A DNA stretch of 61,038 bases, counting the filler. It is 4 parts of 4 records of this genome, joined end to end, with 100 filler letters (N's around TTAATTAATTAA, not from the genome) between each part and the next. Parts side by side here need not be neighbours in the genome. Positions count along the whole stretch, not along the records: positions 18,082 to 44,714 come from SRR31156797_13021; 3 more parts are not named here. One strand, written 5' to 3'. Every line of letters starts with the position of its first letter. Position 1 is the stretch's first letter. The position numbers and the translations under genes were made by a program. Under the pieces are notes generated by a model. The model was not told the origin of the DNA and did no database searches. It worked only from the letters and a program-made list of their open reading frames with translations. This document shows positions 1 to 61,038 of the stretch, piece by piece.

Positions 1-132
1 ATGAAAATCAGGTGCGTCAACATCACAATCTGCAATAACTATATTATCTATTAAAGGAACTAAAGAGGATACCAGAGAGGTTTTTCCCGTTCCTCCTTTT
101 CCAGATATAAATACTATTTCATTAATTTTCAA
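1..132 (-). CDS. MinD-superfamily P-loop ATPase with 4Fe-4S insert, second paralog (3'-partial)
   Basis: Not in the ORF track. TTG at 132 gives MKINEIVFISGKGGTGKTSLVSSLVPLIDNIVIADCDVDAPDFH, with a deviant Walker A and DCDVD motif. Overlaps the stop of the upstream paralog and runs off the window start. Confidence 0.85.
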   Translation of the reverse strand, partial: MKINEIVFISGKGGTGKTSLVSSLVPLIDNIVIADCDVDAPDFH

Positions 133-988
133 TTGACTTACTCACTTTCATATTTATTTTCTGTATCAAATTCTCAAATAAGTTCTTATATTGAGGATTT
201 CCCTCACTAAAAATATCCCCCTTTGAATATTTTTCAGCTATTTCTCTGTCAAACTCTATTTTCTCTAATATCTCTATATTATTATCAGCACAATAAGAGT
301 AAACATCTTCATTTCCAAGTCCTGCTTTATTCACTACAACTCCAAATGGAATTTTCATATTTTCGAGCATTTCAATTACCATTTTCATATCACTGAGTCC
401 AAATGGTGTTGGCTCGGTAACTACAAGTGCATAATCTACACCATCTACAGCTTCCACTGTGGCACATGATGTCCCGGGAGGACAATCAATAATAATACTT
501 TTCTCTTTTACAGAGTTAGCATCTATAATAGTTTCTTTTAACTCTTTTATAATTTTAACTCCTGACATCTCACCTACATTTAAATCTCCATATAAAAATC
601 TCAGATTATTCTTTGCAACAGATTCTGTGATTTTACCTATTTCCCTCTTTTCATAACTTATGGCATTTACTGGACAAACTATAGCACAGCCTCCGCAATC
701 ATGACAACTCTCTTTAAATACTAATACACTATTTTTAGCAGGTATAATAGAGTTGTAGCTACAAAACTCTCCGCATACTCCGCAAAGAATACATAAGTCC
801 TGATTAATCACAGGATATTCTTTGTATACTTTCGTCTCTTTTTCATGATTTGACTTAATAAATATATGTGCATTAGGCTCCTCAACATCTGTATCTATTA
901 ATACTGCTTTATTCATATTAATTGCAAGATTAGTTGAAACTGTTGTTTTACCTGTGCCGCCTTTTCCGCTTAAAACTGCTATTTTCAT
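122..988 (-). CDS. MinD-superfamily P-loop ATPase with inserted 2x[4Fe-4S] ferredoxin domain
   Basis: SGKGGTGKT, DTDVEEPN, CILCGVCGEFC and CHDCGGCAIVCP, DCPPGTSC, VTEPTPFG. Confidence 0.92.
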   Translation of the reverse strand: MKIAVLSGKGGTGKTTVSTNLAINMNKAVLIDTDVEEPNAHIFIKSNHEKETKVYKEYPVINQDLCILCGVCGEFCSYNSIIPAKNSVLVFKESCHDCGGCAIVCPVNAISYEKREIGKITESVAKNNLRFLYGDLNVGEMSGVKIIKELKETIIDANSVKEKSIIIDCPPGTSCATVEAVDGVDYALVVTEPTPFGLSDMKMVIEMLENMKIPFGVVVNKAGLGNEDVYSYCADNNIEILEKIEFDREIAEKYSKGDIFSEGNPQYKNLFENLIQKINMKVSKSIEN

Positions 989-995
989 TTAGAAA

Positions 996-1370
996 TTACA
1001 CTCTCCTTAAACCTGAATGTTCTTCCACTGTTGCACTTAGGAGTTCTTTCAACTCACCATTTTTAAATCTTAAAACTGCTTCAGATACTGTTTTCGCATC
1101 TGCCTGGCTAAATGCTTTGATTTCAAATGCTCTTAATGCTGTTTCTGCTTTTGGTCCCAATTGAGGAACTATTACACACTCTACTTTTTCTTTTGAAATG
1201 TTTCTGACAGCTAATCCTCCAGCTCCACCTGCTTCGTTTTTGGCTATGTTTTCTATAACTTTATATTCACTATTTTCAGTATCTACTATGATAAAATTAT
1301 CTGCTCTACCAAACCTTTCATCTAATTTTGCTTCTAAATCATTTCCTTTTGTACATAATGCTATCTTCAT
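996..1370 (-). CDS. NifB/NifX family Mo-Fe cluster-binding protein
   Basis: RFGRA motif, GGAG, GPKA; 124 aa. Confidence 0.88.
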   Translation of the reverse strand: MKIALCTKGNDLEAKLDERFGRADNFIIVDTENSEYKVIENIAKNEAGGAGGLAVRNISKEKVECVIVPQLGPKAETALRAFEIKAFSQADAKTVSEAVLRFKNGELKELLSATVEEHSGLRRV

Positions 1371-1391
1371 CTGTTCTCCTATCTTAAATTC

Positions 1392-1763
1392 TTAGTGATC
1401 ACAAGAGTGCCCTTGATCATGATTATGACTACATACTGATCCTGTTGATGCTAAATCTCCGTTTAAATAAACTTTTAAGTTATCTTCCATAACTCCTCTT
1501 GCACCCATTATTACTTCTATTCCCTGAGCTTTAAACAGATCAACAGCTCTCTGTCCCATTCCCCCTGTTATAATTACATTAGCTCCATTTTCTCCTAAAA
1601 ATCTAGGTAGTAAACCCGGCTGATGTGGAGGTGCAGGTAAAAAAGCCTTCCCCATTACTTCCCCCTCCATTGATACAGTAAAAATTGCAAATTTTTTGCA
1701 GTGTCCAAAATGTCCCTCTACGTTGATTTCATCATTAGTTGGAAATGCTATTTTTTTCTCCAT
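1392..1763 (-). CDS. NifB/NifX family protein with His/Cys-rich C-terminus
   Basis: HFGHC, PPHQPG, GGMGQRA, C-terminal CSHNHDQGHSCDH. Start moved to ATG 1763, which follows the RBS AAGGAGTG. Confidence 0.88.
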   Translation of the reverse strand: MEKKIAFPTNDEINVEGHFGHCKKFAIFTVSMEGEVMGKAFLPAPPHQPGLLPRFLGENGANVIITGGMGQRAVDLFKAQGIEVIMGARGVMEDNLKVYLNGDLASTGSVCSHNHDQGHSCDH

Positions 1764-1783
1764 AATTATCACTCCTTTTATAT

Positions 1784-1830
1784 TTGTCATATGCTAATTT
1801 AATACTACTCCTATTTTTGGCATATGTCAA
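1784..1830 (-). promoter_or_regulatory. Sigma70-type promoter with two near-palindromic operator-like sites
   Basis: Minus strand TTGACA (1830-1825), 17 bp, TAGTAT (1807-1802). Near-palindromes TTGTCATATGCTAA (1784-1797) and TTGGCATATGTCAA (1817-1830). Confidence 0.65.
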
Positions 1831-1868
1831 TAACTTTTTTTGTTTATTTCATAATCACGACCCAAAAC

Positions 1869-1901
1869 AAAAATGCCAAGGAATAATTTCCCCGGCATTT
1901 T
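1869..1901 (-). terminator. Intrinsic terminator downstream of the GH3 gene
   Basis: AAAATGCC...GGCATTTT stem followed by a U-rich tail on the minus strand. Confidence 0.6.
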
Positions 1902-1929
1902 ACTTATTTTTTTAAATATATAATCAACT

Positions 1930-1992
1930 CTATAACCAACATATAAAACTAACAGTAAGTCCTAACATTATTCCCAAGATTAAATATGGCAT
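1930..1992 (-). CDS. Putative 20-aa hydrophobic small protein
   Basis: MPYLILGIMLGLTVSFICWL*. ATG lies 3 nt after the GH3 stop, with AGGAAAGGA upstream, and before the terminator. Confidence 0.35.
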   Translation of the reverse strand: MPYLILGIMLGLTVSFICWL

Positions 1993-1995
1993 CTT

Positions 1996-4900
1996 TTAAT
2001 TTTCCTTTCCTAATTTCACAGCTTTTCTCATTGGATTAGCCTCTAGCCATTCATAGATTCCTCTATACTCCAGTTCACTCTCTTCTACTCCCATAGTTAA
2101 TCCTACTCCATACTCAAATAGAGGAATTCTATTGCCTGTTCCATAATCAGGATCATCGGCATTTATAGGCAGTTGATCTATATCTCTAGGCCATGTTACA
2201 GGCAGTTTCCCTTTGAAATCACCATTACCAAACAATACATCTGCCATAGCTCCCCCCTCAGTTCCAGGTAACCATGCTGCAACAAATGCATCCCAATCTT
2301 CGATTTCATCACTTATTACAAGAGGTCTACCACTTATCATTATTACAACTGTAGGTAGTCCTGTGTCCAGAGCTCTTTGGATAGCTATCATATTTTGTGG
2401 ATGTGCTTTCCCGTCTGTTAGATTCATATCATCCCAAGTCTGAATATCTCCTACACCTTCTGCATATGGTTTCTCTCCTATTACAACTACAGCTACATCA
2501 GCAGTATCTGCTAATTCTTTGTCGGTTATTACCTCTCCACCCTTAGTTTCTACTATTTTTCTGATACCTTCTAATATAGTCGTTCCTTTAGTTAATTTAC
2601 TATCTCTAGTATCCTGTCCACCTTGCCATGAAACTGTCCATCCACCGTTTTGTAATCCTACGTTATTAGAATGAGGCCCAGTTACATATATTTTTGCTTT
2701 TTTATCAAGTGGTAAAATATTATTCTCATTTTTGAGAAGTACCATTGATTCTCTTACAGCCTGAGCTGCAACTATTCGGTTTTCTTCAGTTCCAAATTCA
2801 GATAACATATCTCTGTCAGATAAAGGGTACTCAAACAAACCTGCTCTGAATTTAATTCTTAATATTCTTCTTACTGCATCATCTATTCTTTCCTGATTTA
2901 TCTTTCCTTCAGCCAATCCTCTTTTTAGGATAGTTATTACTTCAAGCCATTTTGATTGCTCCATCGACATATCAAGTCCTGCGTTAAACGAAGCAATTAC
3001 TCTCTCTGCAAAACCTGATTCTATCTCAGTGATCAGACTCATAGCATCCCAGTCTCCGATTATGAAACCATCAAATCCTAAACCGCCATCTTCAACGGGA
3101 GCTTTCAGATAATCAAGCATAACTTTATTATTATGCATATGAATTCCGTTAAGCATATTGAACGAAGCCATAATTGTACCAATATTTGCATCAACCGCTT
3201 CAATATAACCTTGGCCATGTATATCCAGCAGTTCCTTGAAATTATCCGAATTAACAATTGTTTTTCCTAGTGAGTCAGTAACTTCTCCAAATACTGTTAC
3301 GTCACCTCTATCAACTGTATATCTTCCTTCACCTGTTCCCCATTCAGCTCCACCATCAGCGATAAAATGTTTAGCTGTTCCTACTACTTTTCTTCCCTGC
3401 ATAAATCCATCTTTATCAGATTTAATTCCCTGTAATCCTTCAATATATGATTTTGCTAATAAATTTTGAAGTTCAGGAAGTTCACCATAACTCTCATATG
3501 AACGCCCCCATCTCTCATCTCTGGTAACTGATACTGCCGGTGAGAAGTTCCAATCTATTCCTGTTGCAGCTACTTCCAGTGCTGTAACTTCACCAATTTT
3601 CTTTAATAATTCAGGATTTCTACTAGCTCCCAGACCAATATTATGAGGAAAACCTGTAGCATCCATTACATTTGTATGACCATGAACAGCATCGATACCA
3701 TAGATTAGAGGTATCTCCAATCTCGTTGCTAATGCTTCTGCCTGAAACTTATCATACATTTTAGCCCATGACTCAGGCTTATTTTTACTTGGTGCAGAAC
3801 CACCACCACTTAGCAAAGATCCTATTCCGTATTCTGTAATATTTCCCGAACTTACAGCGAGTCTTTCTGCCTGTACCATTTGTCCAAGTTTTTCTGTAAT
3901 TGTCATTTTTGATAACAGATCTTCAACTCTTAGCTCTACATCTGCATTCGGGTCCAAATATAGTGAATCTATCTTTTTAATTGAAATTTTATCTAAATAA
4001 ATTGCGCTATTTTCACTTTGATTATCCACAAATTCAATATTTAACTTAGTTGTTTTATCATTTTTTTCATTCATTCTGAATCTATAATTTTCAACTGCAT
4101 TTGCAGTTTCTAGATCAAATAATTTTTCAGCATAAATTTTTGTTTCTTTTTTATTCGTTAATATAAATTTAACCTGAGATTTTGTTTTAGCTTTCCCTTT
4201 AAATGATATTATATACTCTTTATCTTTAATTAATTTCAATCCGCTTTGACTAATAATTTTTTTATTCTCAGGATCTTTTTGTTCTGCAAATAACTTTTGA
4301 TCAAACACTTCTATTTTTTGATTATCATTTTTCTCCCACTTATTTAGATCAATATCAAAATGTCCGTTTTGAATAATATCGAATTTCGAAACAGGCGTTT
4401 TATCAAGAAGCTCCTCTCCACTTTCCACTACTTGAATATTATCTATATAAACTTTCGTTGCTATTGCCTCATCCTCAATAGTTCCAAACTCAAATGATAC
4501 CTTACCAAAGTCACTATCTTCATTCATATCAAATGAGAAAGTATAACCCTGCATAGCTGCACCTAGTTGAAACATCTTTGGAGCAGGTGCAAATTGAGTC
4601 CAATTATTATTTTTAAATGAACCTACATTTACTAACATTTTTCTGGCTGTTTCAGCTCTTGCGAAAAATTTAATTGTATAAGTTTTTCCTTTTGTAAACA
4701 GCAGTTCCTCCTGCAAAACCTGTGGATTATAAGGTTCCTCTCCAGGTGTTACAGTTACTTCCAATTCATTCTCTTTTATTTCAGTAGATATTTCTCCGCT
4801 TCCTGTTTGAAAAGTAGTCCATGAATCCAGGTTTTTTATTTCAAAGTCTCCATTAGTTATAATATTTTTCATTATGAGCTGAGAGTCATTATTTGACTCT

Positions 4901-5019
4901 GTTTTCTCCATTCTGCTACAACCTATTAACACTACTGCTAATATTATGAAAATTATCTCCCCTGTTGTTATAAGTTTTCTTATCGATTTTGCATTCAAAA
5001 TACTGCCCAAGGCAACCAC
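1996..5019 (-). CDS. GH3 beta-glucosidase with two N-terminal CBM4/9-like modules, probable lipoprotein
   Basis: GIDAVHG, RWGRSYESYGE, KHFIADG, nucleophile motif IGDWD, GH3 C-domain AAWLPGTEG. Two NGDFE/NGHFD modules. Lipobox-like LIGC. Confidence 0.9.
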   Translation of the reverse strand: MVALGSILNAKSIRKLITTGEIIFIILAVVLIGCSRMEKTESNNDSQLIMKNIITNGDFEIKNLDSWTTFQTGSGEISTEIKENELEVTVTPGEEPYNPQVLQEELLFTKGKTYTIKFFARAETARKMLVNVGSFKNNNWTQFAPAPKMFQLGAAMQGYTFSFDMNEDSDFGKVSFEFGTIEDEAIATKVYIDNIQVVESGEELLDKTPVSKFDIIQNGHFDIDLNKWEKNDNQKIEVFDQKLFAEQKDPENKKIISQSGLKLIKDKEYIISFKGKAKTKSQVKFILTNKKETKIYAEKLFDLETANAVENYRFRMNEKNDKTTKLNIEFVDNQSENSAIYLDKISIKKIDSLYLDPNADVELRVEDLLSKMTITEKLGQMVQAERLAVSSGNITEYGIGSLLSGGGSAPSKNKPESWAKMYDKFQAEALATRLEIPLIYGIDAVHGHTNVMDATGFPHNIGLGASRNPELLKKIGEVTALEVAATGIDWNFSPAVSVTRDERWGRSYESYGELPELQNLLAKSYIEGLQGIKSDKDGFMQGRKVVGTAKHFIADGGAEWGTGEGRYTVDRGDVTVFGEVTDSLGKTIVNSDNFKELLDIHGQGYIEAVDANIGTIMASFNMLNGIHMHNNKVMLDYLKAPVEDGGLGFDGFIIGDWDAMSLITEIESGFAERVIASFNAGLDMSMEQSKWLEVITILKRGLAEGKINQERIDDAVRRILRIKFRAGLFEYPLSDRDMLSEFGTEENRIVAAQAVRESMVLLKNENNILPLDKKAKIYVTGPHSNNVGLQNGGWTVSWQGGQDTRDSKLTKGTTILEGIRKIVETKGGEVITDKELADTADVAVVVIGEKPYAEGVGDIQTWDDMNLTDGKAHPQNMIAIQRALDTGLPTVVIMISGRPLVISDEIEDWDAFVAAWLPGTEGGAMADVLFGNGDFKGKLPVTWPRDIDQLPINADDPDYGTGNRIPLFEYGVGLTMGVEESELEYRGIYEWLEANPMRKAVKLGKEN

Positions 5020-5289
5020 TCCTATTTTAATTTATTTTGTTTTTATTTAAGACGTTTTATTCATTTATAATATAGTTTAATACTAAGCCGTGTTAGTTTC
5101 AAGGTTCTTTTTTTTGGATTTATGATTCAAATTTTGGTTTTTTCAAATAATCACTGAAATTTTGACTTAAAACACTGTTATTAATTATAAAAATTGAAAA
5201 CTTCGGTTGTACTCATTATAAAAATGTAATATAATTAAAAAAAGCATTTTGATTCAATTCTGATTATCATATGAAAGGAGTTGATTCGC

Positions 5290-5610
5290 ATGAAAATCTT
5301 AATTTTACTTGCCATACTAATAGTTGGCTGTAGAGGATACGTACCTAGTGATGACGAGATCTATGAATACATCGATGAAGAAAACATTAGCCAAGAACAA
5401 ATTGAAGAATTTATAGAGGATAACCCTGAACATGAAGAACGATATGAAGAGATGACGAAAGAAGAAATAACAGAAGACAAAAGTGTTACACCTAGCTCTG
5501 TAACAATTAAAGGAAGGGTAGAAGATAGTAAAAGAGAAAAAACCAGTGTAATAAAAATAGGTGAAACATTTGAAATAGAAAGTGTAACTGAGGGAGGTCA
5601 CAGTGACTAA
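5290..5610 (+). CDS. Hypothetical acidic lipoprotein
   Basis: MKILILLAILIVGC lipobox, Glu-rich body, RBS AAGGAG. Alternative start TTG 5281. Confidence 0.65.
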   Translation: MKILILLAILIVGCRGYVPSDDEIYEYIDEENISQEQIEEFIEDNPEHEERYEEMTKEEITEDKSVTPSSVTIKGRVEDSKREKTSVIKIGETFEIESVTEGGHSD

Positions 5611-5617
5611 ACTCTTT

Positions 5618-5665
5618 AAATTAAGAAAAAAGAATCTGGGTTTCCAGATTCTTTTTTCTTAATTT
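5618..5665. terminator. Bidirectional terminator between convergent genes
   Basis: Perfect 22-bp inverted repeat AAATTAAGAAAAAAGAATCTGG / CCAGATTCTTTTTTCTTAATTT. Confidence 0.8.
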
Positions 5666-5667
5666 TA

Positions 5668-6498
5668 CTAACTTACAGCTTTGCACTCTATATTTAACTC
5701 TTTTGTTTTACTAAAAGTATTGATAAATTCTTCAAGTTTTGGTTCCAGATGAAATAGAGCTTTAAGTGCTTCATAATTTTCATGAGCTTTTTGAGAATTT
5801 TTATTCCCTAATGAACCTCTTTGTGCTCTAAGCATCACATTTTTAGGTGTTTCTTTTGATGCCACATATTCGAATACCCTAGTTTTATAACCATAAGTTT
5901 CCATAATCAATGATCTCATAGAATCAACTATCATGTCTCCTAATCTTTCTTTATAAATCCCGTGTTTCGTAACAGACATTAGCGGATGTTTTTTCATCTG
6001 TTTTCTCACTGTATGTTGACAACATGATACTGTCATTATATATTTTGCCTCTTCGATTATCCCTTTTGCGATAGTCATGTCAGTCGCAGTATCACATGCA
6101 TGCAGACTATAGATAATATCAGGTTTTACATCAAAATTCACTTGGAAAATATCACTACAGATAAATTCCATATTATCAAAACCTAAATCTTCAGCAGTTT
6201 GAACAGCTGAATCAATTACTGATTGATTATAATCTATGCAGATGAATTTGATTTTTCTTTTTTTAATATGTGTAAAGTAGTAATTTGCCATGAAAGAGAG
6301 ATACGCTTTACCACATGCGCAATCTACTAATACTAATTCTCTCTTTGTAGATAATTTATCCATAGCTTTATTCAGATGAGTTATATATTCATATACTTGA
6401 TTATGCTTACCAAGTCTTTGTTTATAATCTACTCCTTTTGGATTTGTTAGTCCGATTGTTGTAAAAATTTCTCTTAAGTTTTTAGTGTCTAAATTCAT
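5668..6498 (-). CDS. Class I SAM-dependent methyltransferase (Methyltransf_32-like)
   Basis: VDCACGKAYL, SLHACDTATD, SCCQH, TPKNVML. Start set at ATG 6498 after AAGGAAA. Confidence 0.85.
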   Translation of the reverse strand: MNLDTKNLREIFTTIGLTNPKGVDYKQRLGKHNQVYEYITHLNKAMDKLSTKRELVLVDCACGKAYLSFMANYYFTHIKKRKIKFICIDYNQSVIDSAVQTAEDLGFDNMEFICSDIFQVNFDVKPDIIYSLHACDTATDMTIAKGIIEEAKYIMTVSCCQHTVRKQMKKHPLMSVTKHGIYKERLGDMIVDSMRSLIMETYGYKTRVFEYVASKETPKNVMLRAQRGSLGNKNSQKAHENYEALKALFHLEPKLEEFINTFSKTKELNIECKAVS

Positions 6499-6586
6499 TT
6501 CTTTATTTCCTTTTCTTATAATTCGTAATAACAATAATAGAAAAAATAATTGCAAACCAGTTATAATTACTTATTTTCTCTTATCT

Positions 6587-6625
6587 AAAATAAAAATAGC
6601 TGTAGAGACAGATGCTCTACAGCTA
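6587..6625 (-). terminator. Leader (attenuator) terminator upstream of the methyltransferase
   Basis: 11-bp stem TAGCTGTAGAG/CTCTACAGCTA followed by TTTTTATTTT on the minus strand, ~90 nt before the start codon. Confidence 0.75.
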
Positions 6626-6903
6626 AAATCTAAAAAGCAAGCGTAGAGAAAATAAAAATTCATATGAATAATTGCGTAAAACAAAATTGCCACTTAGAAA
6701 TAAGCAGTTTTACTACAATTATTCAATTTACGAATTTTTAAATTTCTCCAAGCCACTTATGTTATTCGAATTTGTGGTTAATTCTTAAATCAATAATTTA
6801 AAACTTAAGAATTTAACCTAACACTAAGTTGTCGGACTTAATCACTCCTGTAAAAAAAGTATAGAACTCTTTTTAATCTAAAATTTATTATTATTATTAC
6901 TCT
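6587..6903 (-). promoter_or_regulatory. Structured 5' leader with terminator/antiterminator alternatives (candidate cis-regulatory RNA)
   Basis: Hairpins at 6776-6818 and 6641-6753. Segment 6639-6648 (CTCTACGCTT on minus) is complementary to the 5' arm of the terminator. Confidence 0.55.
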
Positions 6904-6909
6904 ACTAAT

Positions 6910-6938
6910 AAATTACCACATTCTTTTATTTTAGTCAA
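6910..6938 (-). promoter_or_regulatory. Sigma70-type promoter of the leader/methyltransferase transcript
   Basis: TTGACT (6938-6933), 17 bp, TG-extended TAATTT (6915-6910). Confidence 0.6.
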
Positions 6939-6957
6939 GAGTTCTAAAAAATAAAAA

Positions 6958-6980
6958 GAGACTGATCGTTCACCAGTCTC
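6958..6980 (-). terminator. Terminator of the MCP gene
   Basis: GAGACTG/CAGTCTC stem followed by TTTTTATTTTTT on the minus strand. Confidence 0.7.
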
Positions 6981-6988
6981 AATATATA

Positions 6989-8641
6989 TTAATTTGTCTT
7001 ATAATCCCTTACGCTGTCTTTTAAATTATTTGTGATATCAACTAACTTATTCGCAGAAGTTGCGATTTCGTCAGCCATAGCACTTTGTTCCTGTGTAAAT
7101 GATGTTGCTTCCTCCGAGCTGGTAGTAATCTCATGTGATTTATCAGCAATACTCTCTACAGTATGAAGTATTCTGTCTCTTCCTGATATAATATCCTGTA
7201 GTGAATCATGAACTGTATCGATCTGCTCAGGCATCTCATTTACTTTGTCAATAATCTCATTTAGATTAACAATAGCTCCTGCCATGTCTTCCTTTCCTTT
7301 TGTTATTCTTTCAGCGGCATCATTTGTAGTATCAAATACATTATCTGCCTGAGACATAACTTTATTTACCAGATCCGTGATATTTTTCGATGAAGTCATA
7401 ACTTCTTCTGATAGATTTCTGATCTCATCTGCTACAACTGAGAATCCACGCCCTGCTTCTCCAGCTCTGGCTGCCTCAATTGACGCATTCAATGCTAATA
7501 AATTCGTTTGTGCAGCTACGTTATTGATTACATCAACTATAGAATTAATCTGTGAAATTGTACTATTCAGCACTTGCACTTCCTCTGTTGTCAGATCAAA
7601 GGATGTCTTCATTTGATCAATAGAAGTCGATAAGTTTTTAAGTATCTCTGAGCCTTGTTCTGCGTCATGGCTAATAGAGTTTCCTGTAGTAGAAAGTTTT
7701 GTAACTCTCTCGTTTACACTATTCAAATTATCAGAGAAAACTTGCAATAGGTTCACAGCCTCTTCCAATGAGACAGTCTGACTATTACTCTCTTCCATAA
7801 TTAATTCAGTTGAATTTGCTATATTTTTACTTGCTTTAGCAATGCTGCTTGTATCCGAGAAAATATTTTGAGACATATTATCTAATACTGATGATACATT
7901 TTTTATCTCATCTATCAGGTTTCTCAATTTACCGGTTGTTGATGCTGTCTCCTGTGCTAAATCACCTATTTCATCTTTACTGTGAACTTTATATTCAACA
8001 GTTAAATCTCCTTTTCCTACTACTTTCGAAGTTTCCTTAAGGCATTTAATTGGTTTAGCTATTCTGTGCCCTAAATACGCCCCTACTGCAATAGCAATAA
8101 TTAGAATTATTAAACTAAAGATCAGCAATTCAACTAATTCTTTATTGGCTGTTTCTTCTATTTGTTCAAAAGATATTCCTACTCCCAGTCCGTATTCGAT
8201 ACCATTTGCTGAACTTAAGGGAACAGCTACACTGAATACTTCAGTTTTATTCTCATCTTCGAAAATAAATGTATTTGTTTTGCCTGAAAATACTGTTTCG
8301 AACTCAGGGTTTGCAATATCCTGACCTACATATCTTGAGTCAGTCGAAACTACAATTTTTCCATTTTTATTATACATACCAAGATAGGCAAGATTTCCAT
8401 CTGAATCTTTCTGGATTTTACCCAAAACCCTCTCGATAATCAACTGATTCTCAACACCGATACTTTCGACGTTATTTTTAATGGTTCTTGCTAATGTTAT
8501 TCCATCTGATTTCAGTTGCATTGTTAATAATTCTCCTACTTGCTTAAACATAAGTCCTATAAATGCTACTATAATAAACAATGCAAAACATGAAAACATA
8601 AATATTAATTTTTTTCTAATTGAATAAAACACTTCTGACAC
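6989..8641 (-). CDS. Methyl-accepting chemotaxis protein (2 TM, Cache-like sensor, HAMP)
   Basis: [31 protein letters not shown] signalling tip; HAMP GDLT...DEIGDL; two TM segments. Confidence 0.95.
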
Positions 8642-8826
8642 CTCTCTTTAATTTTCTTTTTTTGCTTTTACAAACTTCTTCCCAATAAGATCATTTTGTG
8701 TCTTTTTAAACTTTCTTCTTCACATTATATAATTAAACTTCAATTTAATTATCAAAAAAGTCTTTAATTAAAAAAACAAGTTTTCCTATTAAGTTTTTAA
8801 TTTCCAATATAAATCCCCTCTTTTTA

Positions 8827-8855
8827 AACTTATCACATGAACTCATTTTAGTCAA
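8827..8855 (-). promoter_or_regulatory. Possible sigma70 promoter of the MCP gene
   Basis: TTGACT, 17 bp, TG-extended TAAGTT on the minus strand. Confidence 0.45.
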
Positions 8856-8977
8856 GAGCATAAAAATTCTTGCTGTGCTTTAACCGGTACAGGGTGATCA
8901 AAACACAGCAAGTATATAAAGAGGTATCACATGTAAAATTTATTATTTTAATTCATTAAAACCTATATAGAGTATTT

Positions 8978-11371
8978 CTATTGACCGAATGCAGGTAACT
9001 CTCTTGAATCTCTTGAGAAATTCATATCTGCTAATTCAAACGGATTTCTCATATCAATTCCAAGTACTTCTCTAAAAACTTCTTCTATTGTTGATACTGA
9101 TCTAAATTCAAGTTGGTTTTTAACTTCTTCAGGTACATCTTTCAGATCAACCATATTATCCGCTGGAAGTACTACTTTTTTTATTCCGGCTCTATGTGCT
9201 GCCATTACTTTCTCTTTGATCCCCCCAACAGGTAATACCGCTCCTCTCAGAGTTATCTCTCCAGTCATTGATAATTTGGAATCAATCTTTTTATTAAGTG
9301 CTAATGATGCCAACGCTGACAGTAATGCAACTCCGGCAGATGGACCGTCTTTTGGCACTGATCCAGACGGAACGTGAATATGTATATCATTTTCTTTGAA
9401 ATTAAACTCTTTGATATGCTCAGATAATCTTGATCTGATCAGGCTCATTGAGATTCTACCACTTTCTTTCATTACATCTCCAAGCTGTCCTGTCAAGATA
9501 AGCTGACCATTACCGGGCATAGATGTAGTCTCTATAAATAGTATCTCTCCACCAACAGGCGTCCATGCCATTCCTGTTGATACACCTGCCGGATTATCAT
9601 TTCCTGCTTTATCATGTCTTGCTACTTTTTTACCCAGAAACTCTTCCAACATCTCAGGTTTAATTTCAAACGGAGTTTCCACTTTCTTTGACACTATTTT
9701 CTCAGTTGCTACTCTGGCAAGTGTTTCGATACGTCTTTTCAGCCCTCTAACTCCTGCTTCCATTGTATATTTATTGATTATTTCTTCTAATACTTCATCT
9801 GTAATTATCAGATCATCACTTGTTAAGCCGTGCTCTTCTAACACTTTTTTAATCAGATGATTTTCCCCTATATGCAGTTTTTCTTTATTAGTATAACTAG
9901 ATAACTGGATTATCTCCATTCTATCTAGTAGAGGTCTGGGGATACTCCCAAGATCATTAGCAGTTGCTAGGAAAAATACCTCTGATAAGTCATAAGGAAC
10001 TTCTAAATAATGATCAGCAAAAGTGTTGTTTTGCTCAGGATCAAGTACTTCAAGTAGTGCACTTGCAGGATCTCCGTTAAAGCCTCTCATTAGTTTATCC
10101 ACTTCATCAAGGACAAATACAGGATTGATCGCTTTTGCTTTCTTCATACCCTGAATTATTCTACCGGGTAATGCCCCTACATAGGTTCTTCTGTGTCCTC
10201 TTATCTCAGCTTCATCTCTCACTCCACCCAGACTTATTCTTACATACTCTCTTTTTAGTGCAGAAGCGATACTTCTTCCCAGGCTGGTTTTACCAGTTCC
10301 CGGAGGCCCTACTAATAATAAAATAGTTCCCTTTTTCTCTTTTTTACGTTTCATTACTGCCAGATGCTGTATGATTCTCTCTTTAATTTTTTCAAGTCCG
10401 TAGTGCTCTTCATCAAGAGTTTTTCTGGCGAACTCAATATCTATCTCTTCTTTGTCATCGTTTTCCCAAGGAAGTGCAATTAACAGATCCAGATAATTTC
10501 TAATTACATGACTCTCCGGATTATTTCCTCCCGACATCTCTAATTTATCAAGTTCAGCAAAGGCTACATTTTTTACATCTTCCGGCATAGCTGAGTTTTC
10601 TATCTCTTTATGATAATCTTTGCCTGTTGATGCACCTTTTCCTTTGCCTTCATTTAATTCTGCCTGAATAGTTTTAAGTTGCTCTCTCAGATAAGCTTCT
10701 CTGTAACTTTTATTAGCTTTATCAGTAAATCTTTGCGCCATCTCTATTTGCAGTTTGATTGATTCCTCTTGAGAGATCAGATAATCCATAAATTTCAGAC
10801 CTCTCTCTTTATCTGATCTGATTTCAACTAATCTTTGTTTTTCCGCCTGAGTTACTCGTAAATACGGTGCTACATAAACCATAAGGTCATTAAGATTATT
10901 GAAATTATTAATAATTTCAAAATACTCATCAGCACCTTTGAAACTCTTCGAGATATCACTAATGATGTTTTTGATATAATCAAGCATATCGTGCTCATCA
11001 TGTTCTTCAAGATCATGGATATCAGATAATAGTTCGTAGTGTGCAGTTAGCTCTCCCTTAATATTATCTATTGATTTTACTTCCGCTCTTTCATCTGCTC
11101 TTATTGAAATTTTATAGTTATTTCCTACTCTTTCTATGAAGGTAATCTCAAGTACTTTTCCAATTTTATAAAAATCAGTTGGAATATATGTTTCTATTTT
11201 TGTTTTTTCTTTCAAAAGAACACCTAATACATGCTTCTGCCCTTTTTCAACTCTCCGTTCAATCATTCTACCTATGGCATCATTAACCACAACTTTTGTA
11301 CTTAAATTCTTTATTAACAACACGTCCCATACAGGAACTACCGGTAAATATCCCTCTCTTACTACGCTCAT
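8978..11371 (-). CDS. lon: ATP-dependent protease La (LonA type)
   Basis: GPPGTGKT, IRGHRRTYVGALPGRI, LDEVDK, catalytic PKDGPSAG, VGGIKEK. Confidence 0.97.
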   Translation of the reverse strand: MSVVREGYLPVVPVWDVLLIKNLSTKVVVNDAIGRMIERRVEKGQKHVLGVLLKEKTKIETYIPTDFYKIGKVLEITFIERVGNNYKISIRADERAEVKSIDNIKGELTAHYELLSDIHDLEEHDEHDMLDYIKNIISDISKSFKGADEYFEIINNFNNLNDLMVYVAPYLRVTQAEKQRLVEIRSDKERGLKFMDYLISQEESIKLQIEMAQRFTDKANKSYREAYLREQLKTIQAELNEGKGKGASTGKDYHKEIENSAMPEDVKNVAFAELDKLEMSGGNNPESHVIRNYLDLLIALPWENDDKEEIDIEFARKTLDEEHYGLEKIKERIIQHLAVMKRKKEKKGTILLLVGPPGTGKTSLGRSIASALKREYVRISLGGVRDEAEIRGHRRTYVGALPGRIIQGMKKAKAINPVFVLDEVDKLMRGFNGDPASALLEVLDPEQNNTFADHYLEVPYDLSEVFFLATANDLGSIPRPLLDRMEIIQLSSYTNKEKLHIGENHLIKKVLEEHGLTSDDLIITDEVLEEIINKYTMEAGVRGLKRRIETLARVATEKIVSKKVETPFEIKPEMLEEFLGKKVARHDKAGNDNPAGVSTGMAWTPVGGEILFIETTSMPGNGQLILTGQLGDVMKESGRISMSLIRSRLSEHIKEFNFKENDIHIHVPSGSVPKDGPSAGVALLSALASLALNKKIDSKLSMTGEITLRGAVLPVGGIKEKVMAAHRAGIKKVVLPADNMVDLKDVPEEVKNQLEFRSVSTIEEVFREVLGIDMRNPFELADMNFSRDSRELPAFGQ

Positions 11372-11416
11372 CTTTATACCTCCTCTAAGTATATAAATTA
11401 ATTTTCGAAATATAAT

Positions 11417-11437
11417 TAGTACGGTTAAAACTAACTA
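11417..11437. promoter_or_regulatory. Degenerate copy of the putative MarR operator upstream of lon
   Basis: TAGTACG-N7-CTAACTA, compared with TAGTTAG-N7-CTAACTA upstream of marR. Confidence 0.45.
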
Positions 11438-11452
11438 TTTTGTTAAAAAGAT

Positions 11453-11474
11453 GTTTCGCCTGTTTAGGCGAAAC
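11453..11474 (-). terminator. Hairpin/terminator after marR
   Basis: GTTTCGCCT/AGGCGAAAC stem followed by ATCTTTTT on the minus strand. Confidence 0.55.
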
Positions 11475-11475
11475 T

Positions 11476-11907
11476 TTATTTATTACATATACCTGAAATC
11501 TTTTTTAATAACAATATAAATTGTTCCTGTTCTTCACTTTCCAGTCTTTCTTTTATCTGAATTGCGAATTTCATATTTGTTTCTGCTTGCATTCTTGCAA
11601 TTTTTTTACCTTTATCAGTTAAATTTATAAAATAAACTCGTCCGTCACTAGGTGATTTCTGCTTATAGATGCAATCTAACTTTATAAGTTTATTTATGAT
11701 CTCTGTAACAGAAGGTTTCGTAATACAGAGCTCCTCTGCTAATTCTCCAAAAGTTACTGAACCACATCTGTCAATTTTTTCAAGATAATAAAACTGCTTT
11801 GCTGTAAGTTCTGATGAACCCAGTTCATTTGAAAGCTCAAGATTACATTTTCCTTTCCTTGAAGTCAAATACTGCAGAGCAATAAAAATCTCATCAACAG
11901 TTGCCAT
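11476..11907 (-). CDS. MarR family transcriptional regulator
   Basis: LT..QF.YL, wHTH ELAEEL.ITKPSVTEIINKL, DGRVYFINLTDKG. Start set at ATG 11907 after AGGAGG. Confidence 0.9.
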   Translation of the reverse strand: MATVDEIFIALQYLTSRKGKCNLELSNELGSSELTAKQFYYLEKIDRCGSVTFGELAEELCITKPSVTEIINKLIKLDCIYKQKSPSDGRVYFINLTDKGKKIARMQAETNMKFAIQIKERLESEEQEQFILLLKKISGICNK

Positions 11908-12013
11908 TCCAAACCTCCTAATTTGTTTTTTTAAGTTGGAATGCTTCAATCCAACTTTAACTAAAAAAATAAATTCAATTTGTTTTTTAAGCAAATAAAT
12001 TTATTAAAAAAAA

Positions 12014-12068
12014 TAGTTAGTTATTTCCTAACTAATATAAATTTACCATACTTAATTCAGCTTGTCAA
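12014..12068 (-). promoter_or_regulatory. marR promoter with palindromic operator
   Basis: TTGACA (12068-12063), 17 bp, TG-extended TAAATT (12045-12040). Inverted repeat TAGTTAG-N7-CTAACTA at 12014-12034 lies over the predicted start site. Confidence 0.65.
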
Positions 12069-12074
12069 TCAATT

Positions 12075-12470
12075 TTAATTATTTTTTTGATTTGGTTTCT
12101 GATAAATACCCTCTGTTATATTAATTATTTTAGCAATAGAATCATATCTATAAGGTTTCATTAGATAGTTCAACGCCCCTGCATCAAGTGCATCAAAGAG
12201 AATCTCTCTCTGATGTACAGAGCTCAGCATAATTATATTAGCATTCTGATCATACTCGATAATTTTTTTTACAGCAGAAACACCATTACACTCAGGCATG
12301 ACTACATCCATAAAAACATAATCAGGTGAATACTCAATATATTTTTCCAGTGCATCCACTCCGTTAACTGCTTCAGCAACAACTTCATAACCGTAATTTT
12401 TCAATACTTTCTTTAATTGTTTTCTTGCAAACAGTGCATCGTCTACAATTAAGAATTTTATATTTTTCAT
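12075..12470 (-). CDS. Single-domain CheY-like response regulator
   Basis: IVDD, phosphoacceptor MDVVMP, MLSS, YLMKP. Confidence 0.9.
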   Translation of the reverse strand: MKNIKFLIVDDALFARKQLKKVLKNYGYEVVAEAVNGVDALEKYIEYSPDYVFMDVVMPECNGVSAVKKIIEYDQNANIIMLSSVHQREILFDALDAGALNYLMKPYRYDSIAKIINITEGIYQKPNQKNN

Positions 12471-12541
12471 TTTAACGACCCCTCCTAAAACTACACATAA
12501 ACACTAACCCCATATATAGTATTACTTAATAAATAGAAAAT

Positions 12542-12566
12542 TCATTTTTAATTAATTTATTCACAA
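12542..12566. repeat. 25-bp direct repeat upstream of CheY-like paralog 1
   Basis: TCATTTTTAATTAATTTATTCACAA, identical to 16961-16985. Confidence 0.75.
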
Positions 12567-12670
12567 ATATATTTTGCATCTATGCTAATATTTATAAAAT
12601 AAAAACTGAACGAAAAATATCATTCGAGCGTGATTTTAAATAGATTTTCGATCAGTTTTTATTTATTTTT

Positions 12671-13774
12671 CTATTCCCCGTTTATTTCACTTAATATTGC
12701 TTCAATACCAAAATTATATTTTTCTAATGATTTATTATAGTATTTAGAAAAATTCCTGAAATTAATCTTTTTCCAGTTATTACTATCCAGAGCTTTTTCA
12801 TACTCATATACATTTTCTTTTGTTATCAGAGGCATCTCACTACGCATCCTTACACCTTCAGTTTCGGCAAAATCTATACCATGAAAATAATCATGAAGAA
12901 CTATTAAAGCCCAAGCTGCTTCAAAAAGATTTGCTCCGGCAGAGGCAAACAGCTCTCCTGATTTTATTGCCTTAATTCCCTCCTCTGTCCAATCAACACC
13001 TCCGGTTAAAACTTCATCACCCGGGATTACATCTATATCTTTCATCGCCTCTATTACTCCCAGCGCCATTCCATCACTGGCTGTCCAAATAACACTGGTT
13101 TTATCATATCTCAATTTTAGTGCTACAGCTTGCTCTCTTGCCTTATCAAAATCCCATGCTGCTGATACCAGCTGAGTCAGTTTAACATTTTCATATTCTT
13201 CAACAGCTCTCCTGAACCCTTTTACTCTCTCATCAGAAGCCATAGTCATTAACTGGCCTTCAATACCTGCAATATATATGTTTCCGTCACTTGAAACCTT
13301 CGCAGCATCAATTAAACTCTTAGCTAGATTATAGTTCCCTCCTTCATCATCAGGAACCATCTCTCCTATATAGTATTCGTATTTCTCTCTGGGATTACCT
13401 ATTTCTTCATCAATTATTCCTGAGTTTTCAAAAAAAATCGGTACTTTTGCTGCTTCACACAGCCTTATCATATCAGGTCCTCTTCTTTTGAAATTTACTA
13501 CTATCAAAACATCAAAATCTAATTTAACAGCTTCCCGAACCTGAGCTGACATTTTCAGATGATTATCATCTGCTTCATAAACTGTTAATTCTACATTGAG
13601 ATCTTTAGCGGCTTCTCTCATAAAACTCACTACTGAACCATAAAATCTATCATCTACTTGTCTGGTAATAAAAAACGCCATTTTTAACTTTTTAGCTTTA
13701 ACAATTGATGAAAAAGATAAAAAAGTAAAAAGTAAAATAATACTAAATAAAATTGAATAAATTTTCCTTTTCAA
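12671..13774 (-). CDS. Sugar-type (type I) periplasmic substrate-binding protein, orphan
   Basis: Signal peptide; ERVKGF, WTASDGMALG and GGVDW motifs of PBP1 proteins. No permease nearby. Confidence 0.8.
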   Translation of the reverse strand: MKRKIYSILFSIILLFTFLSFSSIVKAKKLKMAFFITRQVDDRFYGSVVSFMREAAKDLNVELTVYEADDNHLKMSAQVREAVKLDFDVLIVVNFKRRGPDMIRLCEAAKVPIFFENSGIIDEEIGNPREKYEYYIGEMVPDDEGGNYNLAKSLIDAAKVSSDGNIYIAGIEGQLMTMASDERVKGFRRAVEEYENVKLTQLVSAAWDFDKAREQAVALKLRYDKTSVIWTASDGMALGVIEAMKDIDVIPGDEVLTGGVDWTEEGIKAIKSGELFASAGANLFEAAWALIVLHDYFHGIDFAETEGVRMRSEMPLITKENVYEYEKALDSNNWKKINFRNFSKYYNKSLEKYNFGIEAILSEINGE

Positions 13775-13884
13775 CTCTCCCCCTCCTGACTATATACTCG
13801 GTAAATCTTCGATTATTCTATTCGTATCCCCTTAGTATTATACGTTAATTTTTTAGTCTTTCCATGATACGTTTTAAAAACTTT

Positions 13885-13909
13885 AGGCTAGAGTTTGACA
13901 CTCTAGCCT
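13885..13909 (-). terminator. Terminator-like hairpin after the SBP gene
   Basis: AGGCTAGAGT/ACTCTAGCCT 10-bp stem. Confidence 0.55.
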
Positions 13910-13951
13910 CACTTATCATCATGTTCTGTTGGATACTATAAATCTAAAGAA

Positions 13952-14686
13952 TTATTTGCCAGAAGTATGCTTCTTTATTATTCTGTCAATTGTACCGTCT
14001 TGCTTCATCTCAGCTAAAACTTTGTTAAATTTAGGTATTAATGAAGCTCTTTTTTCAAGTAGTTTTATTCCAATAATCGTGTCACTCAACTGCATACTGC
14101 GAGTGAATAGTTTAGGATCAAGTCCTAATTCTGAAATTGTACGTTCAAATGATATGGAATCCATAAAAATAGCATCAGCTCTTTTCAAAACCAATGTTTT
14201 TACTAAACTCTCTTCATTACTTACCTCTACTCTTTTTACAACTTCAATATCAAATATATTTTCAAAAACAGGATAATAATATCCTCTGATTATATTTACA
14301 GTTTTACCTTTTAAATCAAATGGTTCATCTACCTCAATTGCATTTTCAGCTAAAAAATAGATGTACTCTTTTACTGACATAATATCGTCAGAAAATATAT
14401 AACCCTTTTCATTAGGAGAGTTCCATAAAGGTGAGTCAATGAGTAAATCGATTTCTCCTCTTCTAAACATTGCCAAAGCTCTTTTGTTTGGAACACGAAC
14501 TACAGTTACCGTATCATTTGTTCTTCGAGTAACTTCATGTATTATGTCATAATTTATTCCTGAATATTCACCATTATGTTCCATAAAAAATGGTTTCCAA
14601 ATATCTGACGCAAATATAAAATTTTCTGCAAAACTAGTTAATGAGGTGAATATTAGGAAGATTAAAATATATAAATATTTAGTCAT
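13952..14686 (-). CDS. Family 3 (amino-acid type) substrate-binding protein, orphan
   Basis: WKPF, GINYDI, LKGKTV..IRGYYY, FNKVLAEMKQDGTIDRI. Confidence 0.85.
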   Translation of the reverse strand: MTKYLYILIFLIFTSLTSFAENFIFASDIWKPFFMEHNGEYSGINYDIIHEVTRRTNDTVTVVRVPNKRALAMFRRGEIDLLIDSPLWNSPNEKGYIFSDDIMSVKEYIYFLAENAIEVDEPFDLKGKTVNIIRGYYYPVFENIFDIEVVKRVEVSNEESLVKTLVLKRADAIFMDSISFERTISELGLDPKLFTRSMQLSDTIIGIKLLEKRASLIPKFNKVLAEMKQDGTIDRIIKKHTSGK

Positions 14687-14982
14687 GTATTTTCACATCC
14701 ATTTCCTTCAGATTTTATCTAATAATTTAAATATTCTCAGAATCAAATTTTCTGATTAATTTATAATTCATTCTATTATATATTTATCAATAATATTTTT
14801 CGTTTTTTATCAGTATATTCCTTCTTTTTTTATCTTTTTTATCTTGTAGCAAATAATGAGTTTCAACACATATCTCTTGATTGTATTTTCCTAAGATAAC
14901 ATCAAAATAATAAAAAAAGAGCCTTGTAGCTGATAGCTATCTGACTCTAATTCTTGTTTATTTTAAAATTTCTGTTTTAAGT

Positions 14983-15480
14983 TTAACTTTTAGTACTTAC
15001 GTAGATATTTGAATCTACAAAAGATTTTTTGAAATTTTGTATCAAAGATAATTTTCTCTTTAATTCAAAGGAAATATTTATTTGCTCGTTTAATAATTTC
15101 TTAAACTCCCAATATTCATTAAGTAAAATATTCATTTGAGTAGCTGCTTTGATATCATTATCATAAGAACAACTCTCTAATTTTTTTAGTACATTATTAA
15201 ATTTCACCTGAAGTTCAATCATATAATTATGATTTTTATCAATACTTTCTAAAACAATATAATACAATTTTATTAAATTAACATAGTTTTTCTTTCTAAA
15301 TATTAAAAGAAAATTTGGTAAGTTATTCATCACTTCTAACTTTTTTTCTATTCTCATGACCATTTTATCCAGTTGCTTATTCCTATCAACAAAATACTCA
15401 TATTGTACATAACAAGCTTTGATTTTTTCAGAATAAACCCCTAACTCCTCATAATTAACCTCTTTAATAACTCTCTGCAT
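14983..15480 (-). CDS. Hypothetical protein (helical/coiled-coil)
   Basis: 165-aa ORF with RBS AAAGGA. No recognisable motif. Confidence 0.55.
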   Translation of the reverse strand: MQRVIKEVNYEELGVYSEKIKACYVQYEYFVDRNKQLDKMVMRIEKKLEVMNNLPNFLLIFRKKNYVNLIKLYYIVLESIDKNHNYMIELQVKFNNVLKKLESCSYDNDIKAATQMNILLNEYWEFKKLLNEQINISFELKRKLSLIQNFKKSFVDSNIYVSTKS

Positions 15481-15508
15481 TTATATTCCTTTCAAAACTT
15501 GCTCACTC

Positions 15509-16288
15509 TTATTTTATATAGATTGATTCCTTAATTTTTCCATCTGTAATATATTTTGAGATAAACAAAGGAAGCATTTTGATATTTTTTTCGGTTATTT
15601 CAATTTTTTTATTCACACTATCATCAAATATCAGGGTTTTCCCTTTCTCAATACTATTTATAAAATCATGATATTGCTTGATTGATGAATTTATTATATT
15701 AATTGATTTTCCTCTAAACATTCCTTTTTTATAATTTTTTTCAATGAATAAAGAGGATTTCAACTCATAAAAAAGTTTAGAGTTATCTGAAAATCCTCTT
15801 TCCTTATAATCAATAACATGAGCTACTATCTCCTCTAAAATACTATAATTCAAATTATCCCTATTTGAACTATTAATATATATTTTAGGACGAATACTAC
15901 TATAATCAATCGAATAATTTTCTATTGATGTCGAATTAGTTTCATCTATGTCAAAAAATAAATCATTAGTTTCATTACCACACACATACATAAATAATGA
16001 ATTTAATGTATCAAATATTCTCTGCAAATCTTTTGAATTAAGTTTTGACTTATGGTCAGTACTTTTAATCTCATCAACAGTAAATAATTCCATTATAATA
16101 CTTTCTACAACTCTTTTATTAAAAGGCCTCGTTTTATTTACAGAAACTATAATTGTACCATCTTTAACCTCATAATATTTTGAAAGATTGCTGTCATATA
16201 GCAAATTAAAGTCAAAAATCAAGCCTCGTTTTAACATTTCCTTTGTAAGATATTCCTTTAATTCAATAATATTTAGTATTTGATCCAT
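15509..16288 (-). CDS. Hypothetical protein
   Basis: 259-aa ORF with RBS AAGGAG and a consensus-like upstream promoter. Confidence 0.6.
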   Translation of the reverse strand: MDQILNIIELKEYLTKEMLKRGLIFDFNLLYDSNLSKYYEVKDGTIIVSVNKTRPFNKRVVESIIMELFTVDEIKSTDHKSKLNSKDLQRIFDTLNSLFMYVCGNETNDLFFDIDETNSTSIENYSIDYSSIRPKIYINSSNRDNLNYSILEEIVAHVIDYKERGFSDNSKLFYELKSSLFIEKNYKKGMFRGKSINIINSSIKQYHDFINSIEKGKTLIFDDSVNKKIEITEKNIKMLPLFISKYITDGKIKESIYIK

Positions 16289-16388
16289 AAAATCTAACTC
16301 TCCTTAAAATCCCGTATTAGTTTATTTGACTCAATAATAACAAAACCCCTGTGTTTAGATATTGAATCAAAATGTTTTTTATGAACAT

Positions 16389-16417
16389 ATTTTAATATTT
16401 ATTATTACACTTGTCAA
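16389..16417 (-). promoter_or_regulatory. Sigma70-type promoter for the two hypothetical genes
   Basis: TTGACA (16417-16412), 17 bp, TAAAAT (16394-16389). Confidence 0.6.
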
Positions 16418-16483
16418 TATTTCATTTTAATTTAAGGAGAATTCTAAGAAAATGACTTCATATGTATACTTCAACTTCAAATA

Positions 16484-16888
16484 CTATTTTTTCTGTTCTC
16501 TTTTAATATTTAATTTAGGATAATGTCCCTCTGTTAGATTTATTATACTTACTATATCCTCTGGTTTATATGGTTTCATCAAATAATTCAATGCCCCAGC
16601 TTCAATTGCTTCAAATAAAATTGTTTTTTGCTCAACAGCACTTAACATAATTATATTGGCTTTTTGATCATATTCCATTATCTTTTTAACTGCAGTAACA
16701 CCATCCCTTTCAGGCATTACAACATCCATGAAAACATAATCAGGCAGAAATTCTTTATATTTCTCTACTACATCCACTCCATCAACTGCTTCCGCCACAA
16801 CTTCATATCCCTGATTTTCCAAAATCTTTTTTAGTTGTTTTCTTGCAAACATCACATCATCTGCAATTAAAAATTTTCCTCTACTCAT
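16484..16888 (-). CDS. Single-domain CheY-like response regulator (paralog 2)
   Basis: IADD, MDVVMP, YLMKP. Closely similar to 12075-12470. Confidence 0.9.
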   Translation of the reverse strand: MSRGKFLIADDVMFARKQLKKILENQGYEVVAEAVDGVDVVEKYKEFLPDYVFMDVVMPERDGVTAVKKIMEYDQKANIIMLSAVEQKTILFEAIEAGALNYLMKPYKPEDIVSIINLTEGHYPKLNIKREQKK

Positions 16889-16960
16889 TTTATCCCTCCT
16901 CTTGTTTTATACTTTTATAATCCACATCGTTAATATATTATTACCAAGAATATCCAAAAA

Positions 16961-16985
16961 TCATTTTTAATTAATTTATTCACAA
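16961..16985. repeat. 25-bp direct repeat upstream of CheY-like paralog 2
   Basis: Identical to 12542-12566. Confidence 0.75.
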
Positions 16986-17001
16986 TTTTATTTATAAATA
17001 A

Positions 17002-17023
17002 CAGGCGTTGCGAATAACGCCTG
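17002..17023 (-). terminator. Terminator-like hairpin after the SBP gene
   Basis: CAGGCGTT/AACGCCTG stem with TTATTT tail on the minus strand. Confidence 0.5.
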
Positions 17024-17062
17024 CGCAGGAAAATTAAAAATATATTCTGCTCACTATTCTAA

Positions 17063-17788
17063 TTAATTATTCCACTTTTTTAAGATTTCAGTTAGTTTAC
17101 CATTTTCTTTCATTTTTTTCATAGCAATATTAATTTCATTTGAGATTTCAGGTGAAAATCTAAGGTTTCCAGCTAAATAAATTTCCATTGTTTCTCCTAG
17201 TTTTGGACCAGTATATAGTACTCTTTTATCTCCTGTTTTTCTCCATAGATATTTAGCTACAATTTCAGAATCAACATAAAAATCAAGTCTATCATTCATC
17301 AACATTTTAGTAGCAAGATTTCCTGTTTTTAACTGTTCAATTTTAGCAAAACCCAAATCAGTTAATTGAGGTAATGCTGCACTTCCCAATATCAATCCTA
17401 CACTTTCATTTTTTAGAGAAGATAAGTTTCCCTTTGCTTTATCCTTATTTGGTGTCATTAAATGAATTTCGTGTGAGATTAATTTAGTAATCCAAGTATG
17501 TTTTTCCTCCCTCGAAGGTGTTCTCGTAAACGGAATTATAGCTATTGATGTACTATCACTTCCGTGTAACATTATTTGCGCTCTTTTCCATGGTAAGCCT
17601 AACTGATACTTAAATTTAGGCCCTCCATGTTTCGTTATCTCTTCTAATATCTCTACACATACACCTACATTCTTTCCAGCTTCAACCCCATTAAATGGCA
17701 TTGATTCATTCCCTAAAACCAAAACTTCTGATGAAAAGCTAAGTTGCCATAACAATAAACCTAATACAACTAACAAATGCTTTTTCAT
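17063..17788 (-). CDS. Family 3 substrate-binding protein, orphan
   Basis: Signal peptide, MPFN, GVCVEIL, LPWKRA, RTPSRE. Start set at ATG 17788 after AGGAGG. Confidence 0.85.
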   Translation of the reverse strand: MKKHLLVVLGLLLWQLSFSSEVLVLGNESMPFNGVEAGKNVGVCVEILEEITKHGGPKFKYQLGLPWKRAQIMLHGSDSTSIAIIPFTRTPSREEKHTWITKLISHEIHLMTPNKDKAKGNLSSLKNESVGLILGSAALPQLTDLGFAKIEQLKTGNLATKMLMNDRLDFYVDSEIVAKYLWRKTGDKRVLYTGPKLGETMEIYLAGNLRFSPEISNEINIAMKKMKENGKLTEILKKWNN

Positions 17789-17981
17789 TTTCTTCCTCCT
17801 TTTCATAAACTTTAATTTGGTGTGTCAAATTAAAAACTCAACTAATATTAGTTTAACTCAAAAGTATAGAATAAAATAGAAAATCAAGAAAATAGACACC
17901 AAAACTAAAAATCTACTACTTAGAGACAAGAACTTAAACACTCAATGTTTTAAGAGTTTTTAGCGAAGTGATGTGCCTATA

Positions 17982-18081
17982 NNNNNNNNNNNNNNNNNNN
18001 NNNNNNNNNNNNNNNNNNNNNNNNNTTAATTAATTAANNNNNNNNNNNNNNNNNNNNNNNNNNNNNNNNNNNNNNNNNNNN
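17982..18081. other. Artificial contig linker
   Basis: N44-TTAATTAATTAA-N44 (stops in all frames). Base composition changes abruptly across it. Confidence 0.98.
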
Positions 18082-18744
18082 AAAAAAACGCCCGGCACCC
18101 GCTTTGTCCAAAAGGGCGCCCAATAGTACAAAAAGGTATACGATGGAACATGAAACACCCAAAGGGATCCCGTATATGCCCTCGGTTGAGAGTGAAATAT
18201 TACTCAGGTAGCGGCTCAATGAAACGCCCTTGAATGCCAGCAGGTCCGGCATATGGGGGCCCGCAAAGGCATAACCGGTAAACAGCAGGGCGATAACGGG
18301 AAGCGCCGGACCGATGATCCGTCTGGTGGCTTCAAGGAGTAAAACAACCAGGATGCTGCCCACAATCAGGTCCCGCATTGTGGGGATACCGGCTCTCATG
18401 GCAATCCCTTGATAATCCAGGACAATATAAAGTGCCGCCAAAGCGCCGAAGACAGCCAGCCCGTAATCAATCAGTGGAATACGGTCCCTGCCGGAAAGGA
18501 AAGAGCAGAATTTGAGGGATTTCTTAACACATGGATTCACAAGGAAAAGGAGGACAAGGGCAAAGGCCAGGTGGATGGCCCTTTCCTTGGTACTGTCGAT
18601 GATGAGGAAGGAGGGAAGTGAGAGTTGAAAAAGCGCCCATAATATGGCGATACCGGAAACCAGTGAGGCTTCAACGGGGGGTAGATCCCGTATAAAACCG
18701 CTTTCCATTCTCAACAATTCTTCAGCGGATCTTTCTTTTCGCAT
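18082..18744 (-). CDS. TRAP transporter 4TM/12TM fused permease (3'-partial)
   Basis: RAIHLAF, LLLEATRR.IG, EGIYGIPLGVS, LFVLLGALL..AGAG.FF. Truncated by the contig end. Confidence 0.9.
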
Positions 18745-18904
18745 TGCCCTTCAGTTTACGTCTGATAATTAGATAGCCCCCAACGACAAAAACCAGACCC
18801 ACCATGAAAAGTAGGTCGTTACCTTTCACCATACCGTATACCACACTTAACACCCCCAGAATACAGCTGATGATGGCAATGATTTTTTCACTCTTTAATG
18901 TCAT
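18722..18904 (-). CDS. Small 2-TM membrane protein
   Basis: 60 aa, two hydrophobic segments, basic tail, overlaps the TRAP start. Confidence 0.55.
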   Translation of the reverse strand: MTLKSEKIIAIISCILGVLSVVYGMVKGNDLLFMVGLVFVVGGYLIIRRKLKGNAKRKIR

Positions 18905-19093
18905 AAGGCCCCCCGAAAAAGATTAGGCGCCGATTCACGGTTACCGATTTATTGAGCCACAAACCTTTAAATCATAAAACCAAAAAAAAGGCACCTTTTA
19001 CAATGAAAAAGCACCTCTTAAAATCTACGAAATTCAGTTTTTAGATCAAAGCAACACCAAAAATTTATGATATTTAATTGTCAGAATATCAAA

Positions 19094-20701
19094 TCATGTA
19101 CCGGAAACACCGGCAACCTTTGGTTTGTTTGAGGGCCTGGGGCGATTTCTTTGGGGCCTACGTGCCCTCGATCTTTGCCGCGAACGTCTTTTTGCGTCCT
19201 GGAAAGACGCTTTTTTTCCACCACGAGGCTCCCTCTCAACGGAAGGCCTTTTCGGAGGGGGCGGCGGAACGGTCAGCAAAGCTTCATCCGGTTGTTCACA
19301 AACAAGGGGATTTCCCAGATACTCCTCAATGGCCGGGATATAAAATGAATCATCCTCACAGGCAAAACTAACCGAAATTCCCAAAGCACCGGCACGACCC
19401 GTTCGCCCGATGCGGTGCACGTAATCCTCAGGATCCTGGGGCAGGGTAAAATTAATAACGTGGCTGATCCCTTCCACATGCAGACCGCGCGCTGCAACAT
19501 CCGTTGCCACCAGAACGCGAACATGCCCTTTGCGAAAATTCTCCAGGGTTTTGATCCGCCGGTTCTGGGGCACCTCACCGGACAGGATCGCGCAATTGAT
19601 CCGGTACCGCTGCAACCGTTCCGACAAGCGACGTGTCTGGTCACGCCGATTAACAAACACCAGCACCCGCTCCAGCTTCTGCCCCATAATCAGGTTCAGC
19701 AACAGTGCGAATTTTTCATCAGTGGTAACAATATAGACCAGTTGTTTCACCGATTCCGCAGCCACATGCTCCGGCTCGATCTCCACATGAACCGGGTTTT
19801 TCGTCCACTGCTCAGCCAGACGTTCCACCTCAGGCTTCAGTGTGGCGCTGAAAAACATGGTTTGGCGCTCGTTTTTATGGGGCGTGCTATAGACGATCTT
19901 CCTCACATCGGGAATAAACCCCATATCGAGCATGCGATCGGCTTCATCAATGACCAGGATTTCAACCTTTTTGAGATGAAGTATTTTCTGGCGCTGAAAA
20001 TCAAGCAAACGGCCCGGCGTTGCCACCATGATATCGATGGGTTTTTTAAGGAGCACCTGTTTTTGTTTATCATATTGCATACCACCCAATATGGACTGAA
20101 TTCGAAACCGGGTGTGTTTCCCGATACCGCGGGCATCCTTTTCAATCTGCAGCACCAATTCCCTTGTCGGTGCAATAATCAAAACCCGAGGTGTTCCCGA
20201 AGAACGTTTTCCCTTAATCGGTTTTTTGATAAGATGCGAATAGATATTAATGAGAAACGCGGCGCTCTTTCCGGTTCCCGTCTGTGCTTTCCCCGTAACA
20301 TCCGATCCGGACAAGGCCTTCGGAAGGATCTCCGCCTGGATCGGTGTGCAGTATTCGAAACCCAGATCGGAGATGGCATGCATAATGGTCGTCGGCAGTC
20401 CAAGGTCATGAAAACGAACCTTTCCTTCCACCTCGGGAACCACAAACCGGGAGACCTGCCAGGACGGTCGGGGCGCTTTTCTACCGGTGGATTTGGACCC
20501 GGTTTTCGGCGTTTCGCCCTTCCCCCTATTTAAGGGAACATCATCTGAAGATTTGGCAACATCCGGCAAAACCGGCGCGGGTTTATCCGGGGTGAATTTA
20601 TGAACCGGTGGCTTGGAAAGCGTTTTATTTATAGACGTTTTTGGGGAAACAGCATTTTTAAGGAGGGCATGAACTGCTTGAACTAAGTTTTTTAACAACA
20701 A
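19094..20701 (-). CDS. rhlB: DEAD-box ATP-dependent RNA helicase (RhlB-like)
   Basis: Q motif GFEYCTPIQ, AQTGTGKS, PTRELV, DEAD, SAT, HRIGRTGRAG. N-terminal EGKVRFHD segment resembles RhlB. Confidence 0.85.
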   Translation of the reverse strand: MLLKNLVQAVHALLKNAVSPKTSINKTLSKPPVHKFTPDKPAPVLPDVAKSSDDVPLNRGKGETPKTGSKSTGRKAPRPSWQVSRFVVPEVEGKVRFHDLGLPTTIMHAISDLGFEYCTPIQAEILPKALSGSDVTGKAQTGTGKSAAFLINIYSHLIKKPIKGKRSSGTPRVLIIAPTRELVLQIEKDARGIGKHTRFRIQSILGGMQYDKQKQVLLKKPIDIMVATPGRLLDFQRQKILHLKKVEILVIDEADRMLDMGFIPDVRKIVYSTPHKNERQTMFFSATLKPEVERLAEQWTKNPVHVEIEPEHVAAESVKQLVYIVTTDEKFALLLNLIMGQKLERVLVFVNRRDQTRRLSERLQRYRINCAILSGEVPQNRRIKTLENFRKGHVRVLVATDVAARGLHVEGISHVINFTLPQDPEDYVHRIGRTGRAGALGISVSFACEDDSFYIPAIEEYLGNPLVCEQPDEALLTVPPPPPKRPSVEREPRGGKKASFQDAKRRSRQRSRARRPQRNRPRPSNKPKVAGVSGT

Positions 20702-20775
20702 TTTTCCCTTTCACAACAATACCCTGCTAACAATCACAGGCATATGAACGATTACGATTAACATTGAATCGGAAA

Positions 20776-20849
20776 GAAGGGCTCAGACCCGACCACCGGC
20801 GACCAAAGACAAAAAATCTCTATTTCACGCCGACACCCGAAAGCCCTTC
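20776..20849 (-). promoter_or_regulatory. Long intergenic hairpin between rpsA and rhlB
   Basis: Outer stem GAAGGGCT/AGCCCTTC. Inner stems TCGGCG/CGCCGG and TAGAGA/TCTTTG pair fully only with G-U on the minus strand. Confidence 0.45.
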
Positions 20850-20902
20850 CGTCAGACTTGAATTATCAGGGGACGGGATAAAAACTTCAAATTATTTAGG
20901 AT

Positions 20903-22753
20903 CTATTCGTTGGCTGTGGTCGTCAGACCGTTTTGTGGGTCATCCGAATCCAAACCCATCATTTTTTCTTTCAGCAACGCACCCAGATTACTGGTGGCCT
21001 TTTCCTGATTGTTCACATAATTGGTATAGACCTTTTTCTCAGGACTTTCTTGAAGCTTTCGAATGGAAAGTCCGATCCGTTTATCTTTCTGGGAAACATT
21101 CACGACCTCAGCATCAATGTCATCACCGATCTGAAAATCCTTTAATTCCTTCGCATCCTGCTGACCCTTGGGAAGCTGGGAAACATGGATCAACCCTTCA
21201 ATACCTTCCTCCAACTCAACGAAAAGGCCAAAATCCGTAATGTTGGTGACCTTGCCCGAAACACGCGTGCCGGGTTTATACTTCTCAGGAATTTCATTCC
21301 ATGGATCGGGTGTCAAATGTTTGATGCCCAATGAAAAATGCTCATTCTCTTTATCGATACGAAGGATCACCGCTCTTACGTCATCGCCCTTTTTGTAAAG
21401 CTCGGAAGGATGTTTGATCTGCTTGGTCCAGGAGATATCCGAAATATGAACCAGGCCGTCAATGCCCTTGTCAATGCCCACAAAAACACCGAAATCGGTA
21501 ATATTCTTAATCTTTCCTTCGATGATGGCGCCGATGGGATACTCTTCCGTAATGACATCCCAGGGATTCGGCTCAAGCTGTTTAACGCTCAAGGAGATCC
21601 GTTTTTTGGCCACATCCATGCTTAAAACCATGGTTTCAACCGTATCACCCACACGAAAAAGTTCGGAAGGATGCATGACTTTCCGCGTCCAGGACATCTC
21701 GGAAATATGAACAAGCCCTTCCACGCCCTCTTCCAGTTCCACAAAAGCGCCATATTTTTTCAGCGTCGCAATACGTCCGGGGATTTTGGCTTCCACGGGA
21801 TATTTTTCTTCTATTCCGGTCCATGGGTCCGCGGTTAGCTGTTTGATACCCAGGGATACGCGTTCCTTCTCCCGATCAAAGCTCAAGACCTTTACCGTGA
21901 TCTTGTCGCCGATCTGGTACAACTCCGAAGGATGCCCGGTCTTACTCCAGGCGATGTTGGTCACGTGAACAAGGCCGTCAATACCACCCAGATCGATAAA
22001 CAGACCGTAATCGGTAATATTGGTGACGGCACCTTCAACCACGGCACCCTCCTCCAAGTTCTCAAGCACTTTTTCCCGTAGAGCAGCTCGTTCCACTTCC
22101 AGGACAGCCCGCCGCGATAATACGATATTTCCCTGACGTCTTTCATATTTGATAATCTTAAAATCGTGCTCAACGCCCACCAGGGTGTCCAGATCCTTCA
22201 CCGGCCTAAGATCGGCCTGAGAGCCGGGCAAAAATGCCTGAAGACCCACATCCACTGAAAGGCCTCCTTTTACCCTGGAAATAATCTTGCCCTTGATGGT
22301 TTCATTATCTTTGTAGGCTTTTTCGATATCATCCCATATTTTGACCCGCGCAGCCTTTTCCTTGGACAAAACAATGTTACCATCTTTGTCCTCTTTGCGC
22401 ACCAGAAGGACTTCCACCGTGTCACCCACCTGTGCGGAAAGGTTCCCCTCAAGATCCTTGAATTCGTTGATACGGATTTGTCCTTCCGATTTGTATCCAA
22501 TGTCCACGAGCACGAATTCATTATCAATTTGGACAATTTCGCCGCTGACAATTTTACCTTCTTGAATACTCTTCAGGCTTTCCTCGAACATCTCCATGAA
22601 GGAACGTTCGTCCTCGGCGTCCGCCTCGCTTTCGCCGGAATCAAGCGCCAATTCCTCTGTAACACCATTCTCGTCTTCCCAAATGGCGGCGTTAATATTT
22701 TCGGTTTCTAAAGATCCACTTTCGGACATTTCGTCTGTTCCTTTACTCATCAA
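20903..22753 (-). CDS. rpsA: 30S ribosomal protein S1
   Basis: Six S1 repeats (VDIGYKSEG, AFLPGSQ, GLFIDLGGIDGLVH, GAFVELEEGVEGLVHISEMSW and others). Confidence 0.95.
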   Translation of the reverse strand: MMSKGTDEMSESGSLETENINAAIWEDENGVTEELALDSGESEADAEDERSFMEMFEESLKSIQEGKIVSGEIVQIDNEFVLVDIGYKSEGQIRINEFKDLEGNLSAQVGDTVEVLLVRKEDKDGNIVLSKEKAARVKIWDDIEKAYKDNETIKGKIISRVKGGLSVDVGLQAFLPGSQADLRPVKDLDTLVGVEHDFKIIKYERRQGNIVLSRRAVLEVERAALREKVLENLEEGAVVEGAVTNITDYGLFIDLGGIDGLVHVTNIAWSKTGHPSELYQIGDKITVKVLSFDREKERVSLGIKQLTADPWTGIEEKYPVEAKIPGRIATLKKYGAFVELEEGVEGLVHISEMSWTRKVMHPSELFRVGDTVETMVLSMDVAKKRISLSVKQLEPNPWDVITEEYPIGAIIEGKIKNITDFGVFVGIDKGIDGLVHISDISWTKQIKHPSELYKKGDDVRAVILRIDKENEHFSLGIKHLTPDPWNEIPEKYKPGTRVSGKVTNITDFGLFVELEEGIEGLIHVSQLPKGQQDAKELKDFQIGDDIDAEVVNVSQKDKRIGLSIRKLQESPEKKVYTNYVNNQEKATSNLGALLKEKMMGLDSDDPQNGLTTTANE

Positions 22754-22806
22754 CTTACATACCCCCGGTTTAATTAAGATTTTTGATTTCCATCAAACAA
22801 TCAGCC

Positions 22807-22849
22807 AAAAAACAAGGGCATCCCGTGTCAACGCACCAAGATGCCCCTT
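22807..22849 (-). terminator. Terminator-like hairpin in the rpsA upstream region
   Basis: Minus strand AAGGGGCATCTTGGTG-loop-CACGGGATGCCCTT followed by GTTTTTT, ~55 nt before the rpsA start. Confidence 0.55.
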
Positions 22850-23264
22850 CAATCATTCCAAAAAATCCAGTTCTAAAGGTTTTCGACCTGTTGCAACCAT
22901 TCTTCCACAGGTCTTGGGTTAATTTCTTAGACTTCAAAACACACTCAGCCGCCTTCATCAAGGTATTTGATTTCAGGTGGGCAGGATGGTGAAGAGACAA
23001 CAAGGTAAAGCCTCTTCATGGTTCATGAATTAAAATGAGACTGATTCTCTAATCAAGTAACATTCATTAAATTAAACATACGAAACTGAATGTCAACAAA
23101 AAACCAATAAACCCAGTGGAAAAACACCTTCCGCTGCAAAAAAACGGACACCGTCTCTTGGCCCATTTCTTCTTGCGTTACAAGCGGCAATGGTTATTGT
23201 GATGTTTAATCCTGAAAAGCCGAATACACCATAATTGATAAAGTGTAAAGCAATAAATACCATC

Positions 23265-25439
23265 ATGCCAAATAAACATCATGCTTTTTTTGCCACCTGC
23301 CCTAAGGGCATCGAGGATCTCCTTTATGAGGAGATGGTTTCCCTGGACATTTCACATGTAAAACGGACCCGTTCAGGCGTTTTTTTCAAAGGAAACCTTC
23401 AATCCGCATATAGAGTCTGTCTCTGGTCCCGTCTTGCCAACCGCGTGCTTCTTCCCCTGGCCCATTTTGAGGCCAAAACACCTGATGATCTCTATATCCG
23501 GATTCATGAACAGATACAATGGCATGATCACATGAACCCGGGGGGGAAAATCGCCGTGGATTTTACGGCGAACCACGCCAACACCTTTCATTCCCACTAT
23601 GCAGCACTTCGCGTTAAAGACGCCATCGCCGACCAGTTTCGCGCAAAATTCGGATACCGCCCATCCGTTGACACGGAAAACCCCGACATCCGCATCAATG
23701 TTTACATGAAAAATGAGCTGGCTCAGGTTTCTCTGGATTTGAGCGGCAACAGTCTTCACAAACGCGGTTATCGGTTGGACGGCGGTACGGCCCCCCTGAA
23801 AGAAAATCTGGCCGCTGCCATATTGATCCGAGCAAAGTGGCCTCAACTGGCTGAAAATGGCGCCCCTCTCGTTGACCCCCTGTGCGGATCGGGAACCCTT
23901 CTGATTGAAGGCGCACTCATGGCCCTGGACAGGGCGCCGGGGCTCTTGCGGCCCACCTTCGGCTTCCTGAATTGGAAACGGCACGACCGGGCCGTATGGC
24001 AAGGTTTGCGGAGGGAAGCGGAAGCGCGTGCGGAAAAGGGGATTCAAAGATGGTTTCAACCATTTTTCGGTTTCGACAAAGACCCTGGCATCATTGCTCA
24101 AGCCCGGTCCAATGCGGTCCGTGCAGGTATTGAGGGTATCGTGTCATTCCAAGTGCAGGATATCAAAGCCCTTACAGCCCCTGAAACAAAGGTTCCGGGA
24201 TTGCTGATCGCCAACCCTCCCTACGGGACACGCATGGGCAAGAAGATGAATCTTGAAAACCTCTATAAGTCACTGGGAGATCGACTGAAACAGCACTATC
24301 AAGGCTGGTCGGCCGGCGTATTTACCGCTTCTCCCCATCTGGCCAAGGAAATGGGCATCCGTGCCAGAAAACAATACCATCTTTTTAACGGTCCCATTCC
24401 CTGCAAACTTCTCAATTTTGACATTCAGGAAGAATGGGTCATGCACGAAAGGGGCCCCGGCCGCCCTCTGTCGCAAACCAAAAAACCGCCTGCTCCGGAC
24501 CCGGGCTCGGAGATGTTTCAAAATCGGCTGAAAAAAAATCTGCGGATTATTGGAAAATGGGCACGAAAGGAGGGTATCACCTGTTACAGGCTCTATGATT
24601 CGGACATGCCCGAATATGCCGTGGCTGTTGATATTTATGAAGACCGACTCCATGTTCAAGAATACCGGGCGCCGGGTACCGTTTCTCCTGAAAAAGCAAA
24701 AGGGAGGTTGAAACAGATTCTCTCCGTTCTTCCCCGGGCCTTGAACGTTCCGCCCGATAAAATTATTCTTAAAATGAGAGAGAAGAAAAAGGGAGATGCT
24801 CAATATGAGCGGTTTGATACCCAAGGTCATTTTTTTGAGGCCAGAGAAAACGGCCTCAAGTTTCTGGTGAATCTAACCGACTACTTGGATACCGGTCTCT
24901 TTCTGGACCAAAGACTTCTACGCCAGCGGGTGCAAAAGGAAGCCTCGGGTAAACGGGTATTAAATCTGTTCTGTTACACGGCGACCGCTTCGGTTTACGC
25001 GGCAAAGGGTGGTGCTGCCGCCACCAAAAGTGTCGACATGAGCAAAACCTATCTTTCTTGGGCAAGAAAGAACCTGGTCCTAAACAATTGCAACAGCCCC
25101 AATCACCAACTGGTCCAGGCCGACTGTCTGGAATGGATTGCCGCCTGCAAAGACCGCTATGACCTGATTTACCTGGATTCCCCCACTTTTTCCAATTCCA
25201 AGCGGATGAAAACTTCTTTTGATATCCAACGGGATCATGTGCAATTGCTGACCCGGACCTTAGGTCTCCTGGCTCGTGATGGGATCCTGATCTTTTCCTG
25301 TAATTATCGAAAATTCAAACTGAACCAAAAGGGACTATCGCAATGGATTATTAAAGATATCACCCGGCCCACCATTCCAAGGGATTTCCAGAGGAACCCA
25401 CACATCCATAAAGCTTTTGAGATTAGGAAAAGCATCTAA
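23265..25439 (+). CDS. rlmKL: Bifunctional 23S rRNA m2G2445/m7G2069 methyltransferase
   Basis: CLWSRLANRVL, THUMP, SLHKRGYR, DPLCGSGT, NPPYG; second domain YLDTGLFLDQR, LNLFCYT, PTFSNSKRM. Start set at ATG 23265. Confidence 0.95.
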   Translation: MPNKHHAFFATCPKGIEDLLYEEMVSLDISHVKRTRSGVFFKGNLQSAYRVCLWSRLANRVLLPLAHFEAKTPDDLYIRIHEQIQWHDHMNPGGKIAVDFTANHANTFHSHYAALRVKDAIADQFRAKFGYRPSVDTENPDIRINVYMKNELAQVSLDLSGNSLHKRGYRLDGGTAPLKENLAAAILIRAKWPQLAENGAPLVDPLCGSGTLLIEGALMALDRAPGLLRPTFGFLNWKRHDRAVWQGLRREAEARAEKGIQRWFQPFFGFDKDPGIIAQARSNAVRAGIEGIVSFQVQDIKALTAPETKVPGLLIANPPYGTRMGKKMNLENLYKSLGDRLKQHYQGWSAGVFTASPHLAKEMGIRARKQYHLFNGPIPCKLLNFDIQEEWVMHERGPGRPLSQTKKPPAPDPGSEMFQNRLKKNLRIIGKWARKEGITCYRLYDSDMPEYAVAVDIYEDRLHVQEYRAPGTVSPEKAKGRLKQILSVLPRALNVPPDKIILKMREKKKGDAQYERFDTQGHFFEARENGLKFLVNLTDYLDTGLFLDQRLLRQRVQKEASGKRVLNLFCYTATASVYAAKGGAAATKSVDMSKTYLSWARKNLVLNNCNSPNHQLVQADCLEWIAACKDRYDLIYLDSPTFSNSKRMKTSFDIQRDHVQLLTRTLGLLARDGILIFSCNYRKFKLNQKGLSQWIIKDITRPTIPRDFQRNPHIHKAFEIRKSI

Positions 25440-25605
25440 AATTCAAAAAAAGGTTCCTGTAAGACTGCGAAAAAATAGAATTGTCGCCTTTCCCATATTA
25501 TGCTACAAATGGCAGCGCATCTAAGACTTGGGCTTGTTGGAAAAAATGGGGGTTCCATACGCCCATCATTTACCATTTTCAAAAATCATCCGGACGAGAA
25601 AACAT

Positions 25606-26448
25606 ATGACTGACCATGAAACGCTCCTTCGGGATGCTCAAGAAGGCCTCAACGAAATCGTCAAACCCTATCAGGTGGAAATCAATCGGCGGCAGCGCAT
25701 GGCCAATTTCATCAAAACCTGCATGCGCGGCACGGCCCGGAACGACTTTCTTCAACTGGATGAGCTGTTAAAAACCAAAATGGCCCGTGACGTTCAGGAA
25801 GAAGCGGGCATTGAGGAAATCGGCCCGATCTTCCAAGGTCTGCGTGAATACGCCAACGAACAGGTGGAGCGCTACCGGATGGAGTTCATTGAAGATCTCA
25901 CAACCCTGGCCCGGGATGCCGACCTGGAAATAACCATCGACTTTCCCCGCTTCCACTCATTGAAGGGAATCGAGGGAGAAATCAATTTTTCCAATCGCAC
26001 CACCACCATCAACAAGAAACTGCTCAAATCCATTGACCCCAGACGCATCGTGACAGCCCTGCTCCGCGTCAAAAAGCAGCTCTACGGTCGCCCTTACGAC
26101 CCCAGAACCTTCATTGACGGTTTATATGAAATCTACCGTAACGTTCTCAAACAGGAAAGGCTGGCGCCGGGCGCCAAGGTTCCGGCCCAGCGGCTTTACC
26201 TGGCCTATGTGATTTCCCTGCAAAGCAAATCTTTTTTTCAGGACATGGACAAAGGCAAATTCCGCGGTTACAGCGGCGATCAGTTCAGCGTGGACCTGTG
26301 GCGCTATTTTCAGGCGGGCACCGAAGGCACATCCGGCGGCCATGTCCTTAAAATGACGCCGGGAAGGATCAGCGCCCTGTGGCTCATTGACAGCGATGGC
26401 GAAAAACGCCGCATCACCGGCATATCATTCGAGGAGAAAGAAGACTGA
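25606..26448 (+). CDS. Hypothetical protein, first gene of the DUF2791/helicase operon
   Basis: 280 aa from ATG 25606. Its TGA overlaps the ATG of the next gene. Confidence 0.8.
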   Translation: MTDHETLLRDAQEGLNEIVKPYQVEINRRQRMANFIKTCMRGTARNDFLQLDELLKTKMARDVQEEAGIEEIGPIFQGLREYANEQVERYRMEFIEDLTTLARDADLEITIDFPRFHSLKGIEGEINFSNRTTTINKKLLKSIDPRRIVTALLRVKKQLYGRPYDPRTFIDGLYEIYRNVLKQERLAPGAKVPAQRLYLAYVISLQSKSFFQDMDKGKFRGYSGDQFSVDLWRYFQAGTEGTSGGHVLKMTPGRISALWLIDSDGEKRRITGISFEEKED

Positions 26449-27749
26449 TGTTTCAACAAGCGATGGATCAGTTAAAACCATTCGAGGCGAGGGCCATTAT
26501 CGAGGAACTGAGAAAGGGGAGCGTTCCCGTGGAATACGTACCCTTTTTCACGGTGGGACGGGAAAACTGGCTCACCTTGATCGAGGACGACCTGGACAAC
26601 TACATCGCCGAGGGCGGCGCAAAGGTCCGTTTTCTGAGCGGCGATTACGGGGACGGGAAAACCCATTTCATGTCCGTAATCCGCCACTTGGCCCTTCAAA
26701 AGGGCTTTGCCGTATCCTTTGTGGTCCTAACCCGGGAAGTGCCCATTCATAAATTCGAGGCGGTTTACCAGGCCGTCGTAAAACAGCTTCGCGGCCGATT
26801 CGAGGGGATCGGCATCCAAAACCTGCTGGAGGATTTTGTAACTGACCTGGCGAAGGATCTGGTACTTGAAGACGGGTCACCATCTTCAGAAAAGTTGGCG
26901 ACCCTCTCCAACGAGATTCGCTCCCTTCCCGGCATGGACATCAATTTCGCCAATGGCGTGATCGCCCTGTTGAACAACCGTCTGCAGCCCCTCGGGGAAG
27001 GAGAGGCCCGGGAAGATCGGGACCATGCACGCGAGATTCTCCATCTCTGGTTTGAGGGCGGAAAGGTCGCGAAAAAAGAGATCAAGCCCTTTCATATCTT
27101 TGAGGTGGTCAACAAGGGCAACAGTAAAAATTTCCTCAACGCCCTGATCGCTTTTCTGCGCTTTGCAAAATACCGGGGTCTGATCCTTCTCATGGATGAA
27201 CTGGAAACCGTGGTAAGCCAGGGCAAGTCCATCCGCGGCGCGGCCTACGAAAACGTTAGATTACTCATTGACAATACGGAACAGGCAGGCTTTCTCCACA
27301 TATTTTTTTCCATCATCCCCGATATCCTGGAATCGGAAAAAGGGTTCAAGTCCTACGACGCCCTTTGGAGCCGGGTCAGGTCCATCGGTGAAAACAAGCG
27401 CCTCAACTATCGCGGGGTTCTCATCGACCTTCACAGGACCCCCTTGAAAACTAAGGAGCTGATAGCTCTCGGCAAAACCCTCCGAACCATTCACGGCGTC
27501 TCTTACCGGTGGAATGCGGAAGAACGCATCCCCGATAATCTCCTTTCAGATATCTGCAAAAACCAGAAAAAGATGGGGGTATTAAGCGAAGTGCGGCTTT
27601 TCGTAAAACAGGTCATCCGCATCCTGGACATGGGGGAACAGGGGGAAGACGAAATCGATGAACTGGATCTCACGGCCCAGATGGTTCAAAGCCAGGAAGA
27701 AATGGAAAAGGAAAAAATACAGCACCTTGAACCCAAATGGGATTCGTAA
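26448..27749 (+). CDS. DUF2791 / BrxD-like P-loop ATPase (copy 1)
   Basis: IIEELRKGSVP, TVGRE, Walker A GDYGDGKTH, ALQKGFAVSFV, Walker B GLILLMDELE, SYDALWSR. Confidence 0.85.
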   Translation: MFQQAMDQLKPFEARAIIEELRKGSVPVEYVPFFTVGRENWLTLIEDDLDNYIAEGGAKVRFLSGDYGDGKTHFMSVIRHLALQKGFAVSFVVLTREVPIHKFEAVYQAVVKQLRGRFEGIGIQNLLEDFVTDLAKDLVLEDGSPSSEKLATLSNEIRSLPGMDINFANGVIALLNNRLQPLGEGEAREDRDHAREILHLWFEGGKVAKKEIKPFHIFEVVNKGNSKNFLNALIAFLRFAKYRGLILLMDELETVVSQGKSIRGAAYENVRLLIDNTEQAGFLHIFFSIIPDILESEKGFKSYDALWSRVRSIGENKRLNYRGVLIDLHRTPLKTKELIALGKTLRTIHGVSYRWNAEERIPDNLLSDICKNQKKMGVLSEVRLFVKQVIRILDMGEQGEDEIDELDLTAQMVQSQEEMEKEKIQHLEPKWDS

Positions 27750-28991
27750 GTGGACATTCAGTCTTTAAAAAACACCCTCCAACAGGAATGCAATTTCACC
27801 CTCAGGCGTGCCGTTGAACGTCTGAGGGAAGGGATATTTGATCCGGCTGCAATCCGGTTGCTCACAGCCCAAGAGGATAAACTGGTTCGCTCCTTTGACC
27901 GGGGGCTTTCTTTTCCCGAAAACAATTTTTCTCCCCATCTCTGCATCCGCGGGGATTACGGCCGGGGAAAAAGCCATTCTCTCGCCTACCTTCAGGAAAA
28001 AGCTTTGAAAGACGGGTTCGTCACCAGCATGATCAATCTCGATCCCCGGGAAGTCCCGTTTCACGATTTCGGGCGGGTGTACCGGGCGCTTTTGGCCCGA
28101 ATCCGTTTTCCGGACCATGAGGGAGATTTTCATTCAAAATGGAAATCCTGGACCAGGGATATCTCAAAACAAGCCAAAGGCAACGGACATTTTGATCCGG
28201 CAATCCTTCCCGATGAAATGCCCCACTTTTTCAAGAGCATGCTGACGGCTGCGGCCAACAAAACCGTAAAGCTTTCAGACAAAAAGAAAGCCCTAAAAAA
28301 ACATCGGAAATACCAGCCCCGAGAGTTTCCATGGCTTATTAAACGGGCTCTGGCGGGAACCATTGTTCCGGTATACAGTCTTAGAAATGTTTGTAAATAC
28401 CGAAATGTGGAATTTTACGGAGAAGCCCCTTTGAAATGCATGTACCCTCGGGAATACCTCACGCAGGTATTCTGTATGGCAACGCTCTTTAAACGGATGG
28501 GATACAAGGGGTGGGTGGTTCTTTTTGACGAGGGTGAATCCATTGCTCAGACGCGGATTACCTGTAGAAGCAGAAGTTATCAATTGCTTCACGGAATTTT
28601 CAGTGACAACTCGGCCGTCACGGGTCTGTATCCGATTTTTGCTTTTACCAACGATTTTTACTTTCGGGTCAAAGAGGAAGACTACGAACGGATTCGGATC
28701 ACCCAAAAAGGTGAATTGCCCTGTTTTGACATGAACTACGCCCGTGCATGGGAAAATCTCGCAACCCATGAACTCCATGATCTGTCCGGGAAAGAATGGG
28801 ACCAATTGACCCAAAAGCTCCTTTTGCTTCACATGCACGCTTATGCATGGACGTCCGAAAACGGACCCATTCAAAAGGAAATGGAAGCCGTTCTGGCACA
28901 AACGGTCAACAGGGAAACCCGACTCAGGATGCAATCTCTGGTCAACCAACTGGATATGGTTCACCAGGAACAGGTGCTGCACTTGTCATAG
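27750..28991 (+). CDS. DUF2791 / BrxD-like P-loop ATPase (copy 2, divergent)
   Basis: RRAVERLREG, Walker A GDYGRGKSH, ALKDGFVTS, MGYKGWVVLFDEGE, RSRSY. GTG directly follows the previous TAA. Confidence 0.8.
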   Translation: MDIQSLKNTLQQECNFTLRRAVERLREGIFDPAAIRLLTAQEDKLVRSFDRGLSFPENNFSPHLCIRGDYGRGKSHSLAYLQEKALKDGFVTSMINLDPREVPFHDFGRVYRALLARIRFPDHEGDFHSKWKSWTRDISKQAKGNGHFDPAILPDEMPHFFKSMLTAAANKTVKLSDKKKALKKHRKYQPREFPWLIKRALAGTIVPVYSLRNVCKYRNVEFYGEAPLKCMYPREYLTQVFCMATLFKRMGYKGWVVLFDEGESIAQTRITCRSRSYQLLHGIFSDNSAVTGLYPIFAFTNDFYFRVKEEDYERIRITQKGELPCFDMNYARAWENLATHELHDLSGKEWDQLTQKLLLLHMHAYAWTSENGPIQKEMEAVLAQTVNRETRLRMQSLVNQLDMVHQEQVLHLS

Positions 28992-28993
28992 TT

Positions 28994-31900
28994 TTGGATT
29001 CCCCTCTTCTTAAACTCCCCAATACCTTTCGCGCCTTTTACGGAGCCTTTCCGTCTCTTTTTCCCTTTCAGCTTCAGACCATTGAACCGATCCTTCAGGG
29101 AAGGGACCTGATCTTACGATCCGGAACCGGAACCGGCAAAACCGAGGCGGTTCTGGCGCCCTGCCTTGAACGGGTCTTTATGTCCAAAGGCGTGGACCGC
29201 CTGGTTTATGTGGTTCCCACCCGAGCCCTGGCCTTTGATTTGAAACGCCGACTCGCCCCCATCATCACCCCGCGCCTTGGGCTGGGATTGGGGGTCCGTA
29301 CCGGCGACATTAAACGAAAAGGCGGCCGAACCCCTCACATCATGATTACCACGCCCGAATCCCTGGACGTACTTCTGGGAAGCCGGAATCCCGATCTCAG
29401 GGAATTTGTTTCACGGGCCAATATGGCCGTCATTGACGAAGTCCATCCCCTGGTACACCAGTACCGAGGCCGCCAGCTGGCCCTGGTGCTCAAGCGGCTT
29501 GAACGTCGAACGGGCCGGCTTTTGCAGAAAATCGCACTCTCCGCCACCATTGCCGACATGGACATCATAGCCCGGTTTTTCGATTTTTCATCCACCACGG
29601 TTCACCTTTCCGAAAATGTGTGCAAAGAGATTGTGCCCCACCTGGTTCATCTGAAAAATGAGGATGAAGAACTCACCGCCCTTTTTGACGATCTCTACCG
29701 ATTTTTCCAATACCGAAAAATCCTGATCTTTGCCAACAGCCGCAGCGCATGCGACCGATTGTTTGCCCTGCTGGGGAACAAAGGGTGTTTCAGCGGGGCC
29801 TGCGGCCTTCATTATTCAAATCTCAAGCCGAAAGAACGGCGGGCCGTGGAACGGAATTTTCGCCGGAATCCCCATGCCCTGTGCGTGGCCACCAGCACCC
29901 TTGAGCTGGGGATCGACGTGGGCGACGTGGACGCGGTGGTGCTGTATGAACCCCCGGATTCGGTTTCCGCCTTTCTTCAGCGCATCGGCCGCGCCAACCG
30001 ACGCGTTGAAAAAACATTTTTCTGGGGCATTTGCCGGGGGGTAAAGGCGGGTGAACAGTTGACCCGTTTCCTGGGCCTTCTCGACCTGGCGGAAAAGGGA
30101 GAGGTGGAAAAGCCTCTTCCGCGAAAATTGCACAGCGTTCTGGGCCAGCAGACGGTCAGTTGCCTTTATGAAAAACAGCGTATTTCACCCGGTGCCATGA
30201 AAGATCTGTTCCCTGAAGAAAGCCACGCACTGGATAACATTTTCAAAACCATGGAAAAAACGGGCTGGTTGTCCAGGGGATCCGTCAACGGTATGTTCCA
30301 AGGTGGATGGCAATACCATAATTCCCTTTTTGAATACGGCATATGGAGCAACTTCCCACCGGCTGAAGAAGACTATTCCCTTGAGTTGTCCAAGAAAGTC
30401 ATCGCCGATATCCCCCGGGCGGTCGTGGACCAGTTGGAACCGGGGGACCGGGTCAATCTGGCCGGTAAAAGGCTGTGTATCGCAGAAATCATCCATGCCC
30501 GGGGCGCCGGGCGGGTTTTGGCCGTCCCTTCAGATCGAACGGACAGCAAGGAAATATTCTGGTTGGGCCCCGCCAACCAGGTTTCATACGAAGTGGCCCA
30601 ATCCGTTCGAGAGGTACTCAAGAGTTCTAGCCCTTCGGAAAAAGGGCTTTTTTCACGAACCCGTCTATTGCTTGAACAAGAGCGGAAAAAAATGCGGGAT
30701 GCCGTCATCCTCAAAAACGGCATTGAGGTGGTATTGAACCCCAACGGCTTTTACCGCTACCTGACCTACATGGGATCCGTGGGGAACCTCATCCTGCGCT
30801 GGACCATCAGATACCACCTGCTCGTATCCGGGGAAGAAGATGTGTTTGTGGCTTCCGACGCCGTCGGCGTGGATTGCTCACACCTGATTGATTTCGAAAA
30901 GCTTTCCCTCCCCCTTCAAAAAGAGGATCTGATCTCATGGACAAGACGGAATTTCAAAGTGCTTAAAGCGTCATTTCCTCTAAACCGCTTCTGCAGCATC
31001 CTGCCGGAAACGCTTCATATGGCGGAAATGGCGGATTTTCTTTTTGATGAACGCGTATTGAACGCCTTTTTGCATTATCACGAAGCTTCTTCCACCATTC
31101 GCTCGGGAAGCTTCGATTTTTTTGAGCGGGAACACCATGGGGACAAGGGAGATACCCCTGCGCCCATTGAAATACCGGCAACCGGTCAACCCCTTCTTGA
31201 CCTTGCAAAAGCATGTGGGAAACCCGTGCCTGAAGTTTCCCTCGATTTCCGAGCCCACTCGAACCGTCCGCTCACCGGCGGCATTCTGGCGGACTATTTC
31301 AGGCATCTTCAGTGCGAGCGTTTCCTGCGCCTTCATTTTGTGCCGGCTCATCTTCCACCGGCCTCACAAGCGCCACTTGATGCGGTGACGGATGAACGCA
31401 TTAAAGCGGGTCGTCAATTTGAAGCAACCGTCATGATCCATTTACGAAATAATGGCGCGACCCTGGTTTCCATAACCGAAAGAGATGCCACTGGAAATTT
31501 CAGATCCATGGAACTTCGGCATGGGGAAACCATTGAGGGGTTGAAAAAATTGATGGAAACGCCGGTTGGGGAAAGCAGCGGTCCCCGTTATCTTTCTCAG
31601 GGGCTGCTCCGCGAAAACGGCCTGCTTTCGGATGTGGACGGCATCGGCATTCCGGACCTGATTCGCGTCTCCCGGGAAAAGGAAATCCATGTTTTAACGG
31701 TGGGAGAATTCAAAAGCAGCCCATCTCCCCGATTTCACCACAAATGGCAAGTGGCCTTCTACGCCTTTCTACTCAACAAGATGATGGGGGAACAAAAGAT
31801 TAATGGCACCATCTCCAACCGGGGGTTTCTGCTATTGCCCGCGCAAAAAGATGCGGGGAAAATAGTCGAATACGCATTTGATTTAAATCCGTATCTGTCG

Positions 31901-34687
31901 GCTTTTCCGGCATTGATTCAAAATCTGGATGCGGTTATCTCCAAGAATGCCAAAAGAGCGGAATTCCAACTCAAGAGTCATTGCGTTTATTGCCGATGGT
32001 TCAACTGCTGCCATCAAGAAGCCTTGAACCGGGAAGAGATTCAGTTTTTACCGAACCTGACACCCGGACAGCTGGAGAGACTGAGAGCCCTGAACATCAA
32101 AAACATAAAGCAGGCGATTCAATGGCTGGAGGCCCCGAAAACCGACCCGGCCTCCATACCGCCTCACACGGACCAACAACTGAAAGCCAAAATCGACGCC
32201 GTCTCAAAACACCACATTCTGCTGAAAAACAAATCTACGCGTCTTTTTCCAACCAACATCTCGGTATCCACCATTCTCTACGCAATCCCCGGACCGCATA
32301 GCCGGACCCTGGGGCTGCGCGCAGTAGACGACAAAGGTAATGAGGGAACAGTCCGCACCTGGGAGATGCAAACGGACGGCAACAACAGGGAATCGGCATG
32401 GCATGATTTCGTAAATGTTCTTTTTGCCATCTGGAACCGAGCCATTCAAAAGGGCAAGGGACCGCACGTATTTTCCTTCGGCGGCAAAACACCGTCCCTA
32501 CTTCTCAAATGGGCAGGGGAAATGGGAAGATCGGCGGAATATGAATGGATCGCGGACATGGTTCAAAACCACTGGACCGATCTTCGCCGGGTTTTCAGGT
32601 CCCATTTCACACTCCCCATCCCCGGGGAGCTCACCCTCTATTCCCTGCACCATATCCTGGGCCTGGGCCCCGCTATCAAAAGGCCCTCAAGTCTGTTTCA
32701 CGGGGACAGGCATGAGATTGGACTGAAAGAAGCGCTGATGCTCTGCGGCAACCTGAAAAACTGGCTTTTGGGCCGCCTTGTGAGCCATCGACGGCAAGAA
32801 GGGTGGAAAACGGGGAAGGAAAATGAAGATCCATCCCGATCATATATCCAATTTGTGGAAGAACAGCAACGCTTGAAGCAGGAAGACATCTTGAAGTTGC
32901 AAACATATTCCCTGAAGGAGCGGGTGGAACGTTTCAGGGCCATGGGGCCGATCCGCTTTACGGGAAAAGAATTGGATCATGAAGGAAAATTCCGGTACAA
33001 CTTTTCCATAAGCCACAACCACGGCGCAAGCAAATTCCGGGAAGGGGATTTTTTAAAACTGGCGCATCAAGGGATACCTGATCTTCAAAACGGGTTTTCC
33101 GTTATTCTGAACCGGTACGCCCCAACCGGGAAAACCCTCTCCATCGGCTCCCGGCAGGGACACCTGGCCTTAAACCGACGTATTTCATATTCCCTGGAGG
33201 AAGACGCGGAGGATTGGACCGCCCCCAAACTGAATCACGCGGTTAAAGCCGTTCTGGGCCGGGAAGCACATCCATTCTCACGCTTATTGCGGGGAAACGG
33301 CGCTCGCACACAACATCAAAGCGCCCTAACCTGGATAGGAAAATGGCTCGCACAAAACAAATCCATCGTCGGACTCAATACGGCCCAAAGACGGGCCATG
33401 GAACTCCCTTTTTCCCATGGGCCGGGTCTCATTGACGGTCCTCCCGGAACCGGGAAAACCCATCTTCTGGGCTGGATGCTGATGGCGCTCATCCTCCACG
33501 CCCATGAATCGGGAAAACCCTTGCGCATTGCGCTCAGCGCCCTGACCCACCAGGCCATCGACAACGCACTTGAAAAGGTGGCGCAATTATTGAAGCGGTT
33601 CAACCTCCGCGGCTTTCCCGCACCGTTGATCAAGTGGGGCGATCCCGGTGATTCTGAAAAGGACAATGATGATCTCGGTGTTGAAACATCCAATGATCCG
33701 GAACATATTCTGAGGCGGCCATATCTGATTCTCGGCGCCACAGGATACGGGCTCTACCGCCTTTTTGACAGCCGCAACGGCCGTTTCCCGCCGTACTTTG
33801 ACTGGATGGCCCTGGATGAAGCCTCACAGATGCTGGTTCCCCAGGCGGCCCTGACCCTGGCCTACGGAAAGGGAAATTATCTTTTTCTGGGGGATATTCA
33901 ACAGTTGCCTCCCATTGTGCTGGGCCATGATGAAAGGGAAAACGAAACAGACCTATCACCGAACGGAAAACCGGTGGACGTTCGAAAATCGGTCCTTGAG
34001 CATCTCTTTCAGCATTACGGCGCCGAAAATCGCATCCGCCTGAATGTCACCTACCGGATGAACCGAGAACTCTGCCGGTTTCCGAGCCGCACCTGGTACG
34101 ACGGCGACCTTCACCCCGCCCCTGAAAACGCAAAATCGAGACTCGTGTTGAAAGGGACAATTTCCGACAACCCGATAGACCGGCTCATCGACCCGGATCG
34201 ACCCGCAACCCTCGCAATCATGGACCATCACCGGCATCATCAGGAATGCGAACCGGAAGCCGACCTCATTGCCCGCATCGCCTCCCGAATGATCATCCAT
34301 TTCGCCGTTCATCCGCGGCAGATCGGTTTGATCTCCCCCCATCGCGCTCAAAACAACCTCATCGCAGCCCATCTTTCCAGTCTGCTTGAGGGATCGGGCC
34401 ATGAACTTCCCCTCATTGATACGGTAGAGCGGGTTCAAGGCGCGGAAAAAGACGTCATTATTTTCGGGTTCACCACATCGGATCGGGACCATATCACGTC
34501 CGGGTTCTTAAACAATCCCAATCGATTTAATGTGGTCATGACCAGGGCGAGGAAAAAGCTCATCGTGATCGGCAGCAAGGTTTTTTTCTCCACCATTCCA
34601 AACCGGGAAAAAGAACTCGAAAATAACGCCTGCTTCAAGGAATTTTATGAGCACTGCAAGAAAGAGGGAAATCTCTTTTTTCTTTGA
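28994..34687 (+). CDS. Fusion of Lhr-like SF2 helicase, Cas4/RecB-like PD-(D/E)xK nuclease with Fe-S cysteines, and Upf1/Dna2-like SF1 helicase
   Basis: SF2: GTGTGKT, PTRAL, TTPESL, DEVH, SAT, TSTLELGIDVG, QRIGRA. Nuclease: C...GIPDL...GEFKS...QVAFY...CVYCRWFNCC. SF1: GPPGTGKT, DEASQ, GDIQQLPP, YRM, TVERVQGAEKD, RFNVVMTRAR. Start set at TTG 28994, 2 nt after the upstream stop. Confidence 0.88.
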   Translation: MDSPLLKLPNTFRAFYGAFPSLFPFQLQTIEPILQGRDLILRSGTGTGKTEAVLAPCLERVFMSKGVDRLVYVVPTRALAFDLKRRLAPIITPRLGLGLGVRTGDIKRKGGRTPHIMITTPESLDVLLGSRNPDLREFVSRANMAVIDEVHPLVHQYRGRQLALVLKRLERRTGRLLQKIALSATIADMDIIARFFDFSSTTVHLSENVCKEIVPHLVHLKNEDEELTALFDDLYRFFQYRKILIFANSRSACDRLFALLGNKGCFSGACGLHYSNLKPKERRAVERNFRRNPHALCVATSTLELGIDVGDVDAVVLYEPPDSVSAFLQRIGRANRRVEKTFFWGICRGVKAGEQLTRFLGLLDLAEKGEVEKPLPRKLHSVLGQQTVSCLYEKQRISPGAMKDLFPEESHALDNIFKTMEKTGWLSRGSVNGMFQGGWQYHNSLFEYGIWSNFPPAEEDYSLELSKKVIADIPRAVVDQLEPGDRVNLAGKRLCIAEIIHARGAGRVLAVPSDRTDSKEIFWLGPANQVSYEVAQSVREVLKSSSPSEKGLFSRTRLLLEQERKKMRDAVILKNGIEVVLNPNGFYRYLTYMGSVGNLILRWTIRYHLLVSGEEDVFVASDAVGVDCSHLIDFEKLSLPLQKEDLISWTRRNFKVLKASFPLNRFCSILPETLHMAEMADFLFDERVLNAFLHYHEASSTIRSGSFDFFEREHHGDKGDTPAPIEIPATGQPLLDLAKACGKPVPEVSLDFRAHSNRPLTGGILADYFRHLQCERFLRLHFVPAHLPPASQAPLDAVTDERIKAGRQFEATVMIHLRNNGATLVSITERDATGNFRSMELRHGETIEGLKKLMETPVGESSGPRYLSQGLLRENGLLSDVDGIGIPDLIRVSREKEIHVLTVGEFKSSPSPRFHHKWQVAFYAFLLNKMMGEQKINGTISNRGFLLLPAQKDAGKIVEYAFDLNPYLSAFPALIQNLDAVISKNAKRAEFQLKSHCVYCRWFNCCHQEALNREEIQFLPNLTPGQLERLRALNIKNIKQAIQWLEAPKTDPASIPPHTDQQLKAKIDAVSKHHILLKNKSTRLFPTNISVSTILYAIPGPHSRTLGLRAVDDKGNEGTVRTWEMQTDGNNRESAWHDFVNVLFAIWNRAIQKGKGPHVFSFGGKTPSLLLKWAGEMGRSAEYEWIADMVQNHWTDLRRVFRSHFTLPIPGELTLYSLHHILGLGPAIKRPSSLFHGDRHEIGLKEALMLCGNLKNWLLGRLVSHRRQEGWKTGKENEDPSRSYIQFVEEQQRLKQEDILKLQTYSLKERVERFRAMGPIRFTGKELDHEGKFRYNFSISHNHGASKFREGDFLKLAHQGIPDLQNGFSVILNRYAPTGKTLSIGSRQGHLALNRRISYSLEEDAEDWTAPKLNHAVKAVLGREAHPFSRLLRGNGARTQHQSALTWIGKWLAQNKSIVGLNTAQRRAMELPFSHGPGLIDGPPGTGKTHLLGWMLMALILHAHESGKPLRIALSALTHQAIDNALEKVAQLLKRFNLRGFPAPLIKWGDPGDSEKDNDDLGVETSNDPEHILRRPYLILGATGYGLYRLFDSRNGRFPPYFDWMALDEASQMLVPQAALTLAYGKGNYLFLGDIQQLPPIVLGHDERENETDLSPNGKPVDVRKSVLEHLFQHYGAENRIRLNVTYRMNRELCRFPSRTWYDGDLHPAPENAKSRLVLKGTISDNPIDRLIDPDRPATLAIMDHHRHHQECEPEADLIARIASRMIIHFAVHPRQIGLISPHRAQNNLIAAHLSSLLEGSGHELPLIDTVERVQGAEKDVIIFGFTTSDRDHITSGFLNNPNRFNVVMTRARKKLIVIGSKVFFSTIPNREKELENNACFKEFYEHCKKEGNLFFL

Positions 34688-34822
34688 GGCTTTTCGCTAA
34701 TTTTTTAAAACCTCATCCGACCGCCCAATTATGCGGGCTGAAGTCACCATTTCCTCCCCGTCTCAATAGTGGTCTGCATTGATCAGTGGAAAACCGGAAG
34801 TTGCCTTTTTTCCAGCTTATAA

Positions 34823-35362
34823 TCAAATTTTTCTGCAAACAGCCACCGTATGAATGCCGTGGGGTTCTGTGGTCGTCTGGACGCGCCATCTGCCCGATGC
34901 TTCAATCAACCGCAGAAAATTCTCTTTTTTCCTGTATAGCATAGGCCAGCAGAGGGCCCACCGGAGAAAAGACCATTCGAAATTGGGATGGATGTGGCAG
35001 GTAACAAAATGACCTTCCATTGGCAACAGACTGTAAATCCGGGACATGAGCGCGACGGCCTTTTCATCGGGGCGGTAATCAAGAAATCCTGCCATTTCAA
35101 TAATCTGAGGCTTAAATCCGTTGACACCGACCCCAGAGCCCAGGTTTTTCACAACAACGGCACGGCCCGCTTTATGGTGGAGTTCCTCCAGCACCTGGGG
35201 CAAGATCGCATGAGACAAGGCCACATGCCTCCGCCTCAAAGAATCACACATGTCTAAACCCAGAGTAATCTCATCCAGCTCCCGCCGGTAATTCGGCACC
35301 TTCTCAAAGAGCTCAAGATCGTGGGTGTACACAAGAAGGGGAAAGCCGTACCCGAAATGCAA
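34823..35362 (-). pseudogene. Remnant of a class I SAM-dependent methyltransferase
   Basis: Motif I-like NLGSGVG abuts IIEMAGFLDY with the intervening region apparently missing. WPMLYR C-terminal motif. No RBS; the 5' end abuts a PIN fragment. Confidence 0.5.
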
Positions 35363-35541
35363 TTTCTGAAATTGCCAGAAAAGCCGGCAGATTGCGGGGC
35401 CGGTACACCTTCCTTAAAACCATGGATGCCATCCAAATTGCAGCCAGCATGGAAGTGAATGCGGACGCCTTTTTCACCAATGACGTACAACTGACAAAGG
35501 TCACGGAAATTCCAATGTTGGTCCTGAAGGATTTTCTTTGA
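35362..35541 (+). pseudogene. C-terminal fragment of a PIN/VapC-type toxin
   Basis: ISEIARKAGRLRGRYTFLKTMDAIQIAASMEVNADAFFTNDVQLTKVTEIPMLVLKDFL*. No start codon between the in-frame stop at 35266 and this fragment. Not in the ORF track. Confidence 0.7.
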
Positions 35542-35646
35542 CCGGGAATCCTTCCGCATTCGTAAGCACTGTCACATCTAATCCGCATCTAGATCTCCCC
35601 GCTAAACCGTCCTCTCCAAGAAGTTTCCGCTTGTTCAAGCACCTCA

Positions 35647-35989
35647 TTAAGGGGCCGATGTGGCCATAACCGCCAACTGGGAGCGATCCAGAGCCTCCTT
35701 TAGATTCGTGGTGATATGAATTGGCGCCTCGCTTTCCTCGGCAAGCTTTTCAAGCAGTTCCCGTTTCCGCCCCATGGCAATCACATCATATTTTCGGGCC
35801 AGAATTTTGCTCATGGCCCTGCCGATCTTGCCTAAGCGCCCACCACCGCAATCGTTTTGGGATTGAGATCAAACCTTTCAATCATCATCTTGACCCCGTT
35901 AAGACCCGATGCTACCGAATAGGCATCTCCGTGGGTGATGGGGATGGAAATGCCCTTTTCCTCCTTCGCTGAAAAGCGGCTTTGCCCAT
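35647..35989 (-). pseudogene. Fragmented COG5322-like (acyl-ACP reductase/shikimate-DH-like) oxidoreductase
   Basis: GGAGG-ATG MGKAAF, then a frame jump to IPITHGDAYSVA...TIAVVGA. A frameshift (GCTTAGGC) leads to GKIGRAMSKILA...AVMATSAP*. Confidence 0.6.
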
Positions 35990-36386
35990 AGCTACCTCCG
36001 GATCAAGTTCGGAATTAAAAATTTCCCGCCAAACGGGCATTGCCCCTCGGCTTATTGGAGATAGACGCGGGAAATGGGAATTCTTTAAAAGAATCTCAAA
36101 TTTTTGAAAATAGAAATCTAAACATCTGATTTCAGATTGCATATCTCCGGATCATCCGTTTATCCCCCTAAAATGTTCAGATATTCAAATTCGTTTTGCT
36201 TCCGGGAAATCGCCTTTCAAGAGAATATTTCAAGATTGTTTGAATAATATGGTCCCGTCCACGTCTAATTCAGATAGGCGCAGCAACCCAATACAGACAA
36301 AGAAAACCCTTGCTCCCGGTCAGCGTGGTGGGTTATGGATTCTGAAACACAGTGCTCAATTTCGATTCATAGGATATAATTGCTTT

Positions 36387-36415
36387 TGAACCCTGCATCG
36401 TTTTTTTACCTCTAA
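36387..36415 (+). promoter_or_regulatory. Putative ECF-dependent autoregulatory promoter
   Basis: TGAACC-N17-CTCTAA immediately before the sigma gene. The same AACC-N17-CTCTAA occurs at 38205-38231. Confidence 0.45.
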
Positions 36416-36425
36416 TAAAACGAAG

Positions 36426-37019
36426 GTGAGGACGAAGTTGGCCCCTTTGACGGATGAACAACTTGTAAAAAAATGCAAGCGCGGATTTCAAAAACGGAAG
36501 CATTGGGATGTTCTGATTCTTCGTTATGACAAATACGTAAAGGAAATCGCCCGAAAAAGGTTGTCTGACCCGGAACCGGTTAAGGACATTGTGCAGGATA
36601 CTTTTTTTAAAGCTTTTAAGGGGCTAGGAAGTTTCAGGGGAGACTGCAGCTTCAAGACCTGGCTCTCCGTAATCGCCGTAAGGCTTTGCAGCAGTTATCA
36701 GAGGGATGCAGCAAGAAACCGTGAACGATTTCCTTTCTCCTTTGAGGATGAAAAAGTTAAAACAGACAAAATTTTCACTGAAAAGCGAGAAAAAGATACC
36801 CTTAAGCAATTGCTCAACAAGGAAGAAAAAATGATGGTGAGATCCGCATTAAAGGAGCTTTCAAAGGCCCATCGAGAGACCATCACCTTATGGAGCGAGG
36901 GATTTTCCTATGAGGAAATTGCAGAACTCATGGGGACCTCCACAAAAACCGTCGGCTCCAGAATCTATTACGCCAAGATTAAAATCAGGGAAATGTTGGT
37001 AAGGAAGGGCTTTTTCTAA
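36426..37019 (+). CDS. ECF sigma-70 factor
   Basis: DEQLV, DIVQDTFFKAF..L.SFRGDCSFKTWL, region 4 EGFSYEEIAELMG....TVGSRI. Confidence 0.92.
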   Translation: MRTKLAPLTDEQLVKKCKRGFQKRKHWDVLILRYDKYVKEIARKRLSDPEPVKDIVQDTFFKAFKGLGSFRGDCSFKTWLSVIAVRLCSSYQRDAARNRERFPFSFEDEKVKTDKIFTEKREKDTLKQLLNKEEKMMVRSALKELSKAHRETITLWSEGFSYEEIAELMGTSTKTVGSRIYYAKIKIREMLVRKGFF

Positions 37020-37071
37020 CTGAAAACGAAGTTCCTTAATTTATAGGGATACCAAAAAGAGGACGAAACCC

Positions 37072-37557
37072 ATGAAAAATAAATGTGAAGAGATGGCGCC
37101 CCTCATAAGCGCCTACCTTGACGGAGAAAGCACGAAGAGCGACAGACGGGAGGTTGAAGGGCATTTGGCGTTATGTGAGGATTGCCGGAAACTGGCCCGC
37201 GAACTGGATATGGCGGGGCAATTTATTAAAGAAACCCTTTTTGAAAATGCCGAATCCGAATGGCGCCCCGACTTTGTTGATGAAGAGAGAAAGACGCCGA
37301 CCGATATTTGGGGTCCTATCAGGGAGCGAATAAAAAAGCTGATCGGAAAACCCCTTGTCTGGGCGCCGGCAGCAGTTGCGGCGGCTGCAATGGTCCTTAT
37401 GGTGTTCACATTTCCTTTTGAGGATTCAAAAGCGCCGTTTGAAGTGAGCAAAGTGGAATCGGTTTTCAGCCGAAGCGGGAAGGTCATGATCCTTCAGACG
37501 GGCAAAACCGGCGAACCGATTATCTGGATACTCCCTGAAAAAAGCACATCAGGATAA
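37072..37557 (+). CDS. zf-HC2 membrane-anchored anti-sigma factor
   Basis: CEEM..LISAYLDGE...HLALCEDC, one TM segment, short periplasmic tail. Confidence 0.9.
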   Translation: MKNKCEEMAPLISAYLDGESTKSDRREVEGHLALCEDCRKLARELDMAGQFIKETLFENAESEWRPDFVDEERKTPTDIWGPIRERIKKLIGKPLVWAPAAVAAAAMVLMVFTFPFEDSKAPFEVSKVESVFSRSGKVMILQTGKTGEPIIWILPEKSTSG

Positions 37558-37626
37558 AGGTGAATCAATGATTCCGGAATTCTCAACCTTTCCCGCTACG
37601 GTTTAAAATTTCTGGAAGGAGGTTTC

Positions 37627-38091
37627 ATGATGAAACGCAATACGGCGATTAAAATTACTGTTGCAGCTTTATTCATATGCCTGCATTTTCTAAGCCCTTC
37701 GTTTGCCGTCGCTTTTTCAGGGCTTAAGGCAAGGGTGGAGGTCATAAAGGCGGATCGAAATTCAAACAGGGTGGATTCTGAATTAAAAGATCTTGTAAAA
37801 GACCTGGCCCCGGTCCTGAATTATTCCGGTTTTTCCCTTATCAAACAAGCGGTTATTCATCTGGCGCCCGATAATACGGGGTCGGTTATTTTACCCGACC
37901 ACCGAATTCTTGAACTTCAGTTTCTGGGTTTCAAGGATCAACAGGCCCGACTTTCAGTTCGCATTCTGGAAAAAGGAAAAGAGACATTTCGCACAATTCT
38001 TCTATTGGTGAACAAAGGAAACATTCTGATCGGCGGTCCCCCATACGAAAAGGGCGTTCTTCTGCTGCGCGTTGGCGGGGAATTCAAGTAA
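37627..38091 (+). CDS. Exported protein of unknown function
   Basis: Signal peptide ending AVA. The mature domain is similar to the C-terminus of the 43331 lipoprotein. Confidence 0.75.
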   Translation: MMKRNTAIKITVAALFICLHFLSPSFAVAFSGLKARVEVIKADRNSNRVDSELKDLVKDLAPVLNYSGFSLIKQAVIHLAPDNTGSVILPDHRILELQFLGFKDQQARLSVRILEKGKETFRTILLLVNKGNILIGGPPYEKGVLLLRVGGEFK

Positions 38092-38204
38092 GGCTCCTGA
38101 CAAACGGGCGCCATAACACCTGCATGGGAAAAGCGCTTTCCTTTTTCACCCCTGCCCCACCACACAAGTCCATTTTAAAAAAAACTACAGATTGATTTGA
38201 AGAA

Positions 38205-38231
38205 AACCAACGTTCCCCGGTCTATCTCTAA
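38205..38231 (+). promoter_or_regulatory. Second putative ECF promoter
   Basis: AACC-N17-CTCTAA, same spacing as 36389-36415. Confidence 0.4.
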
Positions 38232-38359
38232 AAGAGCGGTTTAAGGACTTACGAACCGGGTGGGAAACCCACAGCTTTTAACGGTGGTTCTTCGCATCGC
38301 CCGTTTTTTCAGTTGAACAAAAGAAATCAATAAATCCATTGAATGGGGAGGGCAAAATC

Positions 38360-38719
38360 ATGAAGAAATTTCTGGCTTTGACAATCGGTCTTGTTCTGTT
38401 AGCGGGCGTCTGTGGAACCGCCATGGCCGGCTCTGAAAATAGATACCGATGGGAAGGCGCGATCATCGGCGCCGGCGCATTGCTGCTGCTCAATGAAATC
38501 CTCAAACAACCGCAGTGCGAATACCGTGCATCGGGATATGCACCCAGACGGTGTGGACATTGGGAAAGCAGAAGACACTGGATTCCGCCAAAATATAGGG
38601 AAGCCTGGTGCGAGGGGTATTATGATAGGAGACATCGATGGATTCCAGGGCGTTGGACCAGGGTTAAGGTTAGAGATGGACATTACAGAACAACACGGGT
38701 CTGGATAATGTGTCGATAA
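38360..38719 (+). CDS. Small exported Arg/Trp-rich protein (YXWGXW-like repeats)
   Basis: Signal peptide ending AMA, GAIIGAG, repeated GHW/HWIPP/WCEGYY/WIPGRW/GHY. Start ATG 38360. Confidence 0.7.
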   Translation: MKKFLALTIGLVLLAGVCGTAMAGSENRYRWEGAIIGAGALLLLNEILKQPQCEYRASGYAPRRCGHWESRRHWIPPKYREAWCEGYYDRRHRWIPGRWTRVKVRDGHYRTTRVWIMCR

Positions 38720-38787
38720 ACCACTGCAACATCTGTCGCGTTTCGAACAGCATTTCAAAAATCTAAAACAATAAAGGAGGATCAACA

Positions 38788-39672
38788 ATGAAAAAACCAG
38801 TGTTTTTATTTGCCGCCGTCTTTTTAATCGGCATTCCGGGGTTCGTCAACGCTTCCCAGGGGGTGGCCATTCAAAGGATTATCACCAATGCCCGGTCCGA
38901 ATTGGGTCAACTGGCCGACTCCGGCAAGGCCAGGGAGATCGCCCGGTTGATGCAAAAATTCGATCAACAGTACGGAACCTGGAGCAATTCCTGCGGGGCA
39001 GGAGACGCCTTCGACCCTGAAAGCGCCAGCGATGCCTGCAAGGAAATGGCGTCGCAAATGCGGGAAACGGGAATCTCCCTTTACGGCAAACTTTCCGAAT
39101 ACCTTCCGGACGTGGCGGCCAGATATGAACAGGGCGCCCGGTCGGCCCGAAGGATCGTCGAAATCCGTGCCCTGGACAAAACGCCCGCGGCCCTGTATCG
39201 CGCCAGCATGGACGGAATCGCGGAGGCCCCCAAATTGGGAGGGACCGCTTCCGGAGATGCAGGCAGCCCCTTTGACGTTGAGATGGACGATTTTCCGGAT
39301 CCCACCGACAAGATGTTTACAGTCCTTGAAAAACTGGTGCCGGACTTCGGCAAGGAGCTCCCCCAATCGGTCAGGGCCGGCAATACGCAGATCACCATGA
39401 CAAAGAAGGCCAAACGGGCGCGCTATCTTGCAGAGCGTTTCCGAAAAGCGAAACTTGTTCTGGAATCACAGCGAAATTACGGGGAAATTGTCTTCAACGT
39501 CACAAAGGCCGTCAACGCCATGCCCCAGGTCTTTGGAATTCAGTATACCGGAACGCGGCTCACGGCCAGGCCCAATCAAAAGGTACTGGAATACTACCGT
39601 TCCGGGAAAACCGACGGACCGGCAACGAAAAAGAATAAACGCCCGAGCGGCGGCTTTGAGCCACGCTCATAA
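38788..39672 (+). CDS. Exported hypothetical protein
   Basis: RBS AAGGAGG, signal peptide, one Cys pair, 294 aa. Confidence 0.75.
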   Translation: MKKPVFLFAAVFLIGIPGFVNASQGVAIQRIITNARSELGQLADSGKAREIARLMQKFDQQYGTWSNSCGAGDAFDPESASDACKEMASQMRETGISLYGKLSEYLPDVAARYEQGARSARRIVEIRALDKTPAALYRASMDGIAEAPKLGGTASGDAGSPFDVEMDDFPDPTDKMFTVLEKLVPDFGKELPQSVRAGNTQITMTKKAKRARYLAERFRKAKLVLESQRNYGEIVFNVTKAVNAMPQVFGIQYTGTRLTARPNQKVLEYYRSGKTDGPATKKNKRPSGGFEPRS

Positions 39673-39706
39673 ATCATACATTTACACGGATAAGGAGGAA
39701 GAAGCT

Positions 39707-40282
39707 ATGCGGTATCATGACGGTATATATAAGGTTATCCTTTTGTTGGGATTTCTTTCGGTTGTTCTTTTTACAACAGGGTGCGGCAAAAAGCAGCCTG
39801 TTCACACGGAACCACCATCGCCCGGGCTGACGTCCATACACCAGATTGATTCCTTCGACCCTGAACAGGCCTGTCGCCAGGCCCTGGAAGTTATCAACAA
39901 CAATCCGTACGGACAGGAGTTTTTTGAAAAGACCTTCGCCCGTGTCGTGAACCGGTGCAACAATCATAAGGCGGCGGTCAATGCCGACATTATATGGAAC
40001 CATCTGGTCATCCCCCTGAGACAAAGTGGAAAGGTTCCGCCGGATCTGGCCAAGGCCACCTGGAATTGCTACTTTTCCCGGCAGTTTGTCAGTCTGCCGG
40101 ACATGGGACCGATCACCCATTATTGTAACAGTCTTGCCGACATCAAAAACAGCCTGGAAAAGGAATATCAACTCAAAAAAAGAGGTTTTGAGATCTGTCG
40201 ACAAGGGAGCGTGGAACCGCATTTTCTGAATGCCATGTATGTCTACAATACCATGTGGGCGGCTTGTCACGGCACTGAATGA
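39707..40282 (+). CDS. Cys-rich lipoprotein of unknown function
   Basis: RBS TAAGGAGG before ATG 39707, lipobox FTTGC, six further Cys. Confidence 0.75.
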   Translation: MRYHDGIYKVILLLGFLSVVLFTTGCGKKQPVHTEPPSPGLTSIHQIDSFDPEQACRQALEVINNNPYGQEFFEKTFARVVNRCNNHKAAVNADIIWNHLVIPLRQSGKVPPDLAKATWNCYFSRQFVSLPDMGPITHYCNSLADIKNSLEKEYQLKKRGFEICRQGSVEPHFLNAMYVYNTMWAACHGTE

Positions 40283-40378
40283 AGATCCCACTGAAAATAC
40301 GATAGGAGAAACGCGGGCCTTGCCGCCGCCAATGGAAAGAATGCGGAAATTTGGCCCATTCGGTAATGGAGAAACATT

Positions 40379-41020
40379 ATGAAAACCCTTTTATATTTCG
40401 CCGTGTCCCTGGTTCTCGCTATTGTCCTATGCCTTTTTCTGATGACCACCGGAATTTTGAAGGTAAACCGCGAAAGCCTATGGGCTAACATCGAAACCGT
40501 GAAAAATAGTGCGTTTTCAGTCCTAACGAGGACAGAGAATGTTATACGGAACAAAAACATCAGTGCAAACCAAAGCCGGAAGGTCCCGCTCAAAACCTCT
40601 GCATCGCCTCCAACCGATGATCGGATACTATCCTCAAAACCGGGACCCTATACCGATAGAAACAGGCTCCATGAACGCGCACTTGAATTCTTGTCCGGAA
40701 AACAAGGCCATGTAGATCCTGACGTGGAAGAACAATTCACTGAATTCCTGCTGCAGGAGCTTGCGCTTAACCAGGAGGATGCCGAAAAATTTGTGCGCAT
40801 GTGTTTCTGGAAGAACTTCGTTACCTTGCAGGAACAATGGCAGTCCACGGACGGGGACAGAATGGGTGAGGCGTTCAGACGTGAAAAAGAACTGAAAAAG
40901 GCGGGATTCGCCGCAAAAGGCCTCCGTCTCATGCCGACTGAAATCCAGCATGCCGAAGCTCGCCTGGAAGAGCTCCAAGGCTCATCTTCCCATAGAAAAA
41001 TCCAGGGTGATAAGTCATGA
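40379..41020 (+). CDS. Membrane-anchored hypothetical protein
   Basis: N-terminal TM segment, RBS GGAG, ATGA overlap with the next gene. Confidence 0.7.
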   Translation: MKTLLYFAVSLVLAIVLCLFLMTTGILKVNRESLWANIETVKNSAFSVLTRTENVIRNKNISANQSRKVPLKTSASPPTDDRILSSKPGPYTDRNRLHERALEFLSGKQGHVDPDVEEQFTEFLLQELALNQEDAEKFVRMCFWKNFVTLQEQWQSTDGDRMGEAFRREKELKKAGFAAKGLRLMPTEIQHAEARLEELQGSSSHRKIQGDKS

Positions 41021-41574
41021 AGTCCGTGCTCGGAATCTTCCTGCTTTCTTTGTGCTGGTGTACCCTCTTTCTGATTCTAGGCGTTTTTTCAGGTTGGATC
41101 ACCATATCCGCAAGGGCTCCGTGGCTCATGGATCCTGCCGCCTTTCTCTACAGACATCTGAGATTGTCAACGGTTCCGTTTGGGTGCCTCTTTCTTGTCT
41201 ACGGCTACTTGATATGCAAAGTAAAGCGTTTGCTGAACCGGGAAAACACAACCCTTTCGCAACTCACCTATTATGATCGGTTGCTGAACACCACCATCTC
41301 CACCTTCTTCGGAGTGGGCGTCATCTGGACGGCCATCGGAATGGAAACGGCCTTGATGCAGGCCCTGGGGAGCGTTTCCCAAGGCCGCACGGCAGTGGAA
41401 TCCCTAGGCGCATTGGGGCTTCTGGAGCGGCTTGTCAACGGCGGCCTTTTGCTGGCCTTGAGTACGACGGTCTTCGGCGGGGCATGCGGATATCTGCTCA
41501 GGATATTAAAGATACTATTGCTCGGCGAAGGGTGGGACCGCCTTGTCATTGAGGAGGCGGGAAGAGATGGATAA
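41017..41574 (+). CDS. MotA/TolQ/ExbB-like membrane protein
   Basis: Four hydrophobic segments. FFGVGVIWTAIGM and GGLLLALSTTVFGG parallel the G..GT..GM and G...AL.TT..G motifs of the family. Confidence 0.65.
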   Translation: MKSVLGIFLLSLCWCTLFLILGVFSGWITISARAPWLMDPAAFLYRHLRLSTVPFGCLFLVYGYLICKVKRLLNRENTTLSQLTYYDRLLNTTISTFFGVGVIWTAIGMETALMQALGSVSQGRTAVESLGALGLLERLVNGGLLLALSTTVFGGACGYLLRILKILLLGEGWDRLVIEEAGRDG

Positions 41575-42304
41575 GGTAAGGTTTCTCATTGGAGAGGCGT
41601 CTGGAGAAAACCACGTCCTGGAGACCGACATCATGCGGTTTGTGGCCATCATCGGCATGGTATTATGGATTATCTTTGCCATCGCAAAAAGTATCCCCTT
41701 TCAGGTCCCAAAAACGGATTCGCCCCTCCCAGGCCCACCCAAAAAAGAATACCTTACAACACAACCGCCATTGCCCGTGGTCAAAAAAACGCCTGTCAAG
41801 GAAAAAAAGCAGGGCCCGGCCCCGGAGGATAAAAAGAAAAAGCATAAGCAGACCAAGACTCCGGGAATCGAGCAAAGACCGCCTAAAGGGATCCACATTC
41901 AGTTTGGCGCTCTTGAGGACCTGCTGGAATTGATGGCCGGGCGCAAGGTGCGTATTTTCTGCCGTGCCCGGGCCACGGGATTTGATCTCCTTTTTGAGGG
42001 CCTCGCTCTTGGAGGGTCAGTAACTTTCCATAGCACGAAAGACCTTCCAAGCAAATTATGGGAAATCAAAAGCGGCAAAGACCATGCCTATTTTCTTGGT
42101 TTGGTCACAAACGCATATCCAGTCATCAGGACTTTTCCCCTGAAGCAGGTTTTGTTGGCCTTCACGGACAAAGCTTTGGAGGAAAGTGTAGAGAAAACTC
42201 TCGCCAGTCTCAGAAAGGACGGGAAGGAAGGGATCATTTCAATCGGCAGAAGGGGAAGAATTTCCTACCAAAGCCAAGGCGGTAAAACCGAAAAATTTGA
42301 ATAA
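41567..42304 (+). CDS. Single-TM partner with intramembrane Asp (MotB/TolR/ExbD-like N-terminus)
   Basis: LETDIMRFVAIIGMVLWIIF, then a Pro/Lys-rich linker and an unknown periplasmic domain. ATG 41567 after GAGGAGG overlaps the previous gene. Confidence 0.55.
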   Translation: MDKVRFLIGEASGENHVLETDIMRFVAIIGMVLWIIFAIAKSIPFQVPKTDSPLPGPPKKEYLTTQPPLPVVKKTPVKEKKQGPAPEDKKKKHKQTKTPGIEQRPPKGIHIQFGALEDLLELMAGRKVRIFCRARATGFDLLFEGLALGGSVTFHSTKDLPSKLWEIKSGKDHAYFLGLVTNAYPVIRTFPLKQVLLAFTDKALEESVEKTLASLRKDGKEGIISIGRRGRISYQSQGGKTEKFE

Positions 42305-42422
42305 AACGTCTTTTCAAACGTCTATCTTTACCGGAAGATGCACAAATGTTCAATTTCCAAACGGAAGGGTAGGAAACCCAAGCTTCCGGTCTTTGAACCA
42401 CCAAAAAATAGGAGAAAGCCAA

Positions 42423-43244
42423 ATGAAACATAAAATTTTTTTAAGGCATTTGCTTTTGCCGGTTTTCCTTCTGCTTGTTTTTTCCGGATCCAAAACCGTG
42501 TCCGCAGCCCTTGGGCCTGATCCGGCGATTCGAGCGGAGCTCAAAAAGGTGTTTGAACAAGCGCCCCAGGTGGGAGGATACCCCTATCTGAACCTGATAG
42601 AAACCGCCGCAAAGCTCTACGGATTGCCGGTTCCCTTTATCCTTGCCGTCGTTCGGGGCGAGTCGTTTTTTGACCCCAAGGCAATCAGCGTAAAAGGCGC
42701 CATTGGGCTCATGCAGGTCATGCCGACCACCGCCTCTGGTTACGGAGTGGCATCGGAACGGCTTATGGATCCCGCCGTTAATATCGATGTGGGAGTCCAT
42801 TATCTGTCGGATCTGTATCGGCAACTGGAGGATCCCTACCTGACACTGGCGGCCTATTACTGCGGGCCGGGCCCCGTAAACAAGGCAAATTTCACCCTTC
42901 GCAGCGATTGCGATGAGTATGTACGCTATATCCATTCTCATCTTCAAAAGATCCTTTCCGGCGCCGAAGCCGGGGTCCCGAAGCCTGAAAAGAAATTCCG
43001 CCATTTTGTAATTGCCGGGTTCGACAGCTTCCTGGACGCGGAGAATTTTTCAGCATATCTGTCTAAAAAGATGCCCCGAACACAGTTGGACCTGTTCCGG
43101 CGTGAAGTCGTTCATCCTGATCACGTCCGTTTTGAATACCAGATTCTGGCAGGGTACGGAAAAGATGAAGATACGGAACAAATCTGCAACCATATACAAA
43201 GGGTCACGGGATTTTCACTGTGCAATGGAAAACAAACCCATTGA
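42423..43244 (+). CDS. Exported lytic transglycosylase (SLT domain) with small C-terminal domain
   Basis: AVVRGESFFDPKAISVKGAIGLMQVMP, NIDVGVHYL, LAAYYCGPG, signal peptide. Start ATG 42423 after AGGAG. Confidence 0.88.
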   Translation: MKHKIFLRHLLLPVFLLLVFSGSKTVSAALGPDPAIRAELKKVFEQAPQVGGYPYLNLIETAAKLYGLPVPFILAVVRGESFFDPKAISVKGAIGLMQVMPTTASGYGVASERLMDPAVNIDVGVHYLSDLYRQLEDPYLTLAAYYCGPGPVNKANFTLRSDCDEYVRYIHSHLQKILSGAEAGVPKPEKKFRHFVIAGFDSFLDAENFSAYLSKKMPRTQLDLFRREVVHPDHVRFEYQILAGYGKDEDTEQICNHIQRVTGFSLCNGKQTH

Positions 43245-43330
43245 ATCCATTTGGGCCGCAATATGTTCTTTCATGGCGCCACTTGAAACGGATGGATGCA
43301 CATGGAAACGCAATCAACCGGGGAGGAAAA

Positions 43331-44714
43331 ATGAAGACAATATCCGCTCTTTTTCTTGCCGCAATACTGGCGCTGACGGTTTCGTCATGCGCGGGCGTAA
43401 AAACGCATAAAATGCCGGCGACCGCCCGAACCTTGCCGGAGACGGTTCCGGAGAGCTTCCATTTCAGGGTGAACGACCCTGAAACATGCGGGTATCTCAA
43501 TGGGGTTGACCCTGATGCGCTCCCGGCTGATCAGCGTCTTGAAGTCGTCCTCCTCCGGGAATTGGCGGCCGTTTCATCGGAAAATGAGACCGCCGGGTCT
43601 TTTGACCGTCTCTGGAACGATCATGAGGAGCTGAGAAACCTTGTTCGAAACCCCCATAAAAGAAGGGAATTCGTCCAACCAATGGCCATCGCCTATTATC
43701 TTCTTTCCACGGCGCCGGCCTCTTCCTGGCAGGCGGAAACCGCGGAACGGCTCTATCGGGAAGGTCTTGCTCAGGCAACCCCGGCCCAGGTAAAGGGGTA
43801 TGGGCTTCACTTCTATACGTTGGCGCTGTTGAAGAAGGGCAAGTTCGATGAAGCGCTCCCTTTGCTTCATAATCTTAAATATTTTACCAGTCCCGAAATA
43901 TATCTTCAAGACCTTACAACAGCCCTGGATTATGCACTGAACAGCCGTGCGGCCAAACCGGCATGCGGCATCATGGCTTCCATCTGCGAAAACGGGATTC
44001 AACACAATCTTGAAATACCGGACAACAGGCTGGAGAAGGCCATCATGACCCTTAAGGCAATGGGAGCCCTCAGAACGGCGCGGGAGGAGTTGGCGCCCTT
44101 GGTTCGAGACAATCCCGGATTGCAGCGTTATTCGTTCGTTCAAATGTTTATTCAAACACCGGAAGGCTTTCATAAGCAACCGTCCAAAAAAGAAGAAAAT
44201 GGTAATCTCGCTCGAATCAAAACTCAGGACAGACCATTGAAACCTTCAAAACAGACATTCCATAAACAGGTGACCATTGCCCGCAATCAGCGGGAGACCG
44301 CCAGGGGCGTGCGGGTGGAAATCCAGGTGATCAGCGCCTGCCGCGGCCCGGATTATGTGGATCCTTTACTGTTAGATGCCGTCAAGGCCCTAAAAGAAAC
44401 GGTTCATTTTTCCAGTTTCAGATTAATAGCCGAGAAGCTTTTGGAAATTCCCTTTGGCGAAGAGAAAAAAATGACCATATCCAAAAAAAGGAAATTAAAA
44501 ATAATGCCCCGCTATTCAACCGGAAGATCCTGCCGGATTCAATTAGTGATAGAGGAAAACGGAAAACAGACTTTCTCGACCGTTCTGGAGACCGTAGACG
44601 GGGGTACCGCCATTATCGGAGGGGCCGTGGATGATGGACGGATGCTGCTGTTGCGGTTAAGGAACTTCATCTTGCCGTATATCCGGTCCCCTGAAAAATT
44701 AAAAATCACATCAA
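43331..44714 (+). CDS. Lipoprotein with TPR-like helical region and a C-terminal domain shared with 37627-38091 (3'-partial)
   Basis: GGGAGG-ATG 43331, lipobox VSSC. No stop before the contig end. Confidence 0.7.
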
Positions 44715-44814
44715 NNNNNNNNNNNNNNNNNNNNNNNNNNNNNNNNNNNNNNNNNNNNTTAATTAATTAANNNNNNNNNNNNNNNNNNNNNNNNNNNNNN
44801 NNNNNNNNNNNNNN
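44715..44814. other. Artificial contig linker
   Basis: N44-TTAATTAATTAA-N44. Confidence 0.98.
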
Positions 44815-44816
44815 AA

Positions 44817-46145
44817 TTGTTCAATTTGGAAACAGAACCGCTTTTAATTTTAGCCGCAACTGGCTCTTGGAACATTCAGCTACATCCAGTAACCTTTGGA
44901 ATTATAATTTCTATTGTAACTGTATTATTGCTTTTGTTAAGCTCAGCCTTAATTAGTGGATCAGAAGTAGCTTATTTTTCTCTATCCGCTTCTGATAAGG
45001 AAAGTTTAAAGGAAAAAGGAAAAACCAATGAACGGGTTCTACAACACCTGAATAATCCTGAAAAATTACTGGCAACTATACTGGTTGCCAATAATTTTGT
45101 AAATGTTGGCATTATTATACTCACTGCATTCATTACCAATAACCTGATTTCTTTTGCTGATGCTCCTGCCCTGGAGTTTATTTTCCAGGTAGTTTTAATT
45201 ACTTTCTTTCTTCTACTGTTTGGCGAGATTTTCCCAAAAGTTTATGCTACTCATTTTGCTTTACGTTTTGCCCGTTTTATGGCTTTGCCGCTACATACAC
45301 TTGAAAGTATATTCCGCCCGGTTAATGCCATTCTTATTTATTCCACCGGTTTTGTGAACCGCCGTTTGCAAAAACACCGGAAAAACATATCAATGGATGA
45401 AATATCACAGGCTCTTGAACTTACATCAGACCAGGAACTTTCGGAAGAAAAGGACATACTCGAAGGCATTGTAAAGTTTGGGAATAAAGACGTAAGCGAA
45501 ATTATGACACCACGGGTTGATGTGGTTGCCCTGGATACAAAAACAAGTTTTAAAGATGTTCTTCAGGTGATCAACGACTCGGGTTACTCACGTATACCGG
45601 TTTACATCGATTCTTTTGACAATATTGCCGGAATCCTATACATCAAGGATATCCTTCAGCATAGCCATAAGGCCAACTCATTTAAATGGCAAACACTTAT
45701 ACGCCCGCCATTTTATATCCCCGATACAAAAAAGATACGGTCATTGCTTGAAGAATTCCAGAAAACCAAAGTACACCTTGCCATCGTTGTTGACGAATAT
45801 GGAGGAACATCGGGTATTGTAACACTTGAAGACATTTTAGAAGAGATTGTTGGTGATATTACTGATGAATTTGATGCAGAAGAGAATTTCTTTTCAAAAA
45901 CTGCCGACAACACCTACATCTTCGATGCCAAGGTTTTACTCGGCGATTTCTACAAAGTTGTAAATTGCGACGATACTGTATTTGATGACATAAAGGGAGA
46001 CGCCGACACACTTGCCGGGCTGATACTTGAAATAAAAGGGGAAATACCTACGTTAAAAGAAGAAGTAAAATGCAAACATTTTACATTTACCATTAATGAG
46101 GTTGATAACCGTAGAATTAAACAAATCAAGGTGGTTGTAAATTAA
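44817..46145 (+). CDS. gldE: Gliding motility-associated protein GldE (CNNM/CBS/CorC domains)
   Basis: SGSEVAYFSL, LATILVANNFVN, GEIFPK, CBS pair GYSRIPVY and VVDEYGGTSG. Adjacent to gldD. Confidence 0.88.
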   Translation: MFNLETEPLLILAATGSWNIQLHPVTFGIIISIVTVLLLLLSSALISGSEVAYFSLSASDKESLKEKGKTNERVLQHLNNPEKLLATILVANNFVNVGIIILTAFITNNLISFADAPALEFIFQVVLITFFLLLFGEIFPKVYATHFALRFARFMALPLHTLESIFRPVNAILIYSTGFVNRRLQKHRKNISMDEISQALELTSDQELSEEKDILEGIVKFGNKDVSEIMTPRVDVVALDTKTSFKDVLQVINDSGYSRIPVYIDSFDNIAGILYIKDILQHSHKANSFKWQTLIRPPFYIPDTKKIRSLLEEFQKTKVHLAIVVDEYGGTSGIVTLEDILEEIVGDITDEFDAEENFFSKTADNTYIFDAKVLLGDFYKVVNCDDTVFDDIKGDADTLAGLILEIKGEIPTLKEEVKCKHFTFTINEVDNRRIKQIKVVVN

Positions 46146-46257
46146 TTCTCTGGCAGGGTAATTCCCCATTAAATAAATAAGAATATTTTTAAAAAGGAGA
46201 ATGATTACATTTTCTGAACTCAAGAGATTCCTTTAGAAAAAAACAAATTTTTAACAA

Positions 46258-46842
46258 ATGAGATTCAACTACTTACTCATTGTATTAATAATTTTGGTTG
46301 GTTGCAGCGAAAACTACACTCCTAAACCCAGGGGATTCTTCCGTATCGAATTCCCTGATAAAGATTATTCGCAATTGGAAGATTCGTACCCCTATTCCTT
46401 TGAAATACCCAACTATTCTGAAATACAAAAAGACCAAAGAAACAGGAACGAACCCTACTGGATAAATGTTGCTGTACCGGAGCATAATGTTGAGGTTCAT
46501 TTTTCTTATTACGACTTAAAATCAGGGGAACAAACACCTCGAGAACTACTCATTGAATTAATGGAAGAAACACGGTCTCTGGCCTACAAACACTCGATAA
46601 AGGCTGATGCAATAAACGAACAGGTTTTTATGAATCCGGGCAGAAAAGTATATGGCACCATCTATAAAATCGAGGGCAATGCGGCCTCACCAATGCAATT
46701 CTTTTTGACCGACAGCACAAAACATTTTTTGCGTGGCGCTTTTTATATCCGGGAAGTTCCGAATATTGATTCGCTAAAACCTGTTATTAATTTTTACGAG
46801 CCTGATATTATTCGAATAATTGAAACAACAAGCTGGAACTAA
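46258..46842 (+). CDS. gldD: Gliding motility lipoprotein GldD
   Basis: Lipobox LVGC, PKPRGFFRI, KH.IKADAI, GNAASPMQFFLTDSTKHFLRGA. Confidence 0.92.
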   Translation: MRFNYLLIVLIILVGCSENYTPKPRGFFRIEFPDKDYSQLEDSYPYSFEIPNYSEIQKDQRNRNEPYWINVAVPEHNVEVHFSYYDLKSGEQTPRELLIELMEETRSLAYKHSIKADAINEQVFMNPGRKVYGTIYKIEGNAASPMQFFLTDSTKHFLRGAFYIREVPNIDSLKPVINFYEPDIIRIIETTSWN

Positions 46843-47477
46843 TGCCCCTGGTTGATAAAATAGAAAATGAATATGGACTAATAGGCGTTTGGGAACTCAA
46901 AGAGTCGACTGACGAGCTACTTCGAAAGTATAAATTCCATCAGGAAGACCTTGAACGTTTAGAAACATTAAAACATGAAAAGCGTCGGAAAGAGTTTCTT
47001 GCTGCACGGGTATTAATCCAGTTACTTTTGCCTGATAATTCGGGCATCGAATACCAACCCAAAACAGGTAAACCATTTCTAAAAAACTCCGATTTGCATG
47101 TTAGCATTTCACATTCTGCAGATTTTGCCTGTGTTTTTATTTCTAAAAAAATAATTGGAGTTGACATTGAACAAACAAACCGAAACGTAGATCGAATTGC
47201 CAAACGTTTTTTGCACCCGACAGAAATTGAATTTATTGCCACATTAAAAAATCAGCAATATGCCAGGATAATGATCTGGGCGGCCAAAGAAGCTATTTTT
47301 AAAAGCACTAAAGAACAAGGAATCTTGTTCAATAAACAAATCATAATCGATCCTCTCCATCAAAACAACAGGAATGTATTTACCGGACAACTAAGAATAA
47401 AAAAGCAAATAATAAAATACCAACTCTATTACAGAGACTACTCAAACAATGTACTGGTATATTGTGTTAAGCTATAA
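46842..47477 (+). CDS. 4'-phosphopantetheinyl transferase family protein
   Basis: GKPFL, SISHS, GVDIE, WAAKEAIFK. Confidence 0.88.
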   Translation: MPLVDKIENEYGLIGVWELKESTDELLRKYKFHQEDLERLETLKHEKRRKEFLAARVLIQLLLPDNSGIEYQPKTGKPFLKNSDLHVSISHSADFACVFISKKIIGVDIEQTNRNVDRIAKRFLHPTEIEFIATLKNQQYARIMIWAAKEAIFKSTKEQGILFNKQIIIDPLHQNNRNVFTGQLRIKKQIIKYQLYYRDYSNNVLVYCVKL

Positions 47478-47544
47478 AATATACAGGGGGACAAAATAAC
47501 TGTGTCTTCCATTATCAATACTAACTCTTATTAGCGAAAACCAT

Positions 47545-49038
47545 ATGAAAAAAGCAGAAGATCAAATCTTAATCATTTTCGGGGCTTCCGGAGATTTGAC
47601 AAAACGCAAACTTATTCCTGCACTTTTTGACCTCTACCAACAAAACTTACTTCCCGATAAGTTTGCAGTTCTTGGAGCCTCCCGCTCTGCCCTTTCCGAT
47701 GAAGACTTCAGAAACAGGGCCAATGATTTCTTGCCAAAAGATGAAAAACTTGATCGTTTCAGAAAAATGCTTTTCTATGAACCAATACAAAACAATTCTG
47801 CTGAAGATTTTGCACCTCTAAAAAATCGTCTAAATCAACTGTCTACCGATCTTGAAATAGAACCAAACTACATTTTTTACCTTTCAACACCTCCTGCGCT
47901 ATATCCTGTTATTCCAAAATTATTGCATGAGAATGGACTCACAAAATCCGAATCTTATTTCAGGCGGTTAATCGTTGAAAAACCCTTTGGTACAGATCTA
48001 AGCTCAGCCCAGGATCTAAACATACAACTACTTAACTATTTTACAGAAGAACAAATTTACCGCATCGATCACTACCTTGGAAAAGAGACCGTACAAAACA
48101 TGCTGGTTACCCGTTTTTCTAACGGTATATTTGAGCCATTGTGGAACAGGAGGTATATTGAACGCGTTGAAATTTCTTCGGCAGAAAGCCTGGGAGTGGA
48201 AGGAAGAGGTGGTTATTACGACCACTCCGGGGCAATGCGCGATATGCTCCAGAATCACCTTTTACAGGTTGCAGGATTTGTTGCCATGGAACCTCCGGTT
48301 GTGGTTGAGGCCAATGCCATTCGTAATGAGATACTGAAGGTATTTCAGTCCATTAAACCCATTCAGGAAAATGAGGTTCCCAGGTATGTTATTCGTGGAC
48401 AGTATACGGCATCAAACATTAGAGGAAAAAAGGTAGTTGGTTACCGGGAAGAACCGGGAGTTGCAAAATTTTCAAGAACAGAAACCTTTGTTGCGTTGAA
48501 GTTCTTTATCGATAACTGGCGCTGGGCAGGTGTTCCATTTTATATTCGGACAGGAAAAAAACTTCCAACCCGGGTTACCGAGATTGTCATTCATTTTAGA
48601 AAAGTACCTCATCATTTATTTGGAAATCAAGGACAACACAACAACAATCAATTGATCATTCGTATTCAACCAGACGAAGGAATTTTGTTAAAATTTGGCA
48701 TGAAAACTCCAGGAGCTGGTTTTAAAGTGCAAACTGTTAATATGGACTTTCACTACTCTGATTTGGCCGACAAAAAAGTTCCTGCAGCCTATGCCCGACT
48801 GCTTCTAGACAGTATGCAGGGCGATGCCACTTTATATGCACGCGGTGATGCTGTTGAGGCTGCCTGGAAATTTGTACAACCAATTATTAACGCCTGGGAG
48901 ACCAATCCTGAAATTCCGATATATGGCTATCCGGCCGGATCATGGGGGCCTGAAGACTCTGACAAGCTGATTTCCAATGGCCAATGGCGCTATCCCTGTA
49001 AAAATTTAACTAACGATGGTTTGTATTGTGAATTATAA
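47545..49038 (+). CDS. zwf: Glucose-6-phosphate 1-dehydrogenase
   Basis: GASGDLTKRKL, EKPFG, RIDHYLGKE, RDMLQNH. Confidence 0.97.
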   Translation: MKKAEDQILIIFGASGDLTKRKLIPALFDLYQQNLLPDKFAVLGASRSALSDEDFRNRANDFLPKDEKLDRFRKMLFYEPIQNNSAEDFAPLKNRLNQLSTDLEIEPNYIFYLSTPPALYPVIPKLLHENGLTKSESYFRRLIVEKPFGTDLSSAQDLNIQLLNYFTEEQIYRIDHYLGKETVQNMLVTRFSNGIFEPLWNRRYIERVEISSAESLGVEGRGGYYDHSGAMRDMLQNHLLQVAGFVAMEPPVVVEANAIRNEILKVFQSIKPIQENEVPRYVIRGQYTASNIRGKKVVGYREEPGVAKFSRTETFVALKFFIDNWRWAGVPFYIRTGKKLPTRVTEIVIHFRKVPHHLFGNQGQHNNNQLIIRIQPDEGILLKFGMKTPGAGFKVQTVNMDFHYSDLADKKVPAAYARLLLDSMQGDATLYARGDAVEAAWKFVQPIINAWETNPEIPIYGYPAGSWGPEDSDKLISNGQWRYPCKNLTNDGLYCEL

Positions 49039-49074
49039 TCTCTATTTTGGTTGAACGCATTAAACTACAGCTAT

Positions 49075-49806
49075 ATGGGAAACGTTACAGAAGTTAGAAT
49101 TTTCGATAACCCCAAAAAGGTATACAACGCCATTGCTAAAGAAATAATAAAACGGGTAAATAACTCCAAGCAAGAGGCTTTCGATATTGCCTTATCGGGC
49201 GGTAATTCACCAAAAGGACTGTTTAAAAGAATCAGTAAAAAATACACTGACCAAATTCCATGGGAACGTGTACATCTTTGGTGGGGAGACGAACGTTGTG
49301 TTCCTCCGTCAGACAAACAAAGCAATTACAAAATGGCGGAAGATTATTTACTTCAATACATTGATATACCGGATAAAAACGTACACCGAATTAAAGGAGA
49401 AGAAGATCCTGAACAGGAAGCTGTTCGTTATTCGAAAGAATTGGAAGAAACCTTAAATGCCCGCGGTAAAGATCCGGTATTTGATATAATAATATTAGGA
49501 CTGGGGGATGATGGTCATACTGCTTCTATATTCCCCGACCAACTCGAATTACTGGAACACGAGCATAGTTGCGCAGTAGCTGTACATCCCATTACGAATC
49601 AAAAACGTGTTACAATAACCGGAAAGGTATTGAACAATGCCAACCAGATCTTTTTCCTGGTTTCCGGCTCGAAAAAGGCACTACGCGTCGCAGAGATTAT
49701 GAATGACAATGATGCTGCCAAACTTTTACCGGCCTATTACATTTCGCCAACCAATGGAGAGTTAATCTGGTTCCTGGATGAAGAAGCAGCGATGCAAATC
49801 TCTTAA
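49075..49806 (+). CDS. pgl: 6-phosphogluconolactonase
   Basis: LSGGNSP, WGDERCVPP, SNY, LGLGDDGHTAS. Follows zwf. Confidence 0.95.
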   Translation: MGNVTEVRIFDNPKKVYNAIAKEIIKRVNNSKQEAFDIALSGGNSPKGLFKRISKKYTDQIPWERVHLWWGDERCVPPSDKQSNYKMAEDYLLQYIDIPDKNVHRIKGEEDPEQEAVRYSKELEETLNARGKDPVFDIIILGLGDDGHTASIFPDQLELLEHEHSCAVAVHPITNQKRVTITGKVLNNANQIFFLVSGSKKALRVAEIMNDNDAAKLLPAYYISPTNGELIWFLDEEAAMQIS

Positions 49807-49828
49807 AGGATGAAGACAATTGTTTAGT

Positions 49829-50830
49829 TTATTGTCCCATCTTTAAGATTTCTTCTCCAAATTGAATGGTTTCAGTAATGACTTCATCGTAACATCCCGA
49901 TGTCATTTCGCAGGCAATAACATGTTCACCAGCTTCGGGAAAAGCCTTTTTACGCTTTTTGTCAGGCTGAGTTCCCAACCGGGTATACATGTCAAGCATG
50001 GCATCCACACTCACCACCTCATCCTGGTTATTATCATCTTTGTAGTAATACCCCAGAAATACAGGCGCAGTAACGTTTTTAAAGGTCTCCTTTGTGGTTG
50101 TTGCATCAAGCAGCTGTTGCAGATACACCAAAGCTTCAACCCGGTATTTACAATTCCAGTATTTACATCCCTCAGACTCCAGATCATCTTCTGTAATTCG
50201 ATATTTCCCCCCAATCACTTTTCGTCCAATTTGTAATCCCCAAGGTTTTGACAATACAAACATAGATTTGTTATATACTTTAATATTAGGAGAGTAAAGA
50301 ATCAGGCCATCCACATATTCAGGAAAATCAGATGCAAGTTTTAAGGCCAGCGTCCCCCCTGTTGAAGTACTCATTATAACCACTTTTTTGCCCAGGTTCC
50401 TGGCAACCATTAAGGCCTCTTTTGCCGAACTCCAGAGTTTGTCAGGTGTCATATCCATCAAAGCATCGTCGCTTATTAACCCATGGTCGTGTAAACGGGG
50501 AATATAAAGGTTACATCCAAAATGCTTAGCAAAACGCTCGTGCGCTGGATAACCTTCGTAGCCCGAAGCAGAAAATCCGTGTAAATAAAGCAGACAATAG
50601 TTTGTGCGTTCCTGTACAGAATCATTAGCCCAAACAATCCTCGATTCATTATTTGGTTTAACATTATAAGCTCCCTCTTTGCTTTTAATATATGCTTCAA
50701 TATTGCCAATACTTGCCGATAAGGAAGGCAAATCTTTATTTAATTCAGGTTTTGGTGGTTTTGGGCCCAGCAAGTATACTAAGATTATCAGCAAAAACAA
50801 TATTCCTAAAAAGCGTTTTATTCGTTTCAT
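49829..50830 (-). CDS. Alpha/beta hydrolase with N-terminal membrane anchor
   Basis: LHGFSAS, nucleophile elbow STSTGG, DEVVS, HVI. Confidence 0.85.
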   Translation of the reverse strand: MKRIKRFLGILFLLIILVYLLGPKPPKPELNKDLPSLSASIGNIEAYIKSKEGAYNVKPNNESRIVWANDSVQERTNYCLLYLHGFSASGYEGYPAHERFAKHFGCNLYIPRLHDHGLISDDALMDMTPDKLWSSAKEALMVARNLGKKVVIMSTSTGGTLALKLASDFPEYVDGLILYSPNIKVYNKSMFVLSKPWGLQIGRKVIGGKYRITEDDLESEGCKYWNCKYRVEALVYLQQLLDATTTKETFKNVTAPVFLGYYYKDDNNQDEVVSVDAMLDMYTRLGTQPDKKRKKAFPEAGEHVIACEMTSGCYDEVITETIQFGEEILKMGQ

Positions 50831-50971
50831 CTTTCAATAGTGAGAAGTCCGAGAACTGAATCCTGAAAATCATTCCCAATTTCAATTCGCGGTGGTTAAA
50901 ACTGGTGTTGAAGATACGTGAGATTATGGAAATAATACAGGTATTGAGAAATGTTTTTAAATTAAAATCGG

Positions 50972-52051
50972 TTAAAAATCGATCACCAATTGCACAGCTT
51001 CTTCATCGGCCTCCTCCTGAATAAAGTTGGAAAGGGTTAAGCCCAATAAACGGATGCCTTTAACAAAACCTCCATCAATTTTCATTAATTCCAAACTCTC
51101 ATCAGCAATCATGTTCTTTGAACTGAAGTATGGATCAACGGTCTTACCTCGGGTATGCTGCTCAAAATCAGCGTACTTAAATTTCAGAGTAAGAGTTTTT
51201 GCTTTTACTCCCGATCGTTGTGCCCGCTCCCAAACTTTCTCTGCAATTCTCAAAAGTTCGTTCTTAAGTTCCCTTTCATTAAAAAGGTCGTGTAAAAAGG
51301 TATTTTCTGCTCCAACAGATTTTCGTTCGCGCGAAGGCTGTACTGGCCTGTTATCAATACCCCGGCATATTTCGTAATAATAGTTACCGGCTTTCCCAAA
51401 CATTCGGGTAAGTTCAAAGCGGTCGATCAGTTTTAAATCACGGCCATACCATACACCAATTTCATTTAGCTTTTTTGCCGAAACTTTTCCAATTCCAAAA
51501 AACTTTTTCACTTCCAACTTATCAATAAAATCCTGAGCTATTGGAGGAGTAACCACAAACATGCCATTTGGTTTATTTACATCAGAAGCAACTTTTGCCA
51601 GAAATTTATTATAAGACACTCCTGCGGAGGCTGTTAAACCTGTTTCTGTCCAAATACGATTTCGTATTTCTTTGGCAATTATTGTTGCCGAGGGTTTTCC
51701 CTTTTTGGCATAAGTAACATCCAGGTAGGCTTCATCCAAAGAAAGGGGCTCCACCAGGTCGGTATATTCCAAAAAGATATTGCGTATTTGAGCCGAAATT
51801 TGCTTATAACGATCAAACCTGTGTTTTACAAAGATAAGATCAGGACATTTACGCTTGGCTACTTTTGAAGACATCGCAGAACGAACACCATACCTGCGGG
51901 CTTCGTAGCTGGCAGCAGCTACTACTCCTCTATCGCTTGTTCCTCCAACCGCTACGGGTTTGCCTCTTAATTCCGGATGATCAAGCTGCTCTACAGATGC
52001 AAAAAATGCATCCATATCTATATGGATTATTTTTCTTTGTTCTGTTGTCAA
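50972..52051 (-). CDS. dinB: DNA polymerase IV
   Basis: IHIDMDAFFASVE, ASYEAR, SLDEAYLD, NKFLAKVASD..KP. Start likely TTG 52051. Confidence 0.95.
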   Translation of the reverse strand: MTTEQRKIIHIDMDAFFASVEQLDHPELRGKPVAVGGTSDRGVVAAASYEARRYGVRSAMSSKVAKRKCPDLIFVKHRFDRYKQISAQIRNIFLEYTDLVEPLSLDEAYLDVTYAKKGKPSATIIAKEIRNRIWTETGLTASAGVSYNKFLAKVASDVNKPNGMFVVTPPIAQDFIDKLEVKKFFGIGKVSAKKLNEIGVWYGRDLKLIDRFELTRMFGKAGNYYYEICRGIDNRPVQPSRERKSVGAENTFLHDLFNERELKNELLRIAEKVWERAQRSGVKAKTLTLKFKYADFEQHTRGKTVDPYFSSKNMIADESLELMKIDGGFVKGIRLLGLTLSNFIQEEADEEAVQLVIDF

Positions 52052-52081
52052 ACCACAAAATTTGTCCAAAAATAACAACAA

Positions 52082-52112
52082 AAAAGCTGCTCCCTTAAAA
52101 GAAGCAGCTTTT
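52082..52112 (-). terminator. Terminator of the OmpA-family gene
   Basis: AAAAGCTGCT/AGCAGCTTTT stem with U-tail. Confidence 0.65.
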
Positions 52113-52133
52113 CCCTAAAAAAGGTATTACTTT

Positions 52134-53687
52134 CTAATTATGTCCATCCATTTCCAAAATTTTAAACTCAGTTCTTCGATTCTTGCGGTGATCTGCTTCT
52201 GAACAATCCACACCATCGTCGCATTCATTTACCAGCTGAGTTTCGCCGTATCCTTTGGCAATAATCCTTTCTGAATCGATACCAGAATCAACTATATAAC
52301 CAACAGCTGAATCAGAACGTTTTTGACTTAACACTTCGTTATAAGAATCGCTTCCCCGACAGTCGGTATGAGATCCCAGCTCAACTTTCCAGCTTGGATT
52401 GTCATTCATTACTTTAACGAGTTTATCCAACTCAACTTTTGATTCAGCAAGTATATCCCATTTATCAAAATCGTAGTAAATATTCTCCATTACAAACTTT
52501 TGTCCAACCACTACCTTCTCAACCCAGAGCGTATCTTTTATCACACCAAAAGGTTTACCAGCAGTAGAAATGGTTTTTGAATCATTCATATAACCTTCCA
52601 TATTGGTTGTCACATTATAAGTTTTGTTCTTTTCAAGTTCTTTTTTGAAGATCAGTCCCTTTAAGGCAGAAAAAATACCTGCAAATGTAATTTTTGCTCC
52701 CTCTACATTTTTGCCGGTCTTTTTGTCCAAAACCACCAATTCAAGTTCATACTTTCCTAGTTGCTCAAGCGTTACCTTGTAAATATCATCACTTCCTTCT
52801 CCTCCACTCCTGTCCGAGGTAAAATACCCTATCTCTCCACCGGAATGAATCACAAAACCAAAATCATCACCTTCAGAGTTTAATTCCTCCAGTTCGGCAA
52901 CACCAGTAATGTTTTCATCAAATAATCCAACATTATAAATATCAAGATCGTCTCCACTTCCCCGTCCATTCGATGCAAAAACAAGGAGTTTACCTTTGTA
53001 AATAAACGGGAACAAATCATTCTTCTCGGTATTAACTGCTTCTCCAAGATTTTTCATTTCACCCCAAACTCCGTTAGACCGAACCGACATATATATATCG
53101 GTACCACCTAATCCTTTATCCGGAATATCAGAGGCAAAATATAGTGTATCGCCAGATTTGGTAATCGTTGGATGACCTACAGAATATTTAGGATTATTAA
53201 ATGGTAGTTCGCCTGTTTTTTGCCAGGTTCCATTAATTTTTTTGGCAATTATAACCTTTAATCGAATATCGGTTTTTTGATAAACCTTGTTTCGAACTTC
53301 CGGATTCTCAAAATTACTCAAAGTAACAAACAGTTCTCCTGTTTTCTCGCAATAAGCCACCGGACCAGCATGATAATCTTCGCTTATCCCTGCCATATGA
53401 GCTGTTTTACCTTCCAGTGTATTTCCTTTTTTATCAACAGGTGTAGAAAACAGGTTGTAATAAATTTTCTTGTCGGAACCACTGTTTAACTTCTCTATTT
53501 CTTCTTCAGTAAAAGCAGAATACCAGAGTTCCTCCTGAACAAAAGCAGGTCCAAAGTCACTTTGCGAAGTGTTTAAATCAGTCTTTTGAACTTCAAGCTT
53601 TACTTTTTCTTTGAAATAAACGCACTTTTTTTGGGCAACTAACACAGTCGGAATTATTACCATTAAAAGTAGTAATACTCTTTTCAT
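52134..53687 (-). CDS. OmpA family protein with PD40 beta-propeller repeats
   Basis: LYFASD..GLGGTDIY, YFTSDR.GGEGSDDIY; OmpA domain NIYYDFDK, SHTDCRG, NRRTEF. Confidence 0.9.
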   Translation of the reverse strand: MKRVLLLLMVIIPTVLVAQKKCVYFKEKVKLEVQKTDLNTSQSDFGPAFVQEELWYSAFTEEEIEKLNSGSDKKIYYNLFSTPVDKKGNTLEGKTAHMAGISEDYHAGPVAYCEKTGELFVTLSNFENPEVRNKVYQKTDIRLKVIIAKKINGTWQKTGELPFNNPKYSVGHPTITKSGDTLYFASDIPDKGLGGTDIYMSVRSNGVWGEMKNLGEAVNTEKNDLFPFIYKGKLLVFASNGRGSGDDLDIYNVGLFDENITGVAELEELNSEGDDFGFVIHSGGEIGYFTSDRSGGEGSDDIYKVTLEQLGKYELELVVLDKKTGKNVEGAKITFAGIFSALKGLIFKKELEKNKTYNVTTNMEGYMNDSKTISTAGKPFGVIKDTLWVEKVVVGQKFVMENIYYDFDKWDILAESKVELDKLVKVMNDNPSWKVELGSHTDCRGSDSYNEVLSQKRSDSAVGYIVDSGIDSERIIAKGYGETQLVNECDDGVDCSEADHRKNRRTEFKILEMDGHN

Positions 53688-53836
53688 AATTGTTTGAATT
53701 TAGGATTATACTGAAACTAATAATTACATAACAAATATTAAGCAAGCAAGAAACTCACTTAATACGACCCTTATTTTTCTAAAAAACAAAATAATATTTG
53801 CAATTTAGTTTCACCAAGTTAGAGCATTTTCCTCAA

Positions 53837-55255
53837 TTAATCAAACCTTTTCGTAAGCATTACCACATTTTCCACATGGTGCGTATGCGGGAACATATCA
53901 ACGGGTTGAATTTTCTCAATTTGGTACAACGAATCGAGTAATGATAAGTCGCGAGCCTGGGTGGCCGGATTACAACTAACATAAACTATTTTATTGGGCT
54001 TTACATTTAAAATGGTTTGCACCACGTCGGCATGCATCCCCGCTCTTGGAGGATCGGTTATAATTACTTCGGGATGACCATGCTCAGCAACAAAAGAGTC
54101 ATTTAGCACGTCCTTCATATCCCCGGCAAAAAAAGAAGTATTGTCAACATTGTTTATCTCACTATTTATTTTTGCATCTTCAATTGCCTCGGGCACATAT
54201 TCAATGCCAACTACTTTTTTTGCTTTTTTTGCAACAAAGTTTGCGATTGTCCCTGTTCCGGTATAAAGATCATAAACAGTTTCATCTCCACTTAGCCCGG
54301 CAAACTCACGTGTAATCCGGTACAACTCATAAGCCTGTTCCGAATTTGTTTGATAGAAACTTTTTGGCCCAATTTTAAACTTAAGGCCTTCCATTTCTTC
54401 AAAAATATAGTCTCTTCCCTTGAATGTCTTTATTTCCTGATCGGTAATCGTATCATTTCCCTTGCTATTAATCACATACATTAACGATGTTATTTCAGGA
54501 TACTTCTCCTGAACGGCGTTTAATAATGCTTCTCGTTTGCATTTATCCTCGTAAAAGAAACTAAGAATAACCATAAGCTCACCCGTTGAAGCCGTTCGAA
54601 TAATGAGCGTACGTAAAAATCCCTTTTGCTCCCGAATATCAAAAAATGAAAAACTATTTTCCAGGGCATATTCTGCAATATAGTTTCGTATAGCATTTGA
54701 AGGTTCTGGTTGTAGCCAGCATTTATCAATATTTATTACTTTATCAAACAGGCCCGGCACATGAAATCCCAGTGCGTTTGGATTATTAATTTCTGTTCCG
54801 TTTTCTACCTCTTCATAGGTAAGCCACCGTTTATTCGAAAAGGTAAACTCCAGTTTATTGCGGTAAAAGGTGTTCTTTTCAGATCCTAAAATTTGCAATA
54901 CCTCAGGCAATTCAATCTTTCCTATTCTGGACAACTGATCTTCAACTTGTTTCTGTTTGTAATACAACTGCTTCTTGTACGGTAACATTTGCCATTTGCA
55001 ACCTCCACAAATTCCAAAATGGTCACAAAGACCATCAATTCGGTCGCTGCTATATTCTTTAAATTCTTTTACAATGGCTTCCTGGTATCTTTTACGTTTT
55101 TTAGTAACCTGCAAATCTACCACGTCGCCAGGTATGGCCATTTTTGTAAAAACGACCATTTCCCCAACTTTTGCCACAGCCTTTCCTTCTGCGCCAATAT
55201 CTTCAATTCTCACATTTTCGTAAAATGGTTTTTTCCTGTTTCTTGCCACAATCAA
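53837..55255 (-). CDS. rlmD: 23S rRNA (uracil1939-C5) methyltransferase
   Basis: TRAM domain, CDHFGICGGC, YRNKLEF, SFYQTN, DLYTGTGTI, DPPRAG, YVSCNPATQARD, DMFPHTHHVE. Confidence 0.95.
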   Translation of the reverse strand: MIVARNRKKPFYENVRIEDIGAEGKAVAKVGEMVVFTKMAIPGDVVDLQVTKKRKRYQEAIVKEFKEYSSDRIDGLCDHFGICGGCKWQMLPYKKQLYYKQKQVEDQLSRIGKIELPEVLQILGSEKNTFYRNKLEFTFSNKRWLTYEEVENGTEINNPNALGFHVPGLFDKVINIDKCWLQPEPSNAIRNYIAEYALENSFSFFDIREQKGFLRTLIIRTASTGELMVILSFFYEDKCKREALLNAVQEKYPEITSLMYVINSKGNDTITDQEIKTFKGRDYIFEEMEGLKFKIGPKSFYQTNSEQAYELYRITREFAGLSGDETVYDLYTGTGTIANFVAKKAKKVVGIEYVPEAIEDAKINSEINNVDNTSFFAGDMKDVLNDSFVAEHGHPEVIITDPPRAGMHADVVQTILNVKPNKIVYVSCNPATQARDLSLLDSLYQIEKIQPVDMFPHTHHVENVVMLTKRFD

Positions 55256-55463
55256 TAATTTTGCTGCAAATATAATTCAATATTACAGATTGCATTATTC
55301 TTGTAACATCTCACGTTTCCCAAAAAAAAATCAACTTTCCCATTCTGGGAAAACAAACCATTTTCCTCTACACAAAACTCATTTTATGTTTCATAAACCT
55401 TTAACTCTATGATCATTTCTTTATATTTGCTATTGATTTAATGGTTGGTTTTATTTTCAATAA

Positions 55464-55563
55464 NNNNNNNNNNNNNNNNNNNNNNNNNNNNNNNNNNNNN
55501 NNNNNNNTTAATTAATTAANNNNNNNNNNNNNNNNNNNNNNNNNNNNNNNNNNNNNNNNNNNN
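55464..55563. other. Artificial contig linker
   Basis: N44-TTAATTAATTAA-N44. Confidence 0.98.
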
Positions 55564-55565
55564 AG

Positions 55566-56066
55566 GAAACACCGAACAAAACGGAAGTTCAGGACGACAC
55601 TAAAGGCGTTCCAAGAAACCGGACCAGATTATCTGATGCCTGTGCTGAAGTTGTGGTCGGTGATATTATGTCAGAAGAGACCACGGTTGTAAGGGATAGT
55701 GACTCCATAGAAGACATAGTTGGACTCATGACAGAGACACCTTATCATAGCTTTCCCGTCCTGGATGCAGATGGAAAGCTGGTGGGAGTTATAGGACAGG
55801 ACAACATACTTGAGCTTCTTTTTTTTGAAAGGAGCCACAGGCACCATCACACACATCTGATGGCCATAAAGGCAATAAGTGAAGAGGCATCCACACTCAT
55901 GGTACACCACCCGGTAACAATATCCGCTGATGCCACCCTATGCGATGCTGTGGACCTAATACTTAACCATCATATTGACTCGCTGTACGTGATAAAGGAC
56001 AGGGAACTTGCAGGCGTTGTTTCAAGGTCGGACATAATCAGGAAAATACATGAAATGAGGAGATAG
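55566..56066 (+). CDS. CBS-domain pair protein (probably 5'-partial)
   Basis: VGDIMS, SFPVLDADGKLVGVI, LYVI....LAGVVSRSDI. The frame is open back to the contig edge. Confidence 0.85.
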   Translation, partial: ETPNKTEVQDDTKGVPRNRTRLSDACAEVVVGDIMSEETTVVRDSDSIEDIVGLMTETPYHSFPVLDADGKLVGVIGQDNILELLFFERSHRHHHTHLMAIKAISEEASTLMVHHPVTISADATLCDAVDLILNHHIDSLYVIKDRELAGVVSRSDIIRKIHEMRR

Positions 56067-56072
56067 TGACCA

Positions 56073-57245
56073 ATGGAAGCACTATTCCAGATTCTGGTCA
56101 TATTGTTCCTTGCAAGAGTATTCAGTGAGATTAGCGAGAGAATAGGCCTGCCAGGCATGATTGGAGAGATTGGTGCCGGTCTTCTCTTTGCCCTTGCCCT
56201 GAAACCTGATGATATCGAAACACTCACATTTTTTGCTGAACTGGGAGCCATATTCCTGCTGTTTACCGCAGGTTACAGGGAAGTTCATGTAAATGACCTA
56301 AAAGCGGCATCTACAAAAGCCCTCATACCTACCCTGACCCAGATACTCGTTGCATTCGGATTTGGATTTGCGTTGGGCAAGATGTTTGGTTTTGGTTTCA
56401 CAGAAAGTCTTTTCCTTGCAGTTGCTTTTAGTCCAACAAGTATCAGTGTTGTTGTTAAAACACTGATAGACACCGATTTTCTCTCAAGCAAACCTGGCTC
56501 TATGATGCTTACGTCAGCCATTTTTGATGACATAATTGGCATATTCCTGCTGTCGCTGGTGGTCTCAGTGGCAACGCTTAACCAGTTCCCTTCAGCAGAA
56601 TACATGCTTTTGATATTGATAAAGATCATTGCATTCATTATCATAATGGGTCTGATGGGATGGAAGGTATTCCCACGCCTTTTTGAATACATACAGAAAA
56701 TGCATACCCGTGAATCACTTTTTTCTTTTGTCATCCTCATAGCACTATTGTCAGCTTACCTTGCCGAACTGTTTGGACTGCATGCTGTTATTGGTGCATT
56801 TTTCGGAGGAGTGCTGCTTTCGGACCTGCCCCTTGCAAAGATAGAAACAGTGCAGAAAAAGGTTAGTGGTATCGCCTATGGTATTTTCACACCCCTCTTC
56901 TTTGCGTTCATCGGGCTTAGTGTGGAGACAGAAGCATTGTACACCGCTGGCATCTTTACGGCACTTGTTATCATACTTGCCCTTTCAGGAAAGCTTATTG
57001 GGGGATTTATTGGTACAAAGCTTATTGGTTTTAGTTCAAAGGACAGCCTGATATTTGGAATAGGCATGATGCCACGCGCAGGTGTGGAGCTTGTTGTTAT
57101 CGCAATTGGAAAGGAGCTTGGTATCATAAGCAATTATGTGTTTTCCGCCATTGTCCTGATGGTTGTAGCATCCATCATTGTTTCACCGATATTGCTTGAG
57201 ATGTCTATCAGGTACAAGGAAAAGGGACTAAAGGTCCATACCTGA
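56073..57245 (+). CDS. Cation:proton antiporter (CPA2/NapA-like)
   Basis: Many TM segments, GEIGAG, LFTAG, PTSISVV, AIFDDI, GMMPRAG. Confidence 0.9.
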   Translation: MEALFQILVILFLARVFSEISERIGLPGMIGEIGAGLLFALALKPDDIETLTFFAELGAIFLLFTAGYREVHVNDLKAASTKALIPTLTQILVAFGFGFALGKMFGFGFTESLFLAVAFSPTSISVVVKTLIDTDFLSSKPGSMMLTSAIFDDIIGIFLLSLVVSVATLNQFPSAEYMLLILIKIIAFIIIMGLMGWKVFPRLFEYIQKMHTRESLFSFVILIALLSAYLAELFGLHAVIGAFFGGVLLSDLPLAKIETVQKKVSGIAYGIFTPLFFAFIGLSVETEALYTAGIFTALVIILALSGKLIGGFIGTKLIGFSSKDSLIFGIGMMPRAGVELVVIAIGKELGIISNYVFSAIVLMVVASIIVSPILLEMSIRYKEKGLKVHT

Positions 57246-57327
57246 AAGCTTGCTGATAGCCAGGACAACAAATACTTAAATTATTGAATAAGATTATTAT
57301 TTGATATAATAAGATGGAGGGGTTTCT

Positions 57328-57825
57328 ATCAGTCAGAGCACAGGATTTGGCAAATTAAGTAATGAGGACACAAAAGAAGGACTTCTAAGTGAAGAAAGTG
57401 GGCAGGCTGAAGAGTATGAAACAGAACGTGCGGATCTGCAAAAGAAGACAGAACTTCGCGCCAAGGCCCTTGAGGGGCTGGTAGACACCAGTGGAGTTAT
57501 TGCATTCCTGCGAAGCCCAAAGGAAGATGCTCCACTAGAATACATTTCCAGGGGAATTAAGGCATTTGGCTACAAGCCTGAAGACTTTACATCAGGCAAA
57601 ATATTATTCAAGGATTTTGTTCACCCGGAAGACTCAAGCAGTGCATTTCTGGAACTTACTGAAAATGCCCTTGAAGGAGCTGCGCAGCACAGGCAAACAT
57701 ACCGCGTAAGGACTAAAAAAGACCACATCAAAGTAGTCGAGGAAAAAACCGCGATCATGAGAGATGATAGTGGAAAAGTAATCTTCTACCAGGGAATACT
57801 TGAGGACATCACAGACAAAAAGTAA
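57328..57825 (+). CDS. PAS/PAC domain protein with probable non-canonical ATC start
   Basis: Not in the ORF track. Open frame contains EYISRGIKAFGYKPEDF, FVHPED, YRV.TK, RDDSGKVIFYQGILEDITDKK*. RBS GGAGGGG lies 5 nt before ATC. No ATG/GTG/TTG occurs before the PAS domain. Confidence 0.7.
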   Translation: MSQSTGFGKLSNEDTKEGLLSEESGQAEEYETERADLQKKTELRAKALEGLVDTSGVIAFLRSPKEDAPLEYISRGIKAFGYKPEDFTSGKILFKDFVHPEDSSSAFLELTENALEGAAQHRQTYRVRTKKDHIKVVEEKTAIMRDDSGKVIFYQGILEDITDKK

Positions 57826-57862
57826 GTGATAAACTACAAGGTATTAGGTGTTAAGTATTAAT

Positions 57863-58786
57863 ATGGGACCAGGACGAGTTTTTGCCATCAGTGAAACGTT
57901 CTATGACATACTGTTTAGCAAAAGCAAGCCTGCCTCTGCCTGCCCCGGCGGGTCCATGCTCAATAGTTCAGTTTCACTGGGAAGAGCCGGCGTACCAGTA
58001 GCATATATCAGCGAATTTTCACGCGACAATGTGGGAAACATCATTCTTGGATTTCTTACGGAAAACAAAGTATCCACGGAATATCTATACCTCTACAAAG
58101 GAAAAACACCGCTTGCACATGCATTCCTGAATGAGAGAAACGATGCGGAATATGAATTCTATGAGGAATTTCCGAAAGAGAGACTTGATATTAATATTCC
58201 TGACTTTGGACCTGATGATATCGTGTTGTTTGGGTCAATACTCGCTACAACTGAAAAAGCAAGGAAGAAATTGGTGAAAATAATCAATTCCGCTAAAAAA
58301 GCTGGATCACTGGTTATTTACGATCCGAACTTCAGGGCATCGCAGCTTCCAGTGCCGGACAAAATCAGACCCATGATATGTGAGAATATTGCGCTATCAA
58401 ACGTTGTCAGGGCATCTGATGAGGATATGGAAATGATATTCGGGTGCAACGGCCCCACTGAAGCTTACAAAATCGTCCGTGATTGCGGATGCAATTACCT
58501 GGTATACACATCCAGTTCAGATGGCGTCCATCTGATGTCACCGCAAATTTCAAAACACTACACAATCCCTGCCATTGAAACAGTAAGCACAGTGGGTGCA
58601 GGAGACAGTTTTAATGCAGGCATTGTTTTTGAGATGTATTCAAAAAACATCAATAACCTGAAATATGTAACAGAGAACGAGTGGGATACCATTGTTACAT
58701 CGGGAATAGATTTTGCATCCGATGTTTGCATGAGTACTGAGAATTATATTTCAAATGATTTTGCCAGTGGATTAAAAAAGGCATAG
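57863..58786 (+). CDS. PfkB family carbohydrate kinase
   Basis: PGGS.LN, YDPNFR, STVGAGDSFNAG. Confidence 0.9.
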   Translation: MGPGRVFAISETFYDILFSKSKPASACPGGSMLNSSVSLGRAGVPVAYISEFSRDNVGNIILGFLTENKVSTEYLYLYKGKTPLAHAFLNERNDAEYEFYEEFPKERLDINIPDFGPDDIVLFGSILATTEKARKKLVKIINSAKKAGSLVIYDPNFRASQLPVPDKIRPMICENIALSNVVRASDEDMEMIFGCNGPTEAYKIVRDCGCNYLVYTSSSDGVHLMSPQISKHYTIPAIETVSTVGAGDSFNAGIVFEMYSKNINNLKYVTENEWDTIVTSGIDFASDVCMSTENYISNDFASGLKKA

Positions 58787-58850
58787 TTCCATATTAGATC
58801 AGTAGTCAAATTGTAGTAATTTAGTTGAAAATTAACGGGGAGTCATTAAA

Positions 58851-61038
58851 GTGGGAGACTTATCCTTGGAAATCGAAGATATGTTCACTGAGCATAATAG
58901 TTCCGTAGAAGGGCTTTCAGAGCAGGAAGCACTTGAAAGACTGGAAACGTACGGAAAGAACGAGCTTGAGGAGAAAGAAAAGACAACAGCTCTGAAAGTT
59001 CTTGCCGGTCAGTTTGTGAACCTGATCATATGGGTGCTCGTGGCTGCTGCAGTTATTTCCCTGGTTATTGACGAAGTTGTTGATTTCTGGGTAATAATGT
59101 TTACAATTACCGTAGTCATTGTTCTTGGTTTCATTCAGGAATACAGGGCTGAGAAAGCAATGGAAGCTCTCAAAAGCATTGTACAGCCTGAAACAACCGT
59201 AATGAGAAACAAGAAACTCCAGAAAATACCAACATCTGAGGTAGTCCCCGGAGAAATTCTTGTACTTGAAACGGGAGATAAAGTGCCTGCGGATGCCATT
59301 GTATTTGATGCAATTGCCCTGAAAATTGATGAATCCGCCCTTACAGGGGAAAGTGTCCCTGTTGGAAAAATAGAAAAGGAAAGTGTCTTTGCCGGTACAC
59401 AGATCGTGCATGGAAAATGCAGGGCCATTGTCACAGAAACCGGAATGCAGACTAAAATAGGTCAGATCGCCAGTCTCATACAAAGAAAAGATGAAAATAC
59501 TCCCCTTCAGGTAAAGATCACAAAACTCTCCCTGACTCTCGCAATACTGGCAGTACTGGCTTCTGCAATCACTTTTGCCATCGGAATATACATAGGAGCG
59601 CCTTTTGCAGACATGCTTCTGATATCACTTGCCCTTGCCGTTGCTGCTGTTCCCGAAGGATTACCTCTTACACTTACAATCACCCTTGCTTATGGTATGA
59701 AAAAGATGGCAGGAAAAAATGCCATCATACGAAAAATGCTTGCTGTTGAGACACTTGGTTCCACTACAGTAATCTGTACCGATAAGACAGGAACCCTTAC
59801 AAAGAACGAAATGACCGTTGAGAAGATACTTGTCAGCAGTAACGTCATTGAACTGACAGGTGCCGGATATGTTCCAAAGGGTGATTTCCTGAAAAGAGGT
59901 GACCACGTTAATATTGCAGAGGAACCCACCACCCAAAAGTTGCTCAAAGGCATATCCCTTTGCAACAATTCTTCTATCCAGAAAAAACAGGATCAATGGG
60001 AAGTTGTAGGGGACCCCACAGAGATAGCACTAACGGTTGCTGCTGCAAAAGCTGACATGTGGAAGGATGATCTTGAAAATGATTATGAAATGGTTGAAGA
60101 GATCGTTTTCACATCTGAAAGGAAAATAATGACCACCATCCACAACATGGCAGATGGAAAGATTTCTTTTACCAAAGGTGCTCCTGAATTTGTACTTCCG
60201 CAATGTAATAGTATTGAAAAGAACGGCGAACTCCACCCAATCACAGAGCAGGACAGGGAAAGGATACTGGAGAAGAACCTGGAGTTTGCAAGCTCAGCAT
60301 ATCGCGTACTGGCAGTGGCATGCAAGGAAAGTCACGAAAAGAAGATGGACGGGGACTTTGAGAAAGATATGACCTTCCTTGGACTTGTGGCCATGATAGA
60401 TCCGCCACGTGAAGAAGTGAAGGATGCAATCGAAATGTGCAAAAAAGCAGGCATCCAGGTCATCATGATAACCGGGGACAACCAGGAAACTGCAAAAGCC
60501 ATCGGAAGAAGCATAGGACTCTTTGCCGATAAGGACGGGTGTGGAGTTTATGAGGATGAGAAACTGCGACGTATAGCAAAGGACTGTGCCGTCACTGGTG
60601 ATGAACTTGAAGAACTCAACGACGAGGAATTTGACATCGTTGTTGAGAACATCCACGTGTACGCAAGGACCATGCCGGAACAGAAACTCAGGATCGTAGA
60701 CACACTACAGAAAAAAGGACACATTGTTGCCATGACAGGCGATGGTGTTAATGATGCTCCAGCACTTAAAAAAGCAGATATTGGCATCGCAATGGGAATT
60801 AAAGGGACAGACGTGGCAAAGGAATCAAGCGTGATGATATTGCAGGATGACAACTTTGCGACAATAGTTGAAGCAGTACGTGGTGGCCGAACCATCTACA
60901 ATAACATCGAGAAATTCATAACATACCTGATATCAAGGAATTTTACTCTGATTATACTTATCATGGCAGGAATTACCCTGCTTGGTTTTGACCTGATACC
61001 GTTGCTGGCTTTGCAGATACTTTTCATCAACATGTTCA
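58851..61038 (+). CDS. P-type cation-transporting ATPase, type II (Ca2+-like), 3'-partial
   Basis: Absent from the ORF track because it has no stop in the window. GTG 58851; GLS.EA..RL..YG.NEL, LTGES, AAVPEGL, CTDKTGTLT, KGAPE, MITGD, TGDGVNDAPAL. Confidence 0.93.
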   Translation, partial: MGDLSLEIEDMFTEHNSSVEGLSEQEALERLETYGKNELEEKEKTTALKVLAGQFVNLIIWVLVAAAVISLVIDEVVDFWVIMFTITVVIVLGFIQEYRAEKAMEALKSIVQPETTVMRNKKLQKIPTSEVVPGEILVLETGDKVPADAIVFDAIALKIDESALTGESVPVGKIEKESVFAGTQIVHGKCRAIVTETGMQTKIGQIASLIQRKDENTPLQVKITKLSLTLAILAVLASAITFAIGIYIGAPFADMLLISLALAVAAVPEGLPLTLTITLAYGMKKMAGKNAIIRKMLAVETLGSTTVICTDKTGTLTKNEMTVEKILVSSNVIELTGAGYVPKGDFLKRGDHVNIAEEPTTQKLLKGISLCNNSSIQKKQDQWEVVGDPTEIALTVAAAKADMWKDDLENDYEMVEEIVFTSERKIMTTIHNMADGKISFTKGAPEFVLPQCNSIEKNGELHPITEQDRERILEKNLEFASSAYRVLAVACKESHEKKMDGDFEKDMTFLGLVAMIDPPREEVKDAIEMCKKAGIQVIMITGDNQETAKAIGRSIGLFADKDGCGVYEDEKLRRIAKDCAVTGDELEELNDEEFDIVVENIHVYARTMPEQKLRIVDTLQKKGHIVAMTGDGVNDAPALKKADIGIAMGIKGTDVAKESSVMILQDDNFATIVEAVRGGRTIYNNIEKFITYLISRNFTLIILIMAGITLLGFDLIPLLALQILFINMF

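Follow-up and report, generated by a model that had tools for sequence, protein, structure and literature searches.

A four-gene cassette of two BrxD-type ATPases and a predicted helicase-nuclease-helicase, related to BrxD-BrxHI and Shango and conserved in three bacterial phyla

In the window analyzed here (a stretch of DNA of 61,038 nucleotides), we identified a cassette of four genes, g1 to g4, that combines two BrxD-type ATPases with a dual helicase carrying its own predicted nuclease. Judging from its sequence, we estimate a probability of about one half that this cassette is an undescribed relative of the BrxD-BrxHI and Shango ATPase-helicase pairs, which would process DNA and is probably directed against mobile DNA. 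What we observed directly are its genes, their intact catalytic motifs and conserved linkage, the rarity of the cassette and its polymorphism at one chromosomal site.

Organization and conservation of the cassette

All four genes lie on the + strand, tightly coupled and directly after rlmKL (23235-25439), which is preceded by rpsA on the opposite strand; the position after rlmKL that had been given in the original prediction was thus confirmed. The first gene, g1 (25606..26448), encodes a protein of 280 aa that belongs to no family in Pfam, PADLOC or NCBIfam, and its stop overlaps the start of g2 (26448..27749), a BrxD/SngB-type PF10923 ATPase gene, in the form of TGATG. A second, more diverged BrxD-type ATPase is encoded by g3 (27750..28991), whose GTG start abuts the TAA of g2, whereas g4 (28994..34687; 1897 aa, a dual helicase with a nuclease) starts with TTG 2 nt past the TAG of g3, a gap also found in the related locus L004. 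Window ORF calls revealed no further ORF within the operon, and both the ORFs and the junctions agree with the earlier description of four coupled same-strand genes. Upstream of g1, a conserved block on the + strand (25481..25509; TTGTCG, 17 nt, TACAAA), which is kept in an alignment of the window and three relatives, might be a promoter; it matches 8 of 12 consensus positions and was not picked up by the consensus scan.

Downstream of g4, no intact gene was found in the region 34700-36400. A fragment at 35269-35541 matched only the last third of the PIN family PF01850 (E-value 5.2e-4; 21 bits, below the cutoff of 23.6), and showed 67% identity (tblastn 1.5e-32) to an intact 149-aa PIN gene (Pfam PIN, 1.5e-9) at the same site in the relative G098. 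A Rossmann-fold fragment is located at 35647-35868 on the - strand. The decayed genes previously noticed downstream of the cassette, including a PIN toxin remnant, were therefore recovered.

When four-gene conservation was examined across homologue neighbourhoods, 18 of 24 related loci, belonging to three phyla (Thermodesulfobacteriota, Latescibacterota and SAR324), showed the g1-g2-g3-g4 order, and five of the six loci without the full order were truncated by contig ends. Thus, the cassette is more than a chance arrangement. Variants include short (helicase only), split and unlinked forms, and no nuclease was found in the short ones. Distant versions, in locus L027 and on the Desulfomonile plasmid pDESTI.01, comprise a g1-like gene, two BrxD-like genes and a BrxHI-like helicase. 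This 26.9-kb plasmid carries one short form, which is adjoined by AbiEi/AbiEii and lies near ParA, a tyrosine recombinase and a DNA polymerase; a Rep initiator is not annotated in its PLSDB gene table, which is incomplete. Cultured carriers are the Desulfobacter strains of loci L012 and L015, in addition to the Desulfomonile plasmid.

Predicted proteins and their catalytic motifs

Both ATPases matched PF10923 (cutoff 22.2 bits), g2 with an E-value of 1.5e-58 (199.2 bits) and g3 with 1.2e-19 (71 bits), in agreement with the two DUF2791 ATPases first proposed. In PADLOC, the BrxD profile outscored SngB for g2 (1.5e-45 and, for PDLC03959 over 7-402, 1.9e-35) and g3 (1.6e-21 and 2.9e-6) alike. The scores against the NCBIfam BrxD equivalog NF033438 (153.8 and 75.1 bits, respectively) were below its 350-bit cutoff. 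The two proteins share ∼20% identity. Walker A (G-x-Y-G-x-G-K-[TS]-H) and Walker B (D-E) were invariant in all 19 g2/g3 sequences, corresponding in g2 to G65..K71 and D250-E251, and R383 was likewise invariant across both paralogues. On the basis of these profiles and motifs, g2 and g3 are ORC/Cdc6-like AAA+ ATPases of the PF10923 BrxC_BrxD family. They differ in charge: in g2, both the insert and the C-terminal tail, which ends in QPKWD(S), are acidic (P429, W431 and D432 invariant in 16/16; the final 45 aa carry a net charge of -6 to -10 in 10/10), whereas g3 has a basic insert, KKHxxYxPREF. The net charge of the insert ranges from +3 to +10 in eight of eight close g3 sequences, compared with -1 to -5 in ten of ten g2 sequences.

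The 407 homologues of g1 are all named 'hypothetical' at source. Its AF2 model (pLDDT 90.2) consists of a long N-terminal helical hairpin, a small beta sheet and a C-terminal helical and 3-strand part, and had no Foldseek match in PDB or BFVD at E <= 1e-3. Residues 165-280 could be aligned weakly to ORC/Cdc6 winged-helix domains by VIA-align (Z 6.0-6.5), and this C-terminal part of the model resembles such domains. g1 matched neither TerB in Pfam nor any PADLOC profile at E <= 0.01.

Pfam searches of g4 identified DEAD/Helicase_C (24-336), Cas4/PDDEXK_1 (884-1007) and AAA_11/AAA_12 (1461-1862), and profile searches thereby bore out the view that the helicase carries its own nuclease and a second helicase. 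The SF2 (DExH) module (29048..31075, + strand; residues 19-694) is Lhr/BrxHI/SngC-like: it covers the BrxHI profile of PADLOC nearly end to end (2.5e-83), and residues 19-682, only the first third of g4, match positions 22-706 of 720 in SngC (PDLC03960; 5.7e-65). The closest solved relatives of residues 14-260 and beyond are Lhr proteins (5v9x_A, 1.1e-30; 7lhl_A, 9.9e-30). The best NCBIfam match of g4, TIGR04121 (ligase-associated DNA damage response helicase), reached 192.5 bits against a cutoff of 850, and the score for PRK13767 was also far under its cutoff. Residues G46/G48/K49, D148-E149-H151, S183-A184-T185 and Q329-R330-G332-R333 of this module were invariant in 12/12 sequences.

The second module (31313..32023, + strand; residues 774-1010) is, by motifs and fold, a Cas4/AddB/Dna2-type PD-(D/E)XK nuclease with a predicted Fe-S cluster. 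It matched Cas_Cas4 (2.4e-5; 24.9 bits, cutoff 22.7) and PDDEXK_1 (9e-5) in Pfam, and MGME1, Cas4, SSO0001, Dna2 and AdnAB by fold. D888, [DE]905-x-K907 and Q919..Y923 were conserved in all 12 sequences, as were four cysteines, one N-terminal (C774) and three C-terminal (C997-x2-C1000-x5-C1006). It is followed by a domain of RNase H-like fold (32201..32788, + strand; residues about 1070-1265), which structurally resembles RNase H, RuvC, RNase T and the exonuclease domain of DinG; TIGR03491 (TM0106 RecB-like family) spans residues 907-1210, under its cutoff. Since no acidic residue is invariant (D1196 in 11/12, D1238 in 10/12, and T at position 1119 in the window), this domain is probably non-catalytic. 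The C-terminal SF1B module (33359..34663, + strand; residues 1456-1890) is Dna2/Upf1-like, matching AAA_11 (5.7e-17; 62.8 bits, cutoff 27) and AAA_12 (1.8e-33; 116.2 bits, cutoff 27), with DNA2 (5eax, 3.3e-23) as best solved relative, followed by IGHMBP2, Upf1 and Sen1. Its Walker A (G1485-T1489), D1608-E-A-S-Q1612, Q1815, G1816 and motif VI R1851 were invariant in 12/12. The three active sites of g4, like those of the two ATPases, are thus invariant at 42-78% identity. Among the proteins searched, g4 would be the first in which an SF2 Lhr-type and an SF1B Dna2-type helicase occur in one chain, which is of interest to helicase-nuclease enzymology.

Distribution, genomic context and alternative explanations

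The cassette is rare: a strong g1 match was present in 7 of 105, 7 of 209 and 9 of 168 species genomes of three clades (3-7% per clade). We compared the site in the nine genomes whose rlmKL is closest. In four of them (G001, G099, G102 and G104) rlmKL is followed by the cassette, which is missing there in four others (G098, G101, G103 and G105), where its place is taken by comM or by toxin-antitoxin genes of the PIN or HepT kind; G100 has rlmKL at the end of a contig and g1 on a separate one. Toxin-antitoxin genes were also inserted within the operon (TacA and GNAT in G102; a nucleotidyltransferase in L018), and in the closest relative a DpdF/PsyrT-like helicase (6.7e-209) is located immediately downstream of the cassette. 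Low prevalence, presence or absence at the rlmKL site amid toxin-antitoxin genes and the AbiE-adjoining plasmid form argue indirectly for an accessory, conflict-type role. The spread over three phyla, at 61-65% identity in g2, was also taken as evidence in favour of the proposed system.

Several observations counted against a role in defence. Association of the homologues with defence islands, as would be expected under the original prediction, was weak. Among 132 flank ORFs (111 from 14 loci and 21 from the window), nine had PADLOC matches at E <= 1e-15, seven of them generic (ABC ATPases, rRNA methyltransferases and a DEAD-box helicase), and only two could be defence-related. By Pfam, the flanks are mostly housekeeping or metabolic and vary with lineage, with endonuclease III or comM close by in some loci; no integrase or other element genes were found within the 10-kb flanks of most loci. 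As the neighbours are mostly housekeeping genes, no defence-island enrichment was seen. The g2 tree contains one clade per phylum, suggesting few transfers. In the window's clade, conservation of the cassette genes is on a par with that of the adjoining rlmKL (72-88% vs 76-79%), which is what vertical inheritance would produce; the conservation of g1 and g2 (54-88%) is unusually high for defence genes. One match was obtained among 72,556 plasmid records, and no copy in 50,697 phage records and IMG/VR. The nuclease-free short forms, the repair-enzyme relatives and GC content, which shows no sharp island boundary, were counted on the same side.

An alternative explanation is genome maintenance, in which g1 and the two AAA+ ATPases would bring the helicase-nuclease to chromosomal breaks, R-loops or stalled forks, as accessory repair rather than immunity. 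Relatives of the Lhr and Dna2 type are known repair enzymes; the g4 modules are nearest Lhr and eukaryotic DNA2, its best, sub-cutoff NCBIfam match is a DNA damage response helicase, and the housekeeping flanks with nearby endonuclease III or comM, the strong conservation, the phylum-coherent tree and inheritance with the flank within the clade point in the same direction. Against such a role, the cassette occurs in only 3-7% of species genomes per clade, is missing at the same site in close relatives, has toxin-antitoxin genes inserted within and around it, finds its closest ATPase profile matches only in defence-system components and has one plasmid copy beside AbiE. We consider repair a less likely, though plausible, explanation. 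A module for replication, maintenance or competition of a mobile element, whose ORC/Cdc6-like ATPases would load the helicase at the element's origin before later chromosomal capture, appears improbable. It would agree with the pDESTI.01 form, with its neighbouring ParA, tyrosine recombinase and DNA polymerase and no annotated Rep, and with the placement of BrxD-type ATPases in the ORC/Cdc6 class in PMC12839542. However, the no-Rep observation comes from an incomplete gene table, plasmid copies number one and phage or viral contigs none, the chromosomal copies reside amid housekeeping genes, mostly without an integrase in their flanks, and a nuclease-bearing dual helicase would be unexpected for a replicative helicase.

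That the cassette is a degenerate or atypical copy of Shango, or of the accessory half of a BREX type 2 locus, could be suggested by the PADLOC matches to BrxD/SngB and BrxHI/SngC; it is contradicted by the missing core genes, the sub-cutoff BrxD scores and the conservation of the four-gene form itself across phyla, and we regard it as very improbable. Neither in the window nor in 14 related loci was a TerB protein found within ∼10 kb to the left or right of the cassette, and Pfam and PADLOC detected no brxC/pglY, pglX, pglZ or pglW among the window ORFs (14983-46145) or the 111-113 flank ORFs of the 14 loci. Identity with Shango was thus rejected for want of a TerB protein, and identity with BREX type 2 for want of pgl or brxC genes. 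With these genes absent, the ATPase duplicated and the helicase extended, the claim that the cassette matches no described model holds.

Proposed working and comparison with known systems

Under the favoured reading of a DNA-processing system that probably acts on mobile DNA, g2 and g3 would form a mixed ORC/Cdc6-type AAA+ assembly, in which the basic insert of g3 may contact DNA and the acidic parts of g2, its insert and its tail, may act as a docking or regulatory element. With its coiled-coil and winged-helix-like parts, g1 could be an adaptor or sensor in place of the TerB protein of Shango, and the three proteins together would load g4 onto its target DNA or license it there; the target is most likely incoming or replicating DNA of phages or plasmids. 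Lhr-type motors move 3'-5' and Dna2-type motors 5'-3'. Because two such motors flank the Fe-S nuclease, g4 would be a single-chain end-processing machine, similar to RecBCD/AddAB, that unwinds and degrades DNA; the short forms without nuclease imply that degradation cannot be the universal output. Assembly, loading, polarity and target are what we infer here. More tentatively, and with less confidence, the cassette may represent a new immune or DNA-surveillance class, in which a heteromeric pair of ORC/Cdc6-like ATPases and a new coiled-coil/winged-helix adaptor load a one-polypeptide bipolar helicase-nuclease, a functional analogue of RecBCD/AddAB, onto foreign DNA. If so, the nuclease-free short forms and Shango would be minimal versions of the same loading principle.

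RecBCD and AddAB have two motors of opposite polarity, and those of g4 presumably also differ in polarity. In contrast with AddAB, AdnAB and RecBCD, however, the motors of g4 come from different superfamilies (SF2 Lhr-like and SF1B) and are joined in a single chain, no known Chi-type recognition part is present, and a genetic dependence on the AAA+ pair is predicted. g4 shares with Dna2 the order of a four-cysteine PD-(D/E)XK nuclease followed by an SF1B helicase, and its nuclease fold is like that of Cas4, MGME1, Dna2 and AdnAB. Mycobacterial and E. coli Lhr, the closest solved relatives of the N-terminal module, are stand-alone repair helicases with a different C-terminal half.

Shango consists of a TerB-like protein (SngA), an ATPase (SngB) and a DEAD/DEAH helicase (SngC), as described in PMC10250203 and bioRxiv 10.1101/2022.05.11.491447. 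The cassette likewise opens with a small gene, after which a PF10923-type ATPase and an Lhr-like helicase are encoded in the same operon, but its first gene belongs to an unnamed family rather than encoding a TerB protein, its ATPase is represented by two diverged paralogues, giving four genes rather than three, and its helicase continues into a predicted Fe-S nuclease, which is followed by an RNase H-like domain and an SF1B helicase. BrxD-BrxHI of BREX type 2 (Pgl) gave the best profile matches and shares the tight linkage; the cassette differs in lacking BrxC, PglX, PglZ and PglW, in its additional second ATPase, g1 and nuclease-SF1B extension, and in ATPases that score far under the BrxD equivalog cutoff. 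In PMC12839542, BrxD is proposed to load or activate BrxHI, and we adopt this model for the cassette; neither how Shango works nor what this pair does in BREX type 2 has yet been established (PMC10250203 and PMC12839542). The cassette would be a natural stand-alone BrxD-BrxHI dyad with an obvious effector, the nuclease, and a second motor, so that the loader-helicase idea becomes testable with a few point mutants.

Organization and conservation of the cassette

The original prediction described four tightly packed genes on the same strand, and this layout was borne out by the open reading frames and junctions in the window. The first gene, g1 (25606-26448, + strand, 280 aa), encodes a protein of an unnamed family, and its stop codon overlaps the start of g2 as TGATG. 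The next two genes encode BrxD/SngB-type ATPases: g2 (26448-27749, +, 433 aa) ends in a TAA that directly abuts the GTG start of g3 (27750-28991, +, 413 aa). The TTG start of g4 (28994-34687, +, 1897 aa), which encodes an SF2 helicase-nuclease-SF1B helicase, lies two bases past the TAG stop of g3. Upstream of the cassette are rlmKL (23235-25439, +) and rpsA (- strand). A scan for promoter and terminator consensus sequences gave a number of sites not above that in shuffled sequences. GC content had no sharp step, which led us to reject recent horizontal acquisition as an island marked by a compositional boundary.

Decayed genes, including a remnant of a PIN toxin, had been proposed downstream, and they were indeed present at 34700-36400, where no intact gene could be found. 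The C-terminal third of a PIN gene (35269-35541, +; PF01850, E 5.2e-4, below the cutoff) has an intact counterpart (149 aa, 67% identity) at the corresponding site of the relative G098, where a 72-aa ORF lies upstream of it (4205-4869 of locus L060; related loci have their own coordinates). Fragments of a Rossmann fold follow on the opposite strand (35647-36002, -), and an ECF sigma and anti-sigma pair lies beyond the decayed stretch.

We collected 24 loci with a relative of g1 from species-representative genomes and searched them with all four proteins by tblastn. The suggested conservation of the four genes among homologue neighbourhoods was confirmed, the order g1-g2-g3-g4 being present in 18 of the 24 loci. 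Five loci reached a contig edge before g4, and one (L005) contained g1-g3 without g4 in the next 3.4 kb, a g4 homologue being located on another contig there. Identity to the window was 54-87% for g1, 61-88% for g2, 44-74% for g3 and 42-78% for g4, and the carriers were labelled as Thermodesulfobacteriota (Desulfobacter, Desulforhabdus, Syntrophobacteraceae and others), Latescibacterota and SAR324. The linkage of g1 to the ATPase and helicase-nuclease genes is conserved. An apparent g2/g3 deletion in L017, the closest relative, corresponded to a run of 100 N and is not real.

Several variant forms were also identified. In L013 (13520-20066) and L023 (3156-9337), g4 is divided past the nuclease domain into two ORFs (residues 1-1046 and 1053-1888), so the fusion is separable. 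In L018 and L019, g4 is reduced to an Lhr-like helicase of 725-736 aa; nothing corresponding to g4 residues 696-1897 could be detected at E <= 1e-10 anywhere in these two genomes, whose bins are incomplete. A more distant version of the core, in the short form, is carried by the 26.9-kb plasmid pDESTI.01 of Desulfomonile tiedjei (L065, NC_018026.1, 8880-15641), where it is preceded by a 401-aa HTH protein and annotated as a hypothetical protein, two copies of 'BREX system ATP-binding domain-containing protein' and a DEAD/DEAH box helicase. Its neighbours on the plasmid include ParA, AbiEi/AbiEii, RNase HI, a PD-(D/E)XK nuclease, a tyrosine recombinase and a DNA polymerase. The same distant core, composed of a g1-like gene, two BrxD-like genes and a BrxHI-like helicase, follows a 402-aa unknown protein in L027. 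In L025 (275-4665) and L026 (38-5016), an SNF2 (DrmD/BrxHII-like) helicase and an unknown protein of 379-387 aa precede the g1-like gene; a BrxD-like match past this gene was observed in L026 only, both loci being cut at contig edges. These two loci represent a larger system, which is related to the cassette and belongs to the same bacterial family.

Sequence and structural features of the four proteins

Both g2 and g3 belong to PF10923 (BrxC_BrxD; Pfam E 1.5e-58 and 1.2e-19, respectively), and PADLOC placed BrxD (1.5e-45 for g2, 1.6e-21 for g3) above SngB (1.9e-35 and 2.9e-6). The two proteins share only ~20% identity; nevertheless, the Walker A motif G-x-Y-G-x-G-K-[TS]-H, the Walker B D-E and one arginine (R383 in g2) were invariant in 19 of 19 aligned g2 and g3 sequences, and both proteins are therefore probably active ATPases. 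They diverge in the insert that follows the P-loop region, which is acidic in all 10 g2 sequences (net -1 to -5) and basic in all eight close g3 sequences (+3 to +10). In addition, the C-terminus of g2 (27600-27749 in the window) forms an acidic tail (net -6 to -10) ending in QPKWD, which was invariant in 16 of 16 sequences and looks like a putative docking peptide. PDB sequence searches with the g2 profile and with a profile of the middle part of g4 returned nothing useful.

No match to g1 was found in Pfam, PADLOC or NCBIfam. Its family comprised 407 members at E <= 1e-3 in a collection clustered at 90%; those listed were ~277-286 aa long, and every name given by the source was 'hypothetical', as was that of every cluster obtained from the Atlas. 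An exhaustive search of 1.84 billion representatives yielded 136 g1 clusters, including a cloud of proteins of 265-300 aa with 22-30% identity, and none of 25 distant members had a Pfam family above the cutoff. In the AF2 model of g1, which was confident (pLDDT 90.2, pTM 0.76), a long helical hairpin (residues 3-104) is followed by a small sheet (109-140), then by helices and, at the C-terminus, by a sheet of three strands. A Foldseek search with this model gave no match at E <= 1e-3 in the PDB or among viral models (BFVD). The top VIA-align score (Z 8.0) was to a Mediator helix bundle, most matches being of the helical-hairpin kind. Residues 165-280 aligned at middling scores (Z 6.0-6.5) with winged-helix domains of ORC/Cdc6 subunits and RPC62, a weak resemblance in the model that may serve as a lead rather than as a fold assignment. 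One g1 homologue (G057:C11:213179-214019) was encoded in two overlapping frames (residues 1-142 and 138-280) and is probably a frameshifted copy.

With regard to g4, residues 19-694 matched BrxHI (2.5e-83) and SngC (5.7e-65) nearly end to end in PADLOC. The nearest solved proteins by sequence were 5v9x_A and 7lhl_A (~1e-30), both entries for the mycobacterial Lhr helicase. A PD-(D/E)XK nuclease of the Cas4/AddB/Dna2 type occupies residues 774-1010; its D888, [DE]905-x-K907 and Q919..Y923, as well as cysteines C774, C997, C1000 and C1006, were kept in 12 of 12 homologues. When residues 696-1458 were modelled with AF2 (pLDDT 71.7), the nuclease part matched MGME1, Cas4, SSO0001, Dna2, AdnAB, RecE and lambda exonuclease. 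The fold of residues ~1070-1265 is RNase H-like, with matches to the DinG exonuclease domain, RNase T, RuvC and RNase H, in agreement with a sub-threshold NCBIfam match to TIGR03491. No acidic residue of this domain is invariant, and one position that is mostly acidic is T in the window, so the domain is probably non-catalytic. Residues 1456-1890 constitute an SF1B helicase (AAA_11 and AAA_12 above the cutoff) whose motor motifs are all invariant. Among solved structures, eukaryotic DNA2 was its best match (3.3e-23), ahead of IGHMBP2, Upf1 and Sen1. Judged by these motifs, g4 combines two intact helicase motors with an intact nuclease site bearing a four-cysteine cluster motif. The long fusion family comprised 92 clusters, with only generic names in the source.

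Distribution and genomic context

The occurrence of the cassette was counted in clades of relatives, many of whose genomes are incomplete. For G001, which carries the closest locus, strong g1 matches were present in only 7 of 105 species genomes of its family and 7 of 209 of its class; for the Latescibacterota carriers, they were present in 9 of 168 of their phylum. The site was also compared among the nine genomes whose rlmKL was most similar (75-82% identity). The cassette follows rlmKL in G001, G099, G102 and G104, and does not in G098, G101, G103 and G105; in G100, the contig ends at rlmKL and g1 is on a different contig. The four 'empty' sites contain a HepT remnant with a PIN pair, a PIN gene, or comM. 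This Mg-chelatase-like gene adjoins the cassette or sits at an empty rlmKL site in several lineages, including one of a different phylum (L006 19200-20792; L061 3717-5144; L062 5243-6766; L064 13423-13764). The cassette of G102 is intact except for an insertion separating g2 from g3, which encodes the antitoxin TacA and a GNAT (TacT-like) toxin on the opposite strand (L064 5455-6271). In L018 (Syntrophobacteraceae), g3 is separated from the short Lhr-like helicase by a nucleotidyltransferase gene (MNT/Pol-beta type; 13474-14127).

Association of the homologues with defence islands, which had also been suggested as a check, was mostly negative when flanking ORFs were analyzed by Pfam and PADLOC. 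Flank genes varied by lineage. Pfam analysis covered 113 of 133 flank ORFs at 14 loci (the remaining 20, located upstream in L009 and L011, had the order and sizes already seen in L006) and identified TonB-ExbBD, MFS, endonuclease III, sulfatase, ComM, AcrB pumps, LptFG, TsaD, KsgA, FtsY, glutathione synthase and similar genes. PADLOC at E <= 1e-15 matched 9 of 132 flank ORFs (111 from the 14 loci, with two short-form helicases removed, and 21 from the window), and seven of these matches were generic, comprising ABC ATPases (three), rRNA methyltransferases (three, rlmKL among them) and a DEAD-box helicase. A partial UvrD/GajB-like match was found in the flank of L019. The one strong match came from L017, where a RecQ-like helicase lies directly after the cassette (14480-16309, -; DpdF 6.7e-209, PsyrT 4e-111); the window has only gene wreckage at this place.

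In a g2 tree of 23 sequences, the Latescibacterota copies formed one clade (98/97), sister to SAR324, and both fell inside an unresolved set of Thermodesulfobacteriota lineages. Within the window's clade, the cassette genes were about as conserved as the adjacent rlmKL.

Possible role and relationship to known systems

Low prevalence, empty sites and toxin-antitoxin insertions point to an accessory, conflict-type element. The grouping of one phylum in a single clade, the rlmKL-like conservation and the smooth GC content count against frequent transfer. We give about even odds to a defence role for the cassette, and the main rival explanation is a role in repair.

In PMC12839542, BrxD is proposed to load or activate BrxHI. 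By analogy, g2 and g3 might form a mixed ORC/Cdc6-like assembly, in which the basic insert of g3 would touch DNA and the acidic insert and tail of g2 could act as a docking or autoinhibitory element. As an adaptor or sensor, g1 would take the place that the TerB protein has in Shango, and the complex might set g4 onto target DNA. Lhr-type motors move 3'-5' and Dna2-type motors 5'-3'. The two motors of g4 could thus travel the same way, one on each strand, and the nuclease positioned between them would cut the DNA, as in RecBCD/AddAB. DNA degradation would be an added output and not the core activity, as indicated by the existence of short forms without the nuclease.

No system with two BrxD-like proteins, g1 and a helicase-nuclease-helicase could be found in the literature outside the supplements of PMC12839542, which upholds the view that the cassette matches no described model. 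Shango is defined by its TerB protein in PMC10250203 and the Millman preprint; the cassette differs from it in having no TerB protein, and from BREX type 2 in having no BREX core, both absences being as originally predicted. Moreover, g2 and g3 (153.8 and 75.1 bits) are far under the 350-bit cutoff of the NCBIfam BrxD equivalog. For these three reasons, the cassette belongs to neither Shango nor BREX. It is a real and conserved variant, hitherto undescribed, within the ATPase-helicase class of conflict systems. Both Shango and the BrxD-BrxHI dyad are its relatives, and it is predicted to work as they do without being a member of either.

Follow-up and report, generated by a model that had tools for sequence, protein, structure and literature searches.

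A single gene in the 61,038-nt stretch of DNA that we analysed (hereafter the window) encodes a protein in which two helicases of different superfamilies flank a four-cysteine nuclease, and this gene, gene 4, is the last of a conserved four-gene cassette (Table 1). We read gene 4 as two motors fused around one nuclease and as the effector of an accessory cassette, whose likeliest role, on balance, is the modification-independent destruction of phage or plasmid DNA. Both the anti-phage role and the opposite polarity of the two motors are inferences.

Table 1. Cassette genes and parts of gene 4, with positions counted along the window
Feature	Coordinates	Strand	Length, motifs or basis
Gene 1, conserved protein without a family match	25528..26448	+	306 aa from TTG 25528
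Gene 2, BrxD-like ORC/Cdc6-type AAA+ ATPase	26448..27749	+	433 aa; Walker A GDYGDGKT, Walker B ILLMDE
Gene 3, second, more divergent BrxD-like ATPase	27750..28991	+	413 aa; Walker A GDYGRGKS, Walker B VVLFDE
Gene 4, helicase-nuclease-helicase	28994..34687	+	1,897 aa; TTG start, stop 34685-34687
SF2 DExH helicase core, aa ~14-345	29033..30028	+	GTGKT, PTRALA, TTPES, DEVH, SAT, TSTLELGID, QRIGRANR
BrxHI-type C-terminal region of SF2 helicase, aa ~346-694	30029..31075	+	coverage by the PADLOC BrxHI model
Linker between the two halves, aa ~695-769	31076..31300	+	consensus mostly 'x'
Four-cysteine ('iron-staple' type) PD-(D/E)xK nuclease, aa ~770-1008	31301..32017	+	Pfam, invariant residues
Central region, aa ~1009-1280	32018..32833	+	helical segment, then RNase H-like fold aa ~1081-1268
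Upf1/IGHMBP2/Dna2-type stalk helices and beta-barrel (1B-like), aa ~1281-1457	32834..33364	+	Foldseek
SF1B (Upf1/Dna2-like) helicase, aa ~1458-1897	33365..34684	+	GPPGTGKT, DEASQ, GDIQQLPP, YRMN, TVERVQGAE, NVVMTRAR

Translation of the window gives one open frame of 1,897 codons terminated by a stop, in line with the single uninterrupted polypeptide of ~1900 residues proposed in the initial annotation, and each motif that was placed on it lies at the position given there. The longest possible ORF would begin at ATG 28796, but this start is disfavoured because it would run into the upstream gene, whose last position is 28991; the N-terminus that begins at TTG 28994 agrees with the consensus of 24 full-length homologues (MxxxxSPLLQLPNTYRAFYG). 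From its N-terminus, the protein runs from a BrxHI/Lhr-type SF2 helicase (aa 1-694) through a variable linker to the four-cysteine PD-(D/E)xK nuclease, then to a helical segment and an RNase H-like fold, an Upf1-type barrel and stalk, and finally the SF1B helicase.

Composition changes abruptly in the window at ~18.0-18.2 kb and at ~44.8 kb, and some contig chimerism is possible, which would favour the view that the fusion is an artefact of assembly or gene calling that joins two separate genes. These breaks, however, lie 11 kb and 10 kb outside gene 4. The full-length architecture recurs in 62 of the 77 loci fetched, some of them from complete chromosomes, and one locus (L001) is 78% identical across residues 1-1897 with no frame break. 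In run X1, a Logan contig of 61,240 nt spans 28900-34800 in one piece with 0 differences, although X1 is possibly the source sample of the window and the comparison tests a second assembler rather than a second sample. Run X2 shared a small part of the sequence words but aligned over just two 18-letter pieces, too little for any conclusion, and run X3 gave no alignment. A stop or misassembly between the two halves, the concern raised when the protein was initially annotated, is contradicted by this contig and by the full-length homologues. Because 110 of the 120 homologues among the matches listed cover at least 98% of the query, the fusion is, judged from these alignments, a family trait and not an assembly artefact, an explanation to which we give a negligible chance.

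The SF2 motifs of the N-terminal half (GTGKT at aa 46, nt 29129; DEVH at aa 148, nt 29435; SAT at aa 183; QRIGRANR at aa 329) have invariant residues in 24 sequences, and the Pfam families DEAD (E = 1.2e-28) and Helicase_C (1.3e-18) match above cut-off. The Lhr-type character first assigned to this half is probable from its best solved relative, the Lhr of M. smegmatis (5v9x, 1.9e-28, with a best stretch that spans only aa 14-260), and by the PADLOC BrxHI model PDLC02503, which matches aa 19-694 at 2.5e-83 (model positions 22-689 of 698). The SngC model matches aa 19-682 more weakly (5.7e-65), and the NCBIfam Lhr-type equivalogs stay far under cut-off (TIGR04121, 192.5 against 850; PRK09751, 84.7 against 1496). 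According to PMC12839542, the region behind the core in BrxHI combines a wHTH with a small beta-barrel and a domain like the Lhr-CTD. Lhr translocates 3'-to-5' on ssDNA (PMC5758891), and the SF2 motor of gene 4 would, from its family membership, track in the same direction. The ~75-aa linker that follows is poorly conserved in the consensus of the 24 homologues and is presumably flexible.

The nuclease motifs begin with the Cys of QCERF (aa 773-774, nt 31310) and continue with GIPDL (aa 885, nt 31646), GEFKS (aa 904, nt 31703), QVAFY (aa 919) and CVYCRWFNCC (aa 997, nt 31982). The key residues within them are C774, D888 (GIPDL), E905/K907 (GEFKS), Q919/Y923 (QVAFY) and C997-x2-C1000-x5-C1006; across 24 sequences, no variation is seen at C774, C997, C1000, C1006, D888, K907 or Q919. 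These invariant cysteines and active-site residues, together with Pfam matches above cut-off to Cas_Cas4 (2.4e-5) and PDDEXK_1 (9e-5), bear out the earlier reading of a PD-(D/E)xK nuclease, with a putative Fe-S cluster. The domain is of the Cas4/AddB/Dna2 four-cysteine type, and its Fe-S cluster and nuclease activity are predicted.

An AF2 model of aa 1009-1460 has a pLDDT of 83.1. Foldseek matches of the central region include RNase H1 (4h8k, 8.5e-4), 3'hExo (1zbh, 1.7e-3), RNase T (2f96, 1.9e-3), RuvC and EndoV. In 44 sequences no conserved acidic triad was found in the RNase H-like part, where D1196 (D188 of the model) is the sole invariant or near-invariant acidic column, and the window's own first strands have no acidic residue where the family consensus reads IFIHxxxDP. 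Positions 117-400 (of 462) of the TIGR03491 (TM0106) model align with aa 907-1210 (E = 2.4e-11), but the 43.3 bits stay below the cut-off of 97.45, and the likeness to the TM0106 family is a partial resemblance only. The fold matches, this sub-cut-off match and the single near-invariant acidic residue support the earlier guess of a degenerate RNase H-like domain, which looks inactive. The segment behind it, whose parts we take to be the '1B' and 'stalk' elements that precede an SF1 motor, resembles IGHMBP2 (4b3g, 1.2e-5), Dna2 (5ean, 5.5e-5) and Upf1 (9qdq, 1.8e-4), and stand-alone helicases of ~580-620 aa align from about aa 1282 of gene 4 onward. In the C-terminal helicase, the SF1 motifs (GPPGTGKT at aa 1482, nt 33437; DEASQ at aa 1608, nt 33815; GDIQQLPP at aa 1633; TVERVQG at aa 1810; VVMTRAR at aa 1847) likewise have invariant residues in 24 sequences, and AAA_11 (5.7e-17) and AAA_12 (1.8e-33) match above their Pfam cut-offs. 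Its solved relatives, Dna2 (5eax, 6e-22 over aa 1458-1864) and IGHMBP2 (1.2e-21), agree with its initial description as Upf1/Dna2-like.

It is possible to imagine that only one of these helicases is a true translocating motor, the other licensing the nuclease as an ATP-dependent sensor or switch, with no opposite-polarity dual motor. The helicase-like domain of AddB, for example, is not a motor, and the unconserved linker may not hold both motors of gene 4 on one fork. A helicase that acts as a sensor and constrains a nuclease is also described in Hachiman (HamB and HamA, respectively; PMC12278908). We nevertheless consider this reading unlikely: the catalytic motifs of both motors and of the nuclease, including, in each helicase, the ATP-binding, coupling and nucleic-acid motifs, are all invariant among 24 full-length homologues of 43-80% identity, which argues for two working ATPases, if not necessarily for two translocases.

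The C-terminal ~1,130 aa of gene 4 are homologous to stand-alone nuclease-helicase proteins of ~1,250 aa, in which the N-terminus matches PDDEXK_1 or Cas4 and the AAA_11/AAA_12 part starts near residue 800. Against one of them, P0170 (1,236 aa), the nuclease aligns with the N-terminal nuclease at 29% identity (E = 4e-24) and the helicase at E = 2e-41; a profile of the central region matches another, P0218, with a probability of 90.7% (E = 1.2e-6, 405 columns). The Bad protein of G. stearothermophilus, as described in PMC7430649, has a nuclease with D150, a Walker A with K815, an Fe-S cluster and a central domain of unknown structure; it is a ssDNA endonuclease and a 5'-to-3' translocase and helicase, and its gene adjoins a Type III-like methyltransferase. 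Like Bad and DNA2, gene 4 has a four-cysteine RecB-type nuclease N-terminal to an SF1B helicase, with, as in Bad, a central bacterial-specific domain between them, a likeness to Bad that consists of shared layout and of homology to P0170 and P0218 rather than of a direct comparison with the Bad sequence. Unlike in Bad, this module makes up the C-terminal two thirds of a longer chain, behind an SF2 helicase and beside BrxD-like ATPases. Because the profile of the central region is homologous to stand-alone proteins with Bad's layout, our model suggests that the central domain of Bad-type enzymes, called 'completely unknown' in PMC7430649, may contain an inactive fold of the RNase H type with an Upf1-type barrel behind it.

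The initial annotation compared gene 4 to RecBCD, a parallel that holds in a looser sense. Like RecBCD, AddAB and AdnAB, gene 4 would bring a RecB-family nuclease to one duplex together with two motors that differ in polarity, and AddB also has a four-cysteine nuclease (PMC7430649). Those enzymes, however, are multi-subunit and combine SF1A and SF1B motors, whereas gene 4 is one chain with SF2 and SF1B motors and a single nuclease, and the likeness is an analogy of mechanism only. A RecQ-type helicase acting with Dna2 is the closer parallel, because the C-terminal two thirds of gene 4 have the Dna2/Bad architecture; in eukaryotes, Dna2 takes part in replication and repair in partnership with RecQ helicases (PMC7430649). 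RecC (PF04257) scores above cut-off in four of the five cassette-carrying genomes, and this coexistence rules out the cassette as a replacement for RecBCD.

The substrate might alternatively be RNA, alone or in hybrids with DNA (as in R-loops, phage transcripts or replication primers), instead of duplex DNA ends, which strikes us as quite improbable. In eukaryotes, Upf1-like and Ski2-like helicases are largely RNA enzymes. The RNase H-like fold of gene 4 and the match of its C-terminal helicase to the PADLOC models of Mokosh MkoA (8.4e-44) point the same way, as does the ability of Lhr to unwind RNA:DNA duplexes while tracking on DNA (PMC5758891). Against an RNA substrate stand the missing acidic triad, the assignment of the nuclease to a four-cysteine type of DNA nucleases, the description of Bad, which has the same layout, as a ssDNA translocase and DNA helicase (PMC7430649), and the company of ORC/Cdc6-type BrxD ATPases, which belong to a DNA-targeting system (PMC12839542). 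The destruction of DNA remains the reading that we prefer.

Gene 4 had been described initially as a protein standing alone. It is instead preceded by a ~280-306-aa protein and two successive BrxD-like ATPases, in the same order at 39 of the 52 loci whose upstream DNA spans 4.2 kb or more (11 loci have none of the three and 2 have part of them). The cassette genes abut or overlap: the stop of gene 1 overlaps the start of gene 2, gene 3 starts 1 nt past the stop of gene 2, and it ends 2 nt short of gene 4. A scan of 25200-35200 was uninformative as to promoters (3 promoter-like sites against 6.6 expected) and terminators (18 terminator-like sites against 15.4), and a search for RNA data sets that contain the sequence listed none. 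An extra ORF found between genes 3 and 4 in a few relatives (e.g., 7578-7946 of locus L066) was rejected as a cassette member; the L066 ORF had no match in other loci.

The true start of gene 1 is likely ATG 25606, giving a protein of ~280 aa. Identity across 35 relatives ranges over 51-83%, with a column mean of 64%, and neither Pfam nor PADLOC gave a family at E ≤ 0.001; at E ≤ 10 the only Pfam match was Methyltransf_5 (0.0031), under its cut-off. The AF2 model (pLDDT 88.4, below 50 for residues 1-15) goes from a long helical hairpin to a small beta unit and then to C-terminal helices with a beta hairpin, and its Atlas look-alikes are unnamed 'hypothetical protein' clusters of 278-284 aa. 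A Foldseek search of the PDB returned no row at E ≤ 0.001 (best 0.5); rows for the C-terminal half were Cdt1, Stn1 and ORC winged-helix-like, all non-significant, and a wide VIA-align search reached Z ≤ 7.6, confined to the helical hairpin (aa ~45-120).

Gene 2 matches PF10923 (BrxC_BrxD) at 1.5e-58 with 199 bits (cut-off 22.2), the PADLOC models BrxD (1.5e-45) and, more weakly, SngB (1.9e-35), and NCBIfam BREX_BrxD at 153.8 bits, below the cut-off of 350; G65-T72 and D250/E251 are invariant in 33 sequences. The corresponding matches of gene 3 are 1.2e-19 (71 bits) for PF10923 and 1.6e-21 for PADLOC BrxD. Binding predictions for genes 1 and 2 together gave an ipSAE of 0.56 (runs 0.56, 0.00 and 0.56; best of three controls 0.00), on a scale where 51 of 78 solved complexes reach the mark, as do 2 of 108 mismatched pairs, and where values of 0.60 or less include only 5 of the 78 solved complexes, yet all 4 passing mismatches (of 180). 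In these runs, for which own alignments were unused, contact agreement was at least 0% and partner pLDDT at least 77. This weakly suggests that gene 1 might bind the first BrxD-like ATPase.

BrxD and BrxHI form a tightly linked dyad in type 2 BREX (Pgl), where BrxD possibly loads or activates BrxHI (PMC12839542). As in type 2 BREX, the cassette has a BrxD-type ATPase directly upstream of a BrxHI-type helicase, as the PADLOC matches above indicate. It differs in having two BrxD paralogues rather than one and an extra first gene, and its helicase, unlike the BrxHI of BREX, carries a 1,200-aa nuclease-SF1B extension. Neither the PglX methyltransferase nor PglZ, BrxC/PglY or PglW was found with Pfam and PADLOC among the ORFs scanned at 17-46 kb of the window, which otherwise gave only RhlB, RpsA, RlmKL (an rRNA methyltransferase, 966 bits), an ECF sigma/anti-sigma pair, SLT and uncharacterised proteins. 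Shango, experimentally shown to be an anti-phage system (bioRxiv 2022.11.11.516204), has a similar operon of a small protein, an ATPase and a DEAD/DEAH helicase (the TerB protein SngA, SngB and SngC). Unlike in Shango, the ATPase of the cassette is duplicated, the helicase shares its chain with a nuclease and another helicase, and neither TerB nor SngA matches gene 1 (PADLOC; Pfam at E ≤ 10). By these profile comparisons the cassette fits neither BREX type 2 nor Shango, and its closest profile matches are defence components of both (BrxD/BrxHI and SngB/SngC).

DpdJ, of the Dpd 7-deazaguanine DNA-modification system, resembles gene 4 as a large chain with SF1 (AAA_11/AAA_12) and SF2 (DEAD) helicases, and PADLOC DpdJ models match both halves of gene 4 (2e-44 and 1.8e-31). 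The order is reversed, however, in the DpdJ-type proteins P0215 and P0242, where SF1 is N-terminal and DEAD lies further on, and no Cas4-type nuclease match was seen in these two. The operon partners also differ, and gene 4 scores 43.1 bits against NCBIfam DpdJ (NF041067), for which the cut-off is 800. We found no description of the four-gene cassette in the literature searched.

Of 200 further genomes drawn from across the phylum, 3 carry the cassette, as do 4 of 40 relatives of genome G004, and the gene 4 family occurs in several phyla (Desulfobacterota, Latescibacterota, SAR324 and Gemmatimonadota). Four close relatives with RpsA 91-97% identical keep rpsA-rlmKL, with no cassette within 1.5-13.9 kb behind rlmKL; this absence and the patchy distribution mark the cassette as accessory. 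The nuclease and central region (aa 701-1460) had no tblastn match at E ≤ 1e-10 in plasmid and phage collections, and viral contigs gave 1 locus of 14 pattern matches, which matches the SF2 core only (33% over aa 8-396). In two unfused variants, L040 and L066, only a ~740-760-aa helicase lies behind the three genes, with no nuclease or SF1 match within 2.5-3.6 kb past it; therefore the nuclease-SF1 module is not essential to the core cassette. Gene 4 can also be separated from the trio. In all three genomes examined among those of the 11 trio-less loci, the trio was found elsewhere as one block (identity 56-62%, 61-72% and 45-50%), and in at least 3 genomes the gene 4 homologue stands apart from the other three genes, by ~2.1 Mb in one complete chromosome.

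Such a separation is unusual for defence systems and counts against an immune role. It would fit an accessory machine for DNA repair, recombination or fork processing, a fused counterpart of a RecQ-type helicase and Dna2 that resects breaks or, like mycobacterial Lhr, processes crosslinks or stalled forks; the part played by Dna2 in replication and repair would fit as well. The cassette holds no conserved methyltransferase or other self-marking partner, which leaves the discrimination of self from non-self unaccounted for in an immune system. Toxin-antitoxin, defence or mobile-element genes lie within 8 kb at 7 of 16 surveyed loci, while the flanks of the other 9 are housekeeping or uncharacterised, like those of the window (rhlB, rpsA and rlmKL upstream; an uncharacterised ORF and the ECF sigma/anti-sigma pair downstream), and there is therefore no clear defence island. 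On the other hand, the coexistence with RecC, the patchiness even among close relatives within a family that reaches several phyla, the presence/absence difference behind rlmKL and the profile matches to defence components all argue against repair, which we regard as possible but less than probable.

We thus continue to favour the destruction of phage or plasmid DNA. In this hypothesis, the two ORC/Cdc6-type ATPases, perhaps with gene 1 as an adaptor, would recognise a DNA end, a fork or other abnormal DNA and would then load or license gene 4 as the effector. The SF2 motor would track 3'-to-5' on one strand, as Lhr does, and the SF1B motor 5'-to-3' on the other, like Bad and Dna2, so delivering that strand into the nuclease, and the duplex would be unwound and cut processively. 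A bolder version, which we hold to be rather doubtful, would make the cassette a new class of modification-independent immune nuclease and a fused bacterial counterpart of the RecQ-helicase/DNA2 resection pair, with two ATPases and an adaptor that place the effector on foreign ends or forks, in the manner of helicase loading by ORC-Cdc6-Cdt1, and with opposite-polarity motors and an Fe-S nuclease that shreds one strand.

If the polarities are truly opposite, gene 4 would be a single-chain answer to a problem that is solved by several subunits in RecBCD, in AddAB and in the pairing of a RecQ-type helicase with DNA2, and it would provide a compact model for the coordination of two motors and a nuclease. 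The cassette also extends the BrxD-BrxHI dyad beyond BREX, here paired with its own nuclease, and may help explain the job of the dyad in BREX and Shango. Homologues of gene 4 bear no annotation more specific than 'DEAD/DEAH box helicase' or 'AAA domain-containing protein'.

The effector, a helicase-nuclease-helicase, is read without a stop in a single frame, as the initial annotation had proposed, and a script located each of the motifs named there in its place (see the table), together with further helicase motifs (SAT, QRIGRANR, GDIQQLPP, TVERVQG and VVMTRAR). The longest ORF listed for it begins at an ATG at 28796 and would run into gene 3, which ends at 28991; the TTG start at 28994 gives the same N-terminus as in homologues. 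A 61,240-nt Logan contig of sequencing run X1, built by another assembler, spans 28900-34800 in one piece with 0 differences, an agreement that tests a second assembler and not independent sampling, X1 possibly being the source sample.

Features of the effector, its cassette and their surroundings (nt, window positions; aa, effector residues; L numbers, related loci from other genomes)
Feature	Position	Strand	Basis or content
Gene 1	25528-26448	+	306-aa ORF, probably ~280 aa from ATG 25606; no Pfam or PADLOC family
Gene 2, BrxD-like ATPase 1	26448-27749	+	PF10923 1.5e-58, PADLOC BrxD 1.5e-45
Gene 3, BrxD-like ATPase 2, divergent	27750-28991	+	PF10923 1.2e-19
Gene 4, effector	28994-34687	+	1,897 residues
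DEAD + Helicase_C	aa 24-336		Pfam, above cut-offs
Cas_Cas4 + PDDEXK_1	aa 884-1007		Pfam, above cut-offs
AAA_11 + AAA_12	aa 1461-1862		Pfam, above cut-offs
SF2 helicase motifs	GTGKT nt 29129, DEVH nt 29435	+	script
Nuclease motifs	QCERF Cys nt 31310, GIPDL nt 31646, GEFKS nt 31703, QVAFY nt 31748, CVYCRWFNCC nt 31982	+	script
SF1 helicase motifs	GPPGTGKT nt 33437, DEASQ nt 33815	+	script
ECF sigma/anti-sigma pair	36426-37557
ORF run	38788-44770		same strand; 294, 284, 213, 185, 253, 516 aa; no Pfam family
SLT lytic transglycosylase	42297-43244
GldD gliding-motility lipoprotein	46258-46842
L019 flank	within 8 kb		OLD-type TOPRIM + integrase
L025 flank	within 8 kb		DndB + Dam methylase
L043 flank	within 8 kb		DruA fragment
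L055 flank	within 8 kb		IS110, two PIN genes, Cas1
L059 flank	within 8 kb		HipA + HEPN
L072 flank	within 8 kb		PIN
L052 flank	within 8 kb		IS200

Judged by its conserved motifs, the effector keeps both of its helicase ATPase cores intact, each from its own superfamily, and likewise the four-cysteine RecB-type nuclease that lies between the two; Pfam domain parsing confirmed this arrangement, and no NCBIfam model attains its cut-off on the protein. At the N-terminus, the PADLOC BrxHI model matches aa 19-694 over model positions 22-689 of 698 (2.5e-83), followed on this third of the protein by the Shango SngC model (5.7e-65), and the nearest solved chain is Mycobacterium smegmatis Lhr (5v9x, 1.9e-28). 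A linker of ~75 residues shows no conservation among homologues. In the nuclease, D888, K907 and Q919 and the cysteines C774, C997, C1000 and C1006 are invariant in 24 of 24 full-length homologues (43-80% identity), and C...CxxCx5C is the pattern of the AddB, Cas4 and Dna2 'iron-staple' nucleases (PMC7430649). The C-terminal helicase is closest among solved structures to Dna2 (5eax, 6e-22 over aa 1458-1864), with IGHMBP2 and Upf1 also matched. All SF1 and all SF2 motifs are invariant across the same 24 homologues; loss of one motor would have spoken against the proposed dual-motor architecture, and neither looks inactivated.

The region between nuclease and SF1 helicase, for which a degenerate RNase H-like domain had been guessed, has no Pfam match over aa 1010-1460 even at E≤10, and the NCBIfam TM0106-family model TIGR03491 falls below its cut-off on aa 907-1210 (2.4e-11). 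A structure predicted for aa 1009-1460 from 44 aligned sequences (pLDDT 83.1, pTM 0.70) falls into two parts when compared with the PDB by Foldseek. Its middle resembles RNase H-like folds (RNase H1 4h8k, 8.5e-4; 3'hExo 1zbh, 1.7e-3; RNase T 2f96, 1.9e-3; RuvC and EndoV also among the matches), and its final ~175 residues resemble the N-terminal barrel and stalk of IGHMBP2 (4b3g, 1.2e-5), Dna2 (5ean, 5.5e-5) and Upf1 (9qdq, 1.8e-4). D1196 is the only near-invariant acidic residue of the RNase H-like part among the 44 sequences, so this part shows no conserved DEDD- or DDE-type active site. Fold and missing active site together support the guess.

An exhaustive HMMER search with aa 701-1897 returned three protein groups besides the effector's own family: stand-alone SF1 helicases (~580-620 aa) whose alignment begins near aa 1282, proteins of ~1,200-1,400 aa with a match to the helicase, and DpdJ-kind proteins in which SF1 precedes SF2. 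Four of five proteins scanned from the second group carry an N-terminal PDDEXK_1 or Cas4 domain and AAA_11/AAA_12 from ~residue 800; the fifth, P0193, gave no nuclease match. The protein P0170 aligns to the effector nuclease at 29% identity (E 4e-24), an alignment that takes in the cysteines as well as the VDGIGIPD and QVAFY motifs, and to its helicase at E 2e-41. The layout of the second group is that published for Bad, the DNA2-like helicase-nuclease of Geobacillus stearothermophilus (PMC7430649), a likeness of layout and not of alignment to the Bad sequence. According to that 2020 report, Bad carries D150 in its nuclease, K815 in Walker A and an Fe-S cluster, acts as an ssDNA endonuclease and a 5'-to-3' translocase and helicase, and is encoded next to a Type III-like methyltransferase; the structure of its central domain is called 'completely unknown', with homology undetectable at the time (PMC7430649). 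A profile of the effector's central region matches residues 252-749 of another protein, P0218 (probability 90.7%, E 1.2e-6), and through this homology to the modelled region the Bad-type central domain probably holds an RNase H-like fold followed by a Upf1-type barrel.

The fusion is, as judged from homologous sequences, characteristic of the family. Among 5.8 billion clustered proteins, 881 matched the effector, and 110 of the 120 matches listed span at least 98% of the effector (42-80% identity, 1,882-2,097 aa). Where the source names them, these are a 'DEAD/DEAH box helicase', an 'AAA domain-containing protein' and the like, and the named sources are Desulfobacterota (cable bacteria among them), Latescibacterota, Gemmatimonadota and SAR324. 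In a set of one GTDB genome per species, a relative is encoded at 353 of 385 pattern matches; one cultured carrier is Desulfobacter curvatus DSM 3379 (locus L031). N- and C-terminal parts are both present in 62 of the 77 related loci kept, and most of the other 15 are interrupted by contig ends; truly unfused helicases of 736-763 aa occur in L040 and L066, with the nuclease-SF1 part absent from the following 2.5-3.6 kb. In-frame stops were seen in the effector of L018 (one, 7502-9010) and in gene 1 of L025 (one, 4579-5421), L047 (two, 144-1016), L077 (one, 3319-4233) and L021 (one, 4450-5310), either decaying copies or MAG assembly errors.

The initial annotation was right about the protein but missed the three genes immediately upstream on the same strand, which overlap or abut. 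Both BrxD-like ATPases retain Walker A and Walker B. By tblastn, this trio stands in the same order and strand in 39 of the 52 related loci whose upstream DNA reaches 4.2 kb or more; two loci have part of it and 11 have none. Three of those 11 genomes were searched, and each carries the trio elsewhere as one block (gene 1 56-62%, ATPase 1 61-72% and ATPase 2 45-50% identical), ~2.1 Mb away from the effector in a complete Electrothrix chromosome. The effector's link to the small protein and the two AAA+ ATPases looks obligate. Mean column identity is 64% for gene 1, 68% for ATPase 1 and 53% for the effector, the least conserved of these three. The gap between ATPase 2 and effector is 0.7-1.2 kb in 4 of the 39 loci and below 0.31 kb elsewhere. 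Long gaps, among those inspected in L066, L040, L044, L071, L075 and L077, contain small unrelated ORFs; one of 122 aa (L066, 7578-7946) has no counterpart in any other locus. One genome with a split cassette, G003, has at L081 (G003:C43:11237-15406) a further BrxD-like gene, only distantly related (22% identity), with the start of an SF2 helicase (32% over aa 18-200) directly behind it; the pair resembles an ordinary dyad of the BrxD-BrxHI or Shango type.

The predicted structure of gene 1 (pLDDT 88.4) found no convincing match with Foldseek or VIA-align. Its predicted complex with ATPase 1, made without supplied alignments, reached an ipSAE of 0.56 (runs 0.56, 0.00 and 0.56; run contact agreement at least 0%, partner pLDDT at least 77), the best of three controls reaching 0.00. 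Of 78 solved complexes, 51 attain the ipSAE mark, as do 2 of 108 mismatches; at values up to 0.60, just 5 of the 78 do so, along with all 4 passing mismatches (of 180). The model hints that gene 1 might bind ATPase 1.

Lhr tracks 3' to 5' on ssDNA (PMC5758891), and Bad and Dna2 track 5' to 3', the nuclease preceding the motor (PMC7430649). At a fork or end, the SF2 motor would engage one strand while the Dna2-like module would engage the other and cut it. The pair of BrxD-like ATPases may load or license the effector, as a BREX survey proposes for BrxD and BrxHI (PMC12839542).

We class the cassette among helicase-nuclease systems that have the BrxD-BrxHI dyad at their base. It does not belong to BREX type 2, as PglX, PglZ, BrxC and PglW were not found in its locus, nor to Shango, as gene 1 lacks TerB. 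The effector would resemble RecBCD/AddAB in working mode without being a member, and shares with DpdJ the union of SF1 and SF2 in one chain, in reversed order. We found no description of its architecture or of the cassette in the accessible text of the literature, including the BREX survey, a Cas4 phylogenomics study (PMC5704561), the Shango papers and a 2025 modularity preprint.

The cassette is accessory, not core. Counted by a profile of the family-specific central region, the family occurs in 3 of 200 other genomes, sampled evenly across the phylum to which a related genome (G004) belongs, and in 4 of the 40 nearest relatives of G004. In the window, rlmKL (966 bits), rpsA and rhlB lie upstream of the cassette, and an unknown ORF and the ECF sigma/anti-sigma pair downstream. 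The rpsA-rlmKL flank recurs at the closest loci only (L001, L002, L006). Four close relatives that lack the family (L084-L087; RpsA 91-97% identical) keep rpsA-rlmKL and have other genes across the 1.5-13.9 kb behind rlmKL, including PIN, a DDE transposase, an OprB porin and a ComM-like ATPase. In this clade, what follows rlmKL is variable: the window, L001, L002 and L006 have the cassette there, and even the window and L002 differ in what lies downstream of the cassette.

Among 16 diverse loci the flanks are all mutually different, with toxin-antitoxin, defense or mobile genes within 8 kb at seven and housekeeping or metabolic genes at the other nine. A role against invading DNA is the most likely reading, one we hold slightly better than even, because the components closest by profile belong to BREX and Shango and the cassette has a patchy occurrence in shifting contexts. 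The next most likely, an accessory role in repair, appears rather unlikely to us; what favors it is that effector and trio are separated in some genomes, that housekeeping genes flank the cassette and that no self-marking partner accompanies it. A cassette standing in for RecBCD was also considered and is ruled out, since RecC was found in four of five carrier genomes.

The window comprises three GC blocks (1-18000, ~25-37%; 18200-44800, ~44-53%; 44800-61038, ~36-43%), with GC climbing from 25% to 53% over ~400 nt (18.0-18.4 kb). The breaks, at ~18.1 kb and ~44.8 kb, lie far outside the cassette (records are joined at 17,981/18,082 and 44,714/44,815). The middle block is Desulfobacterota-like, its RpsA being 95% identical to that of a Desulfobacteraceae MAG, and the last contains GldD, a family we take to be typical of Bacteroidota. 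Large islands or a chimeric contig may lie behind these blocks; judging from its offsets, the Logan contig would reach across both breaks, the comparison itself having covered 28900-34800. Downstream of the ECF sigma/anti-sigma pair, a run of same-strand ORFs is broken only by an SLT lytic transglycosylase.

Follow-up and report, generated by a model that had tools for sequence, protein, structure and literature searches.

Ion-driven 5:2 motors pair a multi-helix A-subunit (TolQ, ExbB, ZorA or MotA) with a B-subunit, whose hallmark in MotB, TolR, ExbD and AglQ/S, in the sections of the papers drawn on here, is a single transmembrane (TM) segment with a conserved mid-membrane Asp (PMC9389320; PMC12204202). 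The signature given in the cited section as common to all known 5:2 motors combines this acidic residue, invariant and borne by a lone TM helix, with invariant Thr/Ser residues in the last two helices of the multi-helix partner (PMC12204202). [quoted passage not shown] 2025, PMC12204202). The Tol-Pal system (TolQ-TolR-TolA, TolB, Pal, CpoB) likewise possesses an inner-membrane multi-helix protein and a single-TM partner with a conserved Asp, together with a long linker that spans the periplasm, partners that are lipoproteins or periplasmic proteins, and a link to peptidoglycan processing, traits that are shared by the gene cluster described below.

Gene content of the cluster

The window, i.e. 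the whole stretch of 61,038 nucleotides that was analysed, is composed of four contigs joined by N spacers (17982-18081, 44715-44814 and 55464-55563). ORF listing placed eleven plus-strand genes, g01 to g11, at positions 36426-44714. They occupy the 3' end of the contig 18082-44714, and the contig end past which the cluster had been suspected to continue is therefore real. The cluster is located directly downstream of a BrxD/SngB-like and BrxHI/SngC-like defence cluster at 25528-34687 (Pfam, PADLOC). Its features are:

36241..36268, + strand: P1, ECF-type promoter motif TGAATAATATGGTCCCGTCCACGTCTAA, 157 nt upstream of g01
36426..37019, + strand: g01, ECF (group IV) sigma-70 factor, 197 aa (Pfam Sigma70_r2, 1.4e-13; Sigma70_r4_2, 2.4e-9)
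37072..37557, + strand: g02, membrane anti-sigma factor (N-terminal zf-HC2, E 1.7e-10; hydropathy)
37627..38091, + strand: g03, exported protein of no known family, 154 aa (signal peptide by hydropathy; alignment A5)
38198..38225, + strand: P2, ECF-type promoter motif TGAAGAAAACCAACGTTCCCCGGTCTAT, 134 nt upstream of g04
38360..38719, + strand: g04, small exported W/R/H-rich protein, 119 aa (ORF listing, hydropathy)
38788..39672, + strand: g05, exported core protein, 294 aa, two invariant cysteines C69 and C84 (alignment A3)
39707..40282, + strand: g06, core lipoprotein, 191 aa, invariant lipobox Cys26 (alignment A4)
40379..41020, + strand: g07, N-terminally membrane-anchored protein, 213 aa (ORF listing, hydropathy)
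41017..41574, + strand: g08, four-helix membrane protein, 185 aa, candidate A-subunit (TolQ/ExbB/ZorA-like) of an ion-driven motor
41567..42304, + strand: g09, candidate B-subunit (alternative TTG start at 41543)
42298..42325, + strand: P3, ECF-type promoter motif TGAATAAAACGTCTTTTCAAACGTCTAT, 97 nt upstream of g10, overlapping the end of g09
42423..43244, + strand: g10, exported SLT-family lytic transglycosylase (Pfam SLT, E 4.5e-25)
43331..44714, + strand: g11, lipoprotein, 461 aa or more, reading frame reaching the contig end without a stop

A first-pass annotation had read these as same-strand genes headed by an ECF sigma/anti-sigma pair, on which the ORF listing, Pfam and NCBIfam agree (g01 scores 96.7 bits on TIGR02937, cut-off 42.9). 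Its statement that all nine genes after the anti-sigma are exported or membrane-bound was borne out by a Kyte-Doolittle scan: an N-terminal hydrophobic segment is present in 9/9, and no gene from g03 to g11 lacks all three of signal peptide, lipobox and TM segment. The SLT transglycosylase and two lipoproteins it had named were also recovered, g10 displaying ES, GLMQ and AYYCG motifs, and lipobox-like cysteines being readable in g06 (…FTTGC) and g11 (…VSSC). Scanning the eleven genes with Pfam, NCBIfam and PADLOC gave matches for the sigma factor, the anti-sigma factor and the SLT enzyme, and no family for the eight genes g03-g09 and g11; in line with the annotation, neither a TonB-dependent receptor, TolB or Pal nor any part of flagella or Zorya was picked up by these scans.

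The anti-sigma factor g02 consists of the zf-HC2 domain, one TM segment (approximately residues 93-117) and a periplasmic tail of approximately 44 aa. The domain constituting g03 recurs as the C-terminus of g11, following a helical N-terminal part, and its orthologues in loci L007 and L011 also come after sigma and anti-sigma genes; alignment A5, comprising the g11 C-termini and these orthologues, further indicates that g11 is essentially full length, even though it runs off the contig end. The least certain gene of the cluster is g04, which is preceded by a good RBS and shows a signal peptide, a weak WXXGXW match below the Pfam cut-off (E 0.0072) and a homologue in 0/80 related loci, and which we consider lineage-specific. 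PDB searches, run by profile for g05, returned no relative for g05 and g11, and no credible one for g06.

The g08/g09 pair and known motors

The start of g08 shares 4 nt with the stop of g07, and g08 and g09 overlap by 8 nt. The g08 family comprises 259 relatives and 350 genome loci, and its invariant residues, T105, S149, T150 and T151, fall within the last two helices. The predicted structure of g08 (pLDDT 80.5) has motor A-subunits as six of its top 12 neighbours among 48,161 chains, ZorA ranking first. At the sequence level this relation is faint. Pfam gave no match for g08, and PF01618 matched 0/22 family members even at E<=10; when five relatives' genomes were searched with it in six frames, the g08 loci were missed. 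PADLOC ZorA/ZorB models found nothing and the g08 profile was not significant against a single ExbB. Aligned by hhalign with 23 canonical MotA_ExbB proteins from the relatives' genomes, it reached P 0.0026 with a probability of only 11.6%, setting the ALSTT of g08 against the canonical 'Al-tTa-GL' stretch. One family member is named 'MotA/TolQ/ExbB proton channel domain-containing protein' in UniRef, which is the database's own name. g08 has an extra N-terminal helix and is devoid of the cytoplasmic domain of ExbB, TolQ and MotA; we infer that it is a very divergent relative of the 5:2 motor A-subunits.

The N-terminus of the g09 protein is short and cytoplasmic; it is followed by a single TM helix, which the Kyte-Doolittle scan places at residues 25-55 of the longer ORF, a long linker of variable length, Pro/Lys-rich here and coiled-coil in some relatives, and a C-terminal alpha/beta domain of approximately 135 aa that was modelled with a pLDDT of 94-98. 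Across the 30 sequences of alignment A2, L18, D21, M23 and F25 (LxTDxMRF) are invariant at the start of the sole TM helix. No ExbD, MotB or OmpA match was obtained with Pfam, and comparison of the periplasmic domain with the PDB yielded no match, and no peptidoglycan-binding, TonB-C or vWA fold. The strongest argument for ion drive, to which it lends moderate support, is this invariant Asp in the TM helix of a protein translationally coupled to g08. The MotA/TolQ-like and MotB/TolR-like pair proposed earlier stands on fold, motif and context, but not on any family model, and the claim that the system is ion-driven finds moderate support in the invariant Asp, against which stands the invisibility of g08 to PF01618.

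The cluster is none of Tol-Pal, Exb/Ton, Agl/Glt and Zorya; neither Pfam, NCBIfam nor PADLOC maps it onto any of them, in keeping with the undescribed machine suspected in the annotation. In contrast to Tol-Pal, the families of TolQ, TolR, TolA, TolB, Pal and CpoB are undetected in the cluster (Pfam, NCBIfam), the linker and output domain reside on the Asp-bearing g09 itself and not on a third protein such as TolA, g08 lacks the cytoplasmic domain and has the additional N-terminal helix, and the operon encodes an SLT enzyme. A canonical tolQ above the cut-off, adjoined by tolB, was found elsewhere in the genome in 5/5 relatives, and in these genomes the g08 profile found one copy each and none of the 9-12 PF01618 paralogues; the cassette is not a replacement for Tol-Pal. 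ExbB-ExbD-TonB differs in that the cluster has no ExbD or TonB_C Pfam match and no TonB-dependent receptor, and in locus L056 a true exbB-exbB-exbD-tonB operon is distinct and lies 8 kb from the cassette. The TPH-vWA force transducers have, as far as the cited part of their description goes, the same architecture as g08/g09 (PMC12204202), whereas the g09 output domain is not a vWA domain and has no PDB match, g08 falls outside PF01618, and the companion genes (g05, g06, SLT, g11 or gX) are not the same.

Conservation of the cassette

The related loci that were compared number 80; they were drawn from 350 confirmed hits to genomes of Desulfobacterota and marine Gammaproteobacteria. The core genes are kept in the same order, with g05 in 72/80 loci, g06 in 76/80, g08 in 80/80 and g09 in 76/80; g09 is missing from four loci, three of them interrupted by a contig end and one with a truncated g08 remnant. 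Because g05, g06, g08 and g09 are syntenic in 72-80 of these loci, the clustering is far beyond chance, and the co-conservation on which the earlier reading depended was found. The reading of all eleven genes as one unit holds for this core, but not for g04, for g07 (10/80 loci) and g11 (8/80), which are confined to the closest clade (Desulfobacterales in the case of g07), or for the sigma triad, which is linked in Desulfobacterota only. More distant relatives carry other members instead, namely gX and a TM protein, present in 20 variant loci, that shares the conserved C-terminal extra domain of the SLT enzyme (approximately 70 aa in g10; hhalign 96.5%, alignment A6).

The SLT gene itself is kept in 57/80 loci. 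Flagella, T3SS and T4SS have specialised transglycosylases, and the best NCBIfam match of g10 is a flagellar-assembly transglycosylase model, at the domain level only (88.8 bits, cut-off 234). With the large lipoproteins or periplasmic proteins g11 and gX as constant companions, the cassette could accordingly be an assembly platform for a not-yet-identified surface structure or export route, in which the SLT enzyme merely opens the peptidoglycan for a g05/g06/g11/gX complex and g08/g09 energise or anchor the assembly and do not themselves remodel the wall. We consider this rather unlikely, as Pfam detected no ATPase, secretin, pilin, usher or beta-barrel family among the window genes or the neighbours in L007, L024, L041, L056, L001 and L011, and no candidate cargo or fibre subunit is kept across loci.

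The genomic context of the cassette in Woeseiaceae-type loci is stable and of housekeeping type: genes for FeoB, an aminotransferase, a deoxynucleoside kinase and cation efflux recur in 7-9 loci, and the g08 cassette is single-copy in 5/5 genomes, which is typical of vertically kept genes rather than of defence islands. This bears on the idea of a Zorya-like anti-phage system, in which a ZorAB-like envelope motor would detect phage and respond via a wall-cutting enzyme or the sigma factor, as might be suggested by the rank of ZorA among the structural neighbours of g08 and by the defence cluster directly upstream. Such a role is very unlikely, given that no PADLOC model matches g03-g11 at E<=0.1, that PADLOC finds no ZorA-E match in the cassette, and that the cassette includes neither a ZorC/D/E-like or other cytoplasmic effector nor a ZorB peptidoglycan-binding domain, while g08, with 185 aa in all, is devoid of the long ZorA tail.

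Regulatory linkage and proposed module

The standard domains of g01 and g02 resemble those of RpoE/RseA-type ECF sigma/zf-HC2 modules, as does the apparent autoregulation of the g01 gene through a '-35 GAAC-like / -10 CGTC-like' promoter layout, which is typical of ECF promoters. The cluster differs from these modules in its putative regulon, an uncharacterised cassette, and in g03, which as the triad's third gene encodes a new exported domain found again at the end of lipoprotein g11. The motif TGAAY-17 nt-GTCNAW occurs at 36241 and 42298 and a TGAAG variant at 38198, all on the + strand. P1 shares the TGAAY-17 nt-GTC layout with sites that precede g05 and the sigma gene of relatives. In L001, L002, L003, L004, L007 and L011 the same motif lies 43-96 nt ahead of g05; in the last two of these loci, whose sigma gene is approximately 6 kb from g05, it also lies 21 nt ahead of the sigma gene. 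The TGAAG variant of P2 recurs in L003, at a site 60 nt ahead of g05. In the window no motif stands directly before g05, and a terminator-like hairpin (38283-38301) is situated between P2 and g04. Five motifs were counted in the window versus 2.08 expected, a total not significant alone (9/100 shuffles reach 5), and relaxed scoring used a consensus made from these same sites; the weight of the putative promoter motif rests on its position and its recurrence in relatives, not on the total count. On these sequence grounds, a tie between the sigma gene and the structural genes through an ECF-type promoter is supported, in agreement with the ECF control that had been proposed.

That unrelated exported genes merely happen to come after a sigma/anti-sigma pair is hardly credible: g04 is without relatives in the 80 loci and the sigma triad can stand apart from the other genes in relatives, but the order g05-g06-(g07)-g08-g09 kept in two phyla, the gene overlaps and the shared motif linking the genes already contradict it.

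The sigma gene was found in 19/34 Desulfobacterota loci versus 0/46 others, and the sigma/anti-sigma/g03 triad is linked to the cassette only in Desulfobacterota. In 14 other loci of this group a 195-aa gene homologous to g02 (hhalign 99.4%) is located immediately 5' of g05, beside a second sigma-like gene of approximately 254 aa. Other lineages attach other regulators, Halieaceae-type loci having an OmpR-type regulator and a HAMP kinase upstream, and Gammaproteobacterial loci are mostly without a linked regulator. Where a regulator is linked, the cassette always adjoins one for envelope signals, and the recurrence in g11 of the domain following the anti-sigma would fit a feedback or sensing circuit. 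These points, and the failure of any sequence model to see a relation of g08/g09 to motor families, would suit passive membrane anchors or an envelope-state sensor, with the TolQ/ZorA fold likeness reflecting generic helical-bundle similarity and the Asp serving helix packing or signalling to regulators. We regard this as improbable in view of the invariant acid in the lone TM helix of g09 combined with invariant Thr/Ser in the last two helices of g08, of structural neighbours that are hard to get by chance, and of the Gammaproteobacterial loci, most of which have no regulator beside the cassette.

We give about an even chance to the cluster being a new ECF-controlled module of TolQR-like type that is ion-driven and acts on the envelope or in peptidoglycan remodelling; the ion drive, the function, the target of work and the physical assembly of its products are what we infer in the following scheme. 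The engine would be the translationally coupled g08/g09 pair, with g08 as a minimal A-subunit and g09 in the B-subunit role, its Asp presumably binding the ion and its linker bearing the globular domain of unmatched fold. With ions flowing through g08, g09 would be turned or pulled and would pass work into the periplasm to the disulfide-containing g05 and lipoprotein g06 and, in the closest clade only, also to g07 and lipoprotein g11, while g10, as a dedicated SLT lytic transglycosylase, would cut peptidoglycan locally, the overall logic being that of a Tol-Pal-like trans-envelope or peptidoglycan-remodelling device. In this lineage the ECF sigma factor g01, restrained by the membrane anti-sigma factor g02, would have the module as its regulon, one promoter motif standing before the sigma gene, g04/g05 and g10. 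The locus appears to encode a conserved, undescribed envelope module, and the cassette appears to be present in several hundred sediment bacteria.

Gene content of the cluster and its contig

The cluster occupies the final 8.3 kb of the contig at 18082-44714 and comprises eleven genes, all on the + strand (g01 to g11), with several gene starts adjusted by signal peptides and relatives. Overlaps of 4 nt (g07/g08) and 8 nt (g08/g09) were found in the ORF listing.

Genes of the cluster, from the ORF listing
36426-37019, +, g01, ECF sigma factor
37072-37557, +, g02, zf-HC2 anti-sigma factor
37627-38091, +, g03
38360-38719, +, g04
38788-39672, +, g05
39707-40282, +, g06, lipobox cysteine
40379-41020, +, g07
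41017-41574, +, g08, 185 aa, candidate motor A-subunit
41567-42304, +, g09, candidate motor B-subunit
42423-43244, +, g10, SLT lytic transglycosylase
43331-44714, +, g11, open at the contig end, lipobox cysteine

When all eleven genes were scanned, Pfam and NCBIfam matches were confined to g01, g02 and g10; g03 to g09 and g11 had no Pfam family at E<=0.01, and g03 to g11 no PADLOC match at E<=0.1. A hydropathy scan placed a hydrophobic N-terminal segment in 9/9 of the genes past the anti-sigma, and no cytoplasmic gene was found within g03 to g11 (ORF listing, hydropathy). The first-pass annotation had described eleven genes with exported or membrane products, and this description is correct, because the ORF, family, PADLOC, hydropathy and lipobox results agree. 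Relaxed Pfam scans of 32 cassette proteins (the cassette being the conserved gene set around g05, g06, g08 and g09) returned no recurrent family, and profiles of g05, g06, g08, g11/g03 and the C-terminal domain of the SLT protein gave only chance-level rows against the PDB. A lone weak match of one g05 relative to CATRA-C (E 0.058) was dismissed, and the best named atlas cluster for g05, DUF5045, scored 0.79, under any useful level. The mature g05 protein starts with a conserved 'PTIxLFPT', which might act as a beta-augmentation box.

The window joins four contigs with N/ttaattaattaa spacers between them, and their G+C contents are 0.25-0.37 (1-17981), 0.44-0.54 (18082-44714), 0.36-0.41 (44815-55463) and ~0.42 (55564-61038). 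The neighbouring contigs range overall from 0.25 to 0.43, versus ~0.5 for the contig of the cluster, whose relatives are Desulfobacterales; this contig and its bin-mates may come from different organisms. Among the sequencing runs listed, the stretch occurs in its probable source DNA run alone, with no RNA run among the matches. Directly 5' of the cluster lies a defence-like cluster (25528-34687), preceded by a 306-aa gene of no clear family, with an arrangement that looks like the Shango or BREX-accessory type. It includes:

26448-27749, BrxD/SngB-like ATPase
27750-28991, BrxD/SngB-like ATPase
28796-34687, 1963-aa protein with DEAD helicase, PD-(D/E)XK/Cas4-like nuclease and AAA_11/AAA_12 domains, best PADLOC matches BrxHI (2.7e-83) and SngC (4.8e-65)

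The g08/g09 pair and known motor systems

The predicted model of g08 consists of four long helices (pLDDT 80.5), and residues T105 and S149/T150/T151 are invariant among 22 sequences of the family. At its gathering score the MotA/TolQ/ExbB model PF01618 did not match g08, and 0/22 family members matched it even at E<=10. In five carrier genomes a six-frame search with PF01618 returned 9-12 paralogues each, the g08 loci not among them, while the g08 profile found a single copy per genome, at its own locus, and left the canonical paralogues unmatched. Similarity to the canonical family is faint: Foldseek gave no significant match for the model (E ~1), with ExbB, ZorA, MotA, PomA and TolQ among the top rows, and hhalign of the g08 profile against 23 canonical proteins reached P 0.0026 at a probability of 11.6%, a level at which the register it sets between the ALSTT motif and the canonical 'Al-tTa-GL' indicates candidate residue equivalence only. 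The atlas neighbours of g08 are unnamed clusters, with one MotA_ExbB cluster at rank 9 (score 0.87) as a lead only; one family member carries a UniRef label of MotA/TolQ/ExbB domain protein.

In g09, D21 is invariant among 30 sequences and lies within the motif LxTDxMRF at the start of a helix spanning residues 13-42. The protein therefore has the features by which a B-subunit is recognised, namely a lone N-terminal TM helix that bears a conserved Asp, and a gene adjoining that of the A-subunit; no match was found to the ExbD (PF02472), MotB_plug or OmpA-like periplasmic domain models. Two published studies describe, as a signature common to ion-driven motors, a partner with one TM segment whose conserved Asp is held within a Thr ring (PMC9389320; PMC12204202). 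The first-pass annotation had called the pair MotA/TolQ-like and MotB/TolR-like: the Asp-bearing single TM segment of g09 speaks for this, but neither label is supported by a family model. A complex prediction of four g08 with two g09(1-50), a stoichiometry other than 5:2, scored 0.00 and gave no verdict. Taken together, g08 and g09 probably form an ion-driven motor pair.

The known motor systems differ from the cluster in their components. From Tol-Pal, tolB, pal, tolA and cpoB were not detected among g03 to g11 (Pfam, NCBIfam), and canonical tolQ and tolB are encoded elsewhere in the genomes of 5/5 relatives. From Zorya, the long C-terminal tail of ZorA, ZorB and ZorC/D/E were unmatched in g03 to g11 (PADLOC), g08 being only 185 aa long. 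From Ton, the TonB_C and TonB-dependent receptor families were not found among the eleven genes (Pfam), and from the Agl/Glt and Gld/T9SS gliding systems neither AglR/Q/S (PF01618/PF02472), GldL/M nor the Glt/Gld partners were found in g03 to g09 or g11 (Pfam, E<=0.01), relaxed scans of relatives giving the same result. The absence of a TonB-dependent receptor, of TolB/Pal and of a Zorya effector, noted at first pass, was thus borne out (Pfam, NCBIfam, PADLOC), and mapping onto Tol-Pal, Exb, Agl/Glt or Zorya, into which the cluster might have resolved, was tested with no component detected. The nearest published concept is that of TolQ-associated proteins that plug their own Asp-helix into the motor and carry a periplasmic vWA domain (PMC12204202); compared with these, the cassette differs in its output domain, its partners and its A-subunit family.

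One relative (L056, Woeseiaceae) carries a canonical exbB-exbB-exbD-tonB-TPR operon (5-4078) ~5-8 kb 5' of its cassette. Pfam readily recognises the exbB-exbD-tonB operon of this locus but not the cassette, and the g08 profile against the single ExbB of L056 was not significant. Woeseiaceae-type loci hold the cassette within a recurrent housekeeping context, which argues against a defence island, although the studied contig has its BrxD/SngB-like and BrxHI/SngC-like cluster just 5' of the cassette.

Conservation and variants of the cassette

Among 769 candidates, 259 relatives of g08 were found at E<=1e-3, and none of the best 120 of these has a precomputed Pfam domain. Named members of the family include proteins of Desulfosarcina ovata and Dissulfuribacter thermophilus. 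A scan restricted to one genome per species gave 364 pattern matches, 350 of them encoding a relative, and the best 80 of the 350 loci were retained, in which genes were counted by iterated local HMMs over every ORF.

Occurrence of cluster genes in the best 80 of 350 loci
g08: 80/80
g06: 76/80
g09: 76/80, adjoining g08
g05: 72/80
SLT: 57/80
sigma: 19/80
g07: 10/80
g11: 8/80
g03: 8/80
g02: 5/80
g04: 0/80

The neighbourhood search proposed at first pass thus shows the core genes to be co-conserved (72-80/80 loci). Four loci lack g09, of which three end at contig edges and the fourth (L009, 1-543 of a Desulfuromonadales MAG contig) holds a truncated g08, with only the first ~124 residues of the homologue, 76% identical, next to unrelated genes; this fragment is what remains of a gene or else arose by chimeric assembly. 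Of the 80 loci, 34 are labelled Desulfobacterota; the other 46 are for the most part gammaproteobacterial, from Woeseiaceae, Halieaceae, Methylococcales and further groups of that class. Core genes are present in both groups, while the sigma, g02, g03, g07 and g11 are confined to the 34 Desulfobacterota-labelled loci.

Two arrangements were distinguished. Variant A (the studied contig and loci L001-L013) has the order g05-g06-g07-g08-g09-SLT-g11, and variant B (the remaining loci) the order g05-g06-g08-g09-gX-(c2)-SLT, with gX-SLT-g05-g06-g08-g09 in the Halieaceae type. The product of gX is a ~500-aa periplasmic protein or lipoprotein, in some cases with a DUF4384 domain, present in 50 of the 80 loci and positioned after g09 in 50 loci; c2 encodes a TM protein (20 of the 80 loci). 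No gX was found in the studied contig at E<=10 or in the closest clade at E<=1, and hhalign showed no kinship between gX and g11 (probability 4%).

The wall enzyme g10 matches the SLT domain (PF01464, family 1) with 87.9 bits (cut-off 21.3), and its translation shows GES…GLMQ…AYYCG, including Glu-Ser, which we take to be the named SLT motifs with the catalytic Glu-Ser. Its C-terminal domain of ~70 aa is conserved among the cassette SLT proteins and has a homologue at the C-terminal end of c2 (hhalign 96.5%, E 8e-10). The domain has a beta-alpha-beta-beta-alpha-beta pattern whose likeness to SPOR is by eye only; SPOR identity (PF05036) found no support, with Pfam matching 0/9 sequences at E<=5 and a PDB profile search returning no SPOR chain.

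In Desulfobacterota relatives a recurring set of exported proteins flanks the cassette (L007 2678-8382, - strand; L011 3034-7650; L024 14280-18398; L016 13846-16343). It comprises caspase (Peptidase_C14) or CHAT-TPR proteins with DUF4384, PEGA or FGE-sulfatase domains, FlgO/CsgG-like plus DUF4384 lipoproteins, FlgT_N-like proteins, OmpA-TPR proteins, and LpoB-like and DUF6844 proteins. In L001 (5130-7313) a single 727-aa ORF joins the N-terminal part of g11 to a region with DUF6844, and in L007 (12154-15126) the gene directly after g11 encodes a DUF6844 protein, so that the studied cluster may continue past 44714 with a DUF6844 gene; g11 closes the same-strand run in L004 and L005.

The cassette is real, widely conserved and undescribed. 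Word searches, which covered open-access article text only, found no description of it, and further motor families may be listed in papers' supplements.

Regulation and significance of the cassette

The product of g01 matches TIGR02937 with 96.7 bits (cut-off 42.9) and that of g02 zf-HC2 with 41.2 bits (cut-off 22.2), with a TM segment by hydropathy. A sigma factor restricted to regions 2 and 4, with an adjoining downstream gene for a membrane anti-sigma that has a zinc-finger at its N-terminus, corresponds to an ECF (group IV) pair. A repeated motif, TTTGAA(T/G)AA-N13-(C/G)GTCTA(A/T), with exactly 17 nt from TGAAN to GTC, occurs in three copies on the + strand of the cluster:

36241, +, motif copy 157 nt 5' of g01
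38198-38225, +, motif copy (P2) 134 nt 5' of g04
42298, +, motif copy 97 nt 5' of g10

The same motif lies 43-96 nt 5' of g05 in six relatives (L001, L002, L003, L004, L007, L011). In two of these, L007 and L011, ~6 kb separates g05 from the sigma gene, and the motif also lies 21 nt 5' of the latter. The strict pattern has 15 matches on both strands of 1.13 Mb of loci, 6/15 at these upstream positions; over the whole window the count of 5 versus 2.08 expected is not significant by itself, and the relaxed motif score was derived from the very sites it scores. From these sequence features, the cluster may be read as an autoregulated ECF regulon in this lineage. Between P2 and the start of g04 (38360) lies a hairpin that, with its T run, resembles a terminator (38283-38310); it may mark the end of a sigma/anti-sigma/g03 unit, an attenuator of the P2 transcript, or chance.

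Of the variant-B Desulfobacterota loci, 14 encode a homologue of the anti-sigma (hhalign 99.4% to g02) immediately 5' of g05, with a second sigma-like gene of ~254 aa beside it. Halieaceae-type loci (L039 3752-5865; L028, L038, L060) have, immediately 5' of gX-SLT-g05-g06-g08-g09, genes for a response regulator of the OmpR family and a HAMP histidine kinase; therefore different lineages seem to recruit different envelope-signal regulators to the cassette. The lipoprotein g11 has a C-terminal domain homologous to the product of g03, the gene that follows the anti-sigma; this homology hints at a possible sensing link between the machine and its regulator.

The function of the cassette we infer at two levels. 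There is about an even chance that it encodes a divergent ion-driven motor resembling TolQR, whose partners would be new periplasmic proteins and lipoproteins and its own lytic transglycosylase, the whole acting on the envelope or peptidoglycan and ECF-controlled in this lineage. Somewhat more tentatively, g08 and g09 could found an unrecognised class of 5:2 ion-driven motor outside current family models, whose Asp subunit would span the periplasm with a new fold and power the new families g05, g06, and g11 or gX, together with the lytic transglycosylase. Such a functional class would stand beside the flagellar, Ton, Tol, gliding/T9SS and Zorya motors in ~350 species of Desulfobacterota and Gammaproteobacteria from sediments, and would be ECF-wired in this lineage, with the g03 domain duplicated on a lipoprotein as a feedback sensor.

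To our knowledge, ion-driven 5:2 motors are the sole route by which energy reaches the Gram-negative periplasm and outer membrane, and each motor class (flagellar, Ton, Tol, gliding/T9SS, Zorya), once understood, opened a field. If the proposal is true, six to seven genes would make up a compact added class, whose motor subunits are missed by all current annotation models, whose output domain and partners have novel folds or belong to novel families, and which brings its own wall-cutting enzyme and regulator. With its own enzyme and regulator, an unannotated motor and new partners, the cassette therefore gives experimenters a tractable way, through a single invariant Asp, a single sigma and three predicted promoters, into the question of envelope remodelling or stress-proofing in sediment bacteria, and several hundred 'hypothetical protein' operons could gain annotation.
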